A stretch of 58,431 nucleotides of DNA, taken from positions 1 through 58,431 of IMG/VR virus record IMGVR_UViG_3300035665_000039. One strand, 5' to 3'. How positions within the stretch are numbered: position 1 is the first letter of the stretch; each line of letters starts with the position of its first letter. The notes under the pieces are model-generated. The model had not been told where the DNA came from, made no database searches, and saw only the letters and a list, made by a program, of their open reading frames with translations. Both the position numbers and the translations under genes were made by a program. This DNA is from a virus. This document shows positions 1-58,431 of the stretch, piece after piece.

Positions 1-127
1 GCTGCTTGGGGAAGAGCACAAACGGCACGACCGTACGCAGGCCTCGCTCGGCCAGGCGCGGATCGAACGTCATGCCCCAGTCGTTGATGAAGTCCGCCGG
101 GTGCCCGGCGTAGTAGTCCTGGAGCCT
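1..127. repeat. Contig-closure overlap, copy 1 (identical to 58305-58431)
   Basis: Read directly: bases 1-127 recur exactly at 58305-58431. This implies a circular or circularly assembled molecule with a unique length of 58,304 bp. Confidence 0.95.
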
Positions 128-226
128 CGCCACGATCTCGGGCTGCTCGCGCATGCGCTGCAAGCGCTCGACGCGGATCTTGAAGATCGCCTCGTAGTCG
201 GGGTTGCGCCAGTCGAAGCCTTCCAT
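1..226 (-). CDS. terL: Terminase large subunit, N-terminal segment (continues from 58431 across the circular junction; 1-127 is the duplicated part)
   Basis: Hand translation from ATG 226-224 gives MEGFDWRNPDYEAIFKIRVERLQRMREQPEIVARLQDYYAGHPADFINDWG with no stop. It is in frame with the MTFDPRLAERG... ORF. There is a TAATG stop/start overlap with the 226-738 gene. Confidence 0.75.
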   Translation of the reverse strand, partial: MEGFDWRNPDYEAIFKIRVERLQRMREQPEIVARLQDYYAGHPADFINDWGMTFDPRLAERGLRTVVPFVLFPKQ

Positions 227-738
227 TACTCGCCCTTGATCAGGCGCTCGTAGGCCTGCTCTGCTGTAAGCGTCAAGTCAGCTTTGATCTCGAGCGCCCG
301 GCCGTTCTTGCCGGTCAGCTCGACCTTGCTGGTGTCGCCGTACTCGCGTGGGTTGATCTTTGCGGCGACCTTCAGGTGGGTGTCGATCGCCACGCGGTAG
401 CCCGAGGCGTCGCCCAGTTGCGCCGAGTCACGGCCGAAGTCGATCGCCCGTTCGATGAAGTGGTGCGAGCGCAGGATTGCTGCGTTCTCGTAGGTCTCGC
501 GCGTCTCCTCCGAGTTCATCAGGATGTCGCGCATGCGCCATCCCTTGATCGGGAACGGCAGGCTGTTGGCGATGCGGTAGAACGACTCGCCCTCGACGTA
601 CCGATCGAAGATCTCGTCGGCCATCGCAAGCACCTTTTCCTTGGCCTCATCGGAGGCTGCGCGCTTGGGTATGTTGTGCGGCGCGACTTGTCGCGGCTTC
701 TTCTGAGTCTGGTTCACCACTTCACCTTGGCGGCCCAA
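226..738 (-). CDS. terS: Terminase small subunit (170 aa; in-frame GTG codons at 720-715 overlapping the upstream stop are alternative starts)
   Basis: Lies immediately upstream of terL with stop/start overlap. The C-terminal GYRVAIDTHLKVAAKINPREYGDTSKVEL resembles the IDTxK...YGD motif I associate with small terminases. Confidence 0.65.
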   Translation of the reverse strand: MGRQGEVVNQTQKKPRQVAPHNIPKRAASDEAKEKVLAMADEIFDRYVEGESFYRIANSLPFPIKGWRMRDILMNSEETRETYENAAILRSHHFIERAIDFGRDSAQLGDASGYRVAIDTHLKVAAKINPREYGDTSKVELTGKNGRALEIKADLTLTAEQAYERLIKGE

Positions 739-968
739 TACGCGGCCGACGTCTTGCCTTTCTGAATGTTCTTGGCGTGCCTCGCCTTGAATGCCTTGTT
801 GCGATCGCTCCCCTCGGGGGAGCCCTTGACGCCCTGCTGGCCGAAGCGGATCAGGCGCGTCTTGCCGTCGACCTTTACCAGCACCGCGTGAGACTTCTCG
901 GGATGTCCGGGCGTGCGCTTGGGGCTGTCATAGCCCGCGAACTGCATGCCCCGGTAGATGATCCCCAT
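714..968 (-). CDS. hypothetical protein (84 aa, MGIIYRGMQFAGYDSPKRTPGHPEKSH...)
   Basis: Internal ATG of the 714-1193 ORF. The upstream part is Arg-rich and overlaps the next gene. Co-oriented and tightly packed. Confidence 0.6.
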   Translation of the reverse strand: MGIIYRGMQFAGYDSPKRTPGHPEKSHAVLVKVDGKTRLIRFGQQGVKGSPEGSDRNKAFKARHAKNIQKGKTSAAYWAAKVKW

Positions 969-970
969 GG

Positions 971-1138
971 CTACTTCTTCGCGGTCTTGGCGGAGTCGCG
1001 AAAGGCCTGCGCGGTCGGTGCGCCTGGGGCGCCTGGCTTGCGCATCTTCTCGCCCGAACCCTCGGCGATTCGCTCGCGCTTGGCGTGAATGTTTGCGTAC
1101 AGGCCCTGGGCCGTCGCACGATTGATCAGGCCTTTCAT
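971..1138 (-). CDS. hypothetical protein (55 aa, MKGLINRATAQGLYANIHAKRERI...)
   Basis: ATG 1138 is preceded by AGGAG (1148-1144) with a 5-nt spacer. First ORF after the 1217-1244 terminator. Confidence 0.55.
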   Translation of the reverse strand: MKGLINRATAQGLYANIHAKRERIAEGSGEKMRKPGAPGAPTAQAFRDSAKTAKK

Positions 1139-1190
1139 GGCATCTCCTGCGGGACTGGACCGCGGCATCTCTCGCCGATCGGGAGACGGG

Positions 1191-1213
1191 CAACCGGGTC
1201 GATCAACCGGGTC
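1191..1213. repeat. Tandem direct repeat CAACCGGGTC-gat-CAACCGGGTC
   Basis: Read directly. Lies in the untranslated stretch between the terminator and the 971-1138 gene. Confidence 0.8.
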
Positions 1214-1216
1214 CAG

Positions 1217-1244
1217 AAAATAAAAAAGCCGGCTGGTAGCCGGC
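1217..1244 (-). terminator. Rho-independent terminator (RNA: GCCGGCU-ACC-AGCCGGC-UUUUUUAUUUU)
   Basis: Perfect 7-bp GC-rich stem (1228-1234 / 1238-1244), 3-nt loop, and a T-tract on the minus strand (1217-1227). Confidence 0.8.
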
Positions 1245-1293
1245 AAACCTCATGTTAAGGAGTCAACTTTTGGGCGCAATTACCCGCGTCAAG

Positions 1294-1321
1294 AATACAT
1301 CATTGTGATATCCGCGGTCAA
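1294..1321 (-). promoter_or_regulatory. Sigma70-like promoter TTGACC-N16-TGTATT with TATCACAATG in the spacer
   Basis: -35 at 1321-1316 overlaps the stop of the 1318-1620 gene. -10 at 1299-1294. Motif at 1310-1301. The terminator follows about 45 nt downstream. Confidence 0.45.
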
Positions 1322-1620
1322 TCGATCTCCAGGTCGATGCGCTCGAGCCCCTTGCGCGTCTGCACTGCAAGGTACCTGACCGCAGTCTGCACGGCTTCGA
1401 CGTTGGTCTTGAATCCCCATTGGTTCTTGATGTAGACGAGCGAGGCTGCGCCGACGTGGTTGAACTTGGCCAGCACCGCGCGACCGCTAGCCCCATTGCG
1501 CCACAGCCGCTGGCGCTCGGCGTTGGTCTTCGCCTCGGCCACGCGCGATCGAAAGCCCATGCGCTTGTCGATCGTCTTGTTCAGCTTTGCAAGGTCCTTG
1601 GGGCTGATGAAGTCAGGCAT
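1318..1620 (-). CDS. hypothetical protein (100 aa, MPDFISPKDLAKLNKTIDKRMGF...)
   Basis: Internal ATG 1620 of the 1318-1644 ORF. Overlaps the upstream stop by 8 nt. Confidence 0.6.
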   Translation of the reverse strand: MPDFISPKDLAKLNKTIDKRMGFRSRVAEAKTNAERQRLWRNGASGRAVLAKFNHVGAASLVYIKNQWGFKTNVEAVQTAVRYLAVQTRKGLERIDLEID

Positions 1621-2260
1621 GCTCGGTCCTGCTGTCGTAATCAAACGACGTCGTGTCTCCCAGCCTCCACTTGGCGGTGTTCTCCACGCGATACTTGGTC
1701 GTGCATACGCGGTAGTCGGCCTGCGACATCACCCTGGGGGCGAGCGACGGGTCAATGAACGTGCATCGGTTGTTCGGCTGCAGTGCGAACTGGCCATTGT
1801 CCAGGCGCAGCACGTTGAAGCTTTTGTGCTCGTCCGGGCTCTCGGCGAAGCCGAAGTCGGGGATGCGCGGATCCGGGTTGCAGTTGTCCAGCGTGAACAT
1901 GTACTCGCCGGGGTGCTTCTCACCGTCCTTGCCGAAGAACTCGCAGCGCAGGCCGGCGAGCAGCGGCTTGTGGATCAGCTCGACGTGGTAGCTCATCGCA
2001 TCCCAGATCTGCAGCATGTCCAAGGGCATGAGCTCGTCATCCTCGATACCTTCGTGCCACACGAAGGCACTAATCGGCAGCTTGTCGAACAAGGCGCCGG
2101 TCTCGGGGATGTAGGTCTCGAAGCGAAACGCCTCACCTCGGATCGACTTCACCGAGCACCACACGCCCTCGACCAGGTCGTTGTAGCCCTGCTTGTGGTC
2201 GTAGAGAAACGACTTGCGGATGAAGACCTTGATGGGCGGAAGCGGGCACACGAAGCTCAT
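1613..2260 (-). CDS. hypothetical protein (215 aa)
   Basis: Long ORF with ordinary amino-acid composition. 4-nt overlap with the 2257-2613 gene. Confidence 0.75.
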   Translation of the reverse strand: MSFVCPLPPIKVFIRKSFLYDHKQGYNDLVEGVWCSVKSIRGEAFRFETYIPETGALFDKLPISAFVWHEGIEDDELMPLDMLQIWDAMSYHVELIHKPLLAGLRCEFFGKDGEKHPGEYMFTLDNCNPDPRIPDFGFAESPDEHKSFNVLRLDNGQFALQPNNRCTFIDPSLAPRVMSQADYRVCTTKYRVENTAKWRLGDTTSFDYDSRTEHA

Positions 2261-2613
2261 AGCTTCACCACACTTCCCCAGATGTTCTGGAGGGCTGCCG
2301 AATCGCTGCGCTGGCGCGCAAGCTTCGTGGCGTCTTTGGTGTGCGTGGAGCGCTCAGGGTATGCGCGCGGCATCTTGACCATTCTCACCTCGATCGGATC
2401 GTCTTCGGTGCGAGGCCTGCCGTAGAAGTACTGGCTGCCCACCCTTGCGTGCGGCTCGACCAAGCCCAGCTTGATCAGCGCGCGAATGTGCTTGCTTGCG
2501 GTCGGGCGCGAGATCGCGAAGTGCTTCGCAATCTGCAGGTTGCTCTGCGGGTTCTTGAGCGACAGGATGCGGTCAAGAACCATCTTCTCCATGTGTGTTG
2601 GCTCTGTTTTCAT
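2257..2613 (-). CDS. Winged-helix (MarR/ArsR-like) DNA-binding protein, paralogue 1 (118 aa)
   Basis: The segment LQIAKHFAISRPTASKHIRALIKLGLVE matches the pattern shared with the 4251-4523 and 4520-4846 products. Confidence 0.65.
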   Translation of the reverse strand: MKTEPTHMEKMVLDRILSLKNPQSNLQIAKHFAISRPTASKHIRALIKLGLVEPHARVGSQYFYGRPRTEDDPIEVRMVKMPRAYPERSTHTKDATKLARQRSDSAALQNIWGSVVKL

Positions 2614-2623
2614 GCTCGTCCTT

Positions 2624-2782
2624 TCAGAATGGAGCGAGGCCGACCGTCTCGGCCTGCTTGCGTTTGCTGACCTTCTTCGGTTGCGGCGGCTTGGCCAGAC
2701 GCCCGTAGGCGTCGTACTGGAACCGGAAGGGGTTGTTGGGGTTGTACTTGGGCCATGGCGGCAGCTTCTCGCTCGGCTGCAT
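2624..2782 (-). CDS. hypothetical protein (52 aa, MQPSEKLPPWPKYNPNNPF...)
   Basis: Internal ATG 2782 with a TAATG overlap with the upstream gene. Confidence 0.5.
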   Translation of the reverse strand: MQPSEKLPPWPKYNPNNPFRFQYDAYGRLAKPPQPKKVSKRKQAETVGLAPF

Positions 2783-2961
2783 TACAGGCTCGGCTTGTAG
2801 GGGATCGTCTGCTCGCCTGCGCGACTCGGGAGCTTCTCGAAGTCGGCCGAGCCTGGCCTGCGCGTGACGCGCTCGGTCTGGTAGGGCCGGAGCGGAAACA
2901 AGGGCGGGAACTGCGTGATCTTCGGTGGCTTGGGGCTTACAGCCGGTTTCTTGATTGCCAT
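2782..2961 (-). CDS. hypothetical protein (59 aa, MAIKKPAVSPKPPKITQF...)
   Basis: ATG 2961 is preceded by GGAG with a 6-nt spacer. First ORF after the 2993-3022 promoter. Confidence 0.5.
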   Translation of the reverse strand: MAIKKPAVSPKPPKITQFPPLFPLRPYQTERVTRRPGSADFEKLPSRAGEQTIPYKPSL

Positions 2962-2992
2962 GGTCGTCTCCATGTGGGTTGATGATGTCGTT

Positions 2993-3022
2993 AGTATAAC
3001 CAATGTGATACTTAGTTGTCAC
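2993..3022 (-). promoter_or_regulatory. Sigma70-like promoter GTGACA-N18-TATACT with TATCACATTG in the spacer
   Basis: -35 at 3022-3017, -10 at 2998-2993. The imperfect palindrome TATCAC-attg-GTTATA overlaps the -10. Overlaps the stop of the 3012-3365 gene. Confidence 0.5.
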
Positions 3023-3365
3023 ATATCCGATCGATGTACGCAGCGAGCAGCGCGCCTGCGCGTTGCAGATTCGCATCGTGCTGATCGGGGCGCCCCATGT
3101 GCTTGCGCTTCCAGCGCTGGAACTCCCAGGTGAGCGACGCGTACTCGGCCGGGTGCTCCTTGCTCAGCCAGTCGATGCCCTCTCTGCAGGCCTTGAGCTC
3201 GAGGCTGCTGTAACCCGTGACCTCTTCGGTCTCAGCCATCTCGGGTAGCAGCCTTGCGAACATCGGACTGACCCTCGGGTAGTCGAGCTCGCGATCGACG
3301 CCAGACCAATCGTCGCTTGCGCACTGGCGTACAAGGTCAATGACCCAATCGGGTAGTTTGCTCAT
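3012..3365 (-). CDS. Possible Q-like antitermination protein (117 aa, MSKLPDWVIDLVRQ...)
   Basis: ATG 3365 after AGGGGAAAA. The segments DWSGVDRELDYPRVSP...ELKACREGIDWLSKEHPAEYASLTWEF loosely recall phage Q proteins (from memory). Sits just upstream of a promoter. Weak assignment. Confidence 0.3.
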   Translation of the reverse strand: MSKLPDWVIDLVRQCASDDWSGVDRELDYPRVSPMFARLLPEMAETEEVTGYSSLELKACREGIDWLSKEHPAEYASLTWEFQRWKRKHMGRPDQHDANLQRAGALLAAYIDRICDN

Positions 3366-3441
3366 TTTTCCCCTGAACTCACTAAGGAAGCGGAAGATAG
3401 GGAAACACTCGGCATTCCGCAAACTGGTACGGTGAAGCTTC

Positions 3442-3457
3442 CATCACAGGCGTGATT
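3442..3457. promoter_or_regulatory. Operator-like palindrome CATCAC-AGGC-GTGATT
   Basis: The ATCAC-N4-GTGAT inverted repeat was read directly. It lies 5 nt upstream of the plus-strand ATG at 3462. Confidence 0.45.
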
Positions 3458-3461
3458 TCGC

Positions 3462-3680
3462 ATGGCTACTACAAAGAACGCGCCCTTGCGCAGAAAGCTC
3501 AAGGCGCCTGCTGGTCGGCGAAAGACGCTGCCCGCAACCGTCCTCCTCGGATGGACGTTCCACGACAGACCGGTGTCCTCGCTACCCATGCGAACGCCCG
3601 AGGCTGTCCAGTCCAGGATCAGGATCTGGCGACGAAAGGGATACCGCGTCGCGACGATCGTGGAGTGGGACTTCATGTAG
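3462..3680 (+). CDS. Small basic protein on the opposite strand (72 aa, MATTKNAPLRRKLKAPAGRRK...)
   Basis: By hand count its third positions are mostly G/C. The overlapping tail of the minus-strand 3582-3815 ORF has low GC3. No clear SD. Confidence 0.45.
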   Translation: MATTKNAPLRRKLKAPAGRRKTLPATVLLGWTFHDRPVSSLPMRTPEAVQSRIRIWRRKGYRVATIVEWDFM

Positions 3681-3815
3681 CCGGCGCTCGATCTCCTCGG
3701 CGAACCGGATCAGGAACGCCGTTGAGTTGGGCATCGACCAGTGCGTGTAGCCGTTGCACGAGAAGTCCATTGCGCCCGAGGCTCGAGCGGCGCTGATGAT
3801 GTCCTCTCGCTTCAT
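3582..3815 (-). CDS. hypothetical protein (77 aa, MKREDIISAARASGAMDFSCNGYTHW...)
   Basis: Internal ATG 3815, ATGA overlap with the upstream gene. The C-terminal about 30 codons look non-coding by GC3. Confidence 0.5.
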   Translation of the reverse strand: MKREDIISAARASGAMDFSCNGYTHWSMPNSTAFLIRFAEEIERRLHEVPLHDRRDAVSLSSPDPDPGLDSLGRSHG

Positions 3816-4000
3816 CGCTTGTGCTCCCTGATGTGGCGGTCGGTCATGGAACGCTCGTACTCGAGCGCGGTCGGTAGTGCCCATCGGCCGCACTTGTGGC
3901 ACTGCCAGTTGATGCAGCCGGTCGGGTCGCGACGGATCGCGCCGCCCCCGTGCGTCCAGTCGCACCATGCGTCTACGAGTTTCTGGAGTAGCCACCTCAT
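3812..4000 (-). CDS. hypothetical Cys-rich protein (62 aa)
   Basis: ORF with overlapping stop/start on both sides. Contains a CxxC...CxxC-type cysteine pattern (CINWQCHKC). Confidence 0.55.
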   Translation of the reverse strand: MRWLLQKLVDAWCDWTHGGGAIRRDPTGCINWQCHKCGRWALPTALEYERSMTDRHIREHKR

Positions 4001-4254
4001 GCCATGTCTCCCGCGGTGAGCTTCCAGTCATCGATCGGCGGCATCTCCGCGGCCGGCCGCTTGGGCAGCAGCAGCTCCTTGATGTGCGCCGGCACCCTCG
4101 GCAGCGGCGCCCAGGCCACGGCCCAGTCTCCCCACGTTCCGATGACGCATACGCCACCGCCATTGAGCAGCAGCATCTTGACGCCCAGCGGTGGCGTGTC
4201 TTCGTGTGGCGTGCGCCACTGCGTGTGTCCTGCGAAATAGTCCTTCATGCTCAT
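3997..4254 (-). CDS. hypothetical protein (85 aa, MSMKDYFAGHTQWRTPHED...)
   Basis: Internal ATG 4254 with an ATGA overlap with the 4251-4523 gene. Confidence 0.55.
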   Translation of the reverse strand: MSMKDYFAGHTQWRTPHEDTPPLGVKMLLLNGGGVCVIGTWGDWAVAWAPLPRVPAHIKELLLPKRPAAEMPPIDDWKLTAGDMA

Positions 4255-4523
4255 AGTCCAAATGGGTTGTGAAAGTCGTACTGTCCTGTCTCCTCGGTCT
4301 TCGGCTTCACGGCGCTGTAGTACAACCTCCATGCGCCTTTCTTGAACCCTGGGCGCTTGTTGTAGAGCCTCTCAGGGTGAACCAGGTTGGCTTTGGCAAG
4401 CCTCCTCATGGACATCCGAATGCCGTCGGTGGACATGTTGAACTTGGCCGCAAGGTCGTAGACAGAGGCGGGGTTACGGCGCTGCTTGAGGTGCTGAAGA
4501 ATCGCTTCTTGTCTTGGGTTCAT
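4251..4523 (-). CDS. Winged-helix DNA-binding protein, paralogue 2 (90 aa)
   Basis: The segment SVYDLAAKFNMSTDGIRMSMRRLAKANLV is similar to the neighbouring 4520-4846 product. ATGA overlap. Confidence 0.6.
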   Translation of the reverse strand: MNPRQEAILQHLKQRRNPASVYDLAAKFNMSTDGIRMSMRRLAKANLVHPERLYNKRPGFKKGAWRLYYSAVKPKTEETGQYDFHNPFGL

Positions 4524-4846
4524 TTCGATGTAGTTTCCTTTGCCTGGTAGTACCAGGCCCACGCGCCTCGCTTGCCGTTTGCCCACTTGAAGCGCAACTC
4601 CCTGGTGATCAGCCCGTGCGCGTCGAGAGCCTTCAGGTGCTTGCGTGCGCCCTCGGTCGTGCAGCCGAAGTGCGCAGACAGATCGCGCAGTGAGCGGGGC
4701 TCGGTCAGGTGCCCGAGGTAGGCGCGCTCGGTCGGTGTCAGTGGCTTCGTCTTGCGGCGCACCTGCCTTACGATCGCCTCGATCTGGTCTAGGTGACGAC
4801 CAAGGCCGACGTTGTTGGCCATGCGCAGGATCTCGGTGCGAGTCAT
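4520..4846 (-). CDS. Winged-helix DNA-binding protein, paralogue 3 (108 aa)
   Basis: Contains SLRDLSAHFGCTTEGARKHLKALDAHGLI. Internal ATG 4846 with an ATGA overlap with the 4843-5160 gene. Confidence 0.6.
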   Translation of the reverse strand: MTRTEILRMANNVGLGRHLDQIEAIVRQVRRKTKPLTPTERAYLGHLTEPRSLRDLSAHFGCTTEGARKHLKALDAHGLITRELRFKWANGKRGAWAWYYQAKETTSK

Positions 4847-5160
4847 TGCTCCACCCCCTGCTTCACCAGGTGGCGCAGCTCGACGGTCCTCGCGCACGAG
4901 CGCAGCGTCGACACGGTCGATCGCTTCATGAGCTCGATTGAGATCGCTACGAAGGTCTCGATCTCGGCGCGCTCTTCATCGCCCCAGCCGATCAGGTCGG
5001 CCACGCACGCTTTGAGCCGCGGATCCTTGAGCCTGGCCACCGCATCGGCGACGTACTCGAGATCCTCGCGCGGCAGCGCTGAGCGCTGACGCAGCAGCTC
5101 GTACATCCGGTCGGCTTGAGCAGCAACGAAGTCGGTGCCAGGCTTTGCTCGGGTCGTCAT
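4843..5160 (-). CDS. hypothetical protein (105 aa)
   Basis: ORF with 4-nt overlaps on both sides. Confidence 0.6.
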   Translation of the reverse strand: MTTRAKPGTDFVAAQADRMYELLRQRSALPREDLEYVADAVARLKDPRLKACVADLIGWGDEERAEIETFVAISIELMKRSTVSTLRSCARTVELRHLVKQGVEQ

Positions 5161-5363
5161 GGCTTGTCGCCCCCCTCGTTCTTGTCCAGCCCGAACTCGC
5201 GCGCCAGCGCTTCAGCACGCTCGCGAAGTTTTGCGGTGAGCTCAACAAGCTCGACCGCGTGCTCGTGCAGCACCTCGAGCTGGACGCGTAGCCGCTCGTG
5301 CGGTGGGGTGCGCTCGACCATGTCGTTGACCAGCACCCGCCTGGCCATCTCGAAGAAGTTCAT
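5157..5363 (-). CDS. hypothetical protein (68 aa, MNFFEMARRVLVNDMVERTPP...)
   Basis: Internal ATG 5363 with an ATGA overlap with rusA. Confidence 0.55.
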   Translation of the reverse strand: MNFFEMARRVLVNDMVERTPPHERLRVQLEVLHEHAVELVELTAKLRERAEALAREFGLDKNEGGDKP

Positions 5364-5779
5364 GCCAGCACCCCCACTTCGAGCATCACGCGGCCTCCAG
5401 GCACCGGCTCGGTCCATTCGAACCGTTCGCGCCGGATGACCTTGCACGAGTCGTCTACCCACAAGCCCGCCAGAGTCAGCGCATCGGCGCATTCCTTGCG
5501 CACGTTGTCGACGTCCCTCGCACGCCTGTCCGGTGGCGCCAGCAGCCAGGAGACCTCCAGAGGCCCTGTAAGCGGCAAACCGGTCAGCATTGACTGGTAG
5601 ACCTCATTGCGGACCATCGAGCGGTACAGCCCCGCTTCTCGCGTCTTGTAGTGCCCGCCGGTCGTCGTGTGCTTGGTCGCGTGATTGCCGGTCGGAGGCC
5701 AAGGCAGCTCCAACGACAGCGTCCGAACCATCCCGGAACCCAGTCCCGTTATTTCTTCTTGTTGATAATGAATTCTCAT
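5360..5779 (-). CDS. rusA: RusA-family Holliday-junction resolvase (start 5779 or 5731)
   Basis: The sequence LELPWPPTGNHATKH...YRSMVRNEV...DVDNVRKECADALTLAGLWVDDS matches the RusA pattern. Confidence 0.75.
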   Translation of the reverse strand: MRIHYQQEEITGLGSGMVRTLSLELPWPPTGNHATKHTTTGGHYKTREAGLYRSMVRNEVYQSMLTGLPLTGPLEVSWLLAPPDRRARDVDNVRKECADALTLAGLWVDDSCKVIRRERFEWTEPVPGGRVMLEVGVLA

Positions 5780-5796
5780 TAGCAATTAGTCCTTTC

Positions 5797-5824
5797 TGTA
5801 TAAGCATTGTGATATTTCAGCCAA
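5797..5824 (-). promoter_or_regulatory. Sigma70-like promoter TTGGCT-N16-TATACA with TATCACAATG in the spacer
   Basis: -35 at 5824-5819, motif at 5814-5805, -10 at 5802-5797. Upstream of rusA. Confidence 0.5.
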
Positions 5825-5851
5825 TCTTTCGAGGCCCTGTTTTTGACGACT

Positions 5852-6072
5852 TCACCCCTCCCTCAGCACTCACCCTCACCCTATATAGGGGTGAGGGTGA
5901 TGAGGGTGAACTGCCCCTCAGGCATTTGTCAGTTTCACCCTCATGTGCATAAGTAGGATAAGTCATTGATTTAATTCCAATTTCACCATAACACTCGTGA
6001 ATCACCCTCAGCTCACCCTCAGGCAAGTGAGGGTGCCTAAAAAATAGTCACCCTCAGGGGGGGTGAGGGTGA
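5852..6072. repeat. Iteron cluster: 9 copies of (T)CACCCTCA / TGAGGGTG(A) around an AT-rich core; putative replication origin
   Basis: Exact 8-mers. Forward copies start at 5871, 5936, 6003, 6014 and 6049. Reverse copies start at 5892, 5901, 6028 and 6064. Three inverted pairs: 5871-5899 around TATA, 6014-6035 and 6049-6071. AT-rich stretch at 5944-6000. Adjacent to the primase-helicase gene. Confidence 0.7.
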
Positions 6073-6128
6073 AAAACCTAGAACGATCCTGCCTATTTTT
6101 TAAGCAAAACTCGACCACCAACACCGCT

Positions 6129-8201
6129 CTACTTCTCATCACTGTCGTCCTCCCCATAGGCCTCCCGCTGCTTCTTATCGTGGTTTGAAAGCAACACATC
6201 GCCCTGCAGCTCGAAGAACTCGGTCGCCTTCTCGGTGTACTTCCAGCCCGCTCTGGAGCCCGCCGAAGGCTCAAGCAAACCCTCCTGCAGCATCCGCTTG
6301 CGGATGCGTTCGATCGTGACCTCAGACACGCCCAGCGACTGAGCCAGGGGCGCCAGACCGGGCCAGTTGGTGTAGGTCAGCTTCATGACTTCGTACGCGG
6401 TCACGACCTTGCCTGCCTTGGTCTTGGCCACTTCGAACTCGAGCGGGTTGCCGTCCTGAGCGATGTAGGCGCCGCGAATCATCACGCCCTCGTCATCAAA
6501 TCGATCCAGGTCGATCTGCTTGATCTTGAAACGCTGAGGCGGTGGGAGCTCTGCGTCCTTCATCTTGGTCGTGGTGAACTCGATCATCCCGTTGGCGCCC
6601 TTGACCCAGAACTCCTGGTCCATGGCAGCCTTGAAGACCGAGCTCCCACGAGCCCGGTCCATGTCGTGGCCCGAGTGGTGAACGACCATCACATTGCAGC
6701 CGTACGGGCGCCGGATGAAGGTGTCCAGGTGCTCGATGAACCGATTCGCATCGGCTTGCTTGTTCTCATCGCCCTGGCCGAAGTTTCGGGCCAGCGTATC
6801 GAGGATGACCGACATCGGGATGTACCCGGTGTTGGCGATCATCCGCTCGATCTCGAGCCTGACCATCTCAGCCGAGTCGCCGTCCAGCATGCTGACAGCG
6901 CGCTTGCTCTTGAAGAGCGGAGCGCCAGCAAGCGACACGTTGTGATGCTTGGACCAGGCCGCAAATCGCCTGGCCAGACCGTTGTGGCCCTCGCCTGCGA
7001 TGTAGAACACCGCCCCTTGCCTGACTTCCCGGTTCATCCACCGGGTGCCCGTTGCGATGCTGGCAGCCAGGTCGGTGACCACAAACGACTTGCCCGCCCC
7101 TGATGGCCCGAAGACCATCGAGAGCGCGTCCATCTCGAGGTAGTCGCGAACGATCCACTTCACCGAGCTCAGCGTCTCGATGATCTTGTCCATGGGTTCG
7201 AACAGTGGCTCGTGCTGCTTGATCTCGCCCGTGAGCGGATCGACCGATGCGTTCGCAAGCCTGGGTGTGGGCTCGTACTTGAACTTCTCTTGCGCAGTCG
7301 ATACCGACCGCGGGATGTCCTCGTACCGTGCCTTCCAGCGATCGTCCCTGACAGCGCTCGACGCATCCATCAATGCGCGCAGGATGTTGACCACTGCGCC
7401 CGGCGCGGTGCCCGAGGCCACGAGACTGGCCGCTGCGATGTTGATCGAGTCGTGAAGCGCTTCGCCTCGCAGGATGTTGCCCGTGAGCACCTTCAAGCGC
7501 TCGTCTTGCTCACCCTGATGGATCGTGGCCCGCTCGACCGTCGCCGGCTTGCTGTGGCGTATCTCGTCCAGGTCGATGCCGAAGATCGCAGCCGCATCCG
7601 ACAGCGTGTACCTGGCCTGCGGGCGCCAGTACTCCATGCGGTGCGTCCAGTGCCCGCTAGGCCTGGGCTTTTGGTTCTGCCCCACCGGCAGCCTGACGTA
7701 CCGAACCGCGTTGTTGCCCGACAGGTCCGCCTGGATGTGGCCACGTTCGGCCATGACTGTCACAAGGCGTGACACGATCTCGATATTGGCGCAGTCTGGA
7801 TCCGCTCCGTCTAAGAAGATCCCAACCTGGCGCTTGCCGGGCGATGTCTCGAGCGACCAACTAGCAGCTCCTAGAAGCTCGTCGCTTGAAACATCGTCTG
7901 CCACTAGAGCGAGCAATCGTGCAAAATGGGATTTACGCCTGTGAAGTGACCCGTCCTTGCCCCTAGTAACCGAGCCCACGGAGAAGTAGGTGTTCTGCCT
8001 CGTCCAGCCGTCCACATCGGCCCGCATGAGCGCTGCGTTGTATGCCCGCCCTCCCCAGTTGGCGTCGGATCCGTTCGGGTTGCCGATGAATGCGTTCACC
8101 CAAACCGTTGACCCTCGAGGTGCAGCCCGTAACAGTTCCGTGAGGAACTCGCTGTTGGATGGGCTATTACCATTGTTATATTCGTTGGAACTAATCATCA
8201 T
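6129..8201 (-). CDS. Primase-helicase (N-terminal primase-like region plus RepA/AAA_25-type P-loop helicase domain), 690 aa
   Basis: Walker A in VFGPSGAGKSFVVTDLAASIATG and Walker B-like MVVHHSGH. The long N-terminal domain ending ...RRKSHFARLLALVADDV is typical of phage/plasmid primases. Confidence 0.7.
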   Translation of the reverse strand: MMISSNEYNNGNSPSNSEFLTELLRAAPRGSTVWVNAFIGNPNGSDANWGGRAYNAALMRADVDGWTRQNTYFSVGSVTRGKDGSLHRRKSHFARLLALVADDVSSDELLGAASWSLETSPGKRQVGIFLDGADPDCANIEIVSRLVTVMAERGHIQADLSGNNAVRYVRLPVGQNQKPRPSGHWTHRMEYWRPQARYTLSDAAAIFGIDLDEIRHSKPATVERATIHQGEQDERLKVLTGNILRGEALHDSINIAAASLVASGTAPGAVVNILRALMDASSAVRDDRWKARYEDIPRSVSTAQEKFKYEPTPRLANASVDPLTGEIKQHEPLFEPMDKIIETLSSVKWIVRDYLEMDALSMVFGPSGAGKSFVVTDLAASIATGTRWMNREVRQGAVFYIAGEGHNGLARRFAAWSKHHNVSLAGAPLFKSKRAVSMLDGDSAEMVRLEIERMIANTGYIPMSVILDTLARNFGQGDENKQADANRFIEHLDTFIRRPYGCNVMVVHHSGHDMDRARGSSVFKAAMDQEFWVKGANGMIEFTTTKMKDAELPPPQRFKIKQIDLDRFDDEGVMIRGAYIAQDGNPLEFEVAKTKAGKVVTAYEVMKLTYTNWPGLAPLAQSLGVSEVTIERIRKRMLQEGLLEPSAGSRAGWKYTEKATEFFELQGDVLLSNHDKKQREAYGEDDSDEK

Positions 8202-8373
8202 CCGCTTCCGCCTTTCCCTCGATACCCGAAGGGGGCGTCACGCGGTGATGCGGCTTTCGTTGCTCCGATCATTGCGAACCTTTCAATGACACGAACCATA
8301 GGGAAGACCTGGGCAGGCGGTGGTTCTAGCCGCTTTTTGCGCCGTCGCGCTAGCCCGGTCTGAATGCTCTCGC

Positions 8374-8402
8374 TTGAGGTGACTTCACGAGCGTGATACT
8401 TT
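8374..8402 (+). promoter_or_regulatory. Candidate plus-strand promoter TTGAGG-N17-TACTTT with operator-like CTTCAC-GAGC-GTGATA, pointing antisense through the cro-like gene toward the XRE gene
   Basis: Hexamers and spacing were read directly. Same architecture as the 9057 and 12463 promoters. Overlaps the stop of 8385-8585. Confidence 0.35.
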
Positions 8403-8585
8403 GCGCGGCAGGATTCCGTCCTTCGCGCGCAGCTTTCCGCCCGTGATGTGTTCAATACGCAACTGTTGCAATTTTGGAATCGAACCCCTCGACCGCCAGT
8501 TACTGATCGTCGGCTGGGTGACCCCGATCGCATGCGCAACCGCAACTTGAGTTCCGAAGTGCTTGATAACGCTGTCGATGTCCAT
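8385..8585 (-). CDS. Cro/YdaS-like HTH protein (66 aa, MDIDSVIKHFGTQVAVAHAIGVTQPTISNWRSRGSIP...)
   Basis: The HTH pattern is typical of Cro/YdaS-type regulators. Divergent from the XRE gene. Confidence 0.7.
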   Translation of the reverse strand: MDIDSVIKHFGTQVAVAHAIGVTQPTISNWRSRGSIPKLQQLRIEHITGGKLRAKDGILPRKVSRS

Positions 8586-8615
8586 GTTCTTGTTCCTGAC
8601 TGGTGGGATGTCGAG

Positions 8616-8644
8616 AGTATAGACAATGTGATAGCCAACTGCAA
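8616..8644 (-). promoter_or_regulatory. Leftward early promoter TTGCAG-N17-TATACT with TATCAC-attg-TCTATA in the spacer
   Basis: -35 at 8644-8639, -10 at 8621-8616. About 30 nt upstream of the cro-like ATG (8585). Confidence 0.55.
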
Positions 8645-8674
8645 AGCGGTCGGGCTTACCAGGGGTGGGAAGCA

Positions 8675-9022
8675 ATGACCAAGAACTTTGAAAAGCTCTC
8701 CATCGGCGGTAGGCTCCGATACCTCATGGAGGTCCGGGGGTACACCCAAGTGGCGCTTGCTCACAAAGTTGGCATCACCCAGGCGGCGATCAGCAACATC
8801 GTCACCGACAGCTCGAGGAAGCCCTCGGCCCCTACCCTACTGAAGCTGGCTGCAGCACTGCAGGCCAACCCTCAGTGGATCCTCGATGGTAAGGGTGACC
8901 CCTTCCAGATCAACACCATCGGCGCTCGAGCCGAGCAGGATCTCATCGAAGCATTCCGATCGCTCGATGACCAGGCCAAGGCCGCGATCCTCGCCGCCAT
9001 CAAGGCAATGACCAATCGTTGA
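8675..9022 (+). CDS. XRE-family HTH regulator, candidate prophage repressor (115 aa, no peptidase domain)
   Basis: LRYLMEVRGYTQVALAHKVGITQAAISNIVTDSSRKPSAPTLLKLAAAL is a classical HTH_3 pattern. Divergent from the cro-like gene. Confidence 0.75.
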   Translation: MTKNFEKLSIGGRLRYLMEVRGYTQVALAHKVGITQAAISNIVTDSSRKPSAPTLLKLAAALQANPQWILDGKGDPFQINTIGARAEQDLIEAFRSLDDQAKAAILAAIKAMTNR

Positions 9023-9056
9023 ATCTCAGGGGCTAAGTACCCCTGCGACCTCCTGT

Positions 9057-9085
9057 TTGCACGAATATCACAAGCGTGATACTAT
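9057..9085 (+). promoter_or_regulatory. Rightward early promoter TTGCAC-N17-TACTAT with perfect operator TATCAC-AAGC-GTGATA (9066-9081)
   Basis: Hexamers, 17-nt spacer, TG at the extended -10 position and a perfect 6+4+6 palindrome were read directly. Confidence 0.6.
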
Positions 9086-9145
9086 TCGTTCGTGGTCGCT
9101 TTTGACCCGACGGCCTGGCGAACCAGGACACGACAGGAGTTCGAT

Positions 9146-9307
9146 ATGTTTAATTACCTCTGTTTCTACCGCGGCAAAAAGATTTCCGTGCAGGCTCTTC
9201 GCAGCTACGACGCCCAGGTCAAGGCAGCTCAAATTTTCAAAGCCAAGAAGGCCTACGAAGTGACCGTCGTTCTGGCCGACAAACCTGTCGACCCCGCAAG
9301 CCTGTAA
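9146..9307 (+). CDS. hypothetical protein (53 aa)
   Basis: ATG 9146 after AGGAG with a 6-nt spacer. First ORF after the 9057 promoter. Confidence 0.55.
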   Translation: MFNYLCFYRGKKISVQALRSYDAQVKAAQIFKAKKAYEVTVVLADKPVDPASL

Positions 9308-9311
9308 GGAG

Positions 9312-9321
9312 TATCACAATG
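9312..9321 (+). repeat. TATCACAATG motif copy (ATG is the start of 9319-9681; preceded by GGAG)
   Basis: Exact 10-mer read directly. Confidence 0.95.
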
Positions 9322-9681
9322 CTTGATTCCAACAAAGTGATTCAACTGATTGCCATCAAAGGCACCCTGTACTTCCCCTACGGCGGAGACATGCTTTTCG
9401 GCGACAGCCCCAAGTGGGATTGCCCCGACGTGCCCAGCATGCTCATGAAGGTCTACGCCGCGGGCGACTGCGACACCATCCCCTGGCCCCTGGTACCTGG
9501 CCCCTACTCCAGCACCACTGTCGAAGGCCTTGAGCAGCGCCTTGCTTGCGCCCTGTACGACGAGCGCGAGACGAATGCCTTCTTCCCCGACGACGCAAAG
9601 ATCGCCCTGCCCGACGGCACCGTCTTTGACTTTGACGCCGTCATAGCAAACGCATCAGCCTCGCAAGGAGCTCAGGCATGA
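9319..9681 (+). CDS. hypothetical protein (120 aa)
   Basis: ORF starting at the motif ATG with GGAG upstream. Confidence 0.65.
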   Translation: MLDSNKVIQLIAIKGTLYFPYGGDMLFGDSPKWDCPDVPSMLMKVYAAGDCDTIPWPLVPGPYSSTTVEGLEQRLACALYDERETNAFFPDDAKIALPDGTVFDFDAVIANASASQGAQA

Positions 9682-9863
9682 AAAAGCAACGCCTCACCAA
9701 AGAGCAACGCGCAGCGGTCGATCGCTATGAGTTTTGCCTGCGCCAGGAAGACCGCTACCTCGGCAGCGTGTTCGCCAACGCGCACGGTCAGCGACTGGTC
9801 GAAGCCAAGACTCGCGAAGCTTACGAGGCAGCCAAGCGCCTCGGCGTCAACCACCTTTGCTAG
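9678..9863 (+). CDS. hypothetical protein (61 aa)
   Basis: ATGA overlap with the upstream gene. Confidence 0.55.
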   Translation: MKKQRLTKEQRAAVDRYEFCLRQEDRYLGSVFANAHGQRLVEAKTREAYEAAKRLGVNHLC

Positions 9864-9867
9864 GAAA

Positions 9868-9877
9868 TATCACAATG
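9868..9877 (+). repeat. TATCACAATG motif copy (ATG is the start of 9875-10084)
   Basis: Exact 10-mer, preceded by AGGAAA. Confidence 0.95.
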
Positions 9878-10084
9878 CTTGTACAAGTCTTTTACGCCTT
9901 CATCCCTCTCGACTACCAGCGCCCTGGCGGCGTCTGGTGGTACCGCACTCTCACCCATGGAGAGGCAAACGAGTTCATCGAGACGATCAAGAGCTGTGCA
10001 ACCGCGATCCGGTTGTCGACTCGTTTCGTTGTGCAGGACCCCGACAACATCAAACCCCCGGCGGACGCCGCCATCATCAAGTAA
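9875..10084 (+). CDS. hypothetical protein (69 aa, MLVQVFYAFIPLDYQRPGG...)
   Basis: Internal ATG of the 9734-10084 ORF, supplied by the motif. Confidence 0.55.
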   Translation: MLVQVFYAFIPLDYQRPGGVWWYRTLTHGEANEFIETIKSCATAIRLSTRFVVQDPDNIKPPADAAIIK

Positions 10085-10097
10085 ATAGGAGAACGAT

Positions 10098-10364
10098 ATG
10101 AAGTTTGAATCAAAGAACGAACCAGCAGAACGCATCAAGCAGCCAGTCTTCGTGCTGCATGGCATCGCCTACTTGCCCAGCTACGACAAGCCCCATCGTT
10201 GGATCGGGCCCGGCCCCCGGCAGACGCGCTCGACCTACACAACGCTCGAGCTCCTCGAGGCCCAGGCCGAGCTCAAGTCTCACCCTCTCTGGCCGCGGTT
10301 CTGGATTGACGAACAAGCGATCGCGATCATCAACGGGCAGGCCGTCGCCGAAGGGGTCAACTGA
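10098..10364 (+). CDS. hypothetical protein (88 aa)
   Basis: ORF with AGGAGAA upstream. Confidence 0.6.
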   Translation: MKFESKNEPAERIKQPVFVLHGIAYLPSYDKPHRWIGPGPRQTRSTYTTLELLEAQAELKSHPLWPRFWIDEQAIAIINGQAVAEGVN

Positions 10365-10624
10365 TGGCCTTCATTGTTCGCGATAACGAGATCGTTCCAA
10401 TCCCTATCCAGCCTGGTAAGCGCGTGAAGATCGGAAGCTCGTACGAGCCGCCCGCGGTCAACTACGTCGAGTACGACCAGCTATGGGTGCAAGACATCAT
10501 GGCCTTCGGGAAGACGCCCTGGTCGTGGATTCGCTGGAAGGTCCCTGAGTGGATCTTCTGGTTCGTCTGCTGGTCTTCGTTTGCCTACGCGCTAGGCGTT
10601 GTAGCGAAGAGGTACTGGCAATGA
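10364..10624 (+). CDS. hypothetical protein with C-terminal hydrophobic segment (86 aa)
   Basis: TGATG overlap with the upstream gene. The segment WIFWFVCWSSFAYALGVV looks like a transmembrane helix. Confidence 0.55.
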   Translation: MAFIVRDNEIVPIPIQPGKRVKIGSSYEPPAVNYVEYDQLWVQDIMAFGKTPWSWIRWKVPEWIFWFVCWSSFAYALGVVAKRYWQ

Positions 10625-10911
10625 GCATCGATGCGATGAAGAAAGCCTGCAGCGTGATGGCCAATGCGCGCGATTACATTGGCGCCAGCGAACCGGAGCC
10701 GTGGCCCATGGAGCAGCAGTACGACGAGCTCCAGGACGCGATCAACATGCTAGCAAGAGCCATCAAAGAGGCAGAAGAGCGTGAATGGGTTGGGCTGACG
10801 GATGAGGAAGCGGACGAGTATTGGGATGAAAGCGTAAGCACGGGGTGTCGATTGTCTTTTGGCATGGGCGTCGATTATGCAAACAAAGCTCTAAAGGAGA
10901 AGAATACATGA
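10621..10911 (+). CDS. hypothetical acidic protein (96 aa)
   Basis: Internal ATG 10621 with an ATGA overlap. Confidence 0.55.
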   Translation: MSIDAMKKACSVMANARDYIGASEPEPWPMEQQYDELQDAINMLARAIKEAEEREWVGLTDEEADEYWDESVSTGCRLSFGMGVDYANKALKEKNT

Positions 10912-11099
10912 GTAACGCCGTTTTTCCCGACCCCCGAAAGCCTAGCAAGCTATTTCCACCTAACGGCCCGTTTGCGCCTCACCGTTGCGCTATCTGTCAA
11001 GGGAAATTTGAGGAGGGCCAGCAGTTTTACAACTATGGAGAAGGTCAGGTTGTTCACACGGCTTGCCGATTTCTTTTGCCAAAGGAGAAGAACACATGA
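10908..11099 (+). CDS. hypothetical Cys-containing protein (63 aa)
   Basis: ATGA overlap. Contains CAICQG...HTAC. Confidence 0.5.
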   Translation: MSNAVFPDPRKPSKLFPPNGPFAPHRCAICQGKFEEGQQFYNYGEGQVVHTACRFLLPKEKNT

Positions 11100-11130
11100 C
11101 ACGAGACGACATCAGAGCAAGGGGTGAGCA

Positions 11131-11406
11131 ATGAGTAAACACACACCGGGGCCGTGGTACATCGACCCGATTAAAGCGCACGCCAACGGTAACCGCCGGA
11201 TCATGGCTGAACAATGCACGCCGGTTGCGGTAGTGCCGGACCATTTAGTTGCGGACGCCCGCCTGATCGCCGCTGCGCCTGATCTGCTGGAGGCGTTGCA
11301 GCAGGTTGTCCACGAATGGGACACGAACCCAAACGTAATCACATACGCTGAATTGATGCGTGCATCCCGCGCCGCCATCGCTAAAGCGACTGGGGGTGAG
11401 GGATGA
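11131..11406 (+). CDS. hypothetical protein with HTPGPW N-terminus (91 aa)
   Basis: HTPGPW...ADARLIAAAPDLLEAL is a pattern I recognise from many phage hypothetical proteins. A 12-codon mini-ORF (11096-11134) precedes it with an ATGA overlap. Confidence 0.6.
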   Translation: MSKHTPGPWYIDPIKAHANGNRRIMAEQCTPVAVVPDHLVADARLIAAAPDLLEALQQVVHEWDTNPNVITYAELMRASRAAIAKATGGEG

Positions 11407-11416
11407 CCGGAGCCTC

Positions 11417-12370
11417 TCAAACCGGCGCCCCTCGAAAGTACGCCGTGCCGTCGATTGTCTCGACTAGCTCAGGCATCAAGAGTTTGCCATTGTGATACGT
11501 CAAGACAGCAAACCCGGAGCACCACGGCACCGGGTTGTCTTCAATGTAGCGAAACGCCTTGCTATCAGGATCGGCCAGCATGCCTGTAGATACACCGTAT
11601 CGACGGCCGCGGTAGTCGCCCCAAGGTTTGACTTCAAGCAAATGCGTGTGGCCGGTGATGGCGTTCAGGCCTGACTTGAGCGTGTTGTTGTAGCCGCTGT
11701 GAATCCCGGAGTGCTGCATGCGGTGCTTGATCATGGTGTTTTCGTTGACGGCTAGCGACCAGCTAACAGTCCACTCGGGTATGTGATCAGCGAGCCTGGT
11801 GCCGGAAATGTCTCGGTACTCAGGCACCTGCCCTGCCAGGCGCTTGTCAAATCGAATGTCATGGTTGCCAACGGTCCGATGCAAGATCGTTCCCAGTCCT
11901 TTGCAGGCCTTGACGATTTGATCCATGTGCCATTGCACGGCCTCGAGCTCTTCCTTCAGTGTGGCCTTCGGGCTCCAGTCCTCCGGCCCGTATCGACTGA
12001 TCGTGCCCCCATCGAGGATGTCGCCGTTCGCGACCACAAGCTGCGGTTTGAGTCGCTTGATCAGCTTGAGCATTGCCTTGAACGCAGGGCTCGACTCTTG
12101 CGGCATGAAGTGGGCATCCGAGAAGACAATTACAACCCCTTCAATCTCGGCAACGCTGCGGATCCTGTCTTCCTTGTGAAGAATCGTGCGTCGCCCCAAC
12201 CTTTGGTCATTGTGTGCCGGAAGCTCAATGTTTAATCGAGCCTCAATGGAATTCCGGCGATGTAAGACCGCTCGTTCGGCCATCTCAAGTTCTTTAGCAA
12301 CCAACTTAGCACTGCCAAGCCTGTTCCATAAGTCAATGAAATCCTGTTCAGGAACCTTCGGCTTAGCCAT
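11417..12370 (-). CDS. Calcineurin-like metallophosphoesterase with N-terminal HTH-like region (317 aa)
   Basis: Motifs VIVFSDAHF, GDILDG, GNHD and GHTHL. Lone minus-strand gene inside a plus-strand block. GGAG with a 6-nt spacer before ATG 12370. Confidence 0.7.
   Translation of the reverse strand: MAKPKVPEQDFIDLWNRLGSAKLVAKELEMAERAVLHRRNSIEARLNIELPAHNDQRLGRRTILHKEDRIRSVAEIEGVVIVFSDAHFMPQESSPAFKAMLKLIKRLKPQLVVANGDILDGGTISRYGPEDWSPKATLKEELEAVQWHMDQIVKACKGLGTILHRTVGNHDIRFDKRLAGQVPEYRDISGTRLADHIPEWTVSWSLAVNENTMIKHRMQHSGIHSGYNNTLKSGLNAITGHTHLLEVKPWGDYRGRRYGVSTGMLADPDSKAFRYIEDNPVPWCSGFAVLTYHNGKLLMPELVETIDGTAYFRGAPV
11488..11497 (-). repeat. TATCACAATG motif copy inside the phosphoesterase CDS (encodes YHNG)
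   Basis: Exact 10-mer on the minus strand. Confidence 0.95.
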
Positions 12371-12401
12371 CTACTGCTCCAAAATCTAAAAAGCTGTGCG
12401 G

Positions 12402-12415
12402 CTTATATCACAATT
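12402..12415 (-). promoter_or_regulatory. Candidate extended -10 (TGATATAAG) for the phosphoesterase gene, overlapping the plus-strand variant TATCACAATT
   Basis: Read directly. No good -35. Confidence 0.3.
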
Positions 12416-12462
12416 CGCTTATATATGGAATGAAGCACGTTCGCACCACGGCGATCGGCCGT

Positions 12463-12492
12463 TTGACATCGATATCACGCTTGTGATACTCT
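12463..12492 (+). promoter_or_regulatory. Promoter TTGACA-N18-TACTCT with perfect operator TATCAC-GCTT-GTGATA (12473-12488)
   Basis: Consensus -35 and a perfect palindrome in the spacer. About 65 nt upstream of ATG 12557. Confidence 0.6.
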
Positions 12493-12556
12493 TTGTCTGT
12501 CGGTTGATTGATCGACACCGACCCGGCGGTTCCGGGCGCTCCCAAGGGGACACAAC

Positions 12557-12742
12557 ATGGCACTTCAGATCGAAATCAAAACTGTCTACGGCGAGGTCAA
12601 GTACTACCCCGTCAACGACGCAGCCAAGACTTTTGCCGCGATCGCCGGCACCAAGACCCTCAGCATCGACAACCTCAAGCGCATCAAGTCGCTCGGCATC
12701 GCCATCGAGTACGTCGAGGCCCTCGCCTTCGCCCGCGTCTGA
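12557..12742 (+). CDS. hypothetical protein (61 aa)
   Basis: First ORF after the 12463 promoter. Confidence 0.55.
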   Translation: MALQIEIKTVYGEVKYYPVNDAAKTFAAIAGTKTLSIDNLKRIKSLGIAIEYVEALAFARV

Positions 12743-12751
12743 TCAAGGAGA

Positions 12752-12761
12752 TATCACAATG
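12752..12761 (+). repeat. TATCACAATG motif copy (ATG is the start of 12759-13076; preceded by GGAG)
   Basis: Exact 10-mer. Confidence 0.95.
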
Positions 12762-13076
12762 CCTACGTTCAACATGGCAGTTCGCGACGGCAGCATGATC
12801 GAGACCAAGTACTCGCCGATCGTCGTCATCGCCGGCACCGAGACCCACAAACTCGCCCTGCACCAGCTTCCCTCCGGTCACTGGGTCGTCAGCGATCCCA
12901 AGTCCGGCGCCAAGATCGTCAGCGTGCATGGCCAGTACAAGGGCATCCGCACCAGCAGCCGCGGCCTGACCAAGCGCGAGCTCCGCGTCTACGCCCTCGC
13001 CTCCGTCGAGGCCCTGATCGAGCAGATCGGCAGCGACAAGTTCAACGCCGTTCTGGCCAACCCGAAACCCTTCTGA
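12759..13076 (+). CDS. hypothetical protein (105 aa, MPTFNMAVRDGSMIETKY...)
   Basis: Internal ATG of the 12396-13076 ORF, supplied by the motif. Confidence 0.6.
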   Translation: MPTFNMAVRDGSMIETKYSPIVVIAGTETHKLALHQLPSGHWVVSDPKSGAKIVSVHGQYKGIRTSSRGLTKRELRVYALASVEALIEQIGSDKFNAVLANPKPF

Positions 13077-13080
13077 GGAG

Positions 13081-13090
13081 TATCACAATG
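13081..13090 (+). repeat. TATCACAATG motif copy (ATG is the start of 13088-13399; preceded by GAGGAG)
   Basis: Exact 10-mer. 22 nt (AGGAGTATCACAATGCTTGATT) are identical to the 9306-9327 copy. Confidence 0.95.
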
Positions 13091-13399
13091 CTTGATTTAG
13101 ACGACATCAACATCATCGAGGGCACCGAGCCCGTCGAAGACGAGCTCACCTACTACCTCGCGATCCAGCGCGCCATCAACGACGGCAGCGCCTGGAAGTT
13201 TCAGGGCAGCTACGGTCGCGCCATGATGGCCGCGATCGAGTCCGGCGCCTGCATGCTCGGACCCCGCCCCGCTCGCGATTACTGGGGTAACAAGATCCCC
13301 GCTCGCGACGAAGTCAAGGAAGGCACCAAGGGCAGCTACGAGTACGTCGCCGACCAGTACGGCGCCGACTGGGCCTTCGACATGTTCAAAGTTAACTAG
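13088..13399 (+). CDS. hypothetical protein (103 aa)
   Basis: ORF starting at the motif ATG. Confidence 0.65.
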   Translation: MLDLDDINIIEGTEPVEDELTYYLAIQRAINDGSAWKFQGSYGRAMMAAIESGACMLGPRPARDYWGNKIPARDEVKEGTKGSYEYVADQYGADWAFDMFKVN

Positions 13400-13410
13400 G
13401 AGATACCGCT

Positions 13411-13842
13411 ATGTCCGCATTCCTCGTTCCCGACTACCACATCAACGCCCTCGTAAGCTGGGCCGCCGAGCGCCACGGCATCAACGCGGTCAGCTACTAC
13501 TGGGGCGGACGCCGTCGCGAAGTCCGCGGCCACGAGAAGCGCATCGCCTCGGTCCTGTACGCCGAGAACGTTCGCAGCGTCAACGCCCGGTACCGCGAGG
13601 CCGACGCAGCCCATGGCTTCAAGTTCAAGCGTGTGCCCAACCGACTGAACCCGATCGACGTCGTGAAGGCCTGCCACGGCTACGGCTACCAGGCTTGCGA
13701 GGCGGACGGCTGGGAGCAGTCCGAAGCCTTCGCGATCATCGCCGCCATCACGCAGTCAGCGATCCGCGCCGTGCCCGGCTACAGCGAGTCAAATGCCTGG
13801 GTTCTCAGCGATCCCAACTTCAATCAAAAGGAAGCAGCATGA
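13411..13842 (+). CDS. hypothetical protein (143 aa)
   Basis: ORF with AGGAGA upstream. Confidence 0.65.
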   Translation: MSAFLVPDYHINALVSWAAERHGINAVSYYWGGRRREVRGHEKRIASVLYAENVRSVNARYREADAAHGFKFKRVPNRLNPIDVVKACHGYGYQACEADGWEQSEAFAIIAAITQSAIRAVPGYSESNAWVLSDPNFNQKEAA

Positions 13843-13925
13843 GACGCTCAAACGATATCGTTCTGATCCTTGGCGGCGGCCTGTTCGGCGTCGCATTCGC
13901 AGTCACCCTGTTCTTTTTTCTGTAG
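13839..13925 (+). CDS. possible small membrane peptide (28 aa, MRRSNDIVLILGGGLFGVAFAVTLFFFL)
   Basis: ATGA overlap with the upstream gene. Hydrophobic. Very short. Confidence 0.35.
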   Translation: MRRSNDIVLILGGGLFGVAFAVTLFFFL

Positions 13926-13928
13926 GAG

Positions 13929-13938
13929 TATCACAATG
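13929..13938 (+). repeat. TATCACAATG motif copy (ATG is the start of 13936-14148; preceded by AGGAG)
   Basis: Exact 10-mer. Confidence 0.95.
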
Positions 13939-14148
13939 CTTACCGCCAAAGACATCGCCCAAGCCATCGCCGTCCTCAGCCGCGTCGAGAACCTCACCAT
14001 GGATCTCGCCAGGGACCCCGCCTACGTCGGGAACCTTTGCGCCGAGGCTTTTATTGCCGCCCTCCCCCTCAAGCGATCGCTCGAGAAGCTCCGGGTTCCG
14101 ATGGTCCAGCCCGAGACCACCGTCGTTCACGCTTGCATCGAAGAATAA
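13936..14148 (+). CDS. hypothetical protein (70 aa)
   Basis: Internal ATG supplied by the motif. Confidence 0.55.
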   Translation: MLTAKDIAQAIAVLSRVENLTMDLARDPAYVGNLCAEAFIAALPLKRSLEKLRVPMVQPETTVVHACIEE

Positions 14149-14161
14149 CAAGCGTTATACT
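14133..14161 (+). promoter_or_regulatory. Promoter TTGCAT-N17-TATACT with imperfect palindrome AATAAC-AAGC-GTTATA in the spacer
   Basis: Hexamers and spacing were read directly. Overlaps the stop of 13936-14148. Upstream of the recombination module. Confidence 0.55.
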
Positions 14162-14206
14162 CAAATCTGAGACGCACGTTTACAACCACTCCGAAAGGAC
14201 GCAATC

Positions 14207-14590
14207 ATGGAAGCACTTTCTCTCTCCCAACTGATCGCCACCCGCATCGCCGCCAAGCGCGCCGAAGACGAAGCGATCGCCGAGCGCCGCCGCATCGACG
14301 GCGTCATCGCCGAGATCCTCAAGGATCCCAACAAGCCCGAGGGCTCGATCTCCCAGAAAGCCGACGGCTACAAGGTCACCGTGACCTACAAGATCGATCG
14401 CAAGGTCGACACCGAGAAGCTCACCAACGACTGGGCCAAGCTCCCGCTCGACGTGCAGAACATCTTCAAGTGGTCCGCCTCCCTCTCGGTCTCCGAGTTC
14501 CGCAAGCTCGAGGACAAGGCGCAGATCTCCGCGGCTCGTTTCTTCGAAGCGAAGGAAGCCTCCCCCTCGATCAAGATCGAAGCCGTTTAA
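14207..14590 (+). CDS. hypothetical protein (127 aa)
   Basis: ORF with GAAAGGA upstream. Confidence 0.65.
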   Translation: MEALSLSQLIATRIAAKRAEDEAIAERRRIDGVIAEILKDPNKPEGSISQKADGYKVTVTYKIDRKVDTEKLTNDWAKLPLDVQNIFKWSASLSVSEFRKLEDKAQISAARFFEAKEASPSIKIEAV

Positions 14591-14602
14591 CTCGCCGGGC
14601 AG

Positions 14603-14612
14603 TATCACAATG
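14603..14612 (+). repeat. TATCACAATG motif copy (opens the 4-codon mini-ORF MPIF, 33 nt upstream of 14645)
   Basis: Exact 10-mer. Confidence 0.95.
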
Positions 14613-14644
14613 CCCATTTTCTGACGCCTACTGGAGACGACCAC

Positions 14645-15337
14645 ATGGCAATCAAACTCACTTCGACCAAGGACAGCGCCGCGATCAGCGGCCTCAAGTT
14701 CCTGGTTCACGGGCCGGCCGGTGCCGGCAAGACCTCGCTGTGCGCAACCACGGACGAGCCCACCATCATCATCAGCGCGGAGTCGGGCCTGCTCTCGCTG
14801 CGCGGTCACGACATCCCGGTCATCGAGGTCAAGGATCTGGGCTCGCTCTACGAGGCCTATGACTTCGTGGCCAACTCGGCCGACGGCCAGGGCTACAAGT
14901 GGATCTGTCTCGACTCGATCAGCGAGATCGCCGAGGTCGTGCTGAACCACGAGAAGAAGGTCGCCAAGGACCCGCGCCAAGCCTACGGTGCGCTCGCCGA
15001 GAAGATGACGGATTTGATCCGCGCCTTCCGCGACCTGCCCGGCCGCAACGTCTACTTCTCATGCAAGCAGGAGCGCGCCAAGGACGAGCAGACCGGCGCG
15101 ATGCTGTACTACCCCGCCATGCCCGGCAACATGCTCAAGCAAGGCGTCGGGTACTTCTTCGATTTCGTGTTCGCGCTGCGCGTGGAACGGGATGCCGACG
15201 GCAACCCCACGCGCTGGCTGCAGACGCAACGAGACTTCAACTACGAGGCCAAGGACCGTTCCGGCAGCCTCGACATGTTCGAAGCGCCCGACCTCGCCGG
15301 CATCGCCTCCAAGGTCATTTCCACAACCGCCAAGTAA
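14645..15337 (+). CDS. Sak4-like RecA-fold ATPase (AAA_24 type), 230 aa
   Basis: Walker A in LVHGPAGAGKTSL. The size and the following DUF669-like gene are typical of Sak4 modules. Confidence 0.7.
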   Translation: MAIKLTSTKDSAAISGLKFLVHGPAGAGKTSLCATTDEPTIIISAESGLLSLRGHDIPVIEVKDLGSLYEAYDFVANSADGQGYKWICLDSISEIAEVVLNHEKKVAKDPRQAYGALAEKMTDLIRAFRDLPGRNVYFSCKQERAKDEQTGAMLYYPAMPGNMLKQGVGYFFDFVFALRVERDADGNPTRWLQTQRDFNYEAKDRSGSLDMFEAPDLAGIASKVISTTAK

Positions 15338-15356
15338 TCCAGAAAGGACACCCATC

Positions 15357-15890
15357 ATGGCGCAACTCAACTTCGATCCCAACTCCGTCGAGAAACGCGA
15401 CAACAACTACGAGCTCCTCCCCGCCGGCTGGTACGCCGCGCAGGTCGTGGAGTCCGACGTCGTGAATCTCAACTCCGGCAACGGCCGGGCCCTGAAGCTC
15501 ACCTTCGAGGTGATCCAGCAGGGCTACCGCAACCGCAAGCTCTGGGCCAGGCTGAACATTCAGCACAACAACCCCGAGGCGGAGCGCATCGCCAAGCAGC
15601 AGCTCCGCGAGCTCTGCGAGGCAGTGAACCTGAACACCCTGCCGGATTCGAACCTGCTGCACTACAAGCCCGTGCAGATCCGCGTGAAGATCCGCAAGGA
15701 CGACACCGGTCGGTACGAGGATCAGAACGAGATCTCCGGCTTCAAGCCTCTGGGCGGCAGCCCGGATCACAACGCCGCGATCCAGCAGACCTCGTTCCCT
15801 CAGCCCCAGCAGCCCGCGGTCTCGCCTCAGGTCGCCAGCGCGCCGGCCGCCAACCAGGCCGCGACGCCCCCGTGGCTGAAGAAGGCCTGA
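15357..15890 (+). CDS. DUF669-like protein (putative ssDNA-binding partner of Sak4), 177 aa
   Basis: Internal ATG 15357. The N-terminus MAQLNFDPNSVE...YELLPAGWYAAQVVESD...LKLTFEV is typical of DUF669 (from memory). Q/P/A-rich tail. Confidence 0.6.
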   Translation: MAQLNFDPNSVEKRDNNYELLPAGWYAAQVVESDVVNLNSGNGRALKLTFEVIQQGYRNRKLWARLNIQHNNPEAERIAKQQLRELCEAVNLNTLPDSNLLHYKPVQIRVKIRKDDTGRYEDQNEISGFKPLGGSPDHNAAIQQTSFPQPQQPAVSPQVASAPAANQAATPPWLKKA

Positions 15891-15891
15891 G

Positions 15892-15901
15892 TATCACAAT
15901 A
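15892..15901 (+). repeat. Motif variant TATCACAATA
   Basis: 9/10 match, intergenic. Confidence 0.8.
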
Positions 15902-15975
15902 CTTGTGGCGAAAGCGGATGCCGTGTACCGGTCACGGACGCAGCGAGTAGCCCACCCCCAACCATGGAGCAGTCA

Positions 15976-16188
15976 ATGAATCGTCCCCAACTCTTCAACA
16001 TTCAGATGGTCGCGCCAGGCATCGAGCTTGTTCTCGAGGCGCTGGCCGAGCTTCCCATGAAGCGCTCGCAGCCCCTCTACAACGAGATCGCCACGCAGTA
16101 CGCCACCCAGCTTCAGCAACTGCGCAAAGCAGCAGAGCAGACCGCCGAAGAAACCCCCAACCCGCAACTCGAGGAGTCGCAGTCGTGA
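15976..16188 (+). CDS. hypothetical protein (70 aa; alternative start 15964)
   Basis: ATG 15976 is preceded by GGAG with a 6-nt spacer. Confidence 0.55.
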   Translation: MNRPQLFNIQMVAPGIELVLEALAELPMKRSQPLYNEIATQYATQLQQLRKAAEQTAEETPNPQLEESQS

Positions 16189-16397
16189 GCACCCGCATCT
16201 ACGCAGTGTCGTCGGAAGACGAGTTCTATCTGGTCGAAGCCTCGACCAAGCAAGCCGCCCTGAGGCACATCGCCAATCGTCGCTTCTCCGTGGAGATCGC
16301 CAAGCCGAAGGACATCGTCGGCGCGATGAGCTCCGGCGTGAAGGTCGAGGTCGCAGGCAACGAGCCGGACCTGGTCGACATTGCCCAAGCCGCTTGA
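16185..16397 (+). CDS. hypothetical protein (70 aa, GTG start)
   Basis: GTGA overlap with the upstream stop. GAGGAG lies 8 nt upstream. Confidence 0.5.
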   Translation: MSTRIYAVSSEDEFYLVEASTKQAALRHIANRRFSVEIAKPKDIVGAMSSGVKVEVAGNEPDLVDIAQAA

Positions 16398-16469
16398 GCG
16401 AGCAGGCCCGCAAGGGCCTGTACCGGTAAGGGACCGCCCTTACCCGTACAACAACCGGAGCTCACTCCC

Positions 16470-17525
16470 ATGGCAGCCTTGCCCGAATCGAACCACACCA
16501 TCGCGTCCTTGATCTACAACGCGTACGAAGCCGACGCCAAGGACTCGCGCCGCCCCCACCTGGGCGCATCGCTGATCGGCCACCACTGCGAGCGCTATCT
16601 CTGGCTCACGTTCCGCTGGGCCGGCGGCGCCAAGTTCCCCGGCCGCATGCTCAGGCTTTTCGAGACCGGCTCGCTCGAGGAAGAGCGGCTCGTCAAGAAC
16701 CTGCGCCGAATCGGCGTCGAGGTCCACGACAAGGACGCCGACGGCAAGCAGTGGAGCGTGTCCGCGGTCGACGGTCACTTCGGTGGCTCGCTCGATGGTG
16801 TCGCCCTCAACATCCCGGAGGCACCCAAAACCTGGCACGTTCTGGAATTCAAAACCCATAACGACAAGTCGTTCAAGGACCTGGTCGCCAAGAGCGTGCG
16901 CCAGTCCAAGCCCCAGCACTTCGCGCAGATGCAAATCTATATGGGGCTGCAGGGCCTCAAGCGGGCGCTCTACATGGCGGTCAACAAGAACGACGACACG
17001 GTCTACACCGAGCGCCTCGAGTTCGATCAGGACGAGTTCAGTCGCCTGATGGAGCGCGCCGAGCGCGTGATCCGTGCCGCGGAGCCTCCCCTGCGGGTCA
17101 GCAACGACCCGGCCTGGTGGCAGTGCAAGAGCTGCAACTTCTACGACCAGTGCCACGGCACCGAGATGCCCGACGTCAACTGCAGGACGTGCGCTCACTC
17201 GACACCCGTCGATGGCGCCGAATGGAACTGCGAGCAGTTTGGGATTGTCGGTCACATCGCGCAGCTCGAGTCGCACAACTGCCCGAGCCATCGCTACATC
17301 CCGATGTTCTTCAGCCGGTTCGCGTCGCAGACCGGCTATCACAATGGTGACGTGGAGTACACGCTCAACGAGAGCAAGACGACTTTCAAGAACGGTGAAG
17401 GAAGTGATGCGTTCTCGAGTTTGGAAGTGAAGTCGTGCGTCCAGAAGGAAGCTCTGGGCGGCTCGACCGGAGCGTTCAAGGCAGCGCTCGCTGACGCAGG
17501 CATTCCAGGGACGGTCATCGCATGA
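16470..17525 (+). CDS. PD-(D/E)XK nuclease, Cas4/RecB-like, with C-terminal Cys cluster (351 aa)
   Basis: Motifs GGSLDGV...LEFKT...QMQIY and CKSCNFYDQCHG...CRTC are typical of Cas4-like exonucleases. Confidence 0.65.
   Translation: MAALPESNHTIASLIYNAYEADAKDSRRPHLGASLIGHHCERYLWLTFRWAGGAKFPGRMLRLFETGSLEEERLVKNLRRIGVEVHDKDADGKQWSVSAVDGHFGGSLDGVALNIPEAPKTWHVLEFKTHNDKSFKDLVAKSVRQSKPQHFAQMQIYMGLQGLKRALYMAVNKNDDTVYTERLEFDQDEFSRLMERAERVIRAAEPPLRVSNDPAWWQCKSCNFYDQCHGTEMPDVNCRTCAHSTPVDGAEWNCEQFGIVGHIAQLESHNCPSHRYIPMFFSRFASQTGYHNGDVEYTLNESKTTFKNGEGSDAFSSLEVKSCVQKEALGGSTGAFKAALADAGIPGTVIA
17337..17346 (+). repeat. TATCACAATG motif copy inside the nuclease CDS (encodes YHNG)
   Basis: Exact 10-mer. Confidence 0.95.
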
Positions 17526-19174
17526 AGCTGCGCGACTACCAATCCCGCGCGCTCGATGACTTGTGGGCCTGGTTCAATGGTCACAACGGCGGCAACCCGA
17601 TCGTGGACGCATGCGTTGGCGCCGGCAAGTCGCTGATGATCGCAGCGCTTGCGCAGCGCGCAGACGCCCAACACCCAGGCACTCGCGTGCTGGTGCTGGT
17701 TCACCAGAAGGAGCTCCTCGAGCAAAACGTCGCCAAGCTTCTGGCCGTTTGGCCGAACGCCGACGTCGGGCTGTACAGCGCCTCGGTGGGCAAGAAGCAG
17801 CTCAACCGGCAGCTTACCTACGCAACCATCGGCAGCATCTGCAACGACGCCCACAAGCTTGGCCGCATCGACATCGTGCTGGCCGATGAGTGCCATCTGA
17901 TCAACCCCAAAGACGTCGGCATCTGGCGCGGGTTTCTCAACGACCTGGCGCTCAGCAATCCGCAGGCTCGCGTGATCGGCTGGACGGGTACACCCTTCCG
18001 CGGCAACTGGGTCTGGCTCACCGCAGGCAAGGAAGCGCTCTTCTCGCACATCGCATCGCGCGTCTCAATGCGCGAGCTCCTTGACCTTGGATTCCTCACG
18101 CCCCTCGTTCCTGCCCCCGTAGCGGCCCGTATGGACGCCTCAGCGGCGCGAATCCAGAACGGTGACTATGTCATCGCCGACCTCGAGCGCGTCGCCCTAC
18201 AGGGCGATCTGGTGCGTCGTACATGCGCAGAGATTGTCAACCTGGCTGTCAACCGCAAACGCTGGCTCGTTTTTGCGGTATCGATCGAGCACGCCAACCA
18301 GGTGCGCAACGAGCTCGAATCGCTCGGCGTAGACGTCGACATGGTCAGCGCGAAGACCGCGAAGGCTGAGCGCGAGGAGATCATCGGTCACTTCCGCGCC
18401 GGTCGCATCCGATGCCTTGTGAACGTCGCCGTGCTGACGACCGGGTTCGATGTGCCGGAAGTGGACTTCATCGCCCTGCTTCGGCCGACCAAGTCGCCGG
18501 TCCTGTACGTCCAGATCGCCGGCCGCGGGATGCGGTGCATCGGCGCTGACATCAACGAGTCGATTGCAAACGGCAAGGCCGATTGCATGTGGGCGGACTT
18601 CACCACGACCACGCTCGAGATGGGACCGGTCGATGAGATCCGCGGTCGCAACCCGAAGAAGAAAAAGAAAGGCGGCGAGACGCCCTTCGTGAACTGCGAG
18701 TCCTGCGGCAGCCAGAACCACCCGGCCGCACGCACATGCTCGAGCTGCGGTGCGGTGCTGCGCGAGGAAGAGCCAGAGAGAGATCCGCATACCGACGAAG
18801 CATCGAACGCAGCGATCCTATCCACGCAGAAGGAAAACAAGATCGTCGCGGTGCCGGTGTCTGAGGTGCGGTACTACAAGCACAACAAGCCCGGAAGCGT
18901 GCCGAGCCTGCGCGTGGAGTACTTCAGCGGCCTGGTGCGGTCAGCGAGCGAATGGGTATGTCTCTCGCACACGGGCTATCCAAGACTCAAGGCCGAGACC
19001 TGGTGGACGCGTCGATCCAAGATCGATGCGATCCCTTCGAACGTCGATGAGGCGATCGAATGGCTGAACTTCGACCAGAAGATCTTGCGCACGCCGGTAG
19101 CAATAACCATCAACAAGATGGGCTCGTACCCAACGGTCGTGTCCCATCACTGGGAAACGGAGGCTGCAGCATGA
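17522..19174 (+). CDS. DEAH-box SF2 helicase with zinc-ribbon insert (550 aa)
   Basis: Motifs GAGKS, DECH, TGTP and QIAGRGMR, plus CESCGSQNHPAARTCSSCG. Confidence 0.8.
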   Translation: MKLRDYQSRALDDLWAWFNGHNGGNPIVDACVGAGKSLMIAALAQRADAQHPGTRVLVLVHQKELLEQNVAKLLAVWPNADVGLYSASVGKKQLNRQLTYATIGSICNDAHKLGRIDIVLADECHLINPKDVGIWRGFLNDLALSNPQARVIGWTGTPFRGNWVWLTAGKEALFSHIASRVSMRELLDLGFLTPLVPAPVAARMDASAARIQNGDYVIADLERVALQGDLVRRTCAEIVNLAVNRKRWLVFAVSIEHANQVRNELESLGVDVDMVSAKTAKAEREEIIGHFRAGRIRCLVNVAVLTTGFDVPEVDFIALLRPTKSPVLYVQIAGRGMRCIGADINESIANGKADCMWADFTTTTLEMGPVDEIRGRNPKKKKKGGETPFVNCESCGSQNHPAARTCSSCGAVLREEEPERDPHTDEASNAAILSTQKENKIVAVPVSEVRYYKHNKPGSVPSLRVEYFSGLVRSASEWVCLSHTGYPRLKAETWWTRRSKIDAIPSNVDEAIEWLNFDQKILRTPVAITINKMGSYPTVVSHHWETEAAA

Positions 19175-19371
19175 ATGCAGAGAAGGAGTTGATTGAAGAG
19201 CGGCGCGCCACGCTGGCCGAGCTGATGAGAACGCTGCCGAAGCGCATGCTCGATGTATCAATCGAGCGCGGTCGTCAGTACAAGCGCGACTACCCGCGGG
19301 CCGAGAAGATGATCAAGCAGGCAAACCCTGATGTTCATGAGTTACAAAAAATGATCAATCTACTGAGGTGA
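19171..19371 (+). CDS. hypothetical protein (66 aa)
   Basis: ATGA overlap with the helicase stop. Confidence 0.5.
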   Translation: MNAEKELIEERRATLAELMRTLPKRMLDVSIERGRQYKRDYPRAEKMIKQANPDVHELQKMINLLR

Positions 19372-19373
19372 AC

Positions 19374-19574
19374 ATGGGGAAAGAAGAGTGGCGAAAGATG
19401 TTGTCGTTTCACAAGAGCGAGGTTGCTCGGCTTCAAGCGCTGAGCCCTTCGTGTCATAGCTGCTCGCACTACATGATGCGAGACAAGACTTGCGCCAAGT
19501 TCAATGCGCGCCCTCCCGATGAAGTGATGGCGGAAGGGTGTGATGAGTGGGATATGGATTCAATACCGTTTTAG
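19374..19574 (+). CDS. hypothetical Cys-rich protein (66 aa)
   Basis: ATG after GAGG with a 5-nt spacer. Contains CHSCSH...C...C. Confidence 0.5.
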   Translation: MGKEEWRKMLSFHKSEVARLQALSPSCHSCSHYMMRDKTCAKFNARPPDEVMAEGCDEWDMDSIPF

Positions 19575-19585
19575 AGGACAGATCG

Positions 19586-19861
19586 ATGCAAGCACAAGAA
19601 CTATTGGAGAAAGCGCGAAAGCACATGGAGGACCGTGCTGCAACTTATGACAAGCCTGAGGGCGAGCGCAGCATGCAAAGAACCGTTGAAGCTTTCAACA
19701 CAATCACCGGCCGCGACCTGACCGAGTCAGAAGGTTGGCTACTGCTACAAATTCTGAAAGACGTCCGAGACCGTCAGCGAGCGAGCCCGCATCAAGACAG
19801 CCTTGAGGACTGCATTGCTTACGCAGCGCTCAAGGCCGAGGCGCGTCTGAAGGGATCTTGA
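19586..19861 (+). CDS. hypothetical protein, DUF6378-like (91 aa)
   Basis: ATG after GAGGA. The pattern RAATYDKPEGERSM...FNTITGRDLTESEGWLLLQILKDVR is one I recall from that family (unverified). Confidence 0.55.
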   Translation: MQAQELLEKARKHMEDRAATYDKPEGERSMQRTVEAFNTITGRDLTESEGWLLLQILKDVRDRQRASPHQDSLEDCIAYAALKAEARLKGS

Positions 19862-19862
19862 G

Positions 19863-20084
19863 ATGCTCGACATCCTGACCGAGCGAGAGCTCTGCGCGAT
19901 CGCAGGTATCGGCCAGAAGGAGCTACTCAAGAAGTGGCTTCAAGGAAACGGGATCCCGTACCTACTGGCGCAAAGCGGATGGCCACGAGTTCATCGCAAG
20001 GCGCTCGAGCAAGCCATGGGTGTTTCCGTTCGTCCAGAGCCAACTGACAAAGCGGTCGACTTCAATTTCGAGGGACTGAAATGA
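19863..20084 (+). CDS. DUF4224-like protein, candidate excisionase/recombination directionality factor (73 aa)
   Basis: Contains LTERELCAIAGIGQKELLKKWLQGNGIPYLLAQSGWPRVHRKAL. Lies upstream of the integrase. Confidence 0.55.
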   Translation: MLDILTERELCAIAGIGQKELLKKWLQGNGIPYLLAQSGWPRVHRKALEQAMGVSVRPEPTDKAVDFNFEGLK

Positions 20085-20287
20085 ACATTCATAACGCTCT
20101 GATCGGTGTAGCGCTGATGCTCGCTACGATCGGTGGATACGTCCTTTATTGGGCGGCGTGGCGATGGGGCTTCAGTCACTTGTGGCCGAGCGGCCCGAGC
20201 TGGCTCGTGCGCCCAGAGCTACCTTCGTTCCTTGCCTCATGTATCACAGGGCTTATAATCACCTTGTCGATACTCCGAGCATCTTGA
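20081..20287 (+). CDS. small membrane protein (68 aa)
   Basis: Two hydrophobic segments. ATGA overlap upstream and TGATG overlap with int. Confidence 0.5.
   Translation: MNIHNALIGVALMLATIGGYVLYWAAWRWGFSHLWPSGPSWLVRPELPSFLASCITGLIITLSILRAS
20232..20259 (+). promoter_or_regulatory. Candidate int promoter TTGCCT-N16-TATAAT with TATCAC in the spacer
   Basis: Consensus -10 read directly. Lies inside the 20081-20287 ORF, about 28 nt upstream of the int ATG. Confidence 0.45.
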
Positions 20288-21387
20288 TGTCGCGCATCCC
20301 GCATTTCCACGAGAAGTCAGGCGTAAGCAAGAGCGGCAAGAAGTGGACCGCCTACTATCACGTTGCCAAAGTCGAGGGCAAAGTGAAGTGGACCTCGCTC
20401 GGCAGCAACCGCGTGCAGGCGCTGCGCAAGTGGGCGGACATCGAGAAGAGCCCGACGCCGACCGAAGCGGGGACGTGCGACGCGATCTACCAGGCCTTCA
20501 TGGAATGGTTCAAGGGCGAGGTCGAGGGTGGCCGCAACAAGCAGCGCACCTACGATGACCGCGAGACCTACTGGAAGACCATGAAGTCCGTCTTCTCGGG
20601 CAAGCCGATGCAGGCGATCGACTCGGTCGTCGTGCGCAAGTACATCGACAAGCGATCGGCCAAGATCAGCGCCAAGAAGGAGATGCGCTTCCTCTCGGTC
20701 ATGTGGAACTGGGCCAAGGAGCGCGGCTTCGTGACCGGGCCAAACCCTGTCACGGGTGTCAAGCTTCCGACGGAAAAGGGTCGCCAGATCGCGGTGCGCC
20801 CGGAGGACTACTGGCTGGTCTGGGAGTGCGGCGACCAGGTCGTCAAGAACGTGCTCGAGCTGGCCGCCCGTCTTGGCACCCGCCCGGACGAGCTCTTCAG
20901 CCTCGAGTGGAAGCAGGTCGACTACCGATCCAGCCCCATCTCGATCCGCGTCTGGCAGTCCAAGGGCGACGAACCCAGGACCGTGATCGCAGACGACGAG
21001 CTGGAGGCCCTAATCGGGCGCCTACGGGGCGATCGGGAGGTGCCCAAGGGGTTCGTGCTCACCACGGAGAAAGGCGAGCGCCTGAGCACGACTGGGGCCT
21101 TCCGCTACCGGTTCAGCCTGGCCAGGGATCTGGCCGAGACCAAGGCCGAGAAGCTTGGCATTGAGTTTGAGCGGTTCCAGCACCGCGACATCCGACCCAT
21201 GGCCGGCATCTCGACCATGCAGTCCGAGGGGATGGAAGCAGCCCGGCGACTGCTCGGTCACACGACCGAAAAGATGACCGCGCACTACACCTCGAAGCGG
21301 ATCGGGACGGTCGGGAGATCGGCTCCGGTTAGAAGTACTTCTAACCTATCACAAAATATAACCGAGGCCGGAGAGCTAAGTGACTGA
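20287..21387 (+). CDS. int: Tyrosine integrase (366 aa)
   Basis: The C-terminal HRDIRPMAG...LLGHTTEKMTAHY fits the R-H-R-Y catalytic pattern. Adjacent tRNA-derived attP. Confidence 0.85.
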   Translation: MSRIPHFHEKSGVSKSGKKWTAYYHVAKVEGKVKWTSLGSNRVQALRKWADIEKSPTPTEAGTCDAIYQAFMEWFKGEVEGGRNKQRTYDDRETYWKTMKSVFSGKPMQAIDSVVVRKYIDKRSAKISAKKEMRFLSVMWNWAKERGFVTGPNPVTGVKLPTEKGRQIAVRPEDYWLVWECGDQVVKNVLELAARLGTRPDELFSLEWKQVDYRSSPISIRVWQSKGDEPRTVIADDELEALIGRLRGDREVPKGFVLTTEKGERLSTTGAFRYRFSLARDLAETKAEKLGIEFERFQHRDIRPMAGISTMQSEGMEAARRLLGHTTEKMTAHYTSKRIGTVGRSAPVRSTSNLSQNITEAGELSD

Positions 21388-21393
21388 TTTATT

Positions 21394-21445
21394 TGGAGGC
21401 GCGAGCCGGAATCGAACCGACGTACACGGCTTTGCAGGCCGTTGC
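21394..21445 (-). other. attP core: 3' portion (about 50 nt) of a tRNA-Cys(GCA) gene
   Basis: The reverse complement reads ...ACGGC-CTGCAAA-GCCGT (anticodon arm, GCA), GTAC, GTCGG-TTCGATT-CCGGC (T arm), TCGCGCC-TCCA. No matching 5' acceptor or D arm lies upstream. Confidence 0.8.
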
Positions 21446-21514
21446 GTTATCACAACTAATTTGGCTCAACCATGCGGGTTTGCGGGCGATTTGGGGGTTC
21501 GATTACTTCTAAAT

Positions 21515-21524
21515 TATCACAATG
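21515..21524 (+). repeat. TATCACAATG motif copy (opens the 8-codon mini-ORF MLVGLQPA between attP and 21591)
   Basis: Exact 10-mer. Confidence 0.95.
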
Positions 21525-21590
21525 CTTGTAGGCTTGCAACCCGCATGAATGCTTGTTTCCCCCACCGCGTTTAGAAGTGAAAGGACAACG

Positions 21591-21833
21591 ATGAACGCAC
21601 CTAGCAACGACACCCTGACCTTCGGCGAGAAAGCCGTTGGTATGACATTCAACCCCAGCTACGACCCGACGGTCGAAGCCATCAAGCGCAGATGCGCCGA
21701 CCTGATCGATGAGATCCACGAGCTGCGCACCAACCAGCCCAACGGGGAGATCGCGCGCATGGCCAGCATTGCCATCACTGAGATTCAGTCGGCTCAGATG
21801 TGGGCAGTCAAAGCAGCGACGTGGAGGTTCTGA
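21591..21833 (+). CDS. small helical protein (80 aa), possibly related to the phage family that includes cyclic-nucleotide sponges (unverified)
   Basis: ATG after GAAAGGA. Motifs LTFGEKAVGMTFNPSYDPTVEAIKRRCADLIDEI and ITEIQSAQMWAVKAATW. Confidence 0.6.
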   Translation: MNAPSNDTLTFGEKAVGMTFNPSYDPTVEAIKRRCADLIDEIHELRTNQPNGEIARMASIAITEIQSAQMWAVKAATWRF

Positions 21834-22138
21834 TGAGCGGCCCTACGACTACATCTAACGCCGGAACTATCCCCAGTTTCCAGGGGCCAGAAATAAAATA
21901 TGTACCGCTTGAGATCAAGAAAGACCAAGGGCCGATCTCAGACCCTTGGAAGCACCGATCCGCGGGCATGCGCTGCCAGTCGTGCATGTGGTACGTCCCC
22001 AAGGAGGGCGCCCCGGTCTCCACCGAAAAGGGGTCGTTCGGGCGCTGCCGCAGGCACGCACCCACGATGGGCGGGTTTCCGGCCGTCTTCGGCATGGACT
22101 GGTGCGGCGACCACCGACTGGACGAGGCCAAGCTATGA
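21833..22138 (+). CDS. hypothetical Cys/His-rich protein (101 aa)
   Basis: TGATG overlap. Contains RCQSCMWYVPK...GRCRRHAP...DWCGDH. Confidence 0.6.
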   Translation: MSGPTTTSNAGTIPSFQGPEIKYVPLEIKKDQGPISDPWKHRSAGMRCQSCMWYVPKEGAPVSTEKGSFGRCRRHAPTMGGFPAVFGMDWCGDHRLDEAKL

Positions 22139-22446
22139 GCCGCACCGTCTACACCGTCGCGAACGTCTTGCACTCGCTGATGATCCTCAAGGAGAAGATC
22201 CCGCCGACGAAGTGGGTCGACACCCCGCTACCCGTCATTGCCGGACCTGGTTGGTGGTTCGAGGAGGTGCGTCAGGAGATGGGCGTCGAGGAGGGTTTCG
22301 AGCCCGGTGAGATCCATGGCTGCCCGATCGTCCGCAACGACGAGCTCAAGGAGCCGTGCCTCATTGACCACGATGGGAAGGTTTACCCCATCTTCCCGCA
22401 GTGGATGCGGACCGAGGCGGCAGATACCGAAGGGGGTGAAGCATGA
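22135..22446 (+). CDS. hypothetical protein (103 aa)
   Basis: ATGA overlap. Confidence 0.6.
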   Translation: MSRTVYTVANVLHSLMILKEKIPPTKWVDTPLPVIAGPGWWFEEVRQEMGVEEGFEPGEIHGCPIVRNDELKEPCLIDHDGKVYPIFPQWMRTEAADTEGGEA

Positions 22447-22628
22447 AGGCAGTCGTCACATTCGAAGACGAGGGCGACCAGGTCAAGATCTCGGTCGACT
22501 TCGGGGAGCAAGGCGCCCAGGAAACGAGCGCAGCGCATCAGGGCGCGGTGATGTCCATCCACCTGTTCCAGCAACACGTCAAGATCATGGGAGGGCTGGG
22601 CGATGGGCAGCAACTTCCTACGCACTAA
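22443..22628 (+). CDS. hypothetical protein (61 aa)
   Basis: ATGA overlap. Confidence 0.5.
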   Translation: MKAVVTFEDEGDQVKISVDFGEQGAQETSAAHQGAVMSIHLFQQHVKIMGGLGDGQQLPTH

Positions 22629-23052
22629 GCGCTGGCTACAGAACTGCGGCAAGGAGCCGAGCCCGGAGAATCTGTCGGTCCAGATCGGCTGCCACATCGA
22701 GGAGATGTGCGAATTCTTGCGAACGCTTGAATGCGTCGACATGCTAGCCAGCAAGGATTTGCGTAATGCTATCCACGACCTCGAGTACATCGGCTCGCTC
22801 GCCAAGTCCCGAACCAAGATGATCGTGTTCAAGGAAGGCGCCAGGGAGGCCGCATTGGACGCGCTGTGCGACGCAGACGTCACGGGTAATGGTGTGGCTT
22901 ATCTGGCCGGCATGAACAAAGCCTTGGCCGATCTGATGGTTCTCAAAGCCAACGACGAAAAGCTGGTCGATGGCAAGCCAGTGATATTGCCGGGAGGCAA
23001 GATCGGCAAGCCCGAGGGCTGGAAGCCCCCGGACCTGTCGCCCTACGTCTAG
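22603..23052 (+). CDS. MazG-like nucleoside triphosphate pyrophosphohydrolase (149 aa)
   Basis: Has an EExxE motif (HIEEMCEF), DALCDADV, and the C-terminal ANDEKL..GKP....GKIGKPEGWKPPDL typical of phage MazG-like proteins. Confidence 0.6.
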   Translation: MGSNFLRTKRWLQNCGKEPSPENLSVQIGCHIEEMCEFLRTLECVDMLASKDLRNAIHDLEYIGSLAKSRTKMIVFKEGAREAALDALCDADVTGNGVAYLAGMNKALADLMVLKANDEKLVDGKPVILPGGKIGKPEGWKPPDLSPYV

Positions 23053-26000
23053 GGTTTGCGGGGTGCCTCAAGGCTCTTGAGGTATTCCCGGTTCACCTCG
23101 GTGGCCATCTGGTCACGCGCGACCAAGATCTTGCGGCGCTCGAGCGTCTTCTGAGCCTCGGTCATCTTCTCGTCCCGAATCACCTGAATCTCAGCCTTGC
23201 GCATCTGCGAGATCGCATTGTCGTAGGCGTCGGCCAGTGAGGCCAGGCCAAGCAGTCGCTTCTCGTCGTCGGTCAGCTTGGGCTCGAGTCCGACGCGCGC
23301 CTGCTGCTTGACCTCATCGACCACCTTGCCGATCTCGCGGCTACGTTCGCCTGCGCTGCGGATGTTGGCAGCCTCGTCTACCTCGCCATAGAACTTGTTC
23401 AGCACGGGGATCTTGGCCGCCTTGATGTCCTTGTCGTCGCCTGTCATGGCAAGAATCGAGGAGCCCATCTGCTCGATGAACGAACCCAGGCCGCCCGTCG
23501 TTGCGCTGATCAGGGTCTGGATGGTTCCAGGCGTGACCGAGGTCTCCACGCCTGCGATGCTGCCAGGCTTGGCCTCGTTGCCGCCGCCGAGTCGGTTGAG
23601 CGCAGCGGCAATTTTTGCCGGCACCGTTCCCTGCGAGCTCGTGAACATGCGCTCGGAGTCGGGCTTCGTGTCGAACGGCGAGCGCTCGGGCGAAGACCTC
23701 GTGCCGAAGGTGTTGCGCTCGGACACGAGCTGGATCGGCAGGTCAGCGATCGTGGGCATCGCGGCCAGCAAGACCTGGACGCCATCGGTAGGATCGAACG
23801 ATCCGCCGAACGGGTTGATCGAGCCAAACACGACCGAGGTCATGTGCAGCGCTGCCTTGGTGGGTGTCAGGCCGCGCCGCGGGTCTTCTTGGTTGCGGAC
23901 GCTATCAGCAATGACATACCCCAGGTTCGGAAAGATGTTGAATCCGAACTGAACCGGGATCGTGAAGTAACGACCGCGCTTGCCCACGCGCTGGATACCG
24001 TCGGCCAGGGGTTCGCCGGGCGGCAGCATGATGACCATGTTGCGCTCTTTGACGTAGCCGGGGATCTTGTCCCAGTAGGCTTCGCCGTCGTCGTCCTCGC
24101 CCCCTGCAGAAGCCCCGTAGAAGGCCAGCATGGCGCCGATACCGGCCACCCCTGCCATAGCCCCAGCCACAGCCGGCGAGCGCAGCACGCGCGCGAATTG
24201 GGCCGTTCCTTGGACCGCTGCGTTGTAGAAGAGGTACAGGTTGTTGAGCGCCCCACCCCACTCACCCTTGCGGTTGAAGTTGGTCGTGCCGTTCTTGGCG
24301 AGCAGAGCTGCCTGCACGCGGGTCCTGCCGCTTTGCTTGGCCGCGGAGTAGAGCGCGAACCGGGTTGCATTCTCGGACGCGGCACCCAGGAACTCGAGCG
24401 CCTTGAGCGTGAGCCTGGCCAGCTTGTAGGTGCGGGCTGCCTTGATGCGCTCGATCGCGCCGCGGGGCTTGGCGCCAGCGGCAAGCATCTCGTTGCGCAG
24501 GTCCTTCTCGATGTCCTCGAGGCCGCGGATATAAAAGCCGCCCGTGATCCCGCCAGCGTTGCGGAACTCCTGGTAGAGCTGACTGGTCTGGGCGCCGAGC
24601 TCGGACTTCGAAGACTGCACAAGCGCTGCGCCGTAAGAGGCCAGGTACCGGGCAAGACCTTTGGGGCCGAGCTCCGCAAGCGCAGCAGTTGTACCCGACC
24701 ACAGCGCGTCGCGCGGAATGTTGATTGCTGCGAAGGCTGGGTTGTACCGGGTGAGCATGTTGCGCATCCAGTTGTTCCACCAGCCCGACATGGCCACGAC
24801 GGCACGCTCGAATCCGCTCGTCTCGTCCTTCCATGCCTGACGCAAAGCGCGCGCAAGATCCGGGTCAGCAAGCTTGATATAGACCTGCTGGCCACCGACC
24901 TTGACGCCGATCGTGTCGTCGCCCTTTTCGATCTGCCTGGTGTACTGCACAAGGCCGGTCGCCTTGTTGAATGCCGGCTTGGTGCGCTCGACGTCCACGT
25001 CCCACAGGTCGGGATCGGGGTTCGACAGCACGAAGTCCAGCAGCACCTTGCCGACGTCGTTCTTCTCGACGCGCATCACCACGCGCTCGTAGTCGCGGAT
25101 CACGTTCTCGATCAGATCGGACGCACGCGAGCGGCGGCCCATGGCGCGGATCGTTTCCTTGCCGCGGATGTTGACCCCGCGGCCAACGCCTGGACGCATG
25201 CGTCCTTCGTCGTCCACGTTCTCGAGGCCGCGCAGCGGGATGTAGTTCTGGTACGCACCATCGAGCGCGGTGAACTCGTCCTGCGTGATCAGACCTTCAG
25301 CGAGCATGATCTGGCGAGTGGTCGAAGCAATCGTCATCAGGTCGCGATGAAGCTCTTCGTACTGCTGCGCCTTGGGTCCAGACTGGACCTGCTGCAGGAT
25401 CGTGTTCGCGTCAGCAGTCTTCATGCCAGAGCCGCCGTCAGGCATGCGCTGGTTGATGCTGGCGATGTAGTCGTTACGCTCCTCGGCGTGCTTAGCGTAG
25501 GCATAGAGCGCGAGCTCATCGAGGTCGATGTCGTAGCTCACCGCCTTGTCGATCATGGGCTGCACGATCTGCGACTTGAAGTCGTCCATCGCAGCCTGGA
25601 TGCGGCCCGGCATGAGCGTGTTCGCGTCGTAGAAGTTTTGGGCTTCGGTGACAGTACCGCCCTGCTCCCTGACCGCATCGATCACGCGCTTCATGCGCAG
25701 CGCGTCGTCTTGCAGAGCGCGCCTTGCGTCGTCGGTCATCGATGGTGCGGGCAGACGGAAGCGACCGCCGATCACGCTCAGGCGTTGACGACGGTTGCTT
25801 GCTGTAATGTCCGGGTCTTTAGGGTCGAACGTGCCGCGGTTTCCACTGGCGGATTTGATCTGGGTGCTGTCAAAAGCAACGATGACTTGCTTGACGCCGT
25901 TCTCATCAACAGCGATCAGCCCGTCCACGGACCCGTCGGTCATTGCCCTGTCAAGTGCGTCAGCGCTGTATTCAGAAAAGGAAATGACTCGCGGGTTTTT

Positions 26001-29000
26001 CATACTGACAAACACGGGCATGACGTTGCCGCCATCGCCTGTTGCCATGGCGTTGGCATAGCTTTTGGATTCGCTTGCAAAGTAGGCGTCGCCAAACTTT
26101 TGACTCGGCCGGAACTCATTGAAGTCGTTGTTTGTCCCGTGATAAACCACCAGCGGCTTACCTTCTGCATCCACTACCTTGCTGTCGCCGAACCAGCGCT
26201 TGAACGCTGGCGTCTCAGTCTGCGCACGGTTGCTGAATGCAGGCGTATCGGCCAGACCTTGGGGCGAGGATTCGGCCCGGTAGTTATCGCCAATCCAGCG
26301 CATCAAGTCCATGTCGCTCTTGACCTTGCGATCAGCAATCATGGAGCGCAGTTTCGGCGCCACGGCAGGCCACGGCGTGAAGAACTTATTGAACGGACGA
26401 CCAGCCTGTGATAACATCTGTGATGTGGATGCGCTGGGTGGAGTTACCGGGACAGGCCCGGAACGTTGAGATCCAGATTCATCCACCACCCCAACATCCG
26501 GTCGACCTGTCAGTGCAGGCTTGGCCAGCGCCAGATCCACATAGCGAGCGGCGCCCTCGTTGATCCTCCGAAGAATCGTGTCCGCGTTGCGATCGCCTGG
26601 ATCGACAATGCGGCGCTGGTACGCCGAGTTGATGTACGCGTTGCTGCGCGAATTCGAATCGGCCACCGTGATCGGAACGAAGATCGCGCCAATGTCACCC
26701 GTCATGGGTAGCACGAGCTCCTTCTCGTTTGGCGACTGCCTGCTCTGCAGAACAAGCGCCGGGCGATACAGGCCACGGACAAACTGCTCAGGCGTGATGC
26801 TGGCGAACTCCTCGGCGTGCTTGTCGACAAACACCTTGCGGATGATGCTCGGTGCGATCTGCAGGTCCTGGGTGCTGGCGCCGAGCATGTTCATCACATG
26901 CGGCAAACGACCCAAGACGACGGGCTCGGGGTTCAAGCCGTAAGACGGATCGGCGCGCAGTCGATTGATCGCACGCGTGAGCGCCCTGGCGCCGTTGCGG
27001 ATGTCCGCCTCGAGCGCGCTTTGTGGCGAAACCTTGGGTAGCCTGCGGCGCTCGCTTGCGGCGATACTGTCCTCTTCGTCAAGCTTGCGGGCGAGCTCGT
27101 CCTTGTACATCGGTGCGGTCGATGACCAGACCGGGCTGTCTTCGAACTGGGCGTAGACCTCCGGCATCATGGCCTTGATCATCCGCGACCACTCGGTGCC
27201 GTCCATGCGGCCCGCAGGCAGCGAACGGTTGGCCGCAATCTTCTCGGCGTCGCTGAGCACACGCTCAGCAGGCGGCACAATGTCGTCCGTACGCATGCGA
27301 GTCTGGCTTCCGAGCTGCTGGACGCCGACCATGTGTTTCCCCAGCAGGACTGCGACGCCCGAGGGACCTGCGTCGCGGGTCATGTAGCCATCGAACCCGG
27401 CATTCATGACCGCAAGCTCGAAGGCATTCGCGCCGCGGTTGTTGCGCGCCAGGCGCTGGCTGTCCGCACCCATGTCGTACAGGTTCTGCAGCCGGACGCG
27501 GTGTGCAAAACCGCCGACGCCGGCCTCTGGGTTGATGCCGGTACCGCGGTCGAGGTAGAAATAGACACGCTGCTTCAGCCGCGGGTCTGAGCCTTCCAAA
27601 CGGGCCATCTCGGCACCCTTGAGACCGGTGCCGTAGGCAGTGCTGAGTAGTGTGGTGCGGGACTGTCGGCTGTAGTGGTAGCCAACTGCAGAGGTGGCGC
27701 CCTCTCGGGGGGCACCATACTCAGGGATTACTCCCCGAACTTCCTCTTCAGAGCTTCTTCCAACGCCTGCTGCGCTGGTTGCATCGGATCGGTTGCTGAA
27801 CTCGATTCCTTCGGCTCGGAGCTCTTGCTCGAGGGCTGCGGTCGCTTCTGACCGAAGATCACGAGCCCGTTGCCGAAGTACCGCTCTGCTTCCTCGTCCG
27901 TCATTGGTCGAACTGGCATAGTCGTACTCCTGTTTGCTTGGGAATGCCGCGAATACTTCACGGGTCAGAACACTATAAGCTTTGTTAAGTTTTTGGTCAA
28001 CAAGAATCGCAAGCTCGCTCGTCGGAACGTCCGAGAAGTTGAGCACCGTCATGCCGCCGTTCGCGTACGACTGGCCGCCAATCGGCTTCTCGCCGTTGAC
28101 TTCGATCTCGCGAAGCTGGTTGTAGATCACCTCGATCTCCTGGGGTGTCTTGTCGCCCACCTGGATCACGAGCGCGGTGTTCTTGTCGCCGCCTTTGAAC
28201 TCTTTTGGCGAGACCACGACCATCGAGTCCTGGGCGAGCACGAAGCCGAGCATCTTGGAGATCTCGACCGGATCGCCCTTGTTCAGCAATAGCGCAAACG
28301 AGGGGTTCGTGTCGTCCAGATAACTGCCGACCTGCTCTGCCAGGATGCCGTCGGTATTGAACTCGGCGAGCACCCGCGGCACGATAGTCCGCGCAACGCG
28401 ATCGCTGATCGCAAGACGCTGCGCAGGATCCAGTGATCGCCAGGTCTCGGTGAGGGCGGCGTTGTTCGGGTCTGGAGCGACCTCGAAAACAACGGCGCGA
28501 CGCTTGGGGTCTAGTCTTTCTTGGGCGAGCTGGGTGCGCTCGTATCGGTCGCGGATGAATCGCTCCCGCTCCCCAGTTTCGAGCGGGCCAGATCTCCCAG
28601 CTTCTTGACCAGCGCTTTGCGATCCTTGTCCGACATCTGCTGCATTCGTTTGTCGAATGCTTCTTGATCCAGATTCGGCTGCTGTGCGGAGTCGTTGTTC
28701 ATCGTATCCCTCTTGCTTGAGAACCTTCTCGGTTGCGCCTGCGTAGTCCTGGCTGGTCACGCTGAGCTTGACGCCCATCGCCTTGTAGAGCTCCTGCTCA
28801 GGGTACCAAATGAGTGCCTGCATGGCAGCCGGCGGGATCCGCTGGCCGTAAGCCTTCTCGACCTGAGCCACTGCCTTGCGCACGACTTCGCGCAGCAGGC
28901 GACGCTCGCCACCGCTGGCGGGTACGTCCCTCGGCTTGTCGAGCGACTGCACCATCGTGTCCGAAGCGAGCACGAGCTGCGACTTCTTGCGGGTGCCAGC

Positions 29001-32000
29001 GTCGAATTCGGCGCGGTTGTTCTTGAAGTCTTTCTCGTGGGCCTTGCCGACTTGGCGAGCGAGCTCGATCGCAGCATCCTGATCTTCTCGGGCGCGTGCC
29101 ACGAGCTCTGCATCGAACTGATCGGCGTACACGCCATCGGTGCCAGTCTGATCGAGGGCGCCGCGCAGGCGCGAGAGTTGCGCTGAGAACTTCTCAGCAT
29201 CGAATGCGCGCAGGCTACCGGTCAACCGGCCGATGGTCCGCATGAACCACATGTCCATGGTGACCGGCTCGAAGTTGCCGTTCAGGTTGGAGTAGAAGCC
29301 GAATCCGATCTTCGGACCGAAGACAGACGACCCGAGCACCATCTCATCGATCAGCTCGCCGCCAGGCTCGAAGCCCGCACGGTTGAGCTCACCGATCGTG
29401 AAAGGAGTCACGAGGAACTGACGGAACAAGTCAATGCCCATCTCATCGATGAGCGCGTTGGCCAGCTTGAAGTTGCCGACCATGACCGATGCCGAGTCGC
29501 CCTCGCCCACCTCCGGGTACTTGCCGGTCTTGCGGTAGGTGTCGTACTGACGCATCGTGAACTTGAGATTGTTCTCGACGTTCAGGCCTTGCGAGGTGAT
29601 CGCCATCGCGAGGCGGAAGATCATTTGAGCGTTGCGGTCGCTCTGCAGCTCGGGGTACTTGACCGCGGCCATCGCAAGCGTGCGGGCAATCGTCTCGTCG
29701 TACCACTCGAGCGCATTGCCCGCGGAGCGGATCGCGGCCAGCGTCTCGGCTGCCATCAGCTTGGCGACGGTGTCCTGGTCCTCGGGGTTGGCGATGTCCA
29801 GCAGTCGCAGGCCAGAAGCGCGGCGACGGTCCTCGAGGAACTTGACGACCTCCGGGATGCCGCCCTTGAGCGGTGCCACGAAGGCGCGATCCTTGGGTTC
29901 GCCGGTCTGGTACTCGAGGGAGGTGGAAGCGAGCTCAGCGTCGCTGAGGCCTAGCTTCTTCTTGATCGCGGAGGCGATCTTCTTGTCGACCTTGGGCTCC
30001 TTCTCGAGCACCTCAATGACCTTGTCTGCATCATCGGAGCGGAAGGTGATGCGGTCGCCATCAACCTTGAATGGCTTGGCGACATCGCGCGCCAGGAAGC
30101 GGATGCGGTCGGCATCCTTGGTAAAGACAATGCGACCCTTTTCGTCCTTGGTGAACTTGTACCTGCCGGCGCTGCTGCTTACGGCGTCTCTTTGCCCGAC
30201 AGATCCGCTCCGTCCTTGAGCGCTTCCTGGAAGGCCTTGTCCATCTTCTGCCGCCAGAGCTTCGCCTCGAGCTGCTCCTGCGGCGTCAGGGAATCCTTCG
30301 ATGGTTGCTTGGTAGATGGCGTCGTCGATACGGCCGGCTTGGTATTCGGTTTCGGTTGCATTGAGTAGTCTCTCCTTCAGTCCAGATTTTATCACAGGCG
30401 TGATACTTTGGAGCGGCAAAAGCGCCGCCTTGCCCGGACCGCGCGAGTTGTCGATCGCATAGAGGGCGAAGTTGGGGTTGTCACCGAATTCATCCTGTAG
30501 CTTTCGCACTACTTCGCTCGAGCCCGCATGGCCTTTGACCAAAGCATCGAGCGGAACAGCGCGGCGCGTCTTCATGGCGCGCGTCAGCACGCCATTGACC
30601 AGCGCCTCCTCGGGTTCGCGGTAGATGTATGCGATGACCACACGCTGGCCGCGGTCGAGTACGCGTTGGACGTTGCGCCTTGCTTTGTCGTAGCTCGAGA
30701 GGGTGCCATCCAGGATCGTATGAACGCTGTCCTGCACCTTGCTGAGAAGCGTATCGGCAGAGGACTTGCCGGCCCCGCCGCCGCCGGCCATGAAGAGCAC
30801 GCTCGACTTGCGCGGTGCAGCATCGACGCGAGCTTCGAACATGCGCTGGGTCATGTTGCTGGCCGCATCGTGAACCTCGGCAGCCCGAGTCTTGTCGGCG
30901 CGGTAATCGGGCGAGAGCTCGCGGACCAGGTCGGTGTCGATCAGCTTGCCGTCTTGAGCGCCAGGCAGTGCGCTGTACTCAGCAACCGCGGCGTCGAAGT
31001 CGCCGTCAATCCTGGCCTGCAGCTTGTCGTTGATGTTGCCGCCAGCCTTGTTGCTGAACATGAAGTCGGCTTTGTCGCCGTAGACCGGATTCTTGGCCAG
31101 GACCAATGGGCCGATCTGGATGACTTCGTCAGCGGAGATCACGGGCTCCATGGTTGAGCGATCGTAGAAGTACGAGTGCCGCTCGGGGTCCATGCCGACC
31201 TGTACCCAGTCCTTGGACTTGAGCGCCTGGTCGGCTTTCATCTTGGCTTCGGCCGAGCTCGTAGGCTTCCAGTCGCCCATGATGGTGGCGATCGTGCCTT
31301 TGTTTGCGCCTGCGGCGATCTTGGCTGCAGACTTCTCGAGCATGCCGAACCTGACATTGGTTACTGAGGCAACCGGCTCGTAGCCGATCACCGTGCCTGC
31401 ACCGAAGGACTTGCCATCGGGGCGATGCACGCTGACAACCCAGGCGCCGTGCTCGGAGTAAGACGGAATATCGAGGCGCAGTTGAGCAGCCTCGCCGAGC
31501 TTGAATACCTGGCTTGGCAGACCGAACTTGGCGGCCTTTTCTGCCGACTGCCCGCGGCCATTGGCAAGCGCGAACTTGGCAGCCTCGGGGGTAACCGGAT
31601 CCGGCACCGTTTCGTAGGGTTCGACGGGCTTGTACTCGTTGACCAGCCGGTCGTAGTCCTGCTTGGTGATCTCACCAGCCTGCAGCGCTCGCATGCCTTC
31701 CTGTAGCTCGGGCGTGCGCTTGATGACGTCCTTGAAATCCATCCCGATACGCGAGCGCGAAGACTCGGCGACGTCGGTCGCGACGTCGGGCTTGAGGCCC
31801 TGCGCCTTCATGGCTTCGGCGTACGCGTCGGTAAGAAGACTGCGAGCTCGCTCGACGTCCTTGATGTACTTGGACACGAACTCGTCGCCGTACTCCTTCT
31901 TGGCGCCGGTCACGATCTGAGTAAGTTTGCTCAGGATGACCTTGGCCACCTCGGCAAACTCCTTGTTGCCCATCTTCGTGCGCAGCTCTTCCCAGAAGTC

Positions 32001-34703
32001 GGCACGTTTGCTGACCGCCTGGGCCATCAAGGCCGGGGCCTCTTCATCGAACTTGGCGTCGTCGTACCCGAACTCGGCTTGGAACTCGCCCTTGCGTTCT
32101 TGGTTGAACACCTCGAGCAGTGCAGCGTTGAGTTGCTTGCGACGCTCTGCAGGTAGGCCATGCAAGCCTTCGTGCATGGCAATCGACAGCGGCGCGTCAT
32201 CCGCATTGGCGTCGATGAAGATGTGCTTGCCGCCCAGGCGGTTGATGAACCCATTGGGCATGCCGGCCGGGTCACCTTTGACCGCACGGACCACCGTCAG
32301 CGTGTTGCCCATCAGGCGGGCTACCGTGCTTGCCAGACGCTGCGAATCGCTCAGGTCCGCAGGCGAGATCGCTTCGACGGTTACACCGCGTCGCTTCTCG
32401 AGCTGGGTCTGGACGTTCTGAAGCGTTGTCGCGGGCGCGGGTAGCGCGAGTCTCAGTCCGGCACGTTCAGAATCAGACAGTTGGACTTGCGCTGCGGGGG
32501 CTTGGCCTCCTGCAACAATGCCGCCTTGTGCGGCACCCATTGCTTGCTCTTGTTGCTGTCCTTGCGTTTCTGCTTGCTGGGCTTGAGTGGCTTGAGTGCC
32601 AAGGCTGCTCTCCTGAGGATAGCCGGCCAGTCGGAATTTGCCGTTGGGCATCTGCTCGATGGACCACGACAAGTCTTTGAACATGCGCTGCCGGCTGGGT
32701 AGCGCTTGCTCCGCATCCATGAGCGTGACGTATCCGTCACCGCGTCGGCCCGTCCAGATCTCGGTCGGGACTACAGCATTGTTATCTTGTCCGATCGCGG
32801 CTTCCGTGCGGGCCAGCAGGTCCGCATCCGATGCGCGAGGGATCGGGCTCGTGCTCGTCAGATTGGCAAGTCGTTGAGGGGCTCCGCCTCGAAGAGCATC
32901 ATCTTGTTGATCGGCCCCTCGAATTCCTGCGAGAGCTCCACCCGGCACCCCGGCGGCGAGATCAAGATCACGTCCTGCAGCATCCACGCCTCGTTGGTCG
33001 AGAGCACTCGTGCGTCCAGCGCCTCCTGCAAGTGGGGGTAGAGTTGAGCCTGGCGTGCTGACATCACTACCTCCGATGATGGCCGGCGCATCGGGCACCG
33101 GAATGACGATATCCACCAGGCCGGCGCGCTGAGTCGCTGAACCTGGCTCAGTGAAGTTGGTGAGGCGTGCTGCTTGTGCGGCCTCCTGTGCGCGACTGGC
33201 GGCACCCAGCACGCTGAAAGGTGCGGAGGTAACGAGCGCCTGGCCCATCGCCTCGGGGACGCCCTCGGTTAGCTTGACGTTCGGGTCGACTGTCCTTGCG
33301 ATGACATTTGAGACAGCTTGTGTACCACCTTCTTCAGCCTGTTCGCCAAGCAAGTCTCGGATAATGGTTTTCCCCACGCCGGAAGCAGTAAGAGCTTGCG
33401 CAGTGGCCGTGCCCAAACCTCGAGTTGCGATCGCAGCTTCGGCGCCCGCAAAACCAAGCAACCCAAGCGGGAAAGCTACAAGCGCAGCCATTCTGGCTTT
33501 AGTGGTTGAGAGGTCTTCAATCGCTTGCTGCGGCGTCTTGCCCTCGGCAACCATGCGTTGAAAGTCAGGGTTCTTTTCCCAGACTGATAGCGGGGTTTGC
33601 GTTGGGTCGGTGAGCTTTTCATAGACACTGCCAGCAGCATCGCCGCCAGCCATGGTCATAGCCGCAGCTCTGCCCCCTGCCACCGCTCCGGTTGCACGCG
33701 CGCCTGCTTGTATTGCTCCGCCGGTGATCGCGTCACTGAAAGCTACTGCGGGGCTCACACGGCTCGCTACGTTGACACCAGCACCACCAGCTGCGGCACC
33801 CAGGCGCGAAGCGCCCAAGACACCCAGGAACATGGGCACTTGCTTGGCGGCTTCGGAGATGGTGAGCGCGGGGCTCGTGACGAGCTGCACGACCGTTGCC
33901 GCGTACTTGTCGAAGAAGCCCTCTTCCTGCTGCACACGCTGGCGCAACTGGTCGCGCTGAGCTTTGAGCACGTCGCTCTCGGCGGCCTGCCATTCCTTCT
34001 GAGTCTGGCGAAGCGTCTCAGCGATGTCGCTACTCGGGGCGATGATGTTGATCGGGAGCTGAGCCAGGGAGATGGCGCCTTGCGATAGGCCCGAAAGCGT
34101 ATCGATTGCCCACTCGCCTGCGCTTCGAAACTCGTCCGCCTTCGCATCGCGGACCATGTCCTGTACGACTGGCCGATTCGTGCGCTGAATCATGTCGTCC
34201 AGCGACGGAACCTTCTGCTCTTCCATCGACTGAGCGACCTTGGCGACGATCGGACTCGAGGGCCTGGCTCGACCTGCGCGGACGTCGGCCGCCTGTTGTA
34301 CGGTCTGCGTGCTGATCGGCCCGGCACCCAGCGATAGGCGCTGATCGATCGACGCTTGGCGCTGCTCGGCGGTGGGCTGATAGCCCTCCATGACGCTGGG
34401 CTTGGGCGCCGGCTTGAATACGTCAGTGAGGCGCGCAATCAGTCCGCGATTGTCCGCGGGAGGAGGCGTGCCTTGCATCGATGTGGCCGCGTCGCCGAAG
34501 TCAGTGCCGGCGATCTCAGGCGCCTGAGGGCGCTTGATCGAGGTGTCTACCAGGAACTGGCCGCGTGCCAGGTCGATGTCTTCGGTTGGAACTTGAGGAG
34601 CGATGACCTCATCAAAGTATTGACGACGCGCCTCTTCCTGCTGTTCGTAGGAGAGGGCCTGGAATGCGGAACTTGCCGCTACGTCAGACCACTTCTTTGC
34701 CAT
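23049..34703 (-). CDS. Giant multidomain (polyvalent-type) virion protein, 3,884 aa
   Basis: An uninterrupted 11.6-kb ORF. Recognisable modules: HExxH (MHEGLH, 32160-32177); a zeta-toxin-like P-loop kinase (GGGGAGKS, 30762-30785); an ART-like domain (FKRWFGDSKVVD...VVYHGT..., 25839-26204); and Gly/Ala-rich hydrophobic segments at both ends. Confidence 0.85.
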   Translation of the reverse strand: MAKKWSDVAASSAFQALSYEQQEEARRQYFDEVIAPQVPTEDIDLARGQFLVDTSIKRPQAPEIAGTDFGDAATSMQGTPPPADNRGLIARLTDVFKPAPKPSVMEGYQPTAEQRQASIDQRLSLGAGPISTQTVQQAADVRAGRARPSSPIVAKVAQSMEEQKVPSLDDMIQRTNRPVVQDMVRDAKADEFRSAGEWAIDTLSGLSQGAISLAQLPINIIAPSSDIAETLRQTQKEWQAAESDVLKAQRDQLRQRVQQEEGFFDKYAATVVQLVTSPALTISEAAKQVPMFLGVLGASRLGAAAGGAGVNVASRVSPAVAFSDAITGGAIQAGARATGAVAGGRAAAMTMAGGDAAGSVYEKLTDPTQTPLSVWEKNPDFQRMVAEGKTPQQAIEDLSTTKARMAALVAFPLGLLGFAGAEAAIATRGLGTATAQALTASGVGKTIIRDLLGEQAEEGGTQAVSNVIARTVDPNVKLTEGVPEAMGQALVTSAPFSVLGAASRAQEAAQAARLTNFTEPGSATQRAGLVDIVIPVPDAPAIIGGSDVSTPGSTLPPLAGGAGRTSALDQRGVDAAGRDLDLAAGVPGGALAGIRGADQQDDALRGGAPQRLANLTSTSPIPRASDADLLARTEAAIGQDNNAVVPTEIWTGRRGDGYVTLMDAEQALPSRQRMFKDLSWSIEQMPNGKFRLAGYPQESSLGTQATQAQQAETQGQQQEQAMGAAQGGIVAGGQAPAAQVQLSDSERAGLRLALPAPATTLQNVQTQLEKRRGVTVEAISPADLSDSQRLASTVARLMGNTLTVVRAVKGDPAGMPNGFINRLGGKHIFIDANADDAPLSIAMHEGLHGLPAERRKQLNAALLEVFNQERKGEFQAEFGYDDAKFDEEAPALMAQAVSKRADFWEELRTKMGNKEFAEVAKVILSKLTQIVTGAKKEYGDEFVSKYIKDVERARSLLTDAYAEAMKAQGLKPDVATDVAESSRSRIGMDFKDVIKRTPELQEGMRALQAGEITKQDYDRLVNEYKPVEPYETVPDPVTPEAAKFALANGRGQSAEKAAKFGLPSQVFKLGEAAQLRLDIPSYSEHGAWVVSVHRPDGKSFGAGTVIGYEPVASVTNVRFGMLEKSAAKIAAGANKGTIATIMGDWKPTSSAEAKMKADQALKSKDWVQVGMDPERHSYFYDRSTMEPVISADEVIQIGPLVLAKNPVYGDKADFMFSNKAGGNINDKLQARIDGDFDAAVAEYSALPGAQDGKLIDTDLVRELSPDYRADKTRAAEVHDAASNMTQRMFEARVDAAPRKSSVLFMAGGGGAGKSSADTLLSKVQDSVHTILDGTLSSYDKARRNVQRVLDRGQRVVIAYIYREPEEALVNGVLTRAMKTRRAVPLDALVKGHAGSSEVVRKLQDEFGDNPNFALYAIDNSRGPGKAALLPLQSITPVIKSGLKERLLNATETEYQAGRIDDAIYQATIEGFPDAAGAARGEALAAEDGQGLPGSAQGRSGSVGQRDAVSSSAGRYKFTKDEKGRIVFTKDADRIRFLARDVAKPFKVDGDRITFRSDDADKVIEVLEKEPKVDKKIASAIKKKLGLSDAELASTSLEYQTGEPKDRAFVAPLKGGIPEVVKFLEDRRRASGLRLLDIANPEDQDTVAKLMAAETLAAIRSAGNALEWYDETIARTLAMAAVKYPELQSDRNAQMIFRLAMAITSQGLNVENNLKFTMRQYDTYRKTGKYPEVGEGDSASVMVGNFKLANALIDEMGIDLFRQFLVTPFTIGELNRAGFEPGGELIDEMVLGSSVFGPKIGFGFYSNLNGNFEPVTMDMWFMRTIGRLTGSLRAFDAEKFSAQLSRLRGALDQTGTDGVYADQFDAELVARAREDQDAAIELARQVGKAHEKDFKNNRAEFDAGTRKKSQLVLASDTMVQSLDKPRDVPASGGERRLLREVVRKAVAQVEKAYGQRIPPAAMQALIWYPEQELYKAMGVKLSVTSQDYAGATEKVLKQEGYDEQRLRTAAESGSRSIRQTNAADVGQGSQSAGQEAGRSGPLETGERERFIRDRYERTQLAQERLDPKRRAVVFEVAPDPNNAALTETWRSLDPAQRLAISDRVARTIVPRVLAEFNTDGILAEQVGSYLDDTNPSFALLLNKGDPVEISKMLGFVLAQDSMVVVSPKEFKGGDKNTALVIQVGDKTPQEIEVIYNQLREIEVNGEKPIGGQSYANGGMTVLNFSDVPTSELAILVDQKLNKAYSVLTREVFAAFPSKQEYDYASSTNDGRGSRAVLRQRARDLRSEATAALEQELRAEGIEFSNRSDATSAAGVGRSSEEEVRGVIPEYGAPREGATSAVGYHYSRQSRTTLLSTAYGTGLKGAEMARLEGSDPRLKQRVYFYLDRGTGINPEAGVGGFAHRVRLQNLYDMGADSQRLARNNRGANAFELAVMNAGFDGYMTRDAGPSGVAVLLGKHMVGVQQLGSQTRMRTDDIVPPAERVLSDAEKIAANRSLPAGRMDGTEWSRMIKAMMPEVYAQFEDSPVWSSTAPMYKDELARKLDEEDSIAASERRRLPKVSPQSALEADIRNGARALTRAINRLRADPSYGLNPEPVVLGRLPHVMNMLGASTQDLQIAPSIIRKVFVDKHAEEFASITPEQFVRGLYRPALVLQSRQSPNEKELVLPMTGDIGAIFVPITVADSNSRSNAYINSAYQRRIVDPGDRNADTILRRINEGAARYVDLALAKPALTGRPDVGVVDESGSQRSGPVPVTPPSASTSQMLSQAGRPFNKFFTPWPAVAPKLRSMIADRKVKSDMDLMRWIGDNYRAESSPQGLADTPAFSNRAQTETPAFKRWFGDSKVVDAEGKPLVVYHGTNNDFNEFRPSQKFGDAYFASESKSYANAMATGDGGNVMPVFVSMKNPRVISFSEYSADALDRAMTDGSVDGLIAVDENGVKQVIVAFDSTQIKSASGNRGTFDPKDPDITASNRRQRLSVIGGRFRLPAPSMTDDARRALQDDALRMKRVIDAVREQGGTVTEAQNFYDANTLMPGRIQAAMDDFKSQIVQPMIDKAVSYDIDLDELALYAYAKHAEERNDYIASINQRMPDGGSGMKTADANTILQQVQSGPKAQQYEELHRDLMTIASTTRQIMLAEGLITQDEFTALDGAYQNYIPLRGLENVDDEGRMRPGVGRGVNIRGKETIRAMGRRSRASDLIENVIRDYERVVMRVEKNDVGKVLLDFVLSNPDPDLWDVDVERTKPAFNKATGLVQYTRQIEKGDDTIGVKVGGQQVYIKLADPDLARALRQAWKDETSGFERAVVAMSGWWNNWMRNMLTRYNPAFAAINIPRDALWSGTTAALAELGPKGLARYLASYGAALVQSSKSELGAQTSQLYQEFRNAGGITGGFYIRGLEDIEKDLRNEMLAAGAKPRGAIERIKAARTYKLARLTLKALEFLGAASENATRFALYSAAKQSGRTRVQAALLAKNGTTNFNRKGEWGGALNNLYLFYNAAVQGTAQFARVLRSPAVAGAMAGVAGIGAMLAFYGASAGGEDDDGEAYWDKIPGYVKERNMVIMLPPGEPLADGIQRVGKRGRYFTIPVQFGFNIFPNLGYVIADSVRNQEDPRRGLTPTKAALHMTSVVFGSINPFGGSFDPTDGVQVLLAAMPTIADLPIQLVSERNTFGTRSSPERSPFDTKPDSERMFTSSQGTVPAKIAAALNRLGGGNEAKPGSIAGVETSVTPGTIQTLISATTGGLGSFIEQMGSSILAMTGDDKDIKAAKIPVLNKFYGEVDEAANIRSAGERSREIGKVVDEVKQQARVGLEPKLTDDEKRLLGLASLADAYDNAISQMRKAEIQVIRDEKMTEAQKTLERRKILVARDQMATEVNREYLKSLEAPRKP
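25839..26204 (-). other. ADP-ribosyltransferase-like domain of the giant protein (polyvalent-protein ART type)
   Basis: The motif FKRWFGDSKVVDAEGKPLVVYHGTNNDFNEF...GDAYFASE...VMPVFVSMKNP matches what I recall for ART domains of phage/plasmid polyvalent proteins. Confidence 0.55.
27728..27919 (-). CDS. Embedded +1-frame small ORF C (63 aa, MPVRPMTDEEAERYFGNGLVIFGQKRPQPSS...QQALEEALKRKFGE)
   Basis: AGGAG (27931-27927) with a 7-nt spacer before ATG 27919. GC3 is about 71% versus about 46% in the giant frame (hand count). Its own promoter is at 27972-28000. Confidence 0.5.
   Translation of the reverse strand: MPVRPMTDEEAERYFGNGLVIFGQKRPQPSSKSSEPKESSSATDPMQPAQQALEEALKRKFGE
27972..28000 (-). promoter_or_regulatory. 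Internal promoter TTGACC-N17-TATAGT inside the giant gene
   Basis: -35 at 28000-27995, -10 at 27977-27972, exact 17-nt spacer. Sits in a short AT-rich island of an otherwise GC-rich gene, about 50 nt upstream of ORF C. Confidence 0.55.
28511..28702 (-). CDS. Embedded +1-frame small ORF B (63 aa, MNNDSAQQPNLDQEAFDKRMQQMSDKDRKALVKKLGDLARSK...)
   Basis: GAGGG (28712-28708) with a 5-nt spacer before ATG 28702. GC3 is about 71% versus about 43% in the giant frame. Confidence 0.45.
   Translation of the reverse strand: MNNDSAQQPNLDQEAFDKRMQQMSDKDRKALVKKLGDLARSKLGSGSDSSATDTSAPSSPKKD
30179..30361 (-). CDS. Embedded +1-frame small ORF A (60 aa, MQPKPNTKPAVSTTPSTKQPSKDSLTPQEQLEAKLWRQKMDKAFQEALKDG...)
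   Basis: AAGGAGAG lies upstream (GGAG 30375-30372, 10-nt spacer) of ATG 30361. GC3 is about 78% versus about 44%. Starts right after the zeta-like domain. Confidence 0.45.
   Translation of the reverse strand: MQPKPNTKPAVSTTPSTKQPSKDSLTPQEQLEAKLWRQKMDKAFQEALKDGADLSGKETP
30386..30405 (-). promoter_or_regulatory. Perfect operator TATCAC-AGGC-GTGATA (30390-30405) overlapping an extended -10 (TGATAAAAT, 30394-30386) inside the giant gene
   Basis: Read directly. Same operator/-10 geometry as the 9057 and 12463 promoters. No good -35. Confidence 0.45.
30430..31010 (-). other. Zeta-toxin-like P-loop kinase domain of the giant protein (approximate limits)
   Basis: The sequence KLIDTDLVRELSPDYRAD...AAEVHDAAS...VLFMAGGGGAGKSS...VVIAYIY fits the pattern of zeta-toxin/AAA_33-type kinases. 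Confidence 0.55.
32858..33064 (-). CDS. Embedded +1-frame small ORF D (68 aa, MSARQAQLYPHLQEALDARVLSTNEAWMLQDVILISPPGCRVELSQEFEGPINKMMLFEAEPLNDLPI)
   Basis: GGAGG (33074-33070) with a 5-nt spacer before ATG 33064. GC3 is about 88% versus about 36% in the giant frame over the same bases. Ordinary, non-junk composition. Confidence 0.55.
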   Translation of the reverse strand: MSARQAQLYPHLQEALDARVLSTNEAWMLQDVILISPPGCRVELSQEFEGPINKMMLFEAEPLNDLPI

Positions 34704-34706
34704 GAT

Positions 34707-35687
34707 TTACTTCCAAAGATTGCTGTAGTTCTTGCTCGCCGACGGGGTCGTGCTAGGTGCTGCAGAAGCTGCCGGGGTTGCTGCCGGCGCTGCGGAAGGG
34801 CGGCTGGCTTCCCACTTTTTCCGGGCTTCAAGGAGCTCGGTGAGTTCGCTCTGCAGACGGATCTTGTCTTCGCCAAACGACTTGCCGATCTGCGTGCGCA
34901 ACGTGCGCTCGCGGGTCGTGAAGTCAGCACCCGTACGGTATTCCTGACCACGGACGGTTGCGCTCGGCCGGTTGGCGGTTGTCGTCGCCGCGTCGGCGCG
35001 CTGCTGGTCGGTTCTATTCTGCGACGACATGCGCTCGATCAATGCGTCGGTGCGCCTGCCTTGCATGGCAAGGCTTTCTTCTTGCTGAGACAGCCTGCGG
35101 TCTTGTTGCTCAAGTCGCCGGGTTTCGCGAGCTTCTTTGTTTTCTTCCACGATCTGCTTGAGCACGGCCTCACGCTTCTTGCTGTAGGCCTCAATCACTG
35201 ACGAGTGAGCGCCCATTTCAAGCGCTACTTGCGACTCGTCGTCGGCTCTCTGCAAGCGCGTATCCATGCGCTTCTCAATCAGTCCAGCCTTCTCGTAGAC
35301 CTCGCGATTGCGCGGATCAGCAAGCAATTTCTTGAAATCCTCCTCAGACCCCATCTCGCCGCCGCTGGTCATAGACGAAGCAGTCATCAGACGTGACAAA
35401 TCTTGAGCCCCGAGCTCGCCCTCGCGCTTGGCGGCACGATCTGCCGCCTTTGTCGAGACGTCGGCAGACTCTCGAGCAACCCGTTGCCTCAGCGCTTCTG
35501 CCCTCGCGTCTTCACGTTCAGCCTTGATGCGGTCAGCCTCTTCCAGTCGCTTGAGCGCAGACTCCTCCCGGCGTTGCTCAGCCTCGAGCTGACGCTGGTA
35601 CTCGATGTCCTTCATGATGCTGCCGGCAAACGCCTGGCCAGCTCCGGCGATACCTTGCCCGATACCGGACCAAATCAATCCGCTCAT
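34707..35687 (-). CDS. Internal virion/ejection-type protein, charged coiled-coil (326 aa)
   Basis: Gly-rich N-terminus followed by E/R/K/Q-rich helical sequence. Position between the lysis genes and the giant protein. Confidence 0.6.
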   Translation of the reverse strand: MSGLIWSGIGQGIAGAGQAFAGSIMKDIEYQRQLEAEQRREESALKRLEEADRIKAEREDARAEALRQRVARESADVSTKAADRAAKREGELGAQDLSRLMTASSMTSGGEMGSEEDFKKLLADPRNREVYEKAGLIEKRMDTRLQRADDESQVALEMGAHSSVIEAYSKKREAVLKQIVEENKEARETRRLEQQDRRLSQQEESLAMQGRRTDALIERMSSQNRTDQQRADAATTTANRPSATVRGQEYRTGADFTTRERTLRTQIGKSFGEDKIRLQSELTELLEARKKWEASRPSAAPAATPAASAAPSTTPSASKNYSNLWK

Positions 35688-36241
35688 GCTGCGGGCTCCT
35701 CTTCCGTTTCCATGGCCATTGCGTCGAACTCAGCGGGATCGACCTGGTCCATGGCTTGCTGCAACTGGGTGGTGTCGACGCCCTGCTCTCCCAGGTATCG
35801 AAGGATCATTTGCTTGAGCGCGAGAGCGACATCGGCCGGGCGAATCTGGACGCCGGCGGCCTCGGCGATATCGGCAACTTCCTCGAGAATCTTGGTCGCA
35901 AGCAGCGCGAAGTACTCGTCGGGCACGCGCCCTTCGGTGCGCTCGTCTACGATCGCGGTGATTTCGTATGCAGTGTTGGCCAAAGACTCGACGGGGTCCT
36001 GAGCGCCGCGCAGTGACTTGGCGACATTCTTGGCCGCTTCCTTCTCGTACAACACATCCATCGCGAAAGCGAGCGCCTGAATGTAGTTGGGGTCGTCTGA
36101 GCCCTCTTCCATTTCCTCGCCAGGCATCATCTCCTGCTGCTTGGCCATACCCTCGTCAGGCACAGGAGCTTGGCTCATGGCGTCTTCGACGTTTTGGTCC
36201 TGGGTCTGCTGACCCATTGCGTTGCTAACTAATCCGGCCAT
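35684..36241 (-). CDS. acidic virion-module protein (185 aa)
   Basis: ATGA overlap. Strongly acidic termini. Confidence 0.6.
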   Translation of the reverse strand: MAGLVSNAMGQQTQDQNVEDAMSQAPVPDEGMAKQQEMMPGEEMEEGSDDPNYIQALAFAMDVLYEKEAAKNVAKSLRGAQDPVESLANTAYEITAIVDERTEGRVPDEYFALLATKILEEVADIAEAAGVQIRPADVALALKQMILRYLGEQGVDTTQLQQAMDQVDPAEFDAMAMETEEEPAA

Positions 36242-36251
36242 GATCTACCCC

Positions 36252-36899
36252 TTAACCTGCGTTAGGACCCCAAAGACGGGCGCCGACGTTGGCGTTGTAA
36301 CGATTGCGCTCAGCCGCGGCGAGCTTGAGCTGCTCTTTCTGCTGCTGCTGTGCGCCGTAACCCTGCATGGCGCCGCCGATGAGCTGAGTGCCGCCGCTGA
36401 TCAAGGCGGGGGCGGTGTAGGGGCTAGCCATGATCGAGCTGACAAGACCTTTGCCGGCTGCACCAGTGGCGCCCGCTGCTTCAGTCCCCAGCACCTGTAG
36501 GCCGGTCGAGCTCGTCATCCAGGGGCTCGCGGCGCTAGACACAGCGGGCGCAGCTCCGGCGGCTGCCGATGCGCCAGTAGCGACAGAGCTCGCGCCGCCG
36601 GTAAAGCCTTGTGAGAGCGCAGTGCCAGCGCCACTCAGGTTGCCACCCGTGAGCGCAGTAAACGCGTTGCCAATCCCGGACGCTGCGCTCGAGAGTCCCG
36701 AGCTCATGCCCGACAGGAAGCTTCCGCCGGCAGCCGACGAGCCGAATCCGCCCATCAGCGCCGCGCCACCGAAGTAGACCGCGGCTGCGGTCAGCAGGAT
36801 CTTTCCGAACTTGGATGAGGCAACCTTCTTCACGACATTGCCAACGCCTTTGACGACCTTCCCGATCGCGCGGCCTACGCCTTTGACGACCTTACTCAT
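36252..36899 (-). CDS. Gly/Ala/Ser-rich internal virion-type protein (215 aa)
   Basis: Starts at the motif ATG with GAGGAG upstream. Low-complexity G/A/S sequence with a hydrophobic stretch. Confidence 0.6.
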   Translation of the reverse strand: MSKVVKGVGRAIGKVVKGVGNVVKKVASSKFGKILLTAAAVYFGGAALMGGFGSSAAGGSFLSGMSSGLSSAASGIGNAFTALTGGNLSGAGTALSQGFTGGASSVATGASAAAGAAPAVSSAASPWMTSSTGLQVLGTEAAGATGAAGKGLVSSIMASPYTAPALISGGTQLIGGAMQGYGAQQQQKEQLKLAAAERNRYNANVGARLWGPNAG

Positions 36900-37348
36900 T
36901 GTGATACTCCTCGGACGTAGGACAGGTTGAGGCTCTCGCGCGCGAAACCTAATCTCTTGAGATAGCGAACAAGCCGCGGATCTGCGCCGGGCTCGAGCTC
37001 GATGATTGCCAGCTTAATGCCGGATCGGCCCTTGACCCACTCGGCAAACCGCCGAAGCAGGCCGACACCGGCCATCGGCACACGGGTGAAGTAAAGCAAG
37101 ACCGAGCACTGCAGCTTTTCAAACCAGAACGACGGCTGCACACAAGCGGCAACCGCGGCGACCACCTTACCCTTGCTCTCGGCCACCCACAAAAAGTGCG
37201 CGGGGTTGAGCAGCGTGCGAGCGGTTTCAGCCATTGCCTCGCGGTCGATCTTGACTGGCAGCGGATCGCGAGAGACGGACTCGACTGCGATGTCCACGAT
37301 CGCGGAGACGTCGTCCAGGCGGGCCTTGCGATACACGATCGTGCTCAT
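36896..37348 (-). CDS. GNAT-family N-acetyltransferase (150 aa)
   Basis: The sequence VAESKGKVVAAVAA...VPMAGVGLLRRFAEWVKGRSGIK...RYLKRLGF fits the acetyl-CoA-binding pattern. ATGA overlap upstream. Confidence 0.65.
   Translation of the reverse strand: MSTIVYRKARLDDVSAIVDIAVESVSRDPLPVKIDREAMAETARTLLNPAHFLWVAESKGKVVAAVAACVQPSFWFEKLQCSVLLYFTRVPMAGVGLLRRFAEWVKGRSGIKLAIIELEPGADPRLVRYLKRLGFARESLNLSYVRGVSQ
36897..36906 (-). repeat. TATCACAATG motif copy (ATG is the start of 36252-36899; also encodes the GNAT C-terminus VSQ-stop)
   Basis: Exact 10-mer on the minus strand. Confidence 0.95.
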
Positions 37349-39120
37349 GCCGTCTCTTGAAAGAATCCAGATTGGAACTGTTGTTGAGAATTCAGACGCT
37401 GTATCGATTCGTCAATATCGGCCTGAGAAAGTTGATACGCATTCATCGCCTGTGCAATCTCTTGTGGCGACGGATTAGTCGCCAAGAATTGCCCGACACG
37501 CTCGTACATTGCATCGACACCACCGTTCTCCTCTGCCCAACGATAAGCGCCCGACCTGCCGTCATTGGAGGGCGGAGGTGGAGGCGGCGGCGGGGGAGGC
37601 GGCGGAGGTGGTGGAGGAGGCGGTGGAGGTGGTGGTGGCGGAGGAGGAGGTGCTGCAGGATTAAGGAAGGTTGCCGTACCTCCAGGTGCCGCAATCGTAG
37701 GTAGCGAGGTGTTGTAAAACGTCGAGCCCCACTGCATCGTCGCGTTGCCCGTGTCGATGATGTTCTGGATCGCCGCCTTCTTTGCATTGGCGTCCAGGTT
37801 CGGATCCGCCTGGATAGCGTTGATCGCGTTCAGCGTGCCGGTCGCCAGGTTGGCGGCAAACGCCTGAGAAACGTTGGCGTCGTTGATCGAGTCTTGCAGC
37901 TTGACGAGCGCGGTCTGATTGTCGCGATCGAGCTGCGCCTGCGTTGCTTGGAAGTCGCGATTGGCTTGCGCAAGATCGGATTGAGCTGTGCGGTCAAGCA
38001 CATTCTCGCCGCGCTGGAACTCCTGCTGCGCAGTCTGAAGCGCTTGCTGAGCGGAGATATTCTTGTCAGCAATCATGATCTGCTGAGCGCGGTCCAGCTC
38101 CGACTGGGTTGCCTGGAAGTCCTGAGCGGCTTTCGCGAGATTCGCTTGCTGCGTACGGTCGAGCACATTCTCGCTGCGCGTGAACTCCTGCTGAGCATTC
38201 TGTAGCGCAATAGCCTGGGCGCGGTTGAGCTCGGCCTGTGCCGACTCAAAGTTCTGGCGCGCCGTCTCGAGCGCCTGCTGTGCGGCAATACTTCTGTCCT
38301 GCAGTGCGATCTGGTTGGCGCGATCGAGCGCGTTCTCGGCCGACGTGAACTTCTGTTGCGCAAGTTGCAGATTTGCCTGAGCACTGCGATCCAACTCCGC
38401 CTGGGTTGCGGTAAACGTCTGCTGGCTTTCCTGTAGCTTGACTTGCTGAGCGCGGTTCAAGTCTGCTTGCGCAGCGTCGAAGGCTTGCTGAGCTGCTTGC
38501 AGCGCTTTGTTCGCCTCGATCGACTTCTCGGCAAGCGCGCGTTCCTGGGCGCGGGTGAGGTCGTTCTGCGCGGCGGTAAAGACCTGCTGCGCCTCGCGCT
38601 CGGTCGTCTGGAATTGGCGAGTCGCCTGGTTCTCTTTGGCCGTGAAGGCCTGATCGGAGCGCTGCAGGCCGAACTTGTTCGCCTCGCCAGCGTTGAATTG
38701 AGCCGCGGTATTGGCGGCCGCCTGATTCGCAATCGTACGATTGGCGTAGGTTTCAGCGTCCTGCTGGGCGATCGGCGTAATCCGATCGATCATGGCGGCG
38801 ACGCCTGCACCCTGCGCCATGGAGCTGTTGACCAGGCCGCGCTGATTCATGTTCTGCATCGCGATCGTGCGGGCGCGCTGCAGTAGCGGGCTATCTTTAG
38901 CGAGGAGCGATTCAATCTGACCGGCCGCAGTCTCGGTGGTCCGGTCGATACTGCGCTCCTGCGCAGTGTAGGTCTGCGGGTTGAACCCAGCCATCGGGTC
39001 GTAGTTCGACGCGGACTGGCCTTGTGTCGCGCTACCGATCGCGCCCGAGACCAGGCCCGGCTGCTTGGCCTTGGCCTGCTGGGTATCGAAAGGATTCTGT
39101 ACGACGGTGGTGGTGGCCAT
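37345..39120 (-). CDS. Repeat-rich virion-module protein with a 27-proline run (591 aa)
   Basis: About 9 degenerate F-x3-[QE]-x2-L-[DN]-R-x2-Q repeats (about 37890-38560). 27 consecutive CCN codons at 37570-37650. Confidence 0.7.
   Translation of the reverse strand: MATTTVVQNPFDTQQAKAKQPGLVSGAIGSATQGQSASNYDPMAGFNPQTYTAQERSIDRTTETAAGQIESLLAKDSPLLQRARTIAMQNMNQRGLVNSSMAQGAGVAAMIDRITPIAQQDAETYANRTIANQAAANTAAQFNAGEANKFGLQRSDQAFTAKENQATRQFQTTEREAQQVFTAAQNDLTRAQERALAEKSIEANKALQAAQQAFDAAQADLNRAQQVKLQESQQTFTATQAELDRSAQANLQLAQQKFTSAENALDRANQIALQDRSIAAQQALETARQNFESAQAELNRAQAIALQNAQQEFTRSENVLDRTQQANLAKAAQDFQATQSELDRAQQIMIADKNISAQQALQTAQQEFQRGENVLDRTAQSDLAQANRDFQATQAQLDRDNQTALVKLQDSINDANVSQAFAANLATGTLNAINAIQADPNLDANAKKAAIQNIIDTGNATMQWGSTFYNTSLPTIAAPGGTATFLNPAAPPPPPPPPPPPPPPPPPPPPPPPPPPPSNDGRSGAYRWAEENGGVDAMYERVGQFLATNPSPQEIAQAMNAYQLSQADIDESIQRLNSQQQFQSGFFQETA
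37570..37650 (-). repeat. 27 consecutive proline codons ((GGN)27 on the plus strand)
   Basis: Codons counted by hand in the frame of 37345-39120. Confidence 0.9.
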
Positions 39121-39131
39121 AGCGGGACCTC

Positions 39132-39159
39132 AAACTAAAATGGCCCGCAAAAGCGAGCC
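39132..39159 (-). terminator. Terminator-like hairpin (RNA: GGCUCGC-UUUU-GCGGGCC-AUUUUAGUUU)
   Basis: 7-bp stem with one G-U pair and an interrupted U-tract. Lies between the lysis cassette and ATG 39120. Confidence 0.45.
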
Positions 39160-39216
39160 AATGCCGGCCGTGCGCTGGGCGCACTGGTCCGGCGAGGATT
39201 GTAGCAAGAAAATACG

Positions 39217-39226
39217 CATTGTGATA
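39217..39226 (-). repeat. TATCACAATG motif copy just downstream of Rz, followed by TATTTT and the 39132-39159 hairpin
   Basis: Exact 10-mer. Confidence 0.95.
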
Positions 39227-39227
39227 G

Positions 39228-39731
39228 TCAGTCCGATTTCTCGTTGAATTTCGCCCTTACTTCGTTGTAGGCGTCGATGCAGGCGTTGAGCTGTCGGATG
39301 GCTTCGTCTCCTTCGGAGGCGATGGATACAAGAGTTCCAGCAGCCTCTGCTGCAAGTTCGGCTCGCGCTTCAGGTCGATCCCCGCTGGCAGCGGCGGCAC
39401 CTTGGGCTTCGGGGCGAGGACAGGCGGAGGCGACGGGGATTGACATCCGAAGAGCGCCAGAGCGGATGTCAGCAACAATGCGGTCAGAGCGGTTCTTTGC
39501 ATCACGAATTTCCTTTGCGTGCTTGGAGGCGAGGTCGTTCAATCGTTCAGAGGCCTCGGTCTCGACCTTGCGTACAGCGTCCGTAGCCTCAGCCAACTTT
39601 TTTGCAGAGAGCGCCTCCATCTCGGCGAAGCGCTTCCCCCACTTGGTGTCGGCGTCAGCCTTGCCCCACCAGTAACCGAGCCCCAGCGCAATCAGCACCG
39701 AGACCAGCAAGATCAGAATTCGCTCGGTCAT
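39228..39731 (-). CDS. Rz: i-spanin (Rz-like), 167 aa
   Basis: N-terminal TM (ILILLVSVLIALGLGYWW) followed by coiled-coil. ATGA overlap with the endolysin stop. Contains an embedded lipoprotein ORF. Confidence 0.7.
   Translation of the reverse strand: MTERILILLVSVLIALGLGYWWGKADADTKWGKRFAEMEALSAKKLAEATDAVRKVETEASERLNDLASKHAKEIRDAKNRSDRIVADIRSGALRMSIPVASACPRPEAQGAAAASGDRPEARAELAAEAAGTLVSIASEGDEAIRQLNACIDAYNEVRAKFNEKSD
39257..39505 (-). CDS. Rz1: o-spanin (Rz1-like lipoprotein) fully embedded in Rz in another frame, 82 aa
   Basis: Signal plus lipobox-like LALFGC, then Pro-rich mature sequence. Classical embedded arrangement. Confidence 0.65.
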   Translation of the reverse strand: MMQRTALTALLLTSALALFGCQSPSPPPVLAPKPKVPPLPAGIDLKREPNLQQRLLELLYPSPPKETKPSDSSTPASTPTTK

Positions 39732-40471
39732 ACCTTTCCCCTGTATTTCGGCATCCGGGTGTGGATCACGTCGTGGACGTGGTGCCGGTTGATGTCGCAG
39801 GCTGATCGGCCCGCATAGAGCGGCTTGGTGGACTTCAGGCAGACGTTCTCGACATGGCCGAACCATTGATTCGGATCACACCCGGCGCGCGATGCGCAGG
39901 CTCTGCGCTCGTTGAGCAACCCACCGAGCCCGCCGTTGTACGCAGCGTCAGTCATCTGGAGCCTGGCGCCGTCTTCAGGCACAAGCTTCTGCAGCCGGTT
40001 CCAATTCTGTCGAGTCATCAGGATGATCACTCGGATCTGCAGGTCCGGCCGCTGGTAGACCGTATCCCAGCGCAGCTCGTTGAGTCCGCGGGGATCAACC
40101 TTGCGCATGTCGTTGAGCGCATCGAAGCGGATCGACCCGTCCGGGTTGTACGCTCGAGTCAATTGCCCAAGGCCTGCGCCCTCCTCCCGGCTCGTCTTCA
40201 GCCGGCTCGTCGGCGACCAGCACCGTGAGTGCTTGAGTGAGATGCAGCTTTCGTGCTCGATCAGTGCCGGAAAGTAGTGCGGCTCGGGCATCCGCTCCCA
40301 CACTTCCTTGTACTGAATCGTCACCCAGTGCAGGTACTTCTCCGCATTGGAGGGGATGAACGTGCGGACATCCTGAGCGAATGCGGCCTGGCTCAGCAGC
40401 GCAAGAACGATCGCGGCAGCGAATCGTTTCAGCGCGCGACCGTGCCGGCGAAAAAGCTCAATAGAGACCAT
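39728..40471 (-). CDS. Endolysin, lytic transglycosylase-like, with N-terminal signal/SAR-like sequence (247 aa)
   Basis: The N-terminus AAAIVLALLSQAAFAQD and ALIEHESC...GAGLGQLT fit an SLT-type catalytic Glu context. Position in the lysis cassette. Confidence 0.6.
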   Translation of the reverse strand: MVSIELFRRHGRALKRFAAAIVLALLSQAAFAQDVRTFIPSNAEKYLHWVTIQYKEVWERMPEPHYFPALIEHESCISLKHSRCWSPTSRLKTSREEGAGLGQLTRAYNPDGSIRFDALNDMRKVDPRGLNELRWDTVYQRPDLQIRVIILMTRQNWNRLQKLVPEDGARLQMTDAAYNGGLGGLLNERRACASRAGCDPNQWFGHVENVCLKSTKPLYAGRSACDINRHHVHDVIHTRMPKYRGKV

Positions 40472-40788
40472 AGGATCATGGCTCGCATCAGACAGACCCC
40501 CAGGTACGCGACGCCGGCTGCGGTGTTGCCCTCGAGCGCACGCGCGTAGAGCTCTTCCGACGAAGCCTTACCGAGCATGGCCTTGCCCATCAGGTAGGCG
40601 AAGCCCGTAACGACAAGCGCCTGGGCGATACCGAGCTGGAATCGGGTGATGGTGTCGGCGCCATTGCTCGGGTCGGTCGCAAGGAACCACACGAGCACAA
40701 GCACCGGGATCGCGACGAATTGCACCCATCGCGTGTTCAAAGCCTTCGTCAGTACTCTGATAGCTTCTTGCATTGAATTACCTGCCAT
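40429..40788 (-). CDS. Holin candidate, multi-TM (119 aa)
   Basis: Three to four hydrophobic segments. Immediately upstream of the endolysin. Confidence 0.5.
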   Translation of the reverse strand: MAGNSMQEAIRVLTKALNTRWVQFVAIPVLVLVWFLATDPSNGADTITRFQLGIAQALVVTGFAYLMGKAMLGKASSEELYARALEGNTAAGVAYLGVCLMRAMILWSLLSFFAGTVAR

Positions 40789-41014
40789 GCGTGACTAGAT
40801 TGATAAGCCACTGAATCGCGGCGAATGCAGTGCCGGCCGCACCGCCGATCATCATCAGCGTTCGCCATCCACCCTTGGCGGTGGCGAGCGTTTGATTAAT
40901 GGAGTCGAGCTTGTCGAAGATTCGAGCCATATCTTGCCGAAGGAGGTGAACCTCTTTCTCGAGAGTCTCAATCTGAGCGTCGTGCTTCCCCAGGTTCCGC
41001 TGGATGTCTTCCAT
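40778..41014 (-). CDS. Small coiled-coil protein with a C-terminal TM, holin/antiholin candidate (78 aa)
   Basis: Contains WRTLMMIGGAAGTAFAAIQWLINLV. Position. Confidence 0.45.
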   Translation of the reverse strand: MEDIQRNLGKHDAQIETLEKEVHLLRQDMARIFDKLDSINQTLATAKGGWRTLMMIGGAAGTAFAAIQWLINLVTHGR

Positions 41015-41027
41015 GGCAGTCCTTTCA

Positions 41028-41396
41028 TCACTGCAGGTTTTTCAACTTGTAGAGTGTGGACAAGTACTGCCCGACAACCTCATCGATAACGTTCTGGATC
41101 GATGTGTCCTCGCGGGGCACCGCGTTGTAGCGGTTGGCCTCAATCCATGCGAGTTGCCGCTCGAGTACGACGACGATGTCGTTGCCGTATTCGTTCTCGA
41201 GAAACGGGATGTCTTCGATGATTCCCTTGCGACCTTGATATGCCTCGGCGACCGAGTCCGCCAGCTCGATGATCGCGGGGTAGAACTCGCCAAGCGCCAT
41301 GTGCCTGGCATAGCTACCAGGCCCCGTGACGCGCAGGTGCTCGCGGTGAGCGACATCCCTGGCGAGGAAAAGCAGTCCGATGAGCTGGCCGATCAT
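41028..41396 (-). CDS. hypothetical helical protein (122 aa)
   Basis: ATG 41396 after GGAG. The motif copy lies 16 nt upstream. Confidence 0.6.
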   Translation of the reverse strand: MIGQLIGLLFLARDVAHREHLRVTGPGSYARHMALGEFYPAIIELADSVAEAYQGRKGIIEDIPFLENEYGNDIVVVLERQLAWIEANRYNAVPREDTSIQNVIDEVVGQYLSTLYKLKNLQ

Positions 41397-41411
41397 GAGT
41401 CACTCCATTGG

Positions 41412-41421
41412 CATTGTGATA
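41412..41421 (-). repeat. TATCACAATG motif copy (opens the mini-ORF MPME, whose stop lies 3 nt before ATG 41396)
   Basis: Exact 10-mer. Confidence 0.95.
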
Positions 41422-41534
41422 TATCCGACTTGACTCATGGCGTCACCGGCTCAAAAACTGCTGAGGGCCACTGGTCCCAGTCCATCTTGTCTTTTGTTTT
41501 GTATAGCGATTATCGCATCATCGCAGCCAGCCAC

Positions 41535-41795
41535 TTAGGCACTGTACTGCTCACCCGCTGCGATCGACGCGTTCACTGAGGCCAGGTCATACCCATCCCA
41601 CCAAGGCTTATCGCGCATGATCTTGAGGTGCTCGACGTTGCGGGAAACAGTGTCTTTCGCCTCGTCGTTCTTGGTGACGGTACGGCCTTGGTAGCTGCCT
41701 GCCACATAGCCGTTGATGAGATCAACCGAGTCACCCATTGCTGAGAAGTGGCGATCAAGCTCTTCTTTTGCGGGGATTTCAATAACTTCAGACAT
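41535..41795 (-). CDS. hypothetical protein (86 aa)
   Basis: ORF directly downstream of the tail-fibre gene. Confidence 0.55.
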   Translation of the reverse strand: MSEVIEIPAKEELDRHFSAMGDSVDLINGYVAGSYQGRTVTKNDEAKDTVSRNVEHLKIMRDKPWWDGYDLASVNASIAAGEQYSA

Positions 41796-41797
41796 GA

Positions 41798-43345
41798 TTA
41801 GTTTCCTTTAAGGGTTGCTATTTCAGCTTCGGCTGCTTCAAGCCTTGCAGTAAGTTCTTGGACTGCTTTGACTAGCGGCGAGATAAACATCTCACGGCTA
41901 ATTGCTTGGATACCGTCTGGACCTTGATCCCAACCGTTAAAGGTCGTGCAGCCTTCAGCGTCTAACGCAGTTTTGACTTCTTGAGCCACAAAGCCGTGGA
42001 TGACGGTTGTGGTGTCTTTGGCGTTTGTCTCAGCGTAGTACGGATGATCGGTTGGCAGTTCGTTCTGCGGCTTCCAAGTGAACTTGATGGGGTTTAGACG
42101 ATTGATGAACGACAGGCCCAAGGTATCAGGCCCGACGATATTTTTCATCGTGCCATCAGAAGTCTGCGTCCAAGTGGCGTTAGACTCGTAGGCGTTATAG
42201 ATTTTCCCTGAACTACTTCCAATCGTTACATTAGCATCTGCTTGACCTTGAACAACATACCCTAAAACAATTTGTTTACTAGAAGAGCTGGCTGAGGTTC
42301 TCGCATAAGCTCCAATCAAAATATTTTGACTGCCCGTAGTTAACGTAACGCCGCTTCTTCCTGCTTCTGTTCCAATGATTGTGTTGTACTGTCCCGTTGT
42401 AACGCCATCTCCAGCATACCCGCCCACTGCTACGTTATAAAGGCCAGTGGTGTTGGAGGCGAGGGTGTTAAAACCAACAGCGACGTTGGTGTGGCCAGTG
42501 TTGTTGTAGAGAGCTGAGTTGCCTATGGCGGTATTGTTGGAGGAGGTGGTGTTGCTGGTAAGTGCTTGTGTTCCAAAAGCAGCGTTGTTTGCGCCAGATG
42601 TGTTTGAGACAAGCGCCCTATCACCAACCGCAGTATTACCAGAAGCAGTAGTCCCCTCTAAAGAACGATAACCAACAGCGACATTGCCATTAACGGTGGT
42701 ACTACTTGAGAGAGCCTTATAACCAACGGCGGTGTTGTATTCGCCAGTGGTGTTGGCGTAGAGGGCTTGGTAGCCTATAGCGGTGCTGTTGTTGGCAGTG
42801 GTGTTTTGGTAAAGGGCGCTAGTGCCAACAGCGACGTTATTGCTGCCGGTCGTGTTGTTGTGCAGCGGTCCGAATATAGAACCCGCAACACCTGATCCGA
42901 CTGCTGTGTTGTAGTTGCCAGAACTGTTGGAATACAACGCATAGGTTCCAAAAGCGGCAAGACCAGCTCCCGTTGAGTTGGTGTACATGGTCTGATACCC
43001 GACTGCTGCGTTACTTGAGCCGGTATTGCTTCCCCCTGTTTGATACCCCAGCGCAGTCAGATAAGGCGACGCGCCGCTGGTTGTCATTGACCCATACACC
43101 GTCCCACGCGTCGTGGGGGTGGCGGCAGATGCCCCGACCGTTGAGAACGTCAGGTTGCCTGAGCCGTCGGTGGTGATCGCCTGGCCGCTGGTGCCGTCAG
43201 CACTGGGCAGCTTCCAGGTGACGTCGGCCGCGAGCGCATCCGGGGCCTTCAGGCCGACTGTGTTGGTGCCGTTGGTAGCGAGCTCGGCAAGGCGCGCTGC
43301 GCCTCCGGCTGCGACCAGGTCTGCAAGGGTGCGTGGCTTAGCCAT
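41798..43345 (-). CDS. Tail fibre/spike protein with C-terminal S74-type intramolecular chaperone domain (515 aa)
   Basis: Many N-[TS]-x-x-G-x-x-A-L type repeats. The C-terminus GLSFINRLNPIKFTW...HGFVAQEV...ISPLVKAVQEL...L.KGN is typical of the endosialidase chaperone. Starts at the motif ATG. Confidence 0.7.
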   Translation of the reverse strand: MAKPRTLADLVAAGGAARLAELATNGTNTVGLKAPDALAADVTWKLPSADGTSGQAITTDGSGNLTFSTVGASAATPTTRGTVYGSMTTSGASPYLTALGYQTGGSNTGSSNAAVGYQTMYTNSTGAGLAAFGTYALYSNSSGNYNTAVGSGVAGSIFGPLHNNTTGSNNVAVGTSALYQNTTANNSTAIGYQALYANTTGEYNTAVGYKALSSSTTVNGNVAVGYRSLEGTTASGNTAVGDRALVSNTSGANNAAFGTQALTSNTTSSNNTAIGNSALYNNTGHTNVAVGFNTLASNTTGLYNVAVGGYAGDGVTTGQYNTIIGTEAGRSGVTLTTGSQNILIGAYARTSASSSSKQIVLGYVVQGQADANVTIGSSSGKIYNAYESNATWTQTSDGTMKNIVGPDTLGLSFINRLNPIKFTWKPQNELPTDHPYYAETNAKDTTTVIHGFVAQEVKTALDAEGCTTFNGWDQGPDGIQAISREMFISPLVKAVQELTARLEAAEAEIATLKGN

Positions 43346-43352
43346 TGTGATA
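43343..43352 (-). repeat. TATCACAATG motif copy (ATG is the start of 41798-43345; preceded by GAGG)
   Basis: Exact 10-mer. Confidence 0.95.
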
Positions 43353-43357
43353 CCTCG

Positions 43358-43675
43358 TTAAACGCTTGTTGCGGTGCCTGCGGTCAGGCTGATGCCCGCG
43401 GTAGCCCCGTCAAGAATAATGCCAGCAGAGCCAGCCTCAAGTGTAATTTCGCCAGGCTCAATTTGGTGCTTATTCCACTGCGCCTCGGACTGGCTCCACT
43501 TCCACACAAAGCCCTCCTCGTCGGCCGGCTTGATGGGGCGAGCGACCCAGCCTGGTGGATACCACCAGACCACCTCGATGCCATCACCAGCAAATGGCGG
43601 CTCGGACACTTCGATCCAGCCGTCGGTGCCGTCGGTTTCGGGCTTAGGGTATGAGCCGTTCTTGGAATAGAGCAT
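43358..43675 (-). CDS. hypothetical protein (105 aa)
   Basis: ORF between two fibre-type genes. Confidence 0.55.
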   Translation of the reverse strand: MLYSKNGSYPKPETDGTDGWIEVSEPPFAGDGIEVVWWYPPGWVARPIKPADEEGFVWKWSQSEAQWNKHQIEPGEITLEAGSAGIILDGATAGISLTAGTATSV

Positions 43676-43679
43676 GGGT

Positions 43680-45680
43680 CTACCTCAGCGGAAACGCCGC
43701 AGCCGGCGGCGTGAAGTTTGTGGTGTATCGGGCTATGCCTTTAGTGATGCGGAGGTCGTCGATGTAGCCGTTTGCCGAAACCGTGACAGAGCCACCATTA
43801 AACTCAGCACCGACATACACAGCACCCGAAAAGGATTGAGTCGTACTCCACGCGGAGCCTTCATTTACGCCATCCACATAGAGTTTCACACTTCCACTAG
43901 ACCGAACAACAGCCAAATGCACCCAAGATCCAGTGCTTGTAGAGGTGCTGCTATCAATCCGTGCCGTGTTACTTTGATAAACGCGCCACTTGCCGTTAGA
44001 TGTTGCCCGATAAAGTTCAATCCCAGAGGCGCCACTAGAATCGCCAACCGTAAACACAGGCCATGCAGCAGCGGTACTGCTCAAATACACCCAGCCCTCT
44101 ACTGTAAAGTCGCCCTCTAAAGATGTAAGTGGTCCAGATGGTGCGGTAAGCCAATCCCCCGTCCCATCAAACTCTATAGACCCGCCACCAAACTTACTAA
44201 CTGCCGTATCAATCTGCGCGTTGCCTACCGTGACTAGATCGTTCTTGCCGCTGGCGTCGATGATGCCTGCGTTGGTGAACTTGCAGTGCAGCTGCGTGCC
44301 AGCAGGCGTTGGTAGCGGCGCGGTCGGTACGGTGATGCTGGTCGCGTTTGGGTCAACGACGTTCGATCCGACAATGATGCGGAAGTCGGCAATATAACCA
44401 GGCCAGCTGCCGAACGTCGCACTGTAAGTACCGATGGTAAATTGCGTCTGGTTGAAATCAACGGCGTTGCTCAAAGAGCCAATTCGCACGCCATCGATGT
44501 AGTACGAACGAACCCCAGAGGAGTTGCGTACCAGCGTGACATGGTGCCAGCTATTAACTGTCGGATATGGAGCCGCAGAGATGGCGCCAGCAGTGTCCGT
44601 GTTGTTTGTGAAGTCTAAGCCAAAGCTACTCCAGCGATAGGATAAAAAGATACCGGCGTTGTTGGTTCCAAGTGGACCGCAAAATCGATTCGGGACCTCG
44701 GTCGGATACATCCAGAAGTCAATTTGAAACGCGCCCGTTCCGATAGTCAGGTTGGAGCTGGTTGGTGTTTGCAAATAGTCGCCCGTCGCCAGTAATGCAA
44801 CGCTGCCGATGTTCGCGGCTGGGTCGTATGCCGCTGTTGGCTGGAAGGGTGAGAAGGCTTGGACGGAGGGGGTACCGCCAACAGAAATTGCAAACGCACT
44901 AGATGAATTGTCGACAAACCGGTTCGACTGACAGGACAGGAACACTGTGCCAGAAATTGCAGTTAGTGGGTCCGTTGGTGGAGTGAAGTTTCCGGTGTAA
45001 ACAGCACTACCCTTAACAAGTCGAACATTGGACATATAGCCACTAAGCCAACTGACTGAAGCAAAAACCGCACCCCCAATGTCAAGACGAGTAGAGGTAT
45101 AGTTGTTTGTAACGCTTGCCGTGGACCCATACTGAACACCGTTCATGTAGACACGCATCACACCCGAAATCCTGGTGTAAGCAAAGTGCGTCCATGTCGA
45201 AAGCTGTAACTGCGATGTTGGAATTGATAGGTTTGCTACTCCACTTCCTTCCCATGAGAGATTGCTGTTATAGATCTGGACGGCCCAAGTTGAAGATGAA
45301 TCCCCGCTGACTCGTGTGTCTAAAAGTACAGTATTCGCAATGCTGTCAAACTTTACCCAGAATTCAACAGTAAAGTCACCTGTCCCAAAAGTTTGCCCTG
45401 TGAGGGTTGACTGTAGGTAATCCCCGCTCCCATCAAAATAATTACTCCACCCCGTCGGGCTGAATGGGCTGAAGGTTCCTTGGGTCGTGTTACCGTTGCG
45501 GGTGATGCCGAAGTTGTTGCTGCTTGAGTCAAGGAACGTGTTGTTCTGCGCGCCGTTGGTGCCGTTGCCTGGCAGCAGGAGCGTGACGTTCTTGAAGTAC
45601 TCATCGATCGCAGAAGCGATCGGGCTGAGCATTCCGAATCCTACGGCGGATCCAGCACCTCTGGTAGCAAGCAAAGGCAT
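43680..45680 (-). CDS. Receptor-binding-type protein with three concanavalin A/LamG-like repeats (666 aa)
   Basis: Three similar blocks containing DFTVEFWV, AFQIDFWMY and DFTVEGWVY, each followed by W.H.A..R.....YVDG-type sequence. Confidence 0.6.
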   Translation of the reverse strand: MPLLATRGAGSAVGFGMLSPIASAIDEYFKNVTLLLPGNGTNGAQNNTFLDSSSNNFGITRNGNTTQGTFSPFSPTGWSNYFDGSGDYLQSTLTGQTFGTGDFTVEFWVKFDSIANTVLLDTRVSGDSSSTWAVQIYNSNLSWEGSGVANLSIPTSQLQLSTWTHFAYTRISGVMRVYMNGVQYGSTASVTNNYTSTRLDIGGAVFASVSWLSGYMSNVRLVKGSAVYTGNFTPPTDPLTAISGTVFLSCQSNRFVDNSSSAFAISVGGTPSVQAFSPFQPTAAYDPAANIGSVALLATGDYLQTPTSSNLTIGTGAFQIDFWMYPTEVPNRFCGPLGTNNAGIFLSYRWSSFGLDFTNNTDTAGAISAAPYPTVNSWHHVTLVRNSSGVRSYYIDGVRIGSLSNAVDFNQTQFTIGTYSATFGSWPGYIADFRIIVGSNVVDPNATSITVPTAPLPTPAGTQLHCKFTNAGIIDASGKNDLVTVGNAQIDTAVSKFGGGSIEFDGTGDWLTAPSGPLTSLEGDFTVEGWVYLSSTAAAWPVFTVGDSSGASGIELYRATSNGKWRVYQSNTARIDSSTSTSTGSWVHLAVVRSSGSVKLYVDGVNEGSAWSTTQSFSGAVYVGAEFNGGSVTVSANGYIDDLRITKGIARYTTNFTPPAAAFPLR

Positions 45681-45691
45681 GTACTGTTACC

Positions 45692-48586
45692 TCACGCAAA
45701 CCTGGCTTGGGACGCCAGGACAGTGAACGTCGCGTTCGCTGTCTTGACGACAGTGAATGTGTAGACGTCAATGCTCGAGGCATTGCCGCCCGTGGGTGCG
45801 GTGCCGCCTTGCCACTTGGGCGTGACGGTTGAGCCGTCGACCTGGATCACGTTCGGGTAGTAGGGCGTGGCGCCGTTGGTTACCAGCAGCGCGATCGTCG
45901 CTGACTGGCCGGTCTGCATGATTGTGTTCAAGCTGGTGCTGCCGTTGCCGCGGATGTTGAACGTAAAGTTGGCTGAGGCGTTGCTGGTGTAGTACTGGAC
46001 CGCCTGCGAGATGACGTCGAAGTTGGTTGTGGCTGAGGGTGCCGCGGCCGTGATGGTTGCGAGCTCGAGCAGCGCCTCGATCGACGCATAGCTACCGAGC
46101 TGCAGGATGCCGTTGTTGGCGACTGGCGTCATATTCAGACCCAAACCGCTGCCCGTGAGCGTCATCAGGTCGAAGAAGCCGGTCGCGGTTTGAACGCCAA
46201 AGCGAAGATCCCCAGCCTCGGCCCCAGCGGTCGGGTCGACAATCGTAGAGATAATGCGTGCGTAACTCTGGTCTGAGCCGCCGCTATCCTTGCCGCGCCA
46301 TAGCAGCACGCCTACCTGGTCGGATGCTGCCGGCGATGTTGAGTTGCGATACAAGACAACGTCAGGCGCAGCACTTGATCCTGCGTCGACAGCCTCGAAT
46401 ACAACCAGGTCGCCAAGGTTTGTGCCTTGGAAGGTGTAAGCACCCGAAGCAGTCGGTGACCCGAAGGTGATGTTTCCACTGCCGTCCAGAGTGACTCGGT
46501 CAACCCCGTTAGTGGAAAGAATGAGAGGCAGGGCGTTGTTTGACGCAAGGCGAACGACTGACGCGGTCGTTTGAAATTGCCCTTGTGTGGTGCCGGTACT
46601 TTGAAGCAGGACGCGAGAGTCAGCGCCCGTATTGACCGTCAGGTTGCCCGTGAGCGTACCGCCGGCCAAAGCCAAGTAGGTCGATGCGGCAGTCGTGATC
46701 TGCAGGAAGCGAGCATCGGCGGCAGCCTGGGTATAGGTATTGGCGACGTTGAACGAGCCGTACGCGACGATGTCTACGATGTCGCCTGCAGTAGCGCCGA
46801 TCGAGAGAACAATCGTGCTGCCCGTGGTAGCGATGAAGTCGACACCTACCTGCAGCTTGACGCCGTTTAGGTAGACGTCGACATAGCCGACGTCATAGGT
46901 AATCGAGAACGTCGTTTGGCCAGACGTCGCCGTATACACCTGGCGGTTCGCCGTGCCGTTGACTGACGAACCAGCCATCGCCCATGCGGTGCCGGTGTAG
47001 ACATACATCAGGCTCGTGGTCGTATTGAAGTACAGCGCTCCGGTTTGAAGCGGATTGCCGTCGTTGTCGACCGTCGGCGCAGTCGCCTTGGCGCCAAGAT
47101 ACAGGTCGTCAAACGCATCAAATGAGGCCGCTGCAGCCGCTGCAGAGTTCGCTGCGTTGGTTGCACTGGTCGACGCATTCGAGGCGCTTGTAGACGCGTT
47201 GGATGCGCTCGTAGAGGCATTGCTAGCCGATGTCGCAGCAGCGGCAGCAGAGGCCGCGGCAGACGTCGTGCTGCCGAAGAGCGCATCAATCTGAGCGATC
47301 GTGTACGCGTCCGAGATCCCGTAACCAGCAAGGGTCGTCGGGTTGGTGCCTGCGGTGACGCGGCCCCACTGATCGACCGTGACCGACTTGTAGGTACCGG
47401 CCGTCACGCCGCTCGTCGCAAGATCGATCTCATCCGCACCTACGACGATGCGCGAGCTCGAGGCGGTGTTGACGTTGAGCGTGTTGCCGGTCTTCGTCAT
47501 GCCGGTGCCGGCGTTGATCTGCCCTGCCCCGCTGAACTGCACCCAGGTCACCGCGGTTGTGCCGAGCGTGCCGCCTGCCGAAATCGTGCAGACAAATCCG
47601 TTGTTGGCGTTGGCCGTGCCCTGCTCTACAAAGCAGAAGGCGTGGACCAGCTCGTCCCAAGTGTTCGCATCAGAGGAGCGGCTCCAGGAGCCTGCAGCAA
47701 CCACATAGATGCCGTTTTGCGAGGCAGTCGACTGGTCCTTGACCAGCACTCGATCACCCGCGATCACGGCGATGCCGTCGATCGTTTGCGTGCCGCTCAG
47801 GGTGATGTTGGCGGTCGTGCCGACTCGGCAAGACGCTTTGGCATCGAGACCCTGGGAGACCGTGTCGACGTAGGCCTTGTTGGCTGCGTCGGAGTCGCCC
47901 GTCGGGGTCGACAGGCCGGTGATCGTGGCCGAGGTGGCCAGGCTCATATCCAGCGTGCCGCTGATGGTCACGTTGTTGAACGAGCTCGTGCCGGTGCTGG
48001 TAATGTTGCCGGTGACATCTCCGGTCACATTGCCCGTAACGTTGCCCGTTACGTTGCCGGTCAGATTGCCGGTGACGTTACCGGTGACATTACCGGTCAA
48101 CCCGCCAACGAACCCGACGGTCGCGGTGATGGTCGTGCCGCGGACGGTCTGGGCGGTGGTCGCTCCGATCACTGTGTTGTTGATCGTGCCGCCCGTGATG
48201 ACCGCATTGGTGAAGCTTGAGGAGCCGGTCGAGGTGATGTCGCCCGTGACGTTGCCGGTGAGGTTGCCGGTCACGTTTCCAGTCACGTTCCCGGTGTATC
48301 CGCTGGAAGCGGACAGCGTCGTGAATGCACCCGTCGATGGAGCTGATGCTCCGATTGTGGTGCTGTTGATCGTGGAGCCCGTAATCGCAAGAGACTGCAG
48401 AGCACTCGAGGCGATCAGCGCGGTGCCGGCCGCATTGATCATCGCGACCTTGTAGCCATTGCCAGCAAGGGTCGGTAGCAGGTTGAAGCCTGCGGTTACC
48501 AGGTCAAGCTCTGCGCGAAGTGCCGCCGAGGACCCCGGCGCATTGGGTGCCGGGTAGGTGGAATGGTTGTAGTAGCTATTGGGCAT
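45692..48586 (-). CDS. Tail fibre with tandem GNVT and SASNAST repeats (964 aa)
   Basis: (T)GN[VL]TG repeats in two blocks (about 47995-48110 and 48236-48292). SASNAST x3 (about 47165-47228). Thr/Gly/Ala-rich fibre-like composition. Confidence 0.7.
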   Translation of the reverse strand: MPNSYYNHSTYPAPNAPGSSAALRAELDLVTAGFNLLPTLAGNGYKVAMINAAGTALIASSALQSLAITGSTINSTTIGASAPSTGAFTTLSASSGYTGNVTGNVTGNLTGNVTGDITSTGSSSFTNAVITGGTINNTVIGATTAQTVRGTTITATVGFVGGLTGNVTGNVTGNLTGNVTGNVTGNVTGDVTGNITSTGTSSFNNVTISGTLDMSLATSATITGLSTPTGDSDAANKAYVDTVSQGLDAKASCRVGTTANITLSGTQTIDGIAVIAGDRVLVKDQSTASQNGIYVVAAGSWSRSSDANTWDELVHAFCFVEQGTANANNGFVCTISAGGTLGTTAVTWVQFSGAGQINAGTGMTKTGNTLNVNTASSSRIVVGADEIDLATSGVTAGTYKSVTVDQWGRVTAGTNPTTLAGYGISDAYTIAQIDALFGSTTSAAASAAAAATSASNASTSASNASTSASNASTSATNAANSAAAAAASFDAFDDLYLGAKATAPTVDNDGNPLQTGALYFNTTTSLMYVYTGTAWAMAGSSVNGTANRQVYTATSGQTTFSITYDVGYVDVYLNGVKLQVGVDFIATTGSTIVLSIGATAGDIVDIVAYGSFNVANTYTQAAADARFLQITTAASTYLALAGGTLTGNLTVNTGADSRVLLQSTGTTQGQFQTTASVVRLASNNALPLILSTNGVDRVTLDGSGNITFGSPTASGAYTFQGTNLGDLVVFEAVDAGSSAAPDVVLYRNSTSPAASDQVGVLLWRGKDSGGSDQSYARIISTIVDPTAGAEAGDLRFGVQTATGFFDLMTLTGSGLGLNMTPVANNGILQLGSYASIEALLELATITAAAPSATTNFDVISQAVQYYTSNASANFTFNIRGNGSTSLNTIMQTGQSATIALLVTNGATPYYPNVIQVDGSTVTPKWQGGTAPTGGNASSIDVYTFTVVKTANATFTVLASQARFA

Positions 48587-50634
48587 TATCGAAGTCCTCG
48601 CCGTAGGCTGTAATGCACGATGATCGAGTTCACCGTAAAGGGGGCCAGGAGCGCTGATACCGAAGAGATCCGCAGCGCAATGTTCTCGGCCGTCCCCGTG
48701 ACCTCGACCTCAGAGGGCGAAAGATCGCGTCCGTCCCACACGAAGTTGTCCCACTCGAATGAATCCCAGAATGCCGACCGCAGGTCGTTCTCGTAGACCT
48801 CGTCAGCAGGCTGCACATACTCGGGGCTGCGGTAGCCAAGGTCGTAGCCGAAGCCGAACTCAGCGTACGAATCGCCCGTGAGCTCGACGCTCGCAGTGCG
48901 GTAGCGCTTCAAGATTCTGGGAGAGTTGGTGCTGTTGTACACCAATGTGATATTGGCCGGGATGTCTGCACCGTCGAACGAGGTGCCGGCATCGAGCTGG
49001 TAGACGTATCCGTTCGTGGACCCGAAGAACGAAGTCTCTGCGCCGTCGGTGCTCTGACCTTCTGAGGTGCAGGTCACCGGATTGGGAAACTGGATCGGCA
49101 TCGCGCCCATGTACTGACCGTTGGCGATCGTCAGATACAGGCCGTAGCCATCCGAGAAGAAGACTCGGTACTGACCCTTCTCGCGGTTTACGATCGAGGC
49201 GGTCGCAAGGTTTCTGCGCACCTGAATGAATGGGCGCAGGTTCATGGTGAGCGATGCGGTCGCGAAGTTGCCGAAGTTGAGCGTCGTACCCAGGGCCATC
49301 ACGCCGCGCTCGGCCAGGATGTAGGTCTGGTCGAGGTTCTGGCCGGTGTACTGGTAGGCGCCCGTGCCAACGTTGAAGTTGGAGAGCGCGAAGTTAGCTT
49401 CGCTCGTACCGTAAAGCACCGAGGTGTCGGACTTGGTGTAGACCGCAAGCGCGCCCGAAGACTGGTCTCCTGGTAGCGCGATCAAGTTTGTGATCGCGTC
49501 GTTCATTGCGATCTCACCCGCGCCTGTAACGGGATCCCAAGAGAATGGATCACCAAGGCCGGAGAATTGAAGCGAATGACCGAAGGCGAGAAAAAGGTGC
49601 TGTTTGTGAACCGCAATCCCGGTAGGCACGTCCGGGCTCATGGTTGTCCTGATCGGTGTAACCGTTACACCATCGAACTCATAAGCGTTGTTGATGCCAT
49701 CACAAAAATAGAGTTTCTTGTTCGTTTGACCGCCGCCGAAGTTGGCGACCACCGCCTGAACCCTGCCGTTGGGGAGCGGAGCGATCGGCGCGTATGCACC
49801 TTGGTATCGAGCGTGCTTAGTGCCGCCCACATAAATTAGCTCATTGGTTACGGGCGTGCCGGTCATATTCGTGAAGACTGCATAGCCCGTAGCATTCCCG
49901 GCGGCCCAAGTCCCAGACTGAACAACAATTGTCTTGATCAGAGCGGTCGCCCCGCTTGTATGCCCGACGATCGTGTCGCCTGGGAAGATTTCGTCCGAAC
50001 CGGAGTCAAACTCAAAGACGGAGAAGTACTGCACCGCAGTCCATCCGCTGCTTGTACTCTTGTACATGCCGAGCATGGTGCCGCCGACATTGTTGCGCCA
50101 TGCGTAAACGTTGCCGTTATAGAAAGCAACGCCTCGTATCTGTCCAGAGCCAGGTACCGCCTGAATGTCGGCCCGATAGTCAGCCGCGGCCAGCGACTTG
50201 TACTGCGCATCGAGTAGGCCGTCGGCAGCAACACCGATGATCTGAATGCTCGAGACTTTGATGACTGCGCTGACCGAGAGGTTCTCGCCAGGCTGGAAGA
50301 TACCGGTCACACGGGTCAGGACCACTTCGCCGGTCGGTAATGCAATCACCTTACCGGTGGCGCCGCTGACCGTGCCGGTCACCGTATCACCCAGTGATAC
50401 GGTATCGATGAACGTGCCGGAGAGGATGTAGTACTGGGCCTCTGAAGGGCTGGGCCTGCCGTCAAAACGCTCGTACCCGGCGATCCGCGTGTAGCCGCCT
50501 GTGATTGCGCACTCGAAGTTGGCCGCGCGTCGCACGACGCCTGGCTTGAGCGAGAGCGTCGGCGTGACCTGGTCCATGCCGCCCATGAGGCGGATCAGGT
50601 CATATTGAACGCGGGGTAGATCGTTGAGGTTCAT
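48586..50634 (-). CDS. Tail structural protein (682 aa)
   Basis: Large ORF between the head and fibre genes. 1-nt overlap with the fibre gene. Confidence 0.55.
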   Translation of the reverse strand: MNLNDLPRVQYDLIRLMGGMDQVTPTLSLKPGVVRRAANFECAITGGYTRIAGYERFDGRPSPSEAQYYILSGTFIDTVSLGDTVTGTVSGATGKVIALPTGEVVLTRVTGIFQPGENLSVSAVIKVSSIQIIGVAADGLLDAQYKSLAAADYRADIQAVPGSGQIRGVAFYNGNVYAWRNNVGGTMLGMYKSTSSGWTAVQYFSVFEFDSGSDEIFPGDTIVGHTSGATALIKTIVVQSGTWAAGNATGYAVFTNMTGTPVTNELIYVGGTKHARYQGAYAPIAPLPNGRVQAVVANFGGGQTNKKLYFCDGINNAYEFDGVTVTPIRTTMSPDVPTGIAVHKQHLFLAFGHSLQFSGLGDPFSWDPVTGAGEIAMNDAITNLIALPGDQSSGALAVYTKSDTSVLYGTSEANFALSNFNVGTGAYQYTGQNLDQTYILAERGVMALGTTLNFGNFATASLTMNLRPFIQVRRNLATASIVNREKGQYRVFFSDGYGLYLTIANGQYMGAMPIQFPNPVTCTSEGQSTDGAETSFFGSTNGYVYQLDAGTSFDGADIPANITLVYNSTNSPRILKRYRTASVELTGDSYAEFGFGYDLGYRSPEYVQPADEVYENDLRSAFWDSFEWDNFVWDGRDLSPSEVEVTGTAENIALRISSVSALLAPFTVNSIIVHYSLRRGLR

Positions 50635-50643
50635 GCCCTACCC

Positions 50644-51342
50644 TTACGCCAGCGGGTTCCCCAGGGAGAGCTCAGGGAGCTGCTCGCGCTCGAGCTGATT
50701 CATCAGCCGGCTAAATTCGGTATTGCCGCGCATGAGCACTTCAGGCGCAGCTTCATAGAGCCCGTAGAACTGCATCGCCTTGTAGACGATGACGAGGTGC
50801 AAGCTTTCGTTCGGGATGCCTGGCTCGTCGGTGCCGTTCACAAACGGCTGCGGGTACTGCTGGTACTCGCCCGTGATCTCGTAGATGTCGTCCGGGATCT
50901 GGCCCAGCATGATGGCCTTGCCCTGCGGGTTCTGAGCGAACACGACGGGGCGGCCATTGACCTGCAGATTGAAGCGGTAGGTATTGCGGAAGGTCTGATA
51001 CTCCCACTCGACCAGCCACTGCATGTCGACCACGCCGAGCGACTTCTTCTGGCAGCGGAACGTATCCTTCCACCAGTAACGTAGGTCGGTGAGCTGATTG
51101 CCCGTGAGGGTGTTGGTGGTAGCCGTGGGCAGGTAGTCGCCCGTGCTGGCCACGGTGTCGAACGCAAACTGCTGGCGCATCCAGCCCCAGTTGTCGTACA
51201 TGCCCTGGATCTCGTTCCATGCGGAAGCGATCCAGTTGACGAGCTTGAGGTTCATTCCGGTCTGGCCCGTCACAGCGGACGGACCCGTGCCGGCAATGCC
51301 GCACTCAATCGACAAGCGCTGGGCGAGCTGGAGCCAATTCAT
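50644..51342 (-). CDS. Virion structural protein, adaptor/tail candidate (232 aa)
   Basis: Position only. Confidence 0.5.
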   Translation of the reverse strand: MNWLQLAQRLSIECGIAGTGPSAVTGQTGMNLKLVNWIASAWNEIQGMYDNWGWMRQQFAFDTVASTGDYLPTATTNTLTGNQLTDLRYWWKDTFRCQKKSLGVVDMQWLVEWEYQTFRNTYRFNLQVNGRPVVFAQNPQGKAIMLGQIPDDIYEITGEYQQYPQPFVNGTDEPGIPNESLHLVIVYKAMQFYGLYEAAPEVLMRGNTEFSRLMNQLEREQLPELSLGNPLA

Positions 51343-51343
51343 G

Positions 51344-51835
51344 TCAGCCTGGGTTCTTCAGAAGTTGACGCAACCAGGGCACGCCTTGCTTGGGATTGGG
51401 GTCGTGCATGATCTGGAACGGATAGGTGAGCGACAGCACGTTCTCTTCTTGGAAGCCCATGCTGCCGTCTGGATTCACGACCTTTCTCTGGCGTACGCGC
51501 GACTGTTTCGCGTTGGCGATAACAGCAACGTGATACCGACGCAGCTTCGACGTGTCGCCACGGACTGCGATGCGGTAGTCGCCATTGACGTTGACCTCAA
51601 CGAATGCCGGCTCGTGCTCGTTGCCAGGCTCGTTGAAGAACACTTCCAGCTCGTCACGCATGAACTTCTCGTACTCGAGGTCGTCGGTGCGAAGCACCTT
51701 GTCGGTATCGATCTCGACACCTTGAGACGAAGCAGCCTCGGAGGCCGGCGTTACGGCGTTCTCGATACCGACGTCGCTGGAGGCGAGTCCTCGATTTCGT
51801 TCGTAACTGTTCATGGGCTTGCTGGGTGTTGGCAT
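51344..51835 (-). CDS. Virion-module protein (163 aa)
   Basis: Position only. Confidence 0.5.
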   Translation of the reverse strand: MPTPSKPMNSYERNRGLASSDVGIENAVTPASEAASSQGVEIDTDKVLRTDDLEYEKFMRDELEVFFNEPGNEHEPAFVEVNVNGDYRIAVRGDTSKLRRYHVAVIANAKQSRVRQRKVVNPDGSMGFQEENVLSLTYPFQIMHDPNPKQGVPWLRQLLKNPG

Positions 51836-51893
51836 TGTCTTGTCTCCAATGAGTTAGGGGTAGGCGACCACCCGAAGATGGCCGCCTGCTGAC

Positions 51894-52406
51894 TTACGCG
51901 GTCAGCGGATTGGCCGGCATGTCGGCCAGGTTGTAGAACGTGTCGGTCACGCCGGACGCCGAGAGGTCGGTCGTGCCGGGGATGAACGTCGTTCCTGCGG
52001 TGAGCGCGATGCGCAGACCACCGATCGGGCATACGTTGTTGGGGACATCGGGCCACTGAAGCGAAGCGCGGCCAGCAGCAAGGTCGGCCGAATCAACGAT
52101 CGGACCTGGCAGGATCGAGACTGTGCCTGCGGTATCCAAGAAGATGCCGTAGATACGGGTCGAGCCGTTAGTACCGCCCGTAAACGAGCCATTGATCGTG
52201 CCCACGCCCGTGGGGGCCTGGTACACCGCGGGACCGCTGTAGCTGATCGCGATGTTGTCGGTGATGGCCTTCGAGTAGAAGCGTCCGTCAATGACGTAGT
52301 TGATCGCGGTTGCGATCTGGATGGTGGCGTTGTTGGTGCCTTCGGCCAAACCGCCGCTGTTGAGCGCGATAGTCAGGCCGGAGTCTTGGGAGAGATTGTC
52401 AGACAT
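51894..52406 (-). CDS. Head decoration-like protein (170 aa)
   Basis: Gly/Thr/Ala-rich beta-type sequence directly downstream of the major capsid gene. Confidence 0.45.
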   Translation of the reverse strand: MSDNLSQDSGLTIALNSGGLAEGTNNATIQIATAINYVIDGRFYSKAITDNIAISYSGPAVYQAPTGVGTINGSFTGGTNGSTRIYGIFLDTAGTVSILPGPIVDSADLAAGRASLQWPDVPNNVCPIGGLRIALTAGTTFIPGTTDLSASGVTDTFYNLADMPANPLTA

Positions 52407-52440
52407 GGTCTGGTTTCCTTTACGAAATGAGTTCAGTCAA

Positions 52441-52458
52441 ACGGGGCCGAAGCCCCGT
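52441..52458 (-). promoter_or_regulatory. GC-rich hairpin with UUCG loop after the major capsid gene (RNA: ACGGGGC-UUCG-GCCCCGU)
   Basis: Perfect 7-bp stem read directly. Only a short U stretch follows, so this is an attenuator or stabiliser rather than a strong terminator. Confidence 0.5.
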
Positions 52459-52461
52459 TCA

Positions 52462-53493
52462 TCAGAGAGCCGAGCAGGCGGACTCGATACGGACCATCCA
52501 GTTTTCGTTCAAGCGCACAGCGTTCTTGTAGAAGTTGGCGCCGACGTAACCGAACTGGCCCATCGGGTTGGCGTGCGTGATCTGCTTGGCGGGCAAGTAG
52601 ATCGGCTCGATTGCGCCCATACCCTTGAGAGCGACCTGGCCCCATGCCTCTTGTGCAACGACCATGGTCGGGTACACGTCAGCAGTGGTGCCGGTGGTGC
52701 CACCGTTGGACAGGAACGTGCCTGCCGTGATGGTGCCGCCCGCAGCGAGGAAGGGCTTGAAGTAGGGGCTGGTGATGACGCGGAAGCGCTCGACAGCACC
52801 GATCTCGCGCTCATGCACGGGCTTTTGCGAGCCGTACTTGGCGACAGGAACGAAGCCGGTGAGGTTACGGAAGTCGGCTTCCATGTCGGTGTGGATGAAC
52901 ACGAGGTAGCCAGGCTCGATCGCGCTGGTGCCGTAGTTCACCGAAGCGGCAAGCTTCTCGGTCACGAGCTGAGCAAACGCGCTCTCGAGCTGACGGGCAG
53001 CCTGGCGAAGCTTGTTCAGGGTGATCGCGGTGTTGACCGAGGTGCGGGCCGTGCCGTTGGAGTACACGACGTTGGTGCCACCACGAACCACGCCGTAGGC
53101 GATGAGCTCTTCCAGGCTGGCCATGTGCTCGCCAACGAGCTTGATCATGTCAGCGGGGATGTCGTCCTCGTACATGGCTTCGGCCTTGCGCGAGAGCTTC
53201 ATCAGCACGCCGTACTGCTGCAGGGTGACCTGCACGTCCTGGTAAGTGATGGTGCGCGAGCCAGGGGTCACGCCTTCCTGGAGGAGGTAGTTGCTGGCGG
53301 TGATGTTGGGCGCGCCATTCGAGCCTGCGTCGATAGGAAGAGCCCGGCGGAACACGACCGTATCGGTCTTGTTCTGGGGGATCTGCTTCTGCATGCCGAA
53401 GGTGGAGAGCACTTTGATGGGCATGGCGTGCTTGAGCATTTCACGCTCAGCCATGATGAGGTTCCGCGAAGGAACTAGGGAGTAGGTTTGCAT
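52462..53493 (-). CDS. Major capsid protein (343 aa from ATG 53493)
   Basis: Size and position after the scaffold gene. N-terminal ...NLIMAEREMLKHAMPIKVLSTFGMQKQIPQNKTDTVVFRR is a capsid-like pattern. Confidence 0.7.
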   Translation of the reverse strand: MQTYSLVPSRNLIMAEREMLKHAMPIKVLSTFGMQKQIPQNKTDTVVFRRALPIDAGSNGAPNITASNYLLQEGVTPGSRTITYQDVQVTLQQYGVLMKLSRKAEAMYEDDIPADMIKLVGEHMASLEELIAYGVVRGGTNVVYSNGTARTSVNTAITLNKLRQAARQLESAFAQLVTEKLAASVNYGTSAIEPGYLVFIHTDMEADFRNLTGFVPVAKYGSQKPVHEREIGAVERFRVITSPYFKPFLAAGGTITAGTFLSNGGTTGTTADVYPTMVVAQEAWGQVALKGMGAIEPIYLPAKQITHANPMGQFGYVGANFYKNAVRLNENWMVRIESACSAL

Positions 53494-53499
53494 GATCAA

Positions 53500-54411
53500 T
53501 TACCTTTTCTGTCGATCAAGTTCGTCCAAATAGCTCCAGTACTCTTGGGGCGTCATTTCCTCGACGGGCTTCGTGCGAGTGCCACCCCCGCTTCGCCCTG
53601 TGGGCAATGCGGCTGCAGAGTTCAGGCGCTGCGTTCGTTGGTTTGACGCTGACTTCTGGGCATCGCTATGCAAGTCCAAGAGCCGCACTGCATCCTGCGG
53701 GCTATCGCTCGCCGCAAGGAGTTGCACTTCTCTGGCTTGGCGCTGTAGCCAACCCACAAATTCAGGCGTCCGTACACGTTCCTGCCAACCCGGATGCCGG
53801 ATCTCGACGGCCATCTCCGAACGAAGCCGGGCGATTTCGTCAGGCGTGACGCCTGGCGCTTGTTGAGCGGGCTGCTGAGACTGCTGCGCGATCTTCTGCT
53901 CCAGCATGCTCAGTCGCTCGTTCAGAGCGCTTTCCATCGCATCGGCGAACTCGGGGTAGTCCGCTTTCAATCTGGCCATGGCCTCGGGGTTCTTCTGCGC
54001 ATCACGAATCTCGTTCGCGCTTGGAGCCTCTCCGCCTTTGGAGGCGACCTGTTGGGCCGTCTGGAGCTGCTGCTTCAGTTGGCTTCCCAGTCCACCAATG
54101 TGGCCCTCGGCATTCCGAAGTCGTTGCGTCAGTTGAGTCACGGTCTCCGTTTGCGTACGGAGCATCGACTCAAGCCCGGCGATCTTGTCCAGCAAGGACG
54201 AATCACCCTGCGGCACCTGGTCTTCGCTACCCTTGATTGCGTCGGCCGCATCAGCATTGTGATTGTCGGCGGGCGCTGGGTTGGCGGCCTCGGTCGGGTT
54301 GTCCTGCTTCTCAGGCGCGGGCGGCGTGGCTCTGCCAGCATCCTCTGCCTCGAGTTGATCCCAGATTTTCTGTGCTTCTACTAGCGGATTGACTTGGTCC
54401 TGTACGTTCAT
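53500..54411 (-). CDS. Scaffolding protein (303 aa)
   Basis: Acidic, Q/A/E-rich helical protein between the portal-proximal genes and the capsid gene. Confidence 0.6.
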   Translation of the reverse strand: MNVQDQVNPLVEAQKIWDQLEAEDAGRATPPAPEKQDNPTEAANPAPADNHNADAADAIKGSEDQVPQGDSSLLDKIAGLESMLRTQTETVTQLTQRLRNAEGHIGGLGSQLKQQLQTAQQVASKGGEAPSANEIRDAQKNPEAMARLKADYPEFADAMESALNERLSMLEQKIAQQSQQPAQQAPGVTPDEIARLRSEMAVEIRHPGWQERVRTPEFVGWLQRQAREVQLLAASDSPQDAVRLLDLHSDAQKSASNQRTQRLNSAAALPTGRSGGGTRTKPVEEMTPQEYWSYLDELDRQKR

Positions 54412-54680
54412 TCGGTTGTTGTCTCACTCAGGTCTGGCCATTGCTGGCCTGTCTCGACAGCGCCGGAGAGTTCTTCGGGGCTGACCGCGGGACTCAGGCT
54501 CGCGGGATCCGCAAGGCTGAGAATTCGTTTGAGCTCACTGATCTGACCTCTGATCAGGGCCGTTTTGTCTGGTCCGAACGACGGGGTGTCGTTCATCTCA
54601 CGAAGCTCCTTGAGTCGATCCTCAAGGGTCTGCGTCAGACGCTTCCACGTTGGCGAGAGGAAGTCCTCGCGTCTCAGCAA
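54408..54680 (-). CDS. hypothetical protein (90 aa, TTG start; alternative ATG at codon 29)
   Basis: GGAG (54690-54687) with a 6-nt spacer before TTG 54680. ATGA-type overlap downstream. Confidence 0.5.
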   Translation of the reverse strand: MLRREDFLSPTWKRLTQTLEDRLKELREMNDTPSFGPDKTALIRGQISELKRILSLADPASLSPAVSPEELSGAVETGQQWPDLSETTTE

Positions 54681-54690
54681 TCAGGGCTCC

Positions 54691-54717
54691 AAAAAAAACG
54701 GCGCCACTGGGGCGCCG
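54691..54717 (-). terminator. Strong rho-independent terminator (RNA: CGGCGCC-CCAGU-GGCGCCG-UUUUUUUU)
   Basis: Perfect 7-bp GC stem, 5-nt loop and eight U residues. Read directly. Confidence 0.85.
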
Positions 54718-54778
54718 AAACAACAGGAGGGGAAAAATGGCTGGGACAGCGATCTTTTGACGCACTGCCCCGCCCCGA

Positions 54779-54807
54779 ATAATACAGCATTGTGATATTG
54801 CACGCAA
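54779..54807 (-). promoter_or_regulatory. Promoter TTGCGT-N17-TATTAT with TATCACAATG in the spacer, immediately after the portal stop
   Basis: -35 at 54807-54802, motif at 54797-54788, -10 at 54784-54779. The terminator begins about 55 nt downstream of the predicted start. Confidence 0.55.
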
Positions 54808-54811
54808 TAGA

Positions 54812-57016
54812 TCAGATGCCCGATCCTTGACGCACCTTCAGCGCCGCTTCAGCGTTGAAGATCTGGCGCTCATTATCGATCTTGATGGCCTCGAGGCGCT
54901 CGCGTGCAGCGATCTCCTCGCGCGTGAGCTGCGCATCCTGGTCGAGCTTCACGAGGGTCATGTCACGATTGAGCGAAGCCTCGGTCATTGCGATCTCGTA
55001 CTCGGCCTGCTCGCGCTGCTTGTTGTACTCGACCTGCTGCGCCTGAAGTGCGCGAGCCTCCTTGACGTCGGCGAGCCTGGCCATGTCGACCTCGGCCTTG
55101 ATCTGAGCCGCGGCGATGCGCGGATCGCTCGGGGCGCCTTGCTGTGCGGCGGCTTCCATCTCCTGCTTGACCTGGTCCTCGGGCTTCATCATCGACTCGG
55201 GGTCGACCTTGAACGCCTTGAGGATTGCCTTGAGCTCTTCGCGCTCCTTCAGATGCGGGATGTAGCGCGGATTGTTCGTGATGGCCGCGAGGTTCAGCAG
55301 CGCCTGGTTCTGGATGTCGCGCTCGACCAGTGCGGTGGATCCGCGTGCGTCGACCTCGAAGTCGCCCTTGATCGCAGGATCGGGGTCGTTGGCCATCTTC
55401 CAGTCGTAGTAGCGCTCGAGGTGCGGACGGGTGATGTTGTCGTCGTAGAGCTTCACGCGCTGACGCAGCACCGCATTGGCATTGTTGTAGAGCATGACCA
55501 TGCCGCCGACCGTCTCGGGCGCAGAGCCTTTCTCGCCGCCCATGAGTTGCGGCATGCCGGTTTCCATGTCTGCGTACTGCATCGCCGAGTTGGCGATCGC
55601 CAGCAGCTCCTCGAGGTGCGAGGCGAATTCGAAGGTGGTCATCGCTGCACGGACGTCATCGAGCTCGTCCTTGGCCAGCCAGACCTTGTTCGGGGTGATC
55701 TCGTAGCTGCCATTCTGCGGAATGATCATGCCCTTCTTGATCACGATCTGGCCGCCCAGCGACACCCGTCCGTTGTCCATGACCTGGCGCCATGCGGAGT
55801 TGACGACGCGCTGCTGCTGCTCGAGCTCGTCGGGTAGACCGTAGCCGAAGGGCGAGTCATCGCGCTTGCGCCAGCACCAGACATCGATCGGCAGCGTCTT
55901 GTCCGGTACCCACGAGTCCATGGCGCCAACGACCTTGTCGTTGACGATCACGAGCACGCCGAACTCGACGTCGGTCAGCGGGTCGCCCGTGCGGCTCGAG
56001 AGCATCTCCATCTCTTCGGGCTCGATCTCGCCGTGGTAGGTCCACAGCTCGTAGGAGTCCTCGCGGATCATGTCGCGCACCACCCTACCCTCGGCCACGC
56101 GCAGGCGCTTGGGCTCCTGGCGCAGCACTTCGCGGATGGCTTCCGCGTCGTAGCCAGGAATGCCCACGAGCTTGCGAAGCTGCTTGCGGGTCACCATGCG
56201 GCGCACAAAAAAGCCTCGGCCGTTCTGGTGGTCGTTGCCGCAGGATGGGTCGAAGAACACATCCCACGGGTCCAGGCGCTCGGAGGCCGGGACGATCGAC
56301 TCCTTGATCTGGAGCTCCTGCACGCCGTTTGCGAGCGGCATCCAGACCTTGGCGGTCTGCCGGGCAGGGAATGGACCGTGCAGGATCATCGTACCCAGGC
56401 GCACGCCATCCTCGATGCCCTTGCGGCATTCGCCGTTGTAGTGGCACTCGGTCAGGCTGTCATCGATCGAGCGCTCCATGCCCTCGCAGGCTTCCTTGGC
56501 GGCCTGCATGATGGCGTCGGCCTCTTCGTTGGCGGTCAGCCCCGTGCGCTGGCCGGTCATCGGATCGACCGTCGGCGTGTTGTTGCCGACCATGGTGGCC
56601 AGCTCGGGCAGCGGCGTGGGCTTCAGTCCCCAGTTGCGATCGTCTACAGGGAACAGGATCTCGCACATGCGTGCGGTCGCCTGATCGACCTTCGGGCGCA
56701 CGATGTTGATCACGACCTTCGAGCGGTTGCCGTCTTGCGCTTTGCGGGCCGGCGGCCCGTTGCGCAGCGTGTTCTCGAATTCGTTCGGCGTGTTGATGTT
56801 GTCGCCGTAGTACAGGTCCGTGTTCTTGCGCCAGCGCTTCTCGACGTCGGTGAGCGTGGCCCTGGCCTGCACCCACTTATCGCGCATCTGCGTGAAGGTC
56901 GAGTAGAGCCTGTCGAGCTCGGCGCGCTGCATGCTCTCGAATTCGTCTTTGTCGACAAACCGATCGCCGACTTGGTAGGCGAGCTCTTGGGGGAAATCAG
57001 TTGCGTTCATGGTCAA
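54812..57016 (-). CDS. Portal protein (734 aa)
   Basis: Size, position directly after terL (ATGA overlap), and a charged helical C-terminal region. Confidence 0.7.
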   Translation of the reverse strand: MTMNATDFPQELAYQVGDRFVDKDEFESMQRAELDRLYSTFTQMRDKWVQARATLTDVEKRWRKNTDLYYGDNINTPNEFENTLRNGPPARKAQDGNRSKVVINIVRPKVDQATARMCEILFPVDDRNWGLKPTPLPELATMVGNNTPTVDPMTGQRTGLTANEEADAIMQAAKEACEGMERSIDDSLTECHYNGECRKGIEDGVRLGTMILHGPFPARQTAKVWMPLANGVQELQIKESIVPASERLDPWDVFFDPSCGNDHQNGRGFFVRRMVTRKQLRKLVGIPGYDAEAIREVLRQEPKRLRVAEGRVVRDMIREDSYELWTYHGEIEPEEMEMLSSRTGDPLTDVEFGVLVIVNDKVVGAMDSWVPDKTLPIDVWCWRKRDDSPFGYGLPDELEQQQRVVNSAWRQVMDNGRVSLGGQIVIKKGMIIPQNGSYEITPNKVWLAKDELDDVRAAMTTFEFASHLEELLAIANSAMQYADMETGMPQLMGGEKGSAPETVGGMVMLYNNANAVLRQRVKLYDDNITRPHLERYYDWKMANDPDPAIKGDFEVDARGSTALVERDIQNQALLNLAAITNNPRYIPHLKEREELKAILKAFKVDPESMMKPEDQVKQEMEAAAQQGAPSDPRIAAAQIKAEVDMARLADVKEARALQAQQVEYNKQREQAEYEIAMTEASLNRDMTLVKLDQDAQLTREEIAARERLEAIKIDNERQIFNAEAALKVRQGSGI

Positions 57017-58431
57017 TATCCTGTTACTTCATCAAGAGCGGCCCAGGCCGCCTGCATGCCGACGGGAACGACCCAGTCATCCGTCTTCTTGACCGGGTAC
57101 GCGAAGGTGAGCGCCAGTGAGTCGGCGCGGTCTGGGGATTTGATGCCCCGCTTCTTCGCGTCGTCCTTGCTCTCGATGAGCAGCAGTCCGCCGCGGTAGT
57201 TGTACTGAAGGGCTGTCAGGTCGGTGATCAGGTCGTTGTCGTTGGGGATCGACGCGCCGGTCTTGAGCCACTCGCGAAGGTCGCGCCACATGCGGGCGCG
57301 TAGGTTGTAGTTCTGGCCGTCGTCCACGCGCAGCGCCGAGTTGACGTCCACGACCATGTCGCCGAAGTCACGGCGCAGCATGTCGGCCACACCGGCACCG
57401 ATCCCGATCGTGTCGACCGCAATCTGCGACACGTCGCCGAGTTGGGCGCGGATCTCGTCTTTGGCGCGGCCTGCGACGTCCACGACGTCGAGCTTGCCGG
57501 CCACGATCTGGCGCAGCACCACCCTGCCCTGACGGAAGGTGAAGACGGTCTTGTCGTTGCCGAACCTGGCCACGTCGATGCCCATGATCACGGGGCCGTG
57601 TGCGATCAGGTCAGCCGGACCCTTGCGGGCTGCAGCCTGCACGATGTCGGAGCCGATGAACGCATTCGAGACCGAGGCGGTGTAGCTGCGGTCGATCTCC
57701 TGCGCGATGACGACCGGGTCGAGCTTGGCCTTCTGCTCTTCGTACCAGGCCTCGTCCTTGCGAGGGTCGTCTCGCCAGTCGAAGATGAACTTCGGGGTCT
57801 TGCCGTCGTGCGCCTTGCGGTAGAACGGGTTGCCCGCACCGTTCGGGGTCGAGACGTAGATTCGGCAGTTGGAGGTCTGCGAGAGCGCAGCGTCCGCGGC
57901 ATCCGGCCGCTCGAGGAACGCAGCCTCATCGATGAAGTAGATCGAGGTGCGGTTACCGCGGCCGATGTTGTCGCCTGCCTCGCCGACGATGAACGAACCC
58001 GACTCCGGGTTCTGGATCTTCATGAAGGGGGCGTGCTTGGTCACGTCCCAGCCGTCGGGCTGGAACTCTCCAGGCAGCATGTCCACGAACTGGCGAACCT
58101 TCCAGAAAAGGCTCGCGGGGTTGCCGATCTGATCGACGTAGTCCTCCTTGCGCGACCCGAACCCGGTGACCGTGCCTTCCTTGAAGAGCATCATCCACGA
58201 GGCAAACGCCACGCATAGCCACGAGACGCCTGCGTCTCGGCTCTTCTCCACGACGCCGTCCTGGCGCTGCAGCCAGCGGGCCAGCAGCCAGTCGATGAAC
58301 TCGCGCTGCTTGGGGAAGAGCACAAACGGCACGACCGTACGCAGGCCTCGCTCGGCCAGGCGCGGATCGAACGTCATGCCCCAGTCGTTGATGAAGTCCG
58401 CCGGGTGCCCGGCGTAGTAGTCCTGGAGCCT
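57013..58431 (-). CDS. terL: Terminase large subunit, main part (5' end runs off the linear window; true ATG at 226; 505 aa in the circle)
   Basis: The N-terminus ...DFINDWGMTFDPRLAERGLRTVVPFVLFPKQREFIDWL and Walker B-like SIYFIDEAAF. The ORF is open to the window end. Confidence 0.85.
   Translation of the reverse strand, partial: RLQDYYAGHPADFINDWGMTFDPRLAERGLRTVVPFVLFPKQREFIDWLLARWLQRQDGVVEKSRDAGVSWLCVAFASWMMLFKEGTVTGFGSRKEDYVDQIGNPASLFWKVRQFVDMLPGEFQPDGWDVTKHAPFMKIQNPESGSFIVGEAGDNIGRGNRTSIYFIDEAAFLERPDAADAALSQTSNCRIYVSTPNGAGNPFYRKAHDGKTPKFIFDWRDDPRKDEAWYEEQKAKLDPVVIAQEIDRSYTASVSNAFIGSDIVQAAARKGPADLIAHGPVIMGIDVARFGNDKTVFTFRQGRVVLRQIVAGKLDVVDVAGRAKDEIRAQLGDVSQIAVDTIGIGAGVADMLRRDFGDMVVDVNSALRVDDGQNYNLRARMWRDLREWLKTGASIPNDNDLITDLTALQYNYRGGLLLIESKDDAKKRGIKSPDRADSLALTFAYPVKKTDDWVVPVGMQAAWAALDEVTGY
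58305..58431. repeat. Contig-closure overlap, copy 2 (identical to 1-127)
   Basis: Same comparison as copy 1. Confidence 0.95.

Follow-up and report, generated by a model that had tools for sequence, protein, structure and literature searches.

Dispersed repressor sites that are oriented with transcription are known from experiments mainly in Cluster A mycobacteriophages and P1. The Cluster A phages are temperate, encode a repressor (gp71 of L5, the repressor of TipsytheTRex) and carry more than 20 copies of a short word genome-wide; these stoperators are situated in early promoters and short intergenic spaces, in a single orientation relative to transcription (PMC9283540, PMC6550527). In P1, about 22 dispersed copies of a C1 operator with an asymmetric consensus control many separate promoters (PMC8546580). 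The start-associated sequence (SAS) of Cluster K mycobacteriophages is a short asymmetric repeat, almost uniform in orientation over its copies, which is found at the translation starts of different gene families and is strongly associated with ATG (PMC3203893). The T1-like phages T1 and Stevie, with Gram-negative hosts, contain 16–20 copies of 22-bp asymmetric repeats, mostly intergenic and oriented with transcription (PMC4319613).

The window studied here, i.e. the whole 58,431-nt stretch of phage DNA, contains many copies of the 10-mer TATCACAATG. In a preliminary description, this word was proposed to be a translational operator, an oriented promoter or regulator-loading element, or a recombination linker. 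As judged from the sequence, it is better described as the strong half-site and the centre of a pseudo-palindromic site of about 16 bp than as a free-standing word. With a probability of roughly 0.5, we consider the copies to be dispersed hemi-operators for the phage repressor and/or Cro, at which promoters would be occluded and elongation maybe blocked, and which would be overprinted on translation starts because the intergenic space is tiny.

Copy number, core and orientation of the motif

The 10-mer was found in 16 exact copies on both strands of the window, each at the position and on the strand given in the preliminary description. The expected number, determined from 100 dinucleotide-preserving shuffles, was 0.04 with a maximum of 1, and the earlier claim of an above-chance count was thereby upheld. 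With up to one mismatch allowed, 23 sites were detected versus 1.47 expected. The one-mismatch variants at 15892, 3001, 8624 and 12406 had been reported before; further ones are located at 8171, 48943 and 54255. The core TATCACA occurs 28 times (2.4 expected), and the pattern TATCAC-N4-GTGATA with up to two mismatches 11 times (0.63 expected), so that hemi-sites and full palindromes form a continuum. The 10-mer, previously presented as one asymmetric unit, is thus a real repeat but represents a subset of a larger family.

Intergenic DNA makes up a few percent of the genome and the motif is enriched in it: 22 of the 28 cores are in non-coding DNA or at gene junctions, and at least 10 are held by promoter spacers. 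The sites extend from 1.3 kb to 54.8 kb and include late-gene promoters and structural-gene starts. Three contexts were distinguished. The first is the promoter spacer, in which the -35 element, the half-site and a -10 element of the form TAnnnT are conserved together in relatives; the second is the spacer between SD and ATG in front of unrelated genes; the third comprises the remaining gene junctions and a few coding sequences, where the motif constrains codon choice.

Each of the 16 exact copies points the same way as its local gene, as had been claimed, and the same was determined for 25 of 25 non-palindromic TATCACA cores of the window. The copy at 11488..11497 (-) is located in the 3' part of the inverted metallophosphatase gene 11417-12370, the sole minus-strand gene of a plus-strand block, and is directly preceded by TTGACG. 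It follows its own gene and not the surrounding block, and it is conserved in the relative L145. This speaks against a replication- or packaging-polar word, either Chi-like or architecture-imparting, the strand bias of which would follow the direction of DNA ends or forks rather than transcription. The changes of strand, one at about 8.6 kb and one within 21.5-36.9 kb, would agree with an origin of bidirectional replication close to the primase gene; however, neither the phasing of the motif to SD/ATG and to -35/-10 nor its intergenic enrichment has a place in such a model, and we regard it as hardly credible.

The motif is family-wide, being present in approximately 160 related metagenomic loci. 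About 90% of the TCACAATG copies in relatives are co-oriented with transcription, the numbers with and against it being 109:5 for the rightward block, 16:2 for the part to the left of cro and 103:14 for the loci anchored on portal (the strand was assigned by anchoring on cro and helicase or portal). The phage family is abundant in freshwater metagenomes. No close cultured phage was found (megablast gave nothing, and portal tblastn reached at most 33% identity), nor was a prophage in an isolate detected in the scan of genome contigs. Among the genome contigs, one match was a phage contig of 53 kb from the bin of an 'Aquiluna' MAG. The scan of viral contigs with the 14-mer GAGTATCACAATGC resulted in single chance matches only, and the literature search retrieved no phage paper with the motif or the palindrome.

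An IHF site (WATCAANNNNTTR) was also considered. In TATCACAATGCTTG, one core base is off consensus and the gap before TTR is one base longer. The IHF reading was rejected because IHF sites are degenerate, whereas the motif copies are exact and palindrome-forming.

Palindromic sites and the cI/cro region

The perfect 16-bp palindrome TATCACAAGCGTGATA is located at 9066..9081, in the spacer of the rightward early promoter (TTTGCA 9056-9061, GATACT 9078-9083). An identical second palindrome at 12473..12488 lies in the spacer of TTGACA-N16-GATACT (12463-12490), from which rightward transcription restarts past the inverted gene. Full palindromes are hence present in the spacers of both strong rightward early promoters. 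In relatives, the corresponding palindromes are TATCACAATTGTGATA and (A)CTTCACAATTGTGATA, flanked in each case by a near-consensus -35 and -10, and the layout with a palindrome in the early promoter was also observed in L124, L125, L128 and L129. The first 8-9 bases of TATCACAATG are identical to one half-site of the palindromes of the window and of TATCACAATTGTGATA of the relatives. Two additional palindromes were found in coding sequence. The operator-like CTTCACGAGCGTGATA at 8383..8398 covers the last codons and the stop of cro (KVSRS*) and is conserved in relatives, and TATCACAGGCGTGATA at 30390..30405 lies within the gene of a 3884-aa virion protein.

The palindromic sites of the early promoters adjoin a divergent pair of CI-like and Cro-like genes, both of which encode candidate readers of the motif. 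The Cro-like HTH gene (8385..8585, -; 66 aa) heads the leftward lytic operon. Its product matched Pfam P22_Cro (4e-17), the nearest PDB sequences were P22 Cro 1rzs, Xfaso Cro 3bd1 and N15 Cro 2hin, and the recognition helix TQPTISN is near-invariant in the family. The gene of the CI-like XRE-family repressor (8675..9022, +; 115 aa) is divergent from cro. Its product matched Pfam HTH_3 (1e-11), the nearest PDB sequences were the DNA-binding domains of 434 repressor and P22 c2, and the helix TQAAISN is likewise near-invariant. A second DNA-binding domain was not detected in either protein by Pfam or PDB sequence comparison. The XRE helix, the Cro helix and the half-site are all conserved family-wide. 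From this context, the most likely readers of the motif are the temperate phage's own CI/Cro-type regulators, the CI-like or the Cro-like protein or both.

Promoter-type copies and late units

At least eight other sigma-70-type promoters, among them those of cro, RusA, the integrase and three late units, have a site with one good half in the spacer. The copies at 1301, 5805 and 54788, previously placed between the -35 and -10 of good promoters, indeed lie there, and more such copies exist, namely 39217 and the variants 3001, 8624, 12406 and 20242. In the cro promoter, the variant TATCACATTG (8624..8633, -) is located in the spacer of TTTGCA 8645-8640, N18, TATACT 8621-8616; in every relative examined, ATCACA is kept 5-6 nt upstream of TATACT. 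The same variant at 3001..3010 (-) lies in the spacer of GTGACA-N18-TATACT and, as a 16-mer, has one mismatch with the palindrome pattern. The exact copy 5805..5814 (-) of the RusA promoter (TTGGCT 5824-5819, GAAA, motif, CT, TATACA 5802-5797) has two mismatches as a 16-mer; RusA starts 26 nt after it, at 5779, and the terminator 6072-6048 precedes it. The site TATCACAGGGCTTATA (20242..20257, +) is in the spacer of TTGCCT-N16-TATAAT (20232-20259), a probable integrase promoter, and the variant TATCACAATT (12406..12415, +), followed by TATATA, is in the divergent intergenic region ahead of the 12463 promoter. The possibility that CACAAT of the motif serves as the -10 hexamer was rejected, the -35 elements being only 8 nt upstream of CACAAT.

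Three exact copies are parts of late promoter-hairpin-terminator units, R1-R3. In R1 (1301..1310, -), TTGACC 1321-1316 is followed by the motif, ATG and TATTCT 1297-1292, then by a 5' hairpin and the intrinsic terminator 1244-1228, beyond which the small-terminase module lies. R1 is conserved in 10 relatives. Alignment of the 11 units, the window included, shows no variation in TATCACAAT, in the TT of the -35 or at the -10 positions T, A and last T. Conservation is 90% or more for the other bases of TTGAC and for the G that ends the motif, and the spacer is otherwise variable. R2 (54788..54797, -; TTGCGT 54807-54802, motif, CTG, TATTAT 54784-54779) directly follows the portal gene and continues with a hairpin and the terminator 54717-54699. 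Its post-portal position is conserved in relatives, with -35, half-site and -10 conserved as in R1, and its terminator shows compensatory changes among them; this junction carries either a promoter-type or an SD-type site. R3 (39217..39226, -), upstream of the gene 37345-39120, consists of the motif, CG and TATTTT, followed by CCGGACCAGTGCGCC and the terminator 39160-39141.

The layout of R1-R3 corresponds to that of lambda PR'-qut-tR', with a DNA site between the -35 and -10 of a late promoter and a short terminated transcript. This raises the alternative that the motif is a site resembling the Q-binding element, from which an antiterminator would board RNA polymerase and read through the R1-R3 terminators; the junction copies would then reload or retain the factor, as ops sites do with RfaH. 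In line with such a function, each unit has the motif within the spacer of a good promoter, followed by a short conserved hairpin and, 50-90 nt downstream, by a strong intrinsic terminator; late genes come directly after it, and the long leftward operon has to get past four strong terminators. On the other hand, no Q, AlpA or NusG-like protein was detected in Pfam and PHROGs searches. The genes upstream of R1 (1318-1620, 1613-2260) gave no Pfam or PHROG match to Q or AlpA, and the 59 further proteins scanned included no phage RNA polymerase, sigma factor, Q/AlpA antiterminator, RegA-like or S21-like protein. The initially transcribed regions of R1 and R2 contain no conserved -10-like pause element, in contrast to the sigma-dependent pause of the lambda Q unit. 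The word also forms the palindromic operators beside cI/cro, it is present in the early promoters and in the cro, RusA and integrase promoters, which are without terminators, and the junction copies have no promoter. Loading of an elongation factor is therefore rated as quite improbable. As to RNAs of another kind, Rfam contained no family for the motif or R1-R3, with only a weak sub-threshold sRNA-like match at R2, and the complement of the motif, as would be used in sRNA pairing, is absent from the R1-R3 transcripts.

Start-codon copies

Seven exact copies supply the ATG of a coding ORF behind GGAG or GAGG, with starts at 9319, 9875, 12759, 13088, 13936, 36899 and 43345, in accordance with the preliminary description. 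On the plus strand, these are 9312..9321 (TAA GGAG TATCACA ATG; gene 9319-9681), 9868..9877 (GGAAA TATCACA ATG; gene 9875-10084), 12752..12761 (GGAGA TATCACA ATG; gene 12759-13076), 13081..13090 (TGA GGAG TATCACA ATG; gene 13088-13399) and 13929..13938 (TAG GAG TATCACA ATG; gene 13936-14148). The two minus-strand copies are 36897..36906 (GAGGAG TATCACA ATGA; gene 36252-36899), which overlaps the stop of the upstream gene, and 43343..43352 (TAA CGAGG TATCACA ATG; gene 41798-43345, encoding a tail-fibre-like protein of 515 aa). The orthologous start of the gene at 12759 keeps the site in L124, L125 and L145. In relatives, at least 30 unique sites use the ATG of the motif as a real start at a fixed distance of 7 nt from GGAG. 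In the window and in the relatives, the genes preceded by the motif belong to different, unrelated families.

The sequence preference extends into the coding region. Codon 2 ends in T in 77% of the SD-type genes as compared with 10% of 1059 control starts, and Ile is encoded by codon 3 in 27% as compared with 5%. The right halves of the seven copies match GTGATA at only 1-3 of 6 positions. No common RNA structure was found around the SD-type sites, and the region is not buried in structure (z-scores from −0.8 to +1.7).

These data are relevant to an RNA-level element, in which GGAG-UAUCACA-AUG-NNU-A would be a translational operator or enhancer for an RNA-binding factor of phage or host and the promoter copies a separate use; it would resemble the T4 RegA operators or the SAS of Cluster K. 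Such an element agrees with the real starts (7 of 16 window copies and those of relatives, 7 nt from GGAG), with the position of all copies on the sense strand ahead of unrelated genes, with conservation running into codons 2-3 (T13) and with an initiation region that is not buried in RNA structure. T4 RegA operators include the AUG, and the AUG is inside the site also in seven copies here; however, the promoter-type copies are upstream of their own starts and several junction copies are not starts. The promoter-type copies precede their own transcription start and are equally invariant, the 5805 copy is preceded by a strong terminator, and DNA palindromes contain the word as one of their halves. 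Where SD-type and promoter-type sites vary naturally, the affected positions are the same, which suggests one reader. Among the scanned phage proteins, no RegA-like, S21 or other RNA-binding candidate was found with Pfam and PHROGs, a search by which remote homologues may be missed. The translational operator of the preliminary description is accordingly conceivable for the seven start copies and fails for those upstream of transcription starts, for the palindromes and for junctions with an unused ATG; as the general explanation, we consider it unlikely.

The 9312 copy bears on the proposed recombination linker, i.e. 10-22 conserved nucleotides at gene boundaries as short homologies for module swaps among relatives. 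The L145 orthologue of the gene 9319-9681 is 96.7% identical from 9327 on, starts with GGAGCGCGACATGGAAGCT and has no motif, and the gene upstream is unrelated, so the copy is located exactly at a mosaic junction. There, 9307-9328 is identical to 13076-13097 (AGGAGTATCACAATGCTTGATT), a 22-nt repeat covering the 9312 and 13081 copies; the identity had been noted correctly with its start at 9306, one base off. The phage also encodes an AAA_24/DUF669/PD-(D/E)XK recombination module. Nevertheless, among about 85 loci, a high-identity block ended within 25 nt of 3 of 44 motif-bearing versus 279 of 1779 ordinary gene starts, i.e. no excess of mosaic junctions was found at motif starts. The other junctions between the window and L145 (10808, 11393, 15749, 22133) are not at motifs, and the positions in promoter spacers and the palindromes are left unexplained. 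The linker is thus a very improbable role.

Other junction and intragenic copies

The copies at 1301, 14603, 21515 and 41412 open mini-ORFs of 4-8 codons, which read as described earlier. At the DUF7173/AAA_24 junction, a 4-codon mini-ORF begins in the exact copy 14603..14612 (+), 35 nt ahead of the real start at 14645; several relatives have the site of this junction directly on the AAA_24 start. The exact copy 21515..21524 (+) is just beyond the probable attP region, within the direct repeat TACTTCTAAnnTATCACAA (other copy 21336-21354), and its 8-codon mini-ORF ends at the start of the gene 21549-21833. The exact copy 41412..41421 (-) opens a 4-codon mini-ORF and is placed in the loop of a 9-bp hairpin, the 3' arm of which carries the start codon of the gene 41028-41396 (z = −2.2). 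The variant TATCACAATA (15892..15901, +) is 2 nt past the DUF669 stop and is not a gene start. At this junction L124 keeps TATCACAATG, and the site there is never a start. As at the junctions after portal and before AAA_24, the place of the site is thus conserved whether or not its ATG is used.

Both intragenic exact copies (genes 16470-17525 and 11417-12370) were verified by coordinate arithmetic to be in frame as TAT CAC AAT GGN and to encode YHNG, as claimed. The copy within 17337..17352 (+), inside the PD-(D/E)XK nuclease gene, belongs to the near-palindromic 16-mer TATCACAATGGTGACG with two mismatches. Most relatives keep TATGTCAATGGTGAT in this gene via rare T-ending codons, whereas the proteins are only 35-58% identical. 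The variant TATCACATTG is also found at 48943..48952 (-), inside the gene 48586-50634, and is followed by GTG TACAAC. In L128, palindromic promoter operators are present and TATCACA is at no gene start; therefore, the junction sites are dispensable for this genome type.

Discussion

Of the three roles originally put forward, the oriented promoter or regulator-loading element comes closest, the motif being the half-site of the early-promoter palindromes and invariant in conserved promoter spacers. In the hemi-operator reading, one or both lambdoid-type regulators would recognise the half-site (TATCACAA) and the centre on double-stranded DNA, and the bound regulator would occlude the promoters. 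At the promoter-less junctions, the half-site lies exactly over the 7-nt spacer from SD to ATG, and its A-A-T with a tolerated G provides the start codon. A regulator bound there may act as a roadblock or occupy an extra site that silences the prophage, or Cro may shut the genes down late. The roadblock step is likened purely by analogy to the L5 stoperators and the dispersed P1 C1 operators.

The co-orientation with transcription would be largely a consequence of overprinting. The downstream half would share its bases with the -10 hexamer or with coding sequence, and therefore only the upstream half would be free to be consensus. Repressors of the 434/P22 type and Cro are normally dimers on two half-sites. 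Due to the poor match of the SD-type right halves to GTGATA, occupancy at these sites could be low. Several promoter-type copies that need no start codon retain G at position 10, while the perfect palindromes have T or C. The SD/ATG phasing is precise and a T13-A14 bias follows downstream; both would also fit an RNA-level signal.

More tentatively, a classical dimeric CI/Cro switch may have independently evolved stoperator-like silencing of the whole genome, with half-sites that are read both as a DNA operator and as an RNA initiation region and with elongation blocked by junction-bound regulator; we consider this extended proposal possible, yet doubtful. If it is true, silencing from oriented dispersed sites would extend from actinobacteriophages to widespread freshwater phages with an unrelated repressor fold. 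A genome-wide layout derived from ordinary CI/Cro half-sites points to silencing of the whole genome as a strategy that recurs and is no peculiarity of actinophages. The sites also represent overlapping codes, in which an operator half-site is at once the spacer between SD and start and the start codon and biases the first codons of unrelated proteins. For a phage family without a cultured member, the motif flags promoters and gene starts and points to the three promoter-hairpin-terminator modules ahead of late genes as regulatory units.

Comparison with known systems

In P1, single and paired inverted C1 sites coexist. The P1 operator differs from the motif in being a 17-mer of unrelated sequence that is not placed on SD-ATG junctions, and P1 C1, unlike the candidate readers here, is not an HTH protein of the CI/Cro type.

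With the lambdoid OR/OL, the window shares the divergent cI-like/cro-like pair, the resemblance between the two recognition helices and the pseudo-palindromic sites, 14-18 bp long, that overlap the -35/-10 of early promoters. Lambdoid phages have about six operators, restricted to the immunity region, whereas about 30 sites are found here genome-wide, also in late-gene promoters, junctions and coding sequence, and most of them have one good half.

Similarly to the SAS, the motif occurs at different gene families in one orientation. The SAS, however, contains the SD and is 3-7 bp upstream of the start, while the motif lies between SD and start and includes the ATG, and only 7 of its 16 exact copies are at real starts. 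In addition, the SAS, the function of which is itself unknown, is confined to non-structural genes and is neither in promoter spacers nor half of a palindromic operator. The T1-like phages differ from the window phage in being virulent and without a repressor, and their repeat is longer, unrelated and of unknown function.

The stoperators of Cluster A are comparable in number, placement and direction: the window has more than 20 dispersed sites (23 with up to one mismatch), mostly in short intergenic spaces and promoters, in one orientation relative to transcription. In L5, an asymmetric 13-mer is bound by a monomer with two DNA-binding domains; the word here is half of a palindrome, and its candidate readers are a small CI of the 434/P22 type and Cro, unrelated to the L5 protein and normally dimerising. 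Also unlike L5, the site is phased to supply the start codon, and the elongation block is proposed here by analogy alone.

Genome layout and copy number of the 10-mer

The window represents the genome, complete or almost so, of a temperate tailed phage assembled from a metagenome; its G+C content is ~60%, and it corresponds to contig k141_513152 (58,431 bp) of ENA ERZ28008908. It encodes an integrase, a 3,884-aa virion protein, a portal, a terminase, a divergent HTH pair and an early module of the AAA_24/DUF669/PD-(D/E)XK/DEAD-helicase type. The genes form a leftward block (1-8,585, minus strand), a rightward block (8,675-23,052, plus strand) and a second leftward block (23,049-58,431, minus strand), and the sole exception to block direction is an inverted gene on the minus strand at 11,417-12,370, within the rightward block. 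The 3,884-aa product is encoded by a single ORF (23049-34703, minus strand) which makes up one fifth of the genome, and its PHROGs matches are limited to families without known function in the C-terminal ~900 residues. Among the 59 proteins of alignment A2, one small protein matched Pfam Acb2_Tad1_hairpin (8e-11), an anti-CBASS/Thoeris sponge domain, and others matched the PHROGs ferredoxin, nucleotide pyrophosphohydrolase, acetyltransferase and starvation-inducible regulator. A 53-kb contig of the same phage family, L211 (CAZKLA010000003.1), was deposited within an 'uncultured Aquiluna sp.' MAG; this placement is probably a binning artefact and should not be taken as evidence of the host.

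All 16 copies of TATCACAATG reported in the preliminary description were recovered at the same positions and on the same strands, compared with a mean of 0.04 in dinucleotide-preserving shuffles of the genome. With up to one mismatch, 23 sites were detected (1.47 expected). The observation is real and far beyond chance. Each copy follows the direction of the local gene, including the one within the inverted gene. The reported roles in translation were likewise reproduced: in seven cases the motif ATG starts a coding ORF and follows GGAG or GAGG, other copies open mini-ORFs, and those inside coding sequence specify YHNG. The 22-nt identity was located at 9307-9328 and 13076-13097.

Relation to palindromic operators

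The 10-mer had been regarded as a self-contained asymmetric unit, which did not hold, as it equals a half-site of palindromic operators. The perfect 16-bp palindrome TATCACAAGCGTGATA is present at 9066 and 12473, each time inside the spacer of a strong sigma-70-type promoter, and another, TATCACAGGCGTGATA, at 30390. The latter lies inside the 3,884-aa ORF. In the related metagenomic loci the palindrome reads TATCACAATTGTGATA or (A)CTTCACAATTGTGATA and is likewise located between TTGACA and the -10. TATCACAAT thus represents one operator half-site. The core TATCACA occurs 28 times (2.4 expected), and TATCAC-N4-GTGATA with up to two mismatches 11 times (0.63 expected), several 'asymmetric' copies being among these sites. 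When 166 unique TCACAATG sites of the family were combined, the logo read TATCACAATGCTGATA, an imperfect palindrome with a near-invariant left half and a degenerate right half.

A near-palindromic, operator-like 16-mer, TATAACAATGGTAATA, was also noticed at 8165-8180 (minus strand), where it forms codons 8-13 of the AAA_25 gene with rare codons. In the early promoters with palindromes, a short string (TCGTCTGTGG, TGTCTGTCG or CTGCTGTCG) is conserved ~5-12 nt downstream of the -10; this initially transcribed string lies at 9084-9100 and 12491-12505 in the window and is found also in the relatives L124, L125, L128 and L129.

The adjacent CI/Cro-type pair

The palindromic promoters flank an immunity region of the lambdoid style, which encodes two candidate readers of the site. 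The closest solved relatives of the 115-aa XRE protein (8675-9022, plus strand) are the DNA-binding domains of the 434 and P22 c2 repressors, and the divergently encoded 66-aa protein (8385-8585, minus strand) is a member of the P22 Cro family. The recognition helices of the two (TQAAISN and TQPTISN, respectively) are alike and almost invariant across the relatives, which matches the family-wide constancy of the half-site. In the cro promoter, ATCACA is positioned 5-6 nt upstream of the TATACT -10 in the window and in all relatives examined, and an operator overlaps the cro terminus, which is conserved as KVSR(S/A)-stop. None of 59 further proteins was recognizable as a phage RNA polymerase, a sigma factor, a Q/AlpA antiterminator, a RegA-like protein or a ribosomal protein.

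At 8290-8360 (minus strand), directly past cro and ahead of the AAA_25 primase/helicase gene, an RNA motif of the int-alpA family (Rfam RF02996) was identified with 40.6 bits, which exceeds the gathering score. It is kept in the relatives, often with a TATCACAATG site before it. With its two hairpins and a terminator-like end just past the first early gene, it recalls a put- or nut-like element.

Copies in promoter spacers

Four exact copies (1301, 5805, 54788, 39217) and four variants (3001, 8624, 12406, 20242) share one layout: -35, N4-5, TATCACAWTG, N2-3, TAnnnT. The 5805 copy is situated downstream of a strong terminator. In 11 aligned copies of the R1 unit, upstream of the small terminase gene, no variation occurs in the TT of the -35, in TATCACAAT or in the T, A and final T of the -10; conservation is at least 90% for the remainder of TTGAC and for the motif's final G, and the other spacer bases vary. 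The same pattern was observed with R2, just past the portal gene. This conservation across relatives indicates that the promoter-type sites are real promoters.

R1 (1218-1321), R2 (54691-54807) and R3 (39135-39226), all on the minus strand, are paralogous units ahead of late genes; in each of them, a sigma-70-type promoter carrying the motif in its spacer is followed by a short 5' hairpin (CCGGGnnAGTGYG...) and a strong intrinsic terminator. R1 and R2 are preserved in relatives, where the R1 hairpin and the R2 terminator show covariation, and no Rfam family matched R1-R3. Small RNAs, attenuators and antitermination units are among the possible identities of the three. Their composition of promoter with spacer motif, conserved hairpin and terminator with compensatory changes is also what a loading site resembling the Q-binding element would have; such a role is improbable, as Pfam and PHROGs revealed no Q-like protein, a pause element was not seen either, and early promoters carry the word too.

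Copies at gene starts, junctions and in coding sequence

GGAG-TATCACA-ATG precedes seven genes of the window; in the relatives it is found before at least 30 unique genes, most of them unrelated, including AAA_24, ferritin-like, DUF3310 and integrase genes. Junction copies at 14603, 15892, 21515 and 41412 lie 25-84 nt before the next start. At the post-portal junction some relatives have the R2 promoter form and others TGAGGTATCACAATGGCAATACTG starting the next gene; before AAA_24 the site is on the start codon in relatives and 35 nt upstream of the start in the window; after DUF669 it is never used as a start. The site is thus kept at a given junction irrespective of the use of its ATG, which is a reason to place the function on DNA.

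The 11488 copy is within the inverted gene, and the 17337 copy is a near-palindrome in the PD-(D/E)XK nuclease gene (17337-17352), where rare T-ending codons are fixed as TATGTCAATGGTGAT in relatives and TATCACAATGGTGAC in the window. The nuclease proteins keeping TATGTCAATGGTGAT (L133, L141, L143, L152, L161, L167, L170, L174, L185, L186, L193, L209, L211) are only 35-58% identical, and the element is ~190 nt upstream of the helicase start; this points to a conserved DNA or RNA element embedded in coding sequence.

At 41380-41456 (minus strand), the start codon of gene 41028-41396 is sequestered by a 9-bp hairpin, CATGAGTCA ... TGACTCATG (z = -2.2). The hairpin loop contains a motif copy together with a mini-ORF of four codons, an arrangement suggestive of translational coupling or of control by a leader peptide. 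A tRNA-like fragment (Rfam tRNA, 29.6 bits; 21397-21456, minus strand) directly follows the integrase gene and probably represents the attP core. The direct repeat TACTTCTAAnnTATCACAA flanks it at 21336-21354 and 21504-21522, with a third, TATCACAA, at 21448; these repeats (21336-21524, plus strand) could be arm-type or regulator sites.

Of the roles suggested earlier, the regulator site in promoters and the start-associated word were retained, and the recombination linker was not. In its favour, the relative L145 is 96.7% identical to the window from 9327 rightward, and its orthologous gene starts with GGAGCGCGACATGGAAGCT while the upstream gene differs. However, blocks end at 3/44 motif-bearing starts compared with 279/1779 ordinary ones, i.e. 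more rarely, so that a linker is very improbable. L145 (IMG/VR contig 3300042860_000909) matches the window as a mosaic on a fine scale: blocks of 88-97% identity (9327-10808, 11393-15749, 22133-28304) are separated by unrelated or only ~66%-identical DNA. L145 also carries an extra 255-bp gene inserted at ~9680 (window 9307-9689 vs L145 700-1500).

Polarity and codon footprint

The non-palindromic cores of the window are co-oriented with the genes in 25/25 cases. For TCACAATG in relatives, the ratios of co-oriented to opposite matches were 109:5 in the rightward block, 16:2 left of cro and 103:14 in portal-anchored late loci, where most opposite matches are without the TA prefix. A word polar for replication or packaging is scarcely credible, being contradicted by the copy in the inverted gene and by the exact phasing with expression signals.

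The polarity would largely be a by-product of overprinting. The downstream half of the site would share bases with the -10 hexamer at a promoter and with the first codons at a gene start, leaving consensus possible in the upstream half only. As the half-site ends in AAT and position 10 is G, an ATG results seven bases after the SD, and a half-site doubling as ATG allows the 16-bp site to fit intergenic gaps of 10-15 nt. Due to the overlap with the first codons, the site leaves a footprint in proteins: compared with 1,059 control starts, genes with the site between SD and ATG more often had T as the third base of codon 2 (77% vs 10%), A at position 14 (60% vs 32%) and Ile as codon 3 (27% vs 5%). 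The phasing, the sense-strand rule and this codon-2/3 bias would also fit a start-associated element acting at the RNA level, which is nevertheless unlikely, as it does not fit the copies that are palindromic, of promoter type or away from starts. A mechanism dependent on orientation, as in L5, is a possible cause of the polarity.

Discussion

The element is conserved in a large family of phages from freshwater which are all uncultured. The best description is that of a dispersed hemi-operator which belongs to a CI/Cro-type switch and is overprinted on the spacers of promoters and on translation starts. We give this DNA-level model as a whole a probability of about 0.5. It is based on sequence and comparison: the palindrome/half-site relation, the conserved promoters, the SD-ATG junctions, the family-wide conservation and polarity, and the adjacent CI/Cro pair. 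The function is placed on DNA because promoter-type copies are upstream of their own transcription start and as invariant as the -35, the 5805 copy is behind a terminator, no shared RNA structure was found around start-type sites, rare codons are fixed at coding-sequence sites and an operator covers the cro end.

CI and/or Cro would bind all site classes and repress early, integrase and late promoters. The junction sites would serve as roadblocks or occupancy sites that prevent read-through transcription from reaching lytic genes in a lysogen; alternatively, they may help Cro to shut genes off. A true stoperator-like elongation block is a tentative part of the hemi-operator model. The weak points of the model are that the right halves of SD-type sites match GTGATA at 1-3/6 positions only, that isolated half-sites are poorly bound by dimeric repressors, and that the relative L128 has palindromic promoter operators and zero junction sites.

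The literature search retrieved no description of TATCACAATG or its palindrome in a phage context. Co-oriented 22-bp intergenic repeats without a known role occur in T1-like phages (PMC4319613). Start-associated sequences of Cluster K phages (PMC3203893) resemble the element in marking the starts of unrelated genes in a single orientation, but they include the SD, are located before the ATG and are unrelated to an operator. P1, in which 22 asymmetric C1 operators are dispersed (PMC8546580), is also close to the layout of the window. The element appears to work most like the L5-type stoperators, a set of over 20 asymmetric 13-mers located in promoters and in short gaps between genes, which are transcription-oriented and bound by the immunity repressor (PMC9283540, PMC6550527). 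It is not a member of that family: stoperators are truly asymmetric and read by a monomer with two DNA-binding domains, whereas the word of the window is a half-palindrome adjoining small 434/P22-type proteins. The element is real and constitutes an unusual overlap of codes, and a convergent stoperator-like role is plausible for it.

Follow-up and report, generated by a model that had tools for sequence, protein, structure and literature searches.

The inter-domain linkers of a single giant phage gene very probably hold five genuine overlapping genes (D, F, A, B and C), which lie on the strand of that gene and in its +1 frame, and whose translation we predict from sequence. The giant gene, predicted to encode a polyvalent virion protein, is carried by the window analysed here, a stretch of viral DNA of 58,431 nt. 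For the fuller account, in which the nested genes encode partners of the giant-protein domains that precede them, the chances appear evenly balanced.

Five nested ORFs in a giant polyvalent-protein gene

The giant gene, the domains that precede three of the nested ORFs and the nested ORFs themselves are as follows.

23049..34703, minus strand: giant polyvalent virion-protein gene, 3884 codons, frame open through all five nested ORFs (ORF list)
30363..31001, minus strand: zeta-toxin-like kinase domain (giant aa 1235-1447; Pfam Zeta_toxin), upstream partner of ORF-A
28704..29996, minus strand: giant-frame domain aa 1570-2000, upstream partner of ORF-B and commonest domain among related loci
27921..28520, minus strand: giant-frame domain aa 2062-2261, upstream partner of ORF-C
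32858..33064, minus strand: ORF-D, +1 frame, 68 aa, ATG start, SD GGAGG at 33070-33074, 5-nt gap
32453..32602, minus strand: ORF-F, +1 frame, 49 aa, TTG start, SD AGGAGA at 32609-32614, 6 nt upstream
30179..30361, minus strand: ORF-A, +1 frame, 60 aa, ATG start, SD AAGGAGAG at 30370-30377
28511..28702, minus strand: ORF-B, +1 frame, 63 aa, ATG start, SD GAGGG at 28708-28712, 5-nt gap
27728..27919, minus strand: ORF-C, +1 frame, 63 aa, ATG start, SD AGGAG at 27927-27931, 7-nt gap

The PHROGs families that match the giant protein consist of proteins of 2800-3900 aa. Searches of Pfam placed ART-PolyVal at aa 2845-2959 (72 bits against a cut-off of 31), LPD38 at aa 3544-3768 (66 bits against 27) and Zeta_toxin at aa 1328-1406 (42 bits against 22). 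The zeta domain (aa 1235-1447) contains a Walker A motif and matches the Zeta_1 toxin of PDB entries 6EPH and 6EPG (E=1e-8), while the distant matches of the domain at aa 1570-2000 are Limnohabitans phage DC33 and three other phage records. Because several disparate effector domains are combined in one polypeptide, the giant protein falls within the polyvalent proteins that were described for phages and conjugative elements by Iyer et al. 2017 (PMC5512222). The genes for terminase, portal and major head protein share the strand of the giant gene, which thus has the appearance of a typical polyvalent-protein member encoded with virion genes; packaging and injection of its product are predictions from this context.

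Four of the nested ORFs (D, A, B and C) had been proposed in a sequence-only reading of the window. Their coordinates, lengths and frame were all correct on recomputation, and so were the SD strings (GGAGG-5-ATG, AAGGAGAG, GAGGG-5-ATG and AGGAG-7-ATG, respectively); the count of four fell short, since ORF-F was overlooked on account of its TTG start. The product of ORF-F reads MALKPLKPSKQKRK...RKSNCLILNVPD, and its TTG and SD are conserved in the window and in loci L001, L007, L008, L017 and L018. All five ORFs lie wholly inside 23049-34703 with an offset mod 3 of 1, and all are in inter-domain linkers, where the earlier reading had placed its four. The claim that ORF-A begins right after the zeta kinase also held, its start being the exact end of zeta homology among related phage loci; the first half of ORF-A, which is low-complexity, overprints the C-terminal (last) helix of the zeta domain. 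An SD duplex of -6 kcal/mol or stronger precedes 100% of ORF-D starts, 100% of ORF-A starts, 77% of ORF-B starts and 58% of ORF-C starts, against a background of just 7.6% for other +1 ATGs.

The codon signature of the overlaps belongs to the small frame. GC at codon positions 1/2/3 is 0.65/0.46/0.74 for the whole giant gene, and in the small frame it is 0.62/0.36/0.87 for ORF-D, 0.53/0.37/0.86 for ORF-F, 0.57/0.44/0.77 for ORF-A, 0.56/0.42/0.72 for ORF-B and 0.59/0.45/0.70 for ORF-C. The giant-frame GC3 over D, A, B and C is only 0.36, 0.44, 0.42 and 0.45, which by binomial arithmetic falls short of 0.74 by 5 to 7 standard deviations. The contrast that had been hand-counted for these four ORFs was therefore reproduced (0.70-0.87 in the small frame versus 0.36-0.45 in the giant frame). 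A sliding GC scan marks the same four stretches as +1-phased, and a coding-like GC pattern is confined to these +1 open stretches, GC2 being ~0.8 in the remainder. Other segments with +1-phased GC were rejected as nested genes: in the Ala/Gly-rich stretch at aa 281-430 substitutions fall mainly at giant codon position 3 and there is no synonymous-rate dip, and at aa 2691-2740 giant-frame substitutions are normal or there is no conserved +1 ORF.

Conservation and co-inheritance with upstream domains

Comparisons were made with 79 related viral contigs. In every locus tested the nested ORFs keep a canonical start (ATG, rarely GTG or TTG), an SD and a stop at the homologous position, and they are always in the +1 frame inside an open giant ORF that is thousands of codons long; at no locus do they share its frame. 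Their lengths across homologues are 47-68 codons (a few are longer). The arrangement is retained in about 70 contigs, down to about 30-40% peptide identity and across loci of 40-68% GC. This depth of conservation refutes the earlier suggestion that the ORFs might be very recent cassette-fusion scars. Homologues with a broken +1 ORF and a conserved giant frame, named in advance as the finding that would count against the ORFs, were absent from the loci chosen by giant-frame homology to the domains upstream of ORFs A, B and C.

Pairing with the upstream domain was counted in loci picked by giant-frame homology alone. ORF-A follows the zeta domain in 13/13 loci, ORF-B follows domain 1800-2000 in 71/71 and ORF-C follows domain 2062-2261 in 21/21, counts that represent non-independent events because the loci are phylogenetically related. 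The 71 ORF-B loci comprise 68 ATG members identified by HMM and three divergent members starting with GTG, TTG and ATG; by HMM search ORF-B is nested in the +1 frame in 69 loci. ORF-D was found in 9 sources, nested +1 every time and with 15 invariant residues, and ORF-F is retained in 6 sources. Among these loci the downstream domain is variable and the upstream domain is fixed. One instance comes from the window and L001, between which the zeta domain (62% identity) and ORF-A (39%) have been swapped as one block within flanks that are 97-100% identical, the breakpoint being the ORF-A stop.

When every SD-led nested ORF was scanned blind, solely these families and one more (G) were recovered; clusters of Arg/Ser/Pro-rich 'junk' ORFs scored 0.00, with the exception of one three-member cluster. 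No close relative of the window was found in INPHARED, and in Limnohabitans phage DC33, the sole isolate with the ORF-B-associated domain (29% identity), the nested family was undetectable. GTDB genomes contributed only two loci.

Constraint on the two reading frames

Off-frame tblastn hits also occur within ordinary conserved domains; raw off-frame conservation is consequently unspecific, and frame-specific tests were used instead.

Whichever frame guided the alignment, dNN/dSN was 0.64-0.80 for all five ORFs. The values were 0.77-0.80 for ORF-D and 0.68-0.70 for ORF-B, compared with dNN/dNS of 1.04-1.27 and 1.03-1.08, respectively; for ORFs A, C and F dNN/dNS was 0.7-0.96, all of these ratios being compressed because the p-distances are saturated. 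Substitutions synonymous in the small frame were 1.25-1.6 times as frequent as changes affecting both frames, and those synonymous in the giant frame only were not favoured. Diversity at giant codon position 3 was 0.29-0.40 in the overlaps versus 0.58-0.65 in the flanking domains, this position was the least variable one within the ORF-D overlap, and synonymous-rate dips were seen in the giant frame at D, F, B and C. The test for purifying selection that the sequence-only reading had put forward for both frames thus gave a constrained small frame and suppressed change at position 3 of the host frame.

By chance the giant frame would be expected to be open in 1.6 of 54 loci for ORF-B, 0.4 of 10 for ORF-A, 1.1 of 16 for ORF-C and 2.1 of 8 for ORF-D, and it was open in all of them. 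Over the overlaps the giant frame is mostly an unconstrained spacer, yet it is open far beyond chance. Stand-alone homologues of the small proteins carry 2-15 stops in the frame equivalent to the giant frame and have just the small frame open.

A modular family of small proteins

The small proteins constitute one modular family built from a 'head', a 'helical hairpin' and a 'tail', joined by disordered Ser/Pro/Lys-rich stretches. ORF-C consists of a head module (MPVRPMTDEEAERYFGxGLVIFGQKRP), which starts at residue 1 in about 25 database proteins, and a tail module. ORF-B is a hairpin module (NLDQxxHDxWL...), and the second half of ORF-A is a conserved tail (...GxxLxGxETP) that has homology with P0044 and with the ORF-C tail. 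The C-terminal motif of ORF-F also ends the stand-alone proteins P0001 and L080 7616-8005. A QEAL-like motif that had been thought common to the four ORFs reflects true homology between the A and C tails and is unconvincing for B and D.

Stand-alone homologues are ordinary called genes whose start is the same Met and which have an SD of their own and an intergenic region upstream. Head, hairpin and tail are fused in single stand-alone proteins in contexts without any polyvalent gene. The cargo regions that harbour stand-alone homologues also contain integrase/AlpA, Prim-Pol and an Hhe-like defence gene; the family is thus also represented by stand-alone members in integrative and defence islands. 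A stand-alone relative of the zeta domain aligns up to giant aa 1506 and is followed directly by a small gene and a Rap1a-family gene; it has stops in the frame of ORF-A, and ORF-A was therefore rejected as an intrinsic feature of zeta genes.

Neither the small proteins nor their stand-alone homologues matched Pfam, PHROGs, NCBIfam or PADLOC, and the family profiles of ORF-A and ORF-D had no match in a PDB sequence search. No sequence or fold relationship to epsilon antitoxins was detected for ORF-A or its family profile in Pfam, PHROGs or PDB. A single-sequence AlphaFold2 model of ORF-D was uninformative (pLDDT 58); the model of P0044 reached a pLDDT of 79, with its hairpin above 90, and had no Foldseek match in PDB.

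Alternative explanations and a possible partner role

Conserved starts, SDs and stops, together with purifying selection on the small frame, uphold the earlier proposal of real overprinted genes. Each nested gene has an SD and a start of its own at the 3' boundary of a giant-frame domain, and a stop of its own shortly ahead of the domain that follows. Ribosomes initiating at the nested starts would produce proteins of 49-68 aa, whereas to those on the giant frame these bases would be a spacer, largely unconstrained and kept stop-free. The unit of inheritance and recombination is a domain with its trailing nested ORF. Coupling by termination-reinitiation was considered and rejected, the stops of the small ORFs not overlapping giant-frame start codons.

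It is hardly tenable that no second protein is made and that the linkers are conserved as DNA or RNA (a recombination boundary or an RNA element) or are recent scars. The linkers are indeed recombination breakpoints, nucleotide diversity in the overlaps is not strongly three-periodic and off-frame tblastn hits arise inside ordinary domains too, as this explanation would have it. Against these points, however, stand the excess of small-frame-synonymous changes with no favouring of giant-only-synonymous ones, the retention of start, stop and length at 33-40% peptide identity and 40-68% GC, the opposite behaviour of junk nested ORFs, and the stand-alone genes that keep the small frame alone open; the linkers also have no Rfam hit and no DNA repeat common to them, and recent scars are excluded by the deep conservation. 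The frame-specific tests have already largely refuted this explanation. Programmed +1 ribosomal frameshifting, which would yield a nested set of truncated giant proteins with special tails, is very unlikely. It could draw on the SD-like element that closely precedes each site, an arrangement seen in prfB, and on C-terminal motifs (NCLILNVPD, LxGxETP) that could be the tails of larger proteins (P0001, L080 7616-8005), but no locus lacks an initiator (ATG, rarely GTG or TTG) at the corresponding position, L007 and L008 have a stop codon immediately upstream of the ORF-D ATG in the +1 frame, and in most loci that frame is closed 5-15 codons upstream of the nested starts. Visual inspection of the upstream sequences revealed no common slippery or stalling motif and no giant-frame stop at the sites, and the stand-alone homologues share the Met start and have an SD of their own. 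The suggestion in the sequence-only reading that the ORFs mark +1 frameshift or termination sites is disfavoured by the same conserved starts and SDs, the stop before the ORF-D ATG and the stand-alone starts.

If the nested genes are real, the question becomes what their products do. They might be autonomous accessory proteins (host-takeover, anti-defence or virion-associated) that use the linkers as free coding space, with the coupling to domains arising only from the overlap of SD and start with the domain's last codons; we regard this as possible but doubtful. Its appeal lies in the single modular family that extends over several linkers and is fused in stand-alone proteins in unrelated contexts, in the homology of the A and C tails despite different upstream domains, in the unrelated flanks of ORF-D in L026 and in the effector domains that have no nested ORF. 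It does not readily account for the 0 exceptions to domain-ORF pairing in 105 loci-pairs despite shuffled downstream domains, or for the joint divergence of zeta and ORF-A as one swapped cassette; moreover, an autonomous gene could sit between genes, and four to five nestings in one gene need a reason.

We tentatively propose instead, at somewhat less than even likelihood, that the small proteins bind the preceding domain and neutralize or hold it until packaging. Small proteins made from the same late mRNA, beside the domain just synthesized, would bind that domain and neutralize it, or hold it, in the producer until packaging of the giant protein; the clearest case is ORF-A with the zeta kinase. 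As the giant protein enters the next host by ejection, the small proteins would remain behind or be stripped away, and stand-alone copies in integrative and defence islands may act as captured antidotes. This antidote or chaperone idea, raised already in the sequence-only reading, is favoured by how strictly the ORFs are coupled to their upstream domains and by the zeta and ORF-A cassette swap. The Walker A motif and Zeta_1 match of the zeta domain, the small gene and Rap1a-family gene after the stand-alone zeta relative, and the cargo-region setting of the stand-alone homologues also speak for a partner role. The idea is weakened by the tail module that A and C share despite differing upstream domains and by the fusion of head, hairpin and tail in stand-alone proteins far from polyvalent genes, so that although there is one nested-ORF family per upstream domain, modules cross between families. 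The ART-PolyVal domain and an HExxH peptidase-like stretch of the giant protein have no trailing nested ORF, the searches showed the small proteins to resemble neither epsilon antitoxins nor any other known protein in sequence or fold, and the coupling could be purely physical, because SD and start lie in the domain's last codons and recombination cuts only downstream. The strongest form of the proposal, in which each effector domain is followed by its own +1 antidote that neutralizes it co-translationally, and in which satellites, prophages and defence islands have captured the modules to disarm injected effectors, is unlikely.

Comparison with known systems

A close formal parallel is the Rz1 spanin gene of phage lambda, which is fully contained within Rz and uses its +1 frame. 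In both cases a same-strand gene with its own start is embedded entirely in a low-complexity, tolerant part of its host gene and both frames are kept, the products of Rz and Rz1 both being needed. Here, however, a single 11.7-kb gene contains five embedded genes, all of them in linkers between domains, they are co-inherited with the upstream domain as cassettes, and their products are not lipoproteins. The overprinted genes of small phages and viruses, such as E within D and B within A of PhiX174 (review PMC8227390), likewise combine dual coding with frame-specific constraint and a lowered rate of synonymous change in the host frame. In those genes the host frame is constrained and ancestral and the new frame is compositionally odd, whereas here the embedded frame is constrained and has a normal codon signature, the host frame is a near-neutral spacer, and genome compression is no obvious driver in a dsDNA phage of ~60 kb.

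Toxin-immunity systems, among which MuF-type phage toxins are also comparable, offer a functional parallel to the proposed partner role. As in the toxin-immunity cassettes of polymorphic toxin systems (PMC3482391), a small gene lies directly 3' of an effector domain (here ORFs A, B and C after their domains), domain and small gene are exchanged as one cassette (here zeta and ORF-A), and the small gene has solitary homologues at other sites, in the manner of orphan immunity genes. Those systems differ in having separate downstream ORFs after a single C-terminal toxin, whereas the ORFs described here are +1-embedded in a read-through linker, several per gene, with modules common to ORFs that follow different domains, and neutralization is putative. 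ORF-A recalls epsilon/zeta (PezAT) in being a small protein encoded beside a zeta-type kinase domain (PDB 6EPH Zeta_1 toxin), but it is encoded downstream of and inside the toxin gene rather than upstream, has no sequence similarity to epsilon or PezA, and is for half its length low-complexity, overprinting the C-terminal helix of zeta. The giant protein itself resembles known polyvalent proteins in combining ART-PolyVal, LPD38 and a zeta kinase in a single polypeptide whose gene is grouped with virion genes, and the embedded gene layer is an addition to that concept: the terms 'overlap', 'linker' and 'immunity protein' appear nowhere in Iyer et al. 2017 (PMC5512222), and no description of linker-nested +1 genes in polyvalent genes was found in the literature searched.

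The nested layer is usually missing from annotation because gene callers forbid long same-strand overlaps, although it is not wholly invisible, the exact sequence of ORF-D being already in JGI/IMG as a 'hypothetical protein'. We have described how full coding space can be provided by the spacers in giant multi-domain phage genes, with five predicted and conserved genes in one gene and an arrangement that extends to at least 70 environmental phage contigs of 40-68% GC. The combination of a near-neutral but obligatorily open host frame with a constrained embedded frame is the reverse of textbook overprinting, and the arrangement defines the unit of domain shuffling in polyvalent proteins, namely a domain with its trailing nested ORF. 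The small proteins represent a new, unannotated modular family common to phage virion-protein genes and to the cargo of integrative and defence islands. Finally, a partner or antidote role, if true, would explain how the producer cell survives while making a zeta kinase and other effectors, and would suggest a new kind of anti-phage defence.

A polyvalent-protein gene with five nested ORFs

The giant ORF (minus strand, 23049-34703; 3884 codons) shares its strand with the terminase, portal and major head protein genes. Its product matches ART-PolyVal, LPD38 and Zeta_toxin in Pfam and, at aa 1235-1447, the Zeta_1 toxin in the PDB, and on these matches we assign it to the polyvalent proteins; its zeta domain carries the Walker A motif GGGGAGKS and looks active. 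Five small ORFs lie within the gene in its +1 frame:

32858-33064, minus strand: ORF-D
32453-32602, minus strand: ORF-F, the fifth nested ORF, 49 aa, GC at codon positions 1/2/3 of 0.53/0.37/0.86
30179-30361, minus strand: ORF-A
28511-28702, minus strand: ORF-B
27728-27919, minus strand: ORF-C

A sequence-only reading had described ORFs D, A, B and C; its coordinates, lengths, start codons and SD strings all agreed on recheck, as did the common offset of 1 mod 3 from the giant gene and the contrast in GC3 (0.70-0.87 in the small frame vs 0.36-0.45 in the giant frame over the same bases). GC by codon position in these four small frames (0.56-0.62/0.36-0.45/0.70-0.87) matches the pattern of the whole giant gene (0.65/0.46/0.74), and a sliding scan of the gene marks the four stretches as +1-phased. 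Of the 28 +1 stretches that stay open for 50 codons or more, only those of the nested ORFs combine low GC2 with high GC3; the remainder had a GC2 of ~0.8, position 2 of the +1 frame being giant position 3.

ORF-F covers giant aa 700-749, ends in RKSNCLILNVPD before its stop codon and is kept in six loci, including a TTG start with AGGAGA ahead of it. Its final codons coincide with LSDTERAGL, a motif conserved in the giant frame, and the DNA there hardly varies, which is what true dual constraint predicts. ORF-A overprints, with its first half, the final helix of the zeta domain, given that a stand-alone zeta protein aligns up to giant aa 1506; this explains both the low-complexity N-terminal half of ORF-A and the residual giant-frame constraint in this region.

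JGI/IMG already lists the exact ORF-D protein (window 32861-33064) as a 'hypothetical protein', from three contigs of which the longest has 62,829 nt; at least one pipeline has therefore called this nested gene. Opposite the giant gene lie an 855-codon GTG-started ORF (window 23844-26411, plus strand) and more long ORFs of this kind, which are probably the open antisense frames that a GC3-rich gene ordinarily has.

Conservation and initiation signals

Scanning IMG/VR with the giant protein yielded 79 loci at 38-100% identity. To collect relatives of the small ORFs, the four peptides served as tblastn queries and HMMs were then made from the resulting matches. B was found in 69 loci and C in 18; with the window included, A was found in 13 sources and D in 9. 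Every one of these copies is a short open stretch with an ATG start, placed +1 within an ORF of thousands of codons and never in frame with it. Off-frame similarity was also found in ordinary conserved domains and is not specific; frame-specific tests were therefore used in its place.

For an unbiased sample, loci were picked solely by giant-frame homology to the domain preceding each ORF and scored for a +1 ORF starting at the domain end. Such an ORF followed the zeta domain in 13/13 loci, domain 1800-2000 in 71/71 (68 HMM members and three divergent B-like ORFs with GTG, TTG or ATG starts) and domain 2062-2261 in 21/21. Across homologous giant genes, whose comparison the sequence-only reading had proposed, the initiator codon of the nested ORFs is conserved everywhere. 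Counting each distinct upstream sequence once, an SD/anti-SD duplex of -6 kcal/mol or stronger was present in 100% for D, 100% for A, 77% for B and 58% for C, against 7.6% of 4274 other +1-frame ATGs.

The window lacks a sixth nested +1 family, 'G' (56-58 aa, MEALTLQQVKTYQSLQRQLD...). Its members start at ATG or GTG behind an SD and occur at 5097-5267 of one compared locus (L014) and in 17 others (e.g. L020, L033 and L050), upstream of a domain homologous to window aa 2357-2465; nesting therefore extends past the five ORFs of this gene. The 39-kb isolate Limnohabitans phage DC33 (PQ492659) encodes a distant, 3125-aa relative of the giant protein at 3355-12732, and its +1 and +2 frames had no match to the HMMs of families D, A, B and C; the taxonomy line of this record, Inoviridae, does not fit.

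Selection acts on the small frame

Diversity at giant positions 1/2/3 was 0.30-0.38/0.22-0.30/0.58-0.65 in the flanking domains. Within the overlaps, position 3 fell to 0.29-0.40, and giant position 1, equivalent to small position 3, was the most variable in A, B and C. In a scan of seven long giant genes, D, F, B and C stood out as dips in the synonymous rate, to 0.1-0.5 of the expected value, and the giant-frame amino-acid identity at these sites is low. Four-class substitution counts following OLGenie logic gave a dNN/dSN, which tests the small frame, of 0.64-0.80 across all five ORFs, and a dNN/dNS, which tests the giant frame, of 1.03-1.27 for D and B, 0.91-0.92 for C, 0.70-0.79 for A and 0.79-0.96 for F, whichever frame guided the alignment. 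The small frame is thus under purifying selection in all five ORFs, and the giant-frame amino-acid sequence across the overlaps is free or weakly constrained; the two-frame comparison suggested by the sequence-only reading was borne out by small-frame constraint and, at D, F, B and C, by giant-frame synonymous-rate suppression.

With the small peptide fixed and synonymous codons resampled, an open giant frame would be expected in 1.6/54 loci for B, 0.4/10 for A, 1.1/16 for C and 2.1/8 for D, and it is open in all of them; the converse expectation, for an open +1 frame, is 21/54 for B. Stand-alone homologues of the small genes have 2-15 stops in the equivalent frame. When all SD-led nested ORFs of at least 40 codons in every big ORF were clustered blind, only B, C, D, A, F and family G were conserved at least as well as the host frame, and Arg/Ser/Pro/Leu-rich clusters scored 0.00 with one three-member exception.

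Synonymous differences in the giant frame are strongly suppressed at giant aa ~896-916 (window ~31955-32015), to 0.24-0.48 of expectation, and amino-acid identity is high. We found no convincing nested ORF there, and recent recombination or an unknown element could be responsible.

As far as comparison of sequences goes, the nested ORFs are shown to be genes in their own right, each with its initiation signals, and the giant frame an open spacer across them. The +1 stretches might instead be reached by ribosomal frameshifting from the giant frame, as the sequence-only reading had offered as an alternative. The universally kept initiator argues otherwise, as does a TGA immediately before the ORF-D ATG in two related loci (L007 and L008); moreover, the +1 frame is mostly closed a few codons upstream of the nested start, and visual inspection of upstream contexts revealed no common shift motif or in-frame stop. 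For independent genes, the constant choice of +1 may reflect that small position 3, the freest, falls at giant position 1, which eases the avoidance of stops (T..).

Domains and nested ORFs are inherited together

Upstream giant-frame homology stops exactly at the small-ORF ATG (A, aa 1446/1447; B, 1999/2000; C, 2261), in keeping with the earlier placement of ORF-A right after the zeta-like kinase. Beyond the stop codons of A, B and C the sequence varies by locus, continuing into another domain or reaching the gene end 47-63 codons on. Identity between the window and a close relative, L001, is mosaic: the exchanged block (window 30179-31830, giant aa ~960-1508) is diverged and holds zeta (62% identity), ORF-A (39%) and an L5-gp82-like stretch, and the flank from aa 1509 to about 2280 is 97-100% identical. 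The right breakpoint coincides with the ORF-A stop, and zeta and ORF-A were therefore exchanged together. The linkers had no DNA repeats in common and no Rfam match. The unit of inheritance is thus shown to be a domain with its trailing nested ORF.

Outside a gap at ART-PolyVal, the L001 gene is 86% identical to that of the window; window ~25800-26330 (giant aa ~2790-2960) has no counterpart in it, which looks like domain gain, loss or replacement.

A modular family of small proteins

The small products matched no known family. Their database relatives are called proteins that measure 45-398 aa, few of them 200 aa or more, and are built from the same modules:

head: MPVRxMTDEEAExxFGxGLVIFGQKRP, always at residue 1, the ORF-C N-terminus
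hairpin: DQxxHDxWL...LAxxLxxLxRxK, ORF-B
tail: AxEEALxKxF, as in ORF-C
tail related to the ORF-C type: ...GxNLAGRDTP, as in ORF-A
tail: NCLxLNxPD, as in ORF-F
one more small domain

One relative (P0044, 118 aa) unites head, hairpin and A-type tail. Its AlphaFold2 model (30-row alignment; pLDDT 79, pTM 0.35) begins with a short helix and a disordered stretch, followed by a confidently predicted helical hairpin (pLDDT above 90) and then a long helix; it forms no compact fold and has no PDB match.

Stand-alone homologue genes have their own SD and intergenic regions and lack the giant frame. On contig L080, 6977-8005 is homologous to the C and F linkers; stops interrupt the giant-frame remnants there, and both +1 ORFs remain intact and have greater length, 170 aa and, for the one ending NCLILNVPD, 129 aa. 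This contig looks bacterial, with seryl-tRNA synthetase, NUDIX and HTH genes nearby. Head+hairpin proteins stand alone in L085 (871-1212), in L088 (8001-8186) and on the contig of database protein P0059. Neighbours of stand-alone homologues include integrase with AlpA and AAA_25, Prim-Pol/DUF3987, Metallophos, and an Hhe/PDC-S37-like helicase-nuclease, a setting typical of cargo regions in integrative elements or defence islands. A 113-aa neighbour (MKLRCxDGDxAVITWD...) was found in both L083 and L085.

Possible function and significance

We suggest that each small protein partners the preceding domain: synthesized from the same mRNA just behind that domain, it would keep the domain inactive, or fit for packaging, inside the producer cell. 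The pairing of domain and ORF is without exception, zeta and ORF-A diverged together as a cassette, and the zeta domain looks active and would have the cytoplasmic target established for zeta toxins (PMC5512222). On contig L089 (215-2733), a stand-alone 351-aa zeta relative (33% identity to giant aa 1252-1506) is separated by 1 nt from a downstream 137-aa gene, beyond which lie Sel1 and Rap1a-family genes, a layout that resembles an effector-immunity locus; this zeta relative has no A-like +1 ORF. However, A and C have a tail module in common, modules are fused within stand-alone proteins, ART-PolyVal has no nested ORF, and physical linkage alone could explain the coupling.

The founding paper on polyvalent proteins covers packaging, injection and possible autoproteolysis and never mentions overlaps, linkers or immunity proteins (PMC5512222). 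Our full-text literature search, of incomplete coverage and thus giving absence of evidence, turned up no account of genes nested within the linkers of polyvalent proteins. Nested +1 phage genes are known, such as Rz1 in Rz and PhiX174 E in D, as are toxin-immunity cassettes. Classical overprinting is reversed here, in that the embedded frame, and not the host frame, is the one under selection. What appears new is that multiple conserved genes occupy the inter-domain spacers of a single giant gene, that their arrangement follows a cassette logic, and that their products form a new small-protein family.

Follow-up and report, generated by a model that had tools for sequence, protein, structure and literature searches.

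A sigma70-type promoter-like site at the head of an embedded gene in the giant polyvalent-protein gene of a phage

Does a near-consensus sigma70 promoter lying inside the giant last gene of a phage structural operon drive the expression of a second gene hidden in another reading frame, or is its promoter look written by other constraints on the same nucleotides? The window considered here is the whole stretch of 58,431 nucleotides that was analysed, and it represents a complete phage genome of 58,431 bp with direct terminal repeats. On the minus strand, a structural operon opens with the terminase (58377), continues with genes for the portal, the major head protein and the tail fibre/spike, and closes with the giant gene. 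The product of this gene is assigned to the polyvalent proteins by its matches to Zeta_toxin, ART-PolyVal and LPD38, all of them above the curated cut-offs. The phage is probably temperate, since a tyrosine integrase gene is present, and the same gene makes it reasonable to think in terms of lysogens, as the earlier note did.

20842-21297, plus strand: tyrosine integrase gene
23049..34703, minus strand: giant gene for a polyvalent protein of 3884 residues, final gene of the structural operon
Residues 1328-1406 of the giant protein: Zeta_toxin domain (PF06414, 42 bits, above curated cut-off)
Residues 2845-2959 of the giant protein: ART-PolyVal domain (PF18760, 72 bits, above curated cut-off)
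Residues 3544-3768 of the giant protein: LPD38 domain (PF18857, 66 bits, above curated cut-off)

A scan of genome contigs returned no relatives and hence no clue to the host. Among GenBank phages, DNA comparison gave a single weak match and protein comparison matched three uncultured phages, none of which carries an annotated embedded coding sequence.

The promoter-like site and its expectation by chance

The earlier note had described a TTGACC hexamer, a spacer of exactly 17 nt and a TATAGT hexamer placed shortly before a small reading frame, ORF-C, within an AT-rich patch of otherwise GC-rich coding sequence. On re-reading, the hexamers, the spacer, their coordinates and their position before ORF-C all proved exact, and the patch is real. 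The minus strand over the site reads cttgTTGACCaaaaacttaacaaagctTATAGTgttctgaccc (longer stretch: gcgattcttgTTGACCaaaaacttaacaaagctTATAGTgttctgacccgtgaagtattcgcggcattcccaagcaaacAGGAGtacgactATGcca).

27995..28000, minus strand: -35-like hexamer TTGACC, matching TTGACA at five of six positions
27972..27977, minus strand: -10-like hexamer TATAGT, matching TATAAT at five of six positions, with A2 and T6 present
27965, minus strand: predicted transcription start, 7 nt past the -10 hexamer, provided that the hexamers act as a promoter
27940..28029: AT-rich patch, GC 0.43 against 0.58-0.70 in the flanks

The coding sequence around the patch has about 62% GC. A transcript started at 27965 would carry a leader of 46 nt before the ATG of ORF-C, including the Shine-Dalgarno sequence. 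In the giant frame, the hexamers encode part of LVDQKLNKAYSV (residues ~2235-2244 of the giant protein). TTGACC is drawn from the codons for Val (GTT) and Asp (GAC) and the first base of Gln (CAA); TATAGT consists of Tyr TAT and Ser AGT, both of which are rare codons in this genome.

Judged by count, the promoter-like site is not beyond chance in this genome. A consensus scan found 11 sigma70-like sites in 56 kb, when dinucleotide shuffles gave about 13. Between 20 and 36 kb there were 2 sites (2.4+/-1.6 in shuffles), and the other 40 kb yielded 5 against 4.7 and 4 against 6.0. With a weight matrix, the site is the top sigma70 match on both strands of the 58.4-kb genome at 15.6 bits, on a matrix that is that of E. 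coli; among 20 mononucleotide shuffles of the genome, 5 contained a match of 16 bits or more. With counts at the level of shuffles and such scores arising in shuffled genomes, the sequence of one phage proves nothing by itself, and the evidence must come from relatives.

A first protein scan led to three IMG/VR contigs, and the protein database provided 141 homologues of the giant protein. Loci were selected solely through the alignment of 131 residues upstream of the site, which avoids a selection by the site itself. This upstream-domain alignment fetched 49 loci from viral and metagenome contigs, which reduce to 27 lineages that share less than 90% identity in this region and span a GC content of 0.38-0.65. 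The 27 lineages are related to each other, and p-values combined over them overstate significance. The giant protein has no indels here, so that the hexamer register can be read in every lineage.

ORF-C, a gene embedded in the +1 frame

By its conservation across relatives, ORF-C is a genuine embedded gene, kept throughout the family. It lies wholly inside 34703..23049 and in a different frame, (34703-27919) mod 3 being 1.

27728..27919, minus strand: ORF-C, 63 codons and a stop in the +1 frame of the giant gene, with a predicted product starting MPVRPMTDEEAERYFGNGLVIFGQKRPQPSS
27927..27931, minus strand: Shine-Dalgarno sequence AGGAG, 7 nt before the ORF-C ATG (27919-27917)
27746..27951, minus strand: excess synonymous conservation in the giant frame, from about 30 nt before the ORF-C start (Shine-Dalgarno sequence covered) to about 20 nt before its stop

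The start of ORF-C is preserved with great regularity. All 43 loci with a YDY motif in the giant protein carry an ATG in the +1 frame, formed from TAT-G.. at the second Tyr; all 27 lineages use TAT for this Tyr, against 8.7 expected from the codon usage of each locus (z 8.1), and the first Tyr of the motif is nearly always TAC. Almost all relatives have a Shine-Dalgarno-like run 6-9 nt upstream of the ATG, with codon -4 ending in G in 24/27. Additionally, in 26-27 of the 27 lineages the ATG is the very point of weakest predicted RNA structure (mean z +1.6).

Downstream of the start, the giant-frame third positions are almost frozen across ORF-C codons 0-29. Over the 27 lineages, CGT (z 11), GGA and GAC are each found 27 times at their positions, and a giant-frame Leu that ORF-C reads as Phe is always encoded by xxT or xxA. 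In every lineage the +1 frame has an open length of 47-89 codons, at GC contents of 0.38-0.67. An open-frame test gave p between 0.01 and 0.25 per lineage and a combined p of ~1e-7, which is an upper bound on significance because the lineages are related.

Among eight close relatives, synonymous identity reaches 0.83-0.97 over 27935-27746, against a baseline of 0.5-0.65, and falls to about 0.4 around the ORF-C stop. This constraint holds even where the giant frame is variable (amino-acid identity 0.3-0.5 at 27800-27760). In a 3.2-kb synonymous scan of seven sequences, extended stretches above 0.8 occur only at ORF-C and at the head of ORF-B. The most distant homologues (L026-L029, 36-43% identity) and GenBank MW202640 retain an ATG-led +1 reading frame with the core ...G.G..[VI].[FC]G.K[RL]P..SS, and a search of 1.84 billion representatives returned 38 small-protein clusters that align to ORF-C from residue 1.

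Two other places drew attention in the comparisons of synonymous sites. An isolated scan window near 27495 has an identity of 0.81. High third-position identity also appeared at 29306-29246 in one pairwise comparison, but this second island was not upheld with seven sequences (0.62-0.69).

The predicted peptide combines a conserved 30-residue head with a tail rich in Ser, Pro, Lys and Glu, and includes MPVRPMTDEEAER. Searches of Pfam and PHROG with ORF-C and its longer homologues gave no match above threshold. AlphaFold2, run on an alignment of 27 sequences, predicted two short helices with a pTM of 0.24, that is, no fold worth searching.

Several other identities were considered and rejected. 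ORF-C has no Cys, no lipobox and no signal peptide, as an Rz1-like o-spanin would; its +1 frame does not agree with an in-frame intragenic antitoxin of the Rpn_S type; and a programmed frameshift into ORF-C finds no slippery run before 27919, where the frame has its own Shine-Dalgarno sequence and ATG. A mosaic or recombination junction does not account for the conserved island, whose constraint tracks the borders of ORF-C; the indels between the window and L001 lie about 900 nt further downstream. An Rfam search of 27000-29500 at E<=1 gave no match, and a structured RNA element at 28030-27880 was discarded, its fold being no more stable than shuffles (z +0.54). Since ORF-C is, by these comparisons, a real and deeply conserved embedded gene, a control element at this site makes sense.

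AT-rich leader or internal promoter

We put at about one in two the probability that the hexamers belong to the AT-rich leader of ORF-C and that the promoter is not a selected feature. Ribosomes would start at the Shine-Dalgarno sequence and ATG of ORF-C on any mRNA covering them, and the long late operon transcript would be enough. The promoter look would be written mainly by a conserved peptide of the giant protein, [VI]-D-x-K-L-x-x-x-Y-[NST]-V, and the remaining hexamer bases would come from A/T-ending codons that keep a leader of ~100 nt GC-poor and unfolded. Promoter activity in the clade of the window might then be an optional extra, rather than the feature under selection across the family. 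A frame with its own Shine-Dalgarno sequence, ATG and unfolded start would not need a promoter, since the late operon transcript already spans ORF-C.

The fate of the hexamers in relatives is a central part of this argument. TTGACC with TATAGT or TATACT is intact only in the clade of the window (the window, L008, L009, L030, L032 and L035). L033 reads CGGACC/TATAAT and L034 reads TAGATC/TATACT; further lineages have TAGACA/TACAAT, TGGACS/TATAAT or TTGATS/TATGAT, and no usable hexamers are found in L015, L016, L020, L024, L025, L044, L045 and L050. In GenBank MW202640, which reads TTGACA/TTTAAT, the -10 hexamer lacks its essential A. In total, about 8-10 of the 27 lineages keep ORF-C while the promoter-like site is gone. 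Position 2 of the -35 hexamer carries A and T equally often over the 27 lineages.

The conserved peptide by itself sets T.GA.. and TA.... together with their 17-nt spacing. It forces 7 of the 12 hexamer bases, and a peptide-neutral change is possible only at four third-codon positions within the hexamers. Over these hexamers, synonymous identity among close relatives is 0.62-0.66, which equals the baseline. With the motif lost in a third of the lineages, constraint at baseline and bases driven by the peptide, the promoter look appears to be largely a by-product. One 10-codon window at the hexamers has a synonymous identity of 0.78.

The leader itself carries a more widespread signal. Over the 27 lineages, A/T-ending codons are in excess at positions -31, -27, -24, -23, -18, -13, -12, -7 and -5 relative to ORF-C (z 3.1-5.5), and the enrichment reaches 93 nt before the ATG (codons -31, -27, -24, -23 and -18; z 3.7-5.5). 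The island has a GC content of ~0.45 in nearly all lineages, whether the genome stands at 0.39 or 0.65, and in most lineages the stretch between -130 and +30 nt relative to the ORF-C start is low in GC and weakly structured as RNA. The AT-rich leader is nevertheless not indispensable, since the excess is missing in ~10 lineages that keep ORF-C, mostly of lower GC. ORF-B likewise shows a dip in GC and constrained synonymous sites, yet lacks a promoter-like site.

This leader signal weighs against a further reading, in which hexamers and patch have no function of their own and follow by chance from a Lys/Asn/Tyr/Leu-rich peptide and shared ancestry in one clade. It would agree with a motif expected by chance genome-wide (at least 16 bits in a quarter of the shuffled genomes), with synonymous identity at baseline over the hexamers, and with the lower-GC lineages, where amino acids and codon usage predict the observed score (p 0.2-0.9). 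We nonetheless hold it to be improbable: the excess of A/T-ending codons is position-specific between codons -40 and -5 (z up to 5.5 in 27 lineages), the island keeps its GC near 0.45 at either genome composition, RNA structure is weak from -130 to +30 in most lineages, and the site immediately precedes a gene which is under selection in its own right.

A stronger contender, to which we give somewhat less than even odds, is a working and selected internal promoter of sigma70 type. Host RNA polymerase would start near 27965 with ORF-C as first cistron, and the gene would be expressed while the late operon is silent, in early infection or in the prophage, like a moron gene. Such a promoter would be present in the clade of the window and weaker or relocated in about two thirds of the family. 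In its favour, the top-scoring sigma70-like match on either strand of the genome combines an ideal 17-nt spacing with a 46-nt leader that includes a Shine-Dalgarno sequence, and the free hexamer positions use the rare codons GTT, TAT and AGT. Against it stand a genome count of such sites no higher than in shuffles, the 7/12 bases and the spacing forced by the peptide motif, the lack of excess synonymous constraint on the hexamers, the 8-10 lineages that keep ORF-C without the site together with the -10 A lost in MW202640, and a scoring on the E. coli consensus, which may not be that of the host.

Codon resampling, with the amino acids of each lineage fixed, its own codon usage and promoter scores taken against the E. 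coli matrix, speaks for the internal promoter. In the fixed register, p is ~0.001-0.002 in the near clade, 0.03-0.09 in L017, L022, L034, L014 and L033, and 0.2-0.97 elsewhere. A second null took the maximum over a 100-nt region with usage tilted to the observed content of A/T-ending codons; p is then 0.003-0.025 in the near clade, 0.037 in L017 and 0.025 in L018, with a median of 0.25 over all lineages. The near-clade sequences are related and their p-values are not independent, but L017 and L018 are two more independent GC-rich lineages, and the second has a shifted site. In L018/L021 the homologous register is poor, and a 15-bit TTGATT-18-TATTAT lies 38 nt further upstream, made of the rare codons GTA, TTA and TCA in a genome with a GC3 of 0.73. 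On sequence grounds, this shifted motif appears to be the same function, moved to a new place.

Two comparisons at family scale also favour the internal promoter. The last position of the -10 hexamer is T in 17 of 27 lineages when 6.1 are expected (z 5.4); the enrichment is specific to T and constitutes the strongest upstream signal. The top site before ORF-C outscores every same-strand control window at 24 of 32 loci. The integrase implies that a prophage state exists, and the three integrase-bearing records all score high for the motif; however, complete relatives without integrase also carry it. In the few records available, integrase presence does not sort the lineages. A search for a T7-type RNA polymerase gave no hit, and neither did its control.

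Three observations run counter to the leader reading: the A/T-ending excess extends to 93 nt upstream, beyond the usual need of ribosome binding; the T-specific signal coincides exactly with the sixth base of the -10 hexamer; and three independent GC-rich lineages beat the AT-matched resampling, one of them at a shifted position. Taken together, they are the trace expected of a real but dispensable promoter. The conservation of the hexamers at synonymous sites, which the earlier note had raised as the mark of such a promoter, gives a mixed picture. It is borne out in the clade of the window, by rare codons and by low p-values under both nulls, and goes beyond coding constraint in L017 and L018 as well; it does not extend to the remaining lineages, where ORF-C often persists without the site and hexamer identity is that of the background. 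As for the further suggestion that the C-terminal third of the giant protein might be expressed independently from this site, no support was found for it.

A further proposal combines the promoter with a role for the peptide. A dedicated promoter for the host polymerase, set in a late structural gene of a temperate phage, would express the deeply conserved, overprinted ORF-C peptide independently of the late operon, for instance in the prophage or at the start of infection. The target of this peptide would be either the giant protein with its toxin domains, in which it is embedded, or the cell, and its role that of a partner, chaperone, antidote or exclusion factor. As a whole, this scenario seems to us unlikely.

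Known parallels and meaning for the phage family

Intragenic promoters of sigma70 type are known in bacteria and prophages, including those of morons. The present site resembles them by its TTGACC-17-TATAGT arrangement in an AT-rich patch inside a coding region, with a short leader before a Shine-Dalgarno sequence and ATG. It differs in that its hexamers, predicted from sequence, are largely forced by the peptide and are not conserved with the downstream gene.

Embedded +1-frame genes are classical in phages, for example lambda Rz1 in Rz, an embedded spanin gene that gene callers miss and that is rich in disorder-promoting residues, a composition typical of overprinted genes (PMC6139136). Like Rz1, ORF-C is a small +1-frame gene that fits entirely within a larger phage gene and has a start of its own; Pro, Ser, Lys and Glu abound in its tail, and gene callers miss it. 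Unlike Rz1, it has neither lipoprotein signal nor Cys, and its host gene encodes a virion polyvalent protein rather than a lysis function. In the Rpn toxin genes, a small protein is produced from an internal promoter and an internal start (bioRxiv 10.1101/2023.05.02.539157). The likeness here is a small gene inside a large one with toxin-type domains (Zeta_toxin, ART-PolyVal), with an internal ribosome site and a possible internal promoter. On the other hand, Rpn_S is in frame and equals the C-terminal tail of the large protein, whereas ORF-C, in the +1 frame, shares no residues with the giant protein. The host gene itself belongs with the polyvalent proteins of phages and conjugative elements through its matches to ART-PolyVal (PF18760), LPD38 (PF18857) and Zeta_toxin. 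A literature search found no description of an embedded gene or of an internal promoter in polyvalent-protein genes.

Giant polyvalent-protein genes are annotated as single open reading frames, and here an AT-rich island points to where a second gene begins in another frame. ORF-C is kept by the whole family and yet absent from standard gene calls and from the Pfam and PHROG libraries. If the promoter is not real, the site is a warning that a conserved peptide and A/T-ending codons can write a near-consensus promoter almost entirely. If the promoter is true, a transcription unit with its own timing would sit inside a late structural gene, which would change the reading of phage and prophage expression.

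Embedded reading frames and apparent segment exchange in the giant gene

Upstream of ORF-C, the giant gene for the 3884-aa polyvalent protein holds another embedded +1-frame ORF:

28702..28511, minus strand, ORF-B (head, 28611-28702)

When 3.2 kb was scanned across seven close relatives, this head, which corresponds to the initial ~30 codons of ORF-B, was the sole extended stretch besides ORF-C with a synonymous identity above 0.8, reaching 0.86-0.92 against an amino-acid identity of just 0.44-0.62 in the giant frame. It coincides with a second GC dip (0.52), and no promoter-like site lies ahead of it.

In a single lineage represented by two relatives' loci, L018 (IMGVR_UViG_3300034198_005752) and L021 (3300042691_005803), the promoter-like motif that precedes ORF-C is absent from the homologous place and is found 38 nt further upstream (L018:~1880-1920). 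This motif, TTGATT-18-TATTAT, is built of the consecutive rare A-ending codons GTA TTA TCA ACA, the GC3 of the genome being 0.73.

Certain database homologues of ORF-C, such as P0151 (186 aa) and P0130 (131 aa), extend far past the conserved 30-residue head into longer sequence, which in P0151 is non-repetitive. Judging from these sequences, the embedded gene may code for a larger protein in some phages.

Relative to its counterparts in two close relatives, L001 and L002, the window's giant gene lacks a ~520-nt segment at one point and carries an additional ~430-nt segment at another, so that cassettes the size of domains appear to be exchanged inside it. The differences lie at:

~27069-27082, giant-gene positions 7622-7635
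~25799-26225, giant-gene positions 8478-8905

Possible transcription units of the minus-strand array

The minus-strand gene array contains three hairpins that resemble strong terminators and have long runs of T:

54699-54717, minus strand, after the portal gene
39141-39160, minus strand, after the 39228..39866 gene
1228-1244, minus strand, near 1.2 kb

Given these hairpins, the 'late operon' may consist of several transcription units. A promoter-like TTGCGT-17-TATTAT lies at 54807-54779.

Integrase region and lysogeny module

Among the sigma70-like sites, the one that ranks second in the genome falls slightly within the 5' end of the listed integrase ORF (TTG at 20149):

20232-20259, plus strand, TTGCCT-16-TATAAT

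This site may be the integrase promoter, in which case the true start codon would lie more downstream. The relative genome G020 (IMGVR_UViG_3300042860_000909; 59,361 bp, complete) is ~90% identical to the window in the giant gene. Because the window has an integrase match (20842-21297) and G020 gave none, near-identical phages may differ in their lysogeny module.
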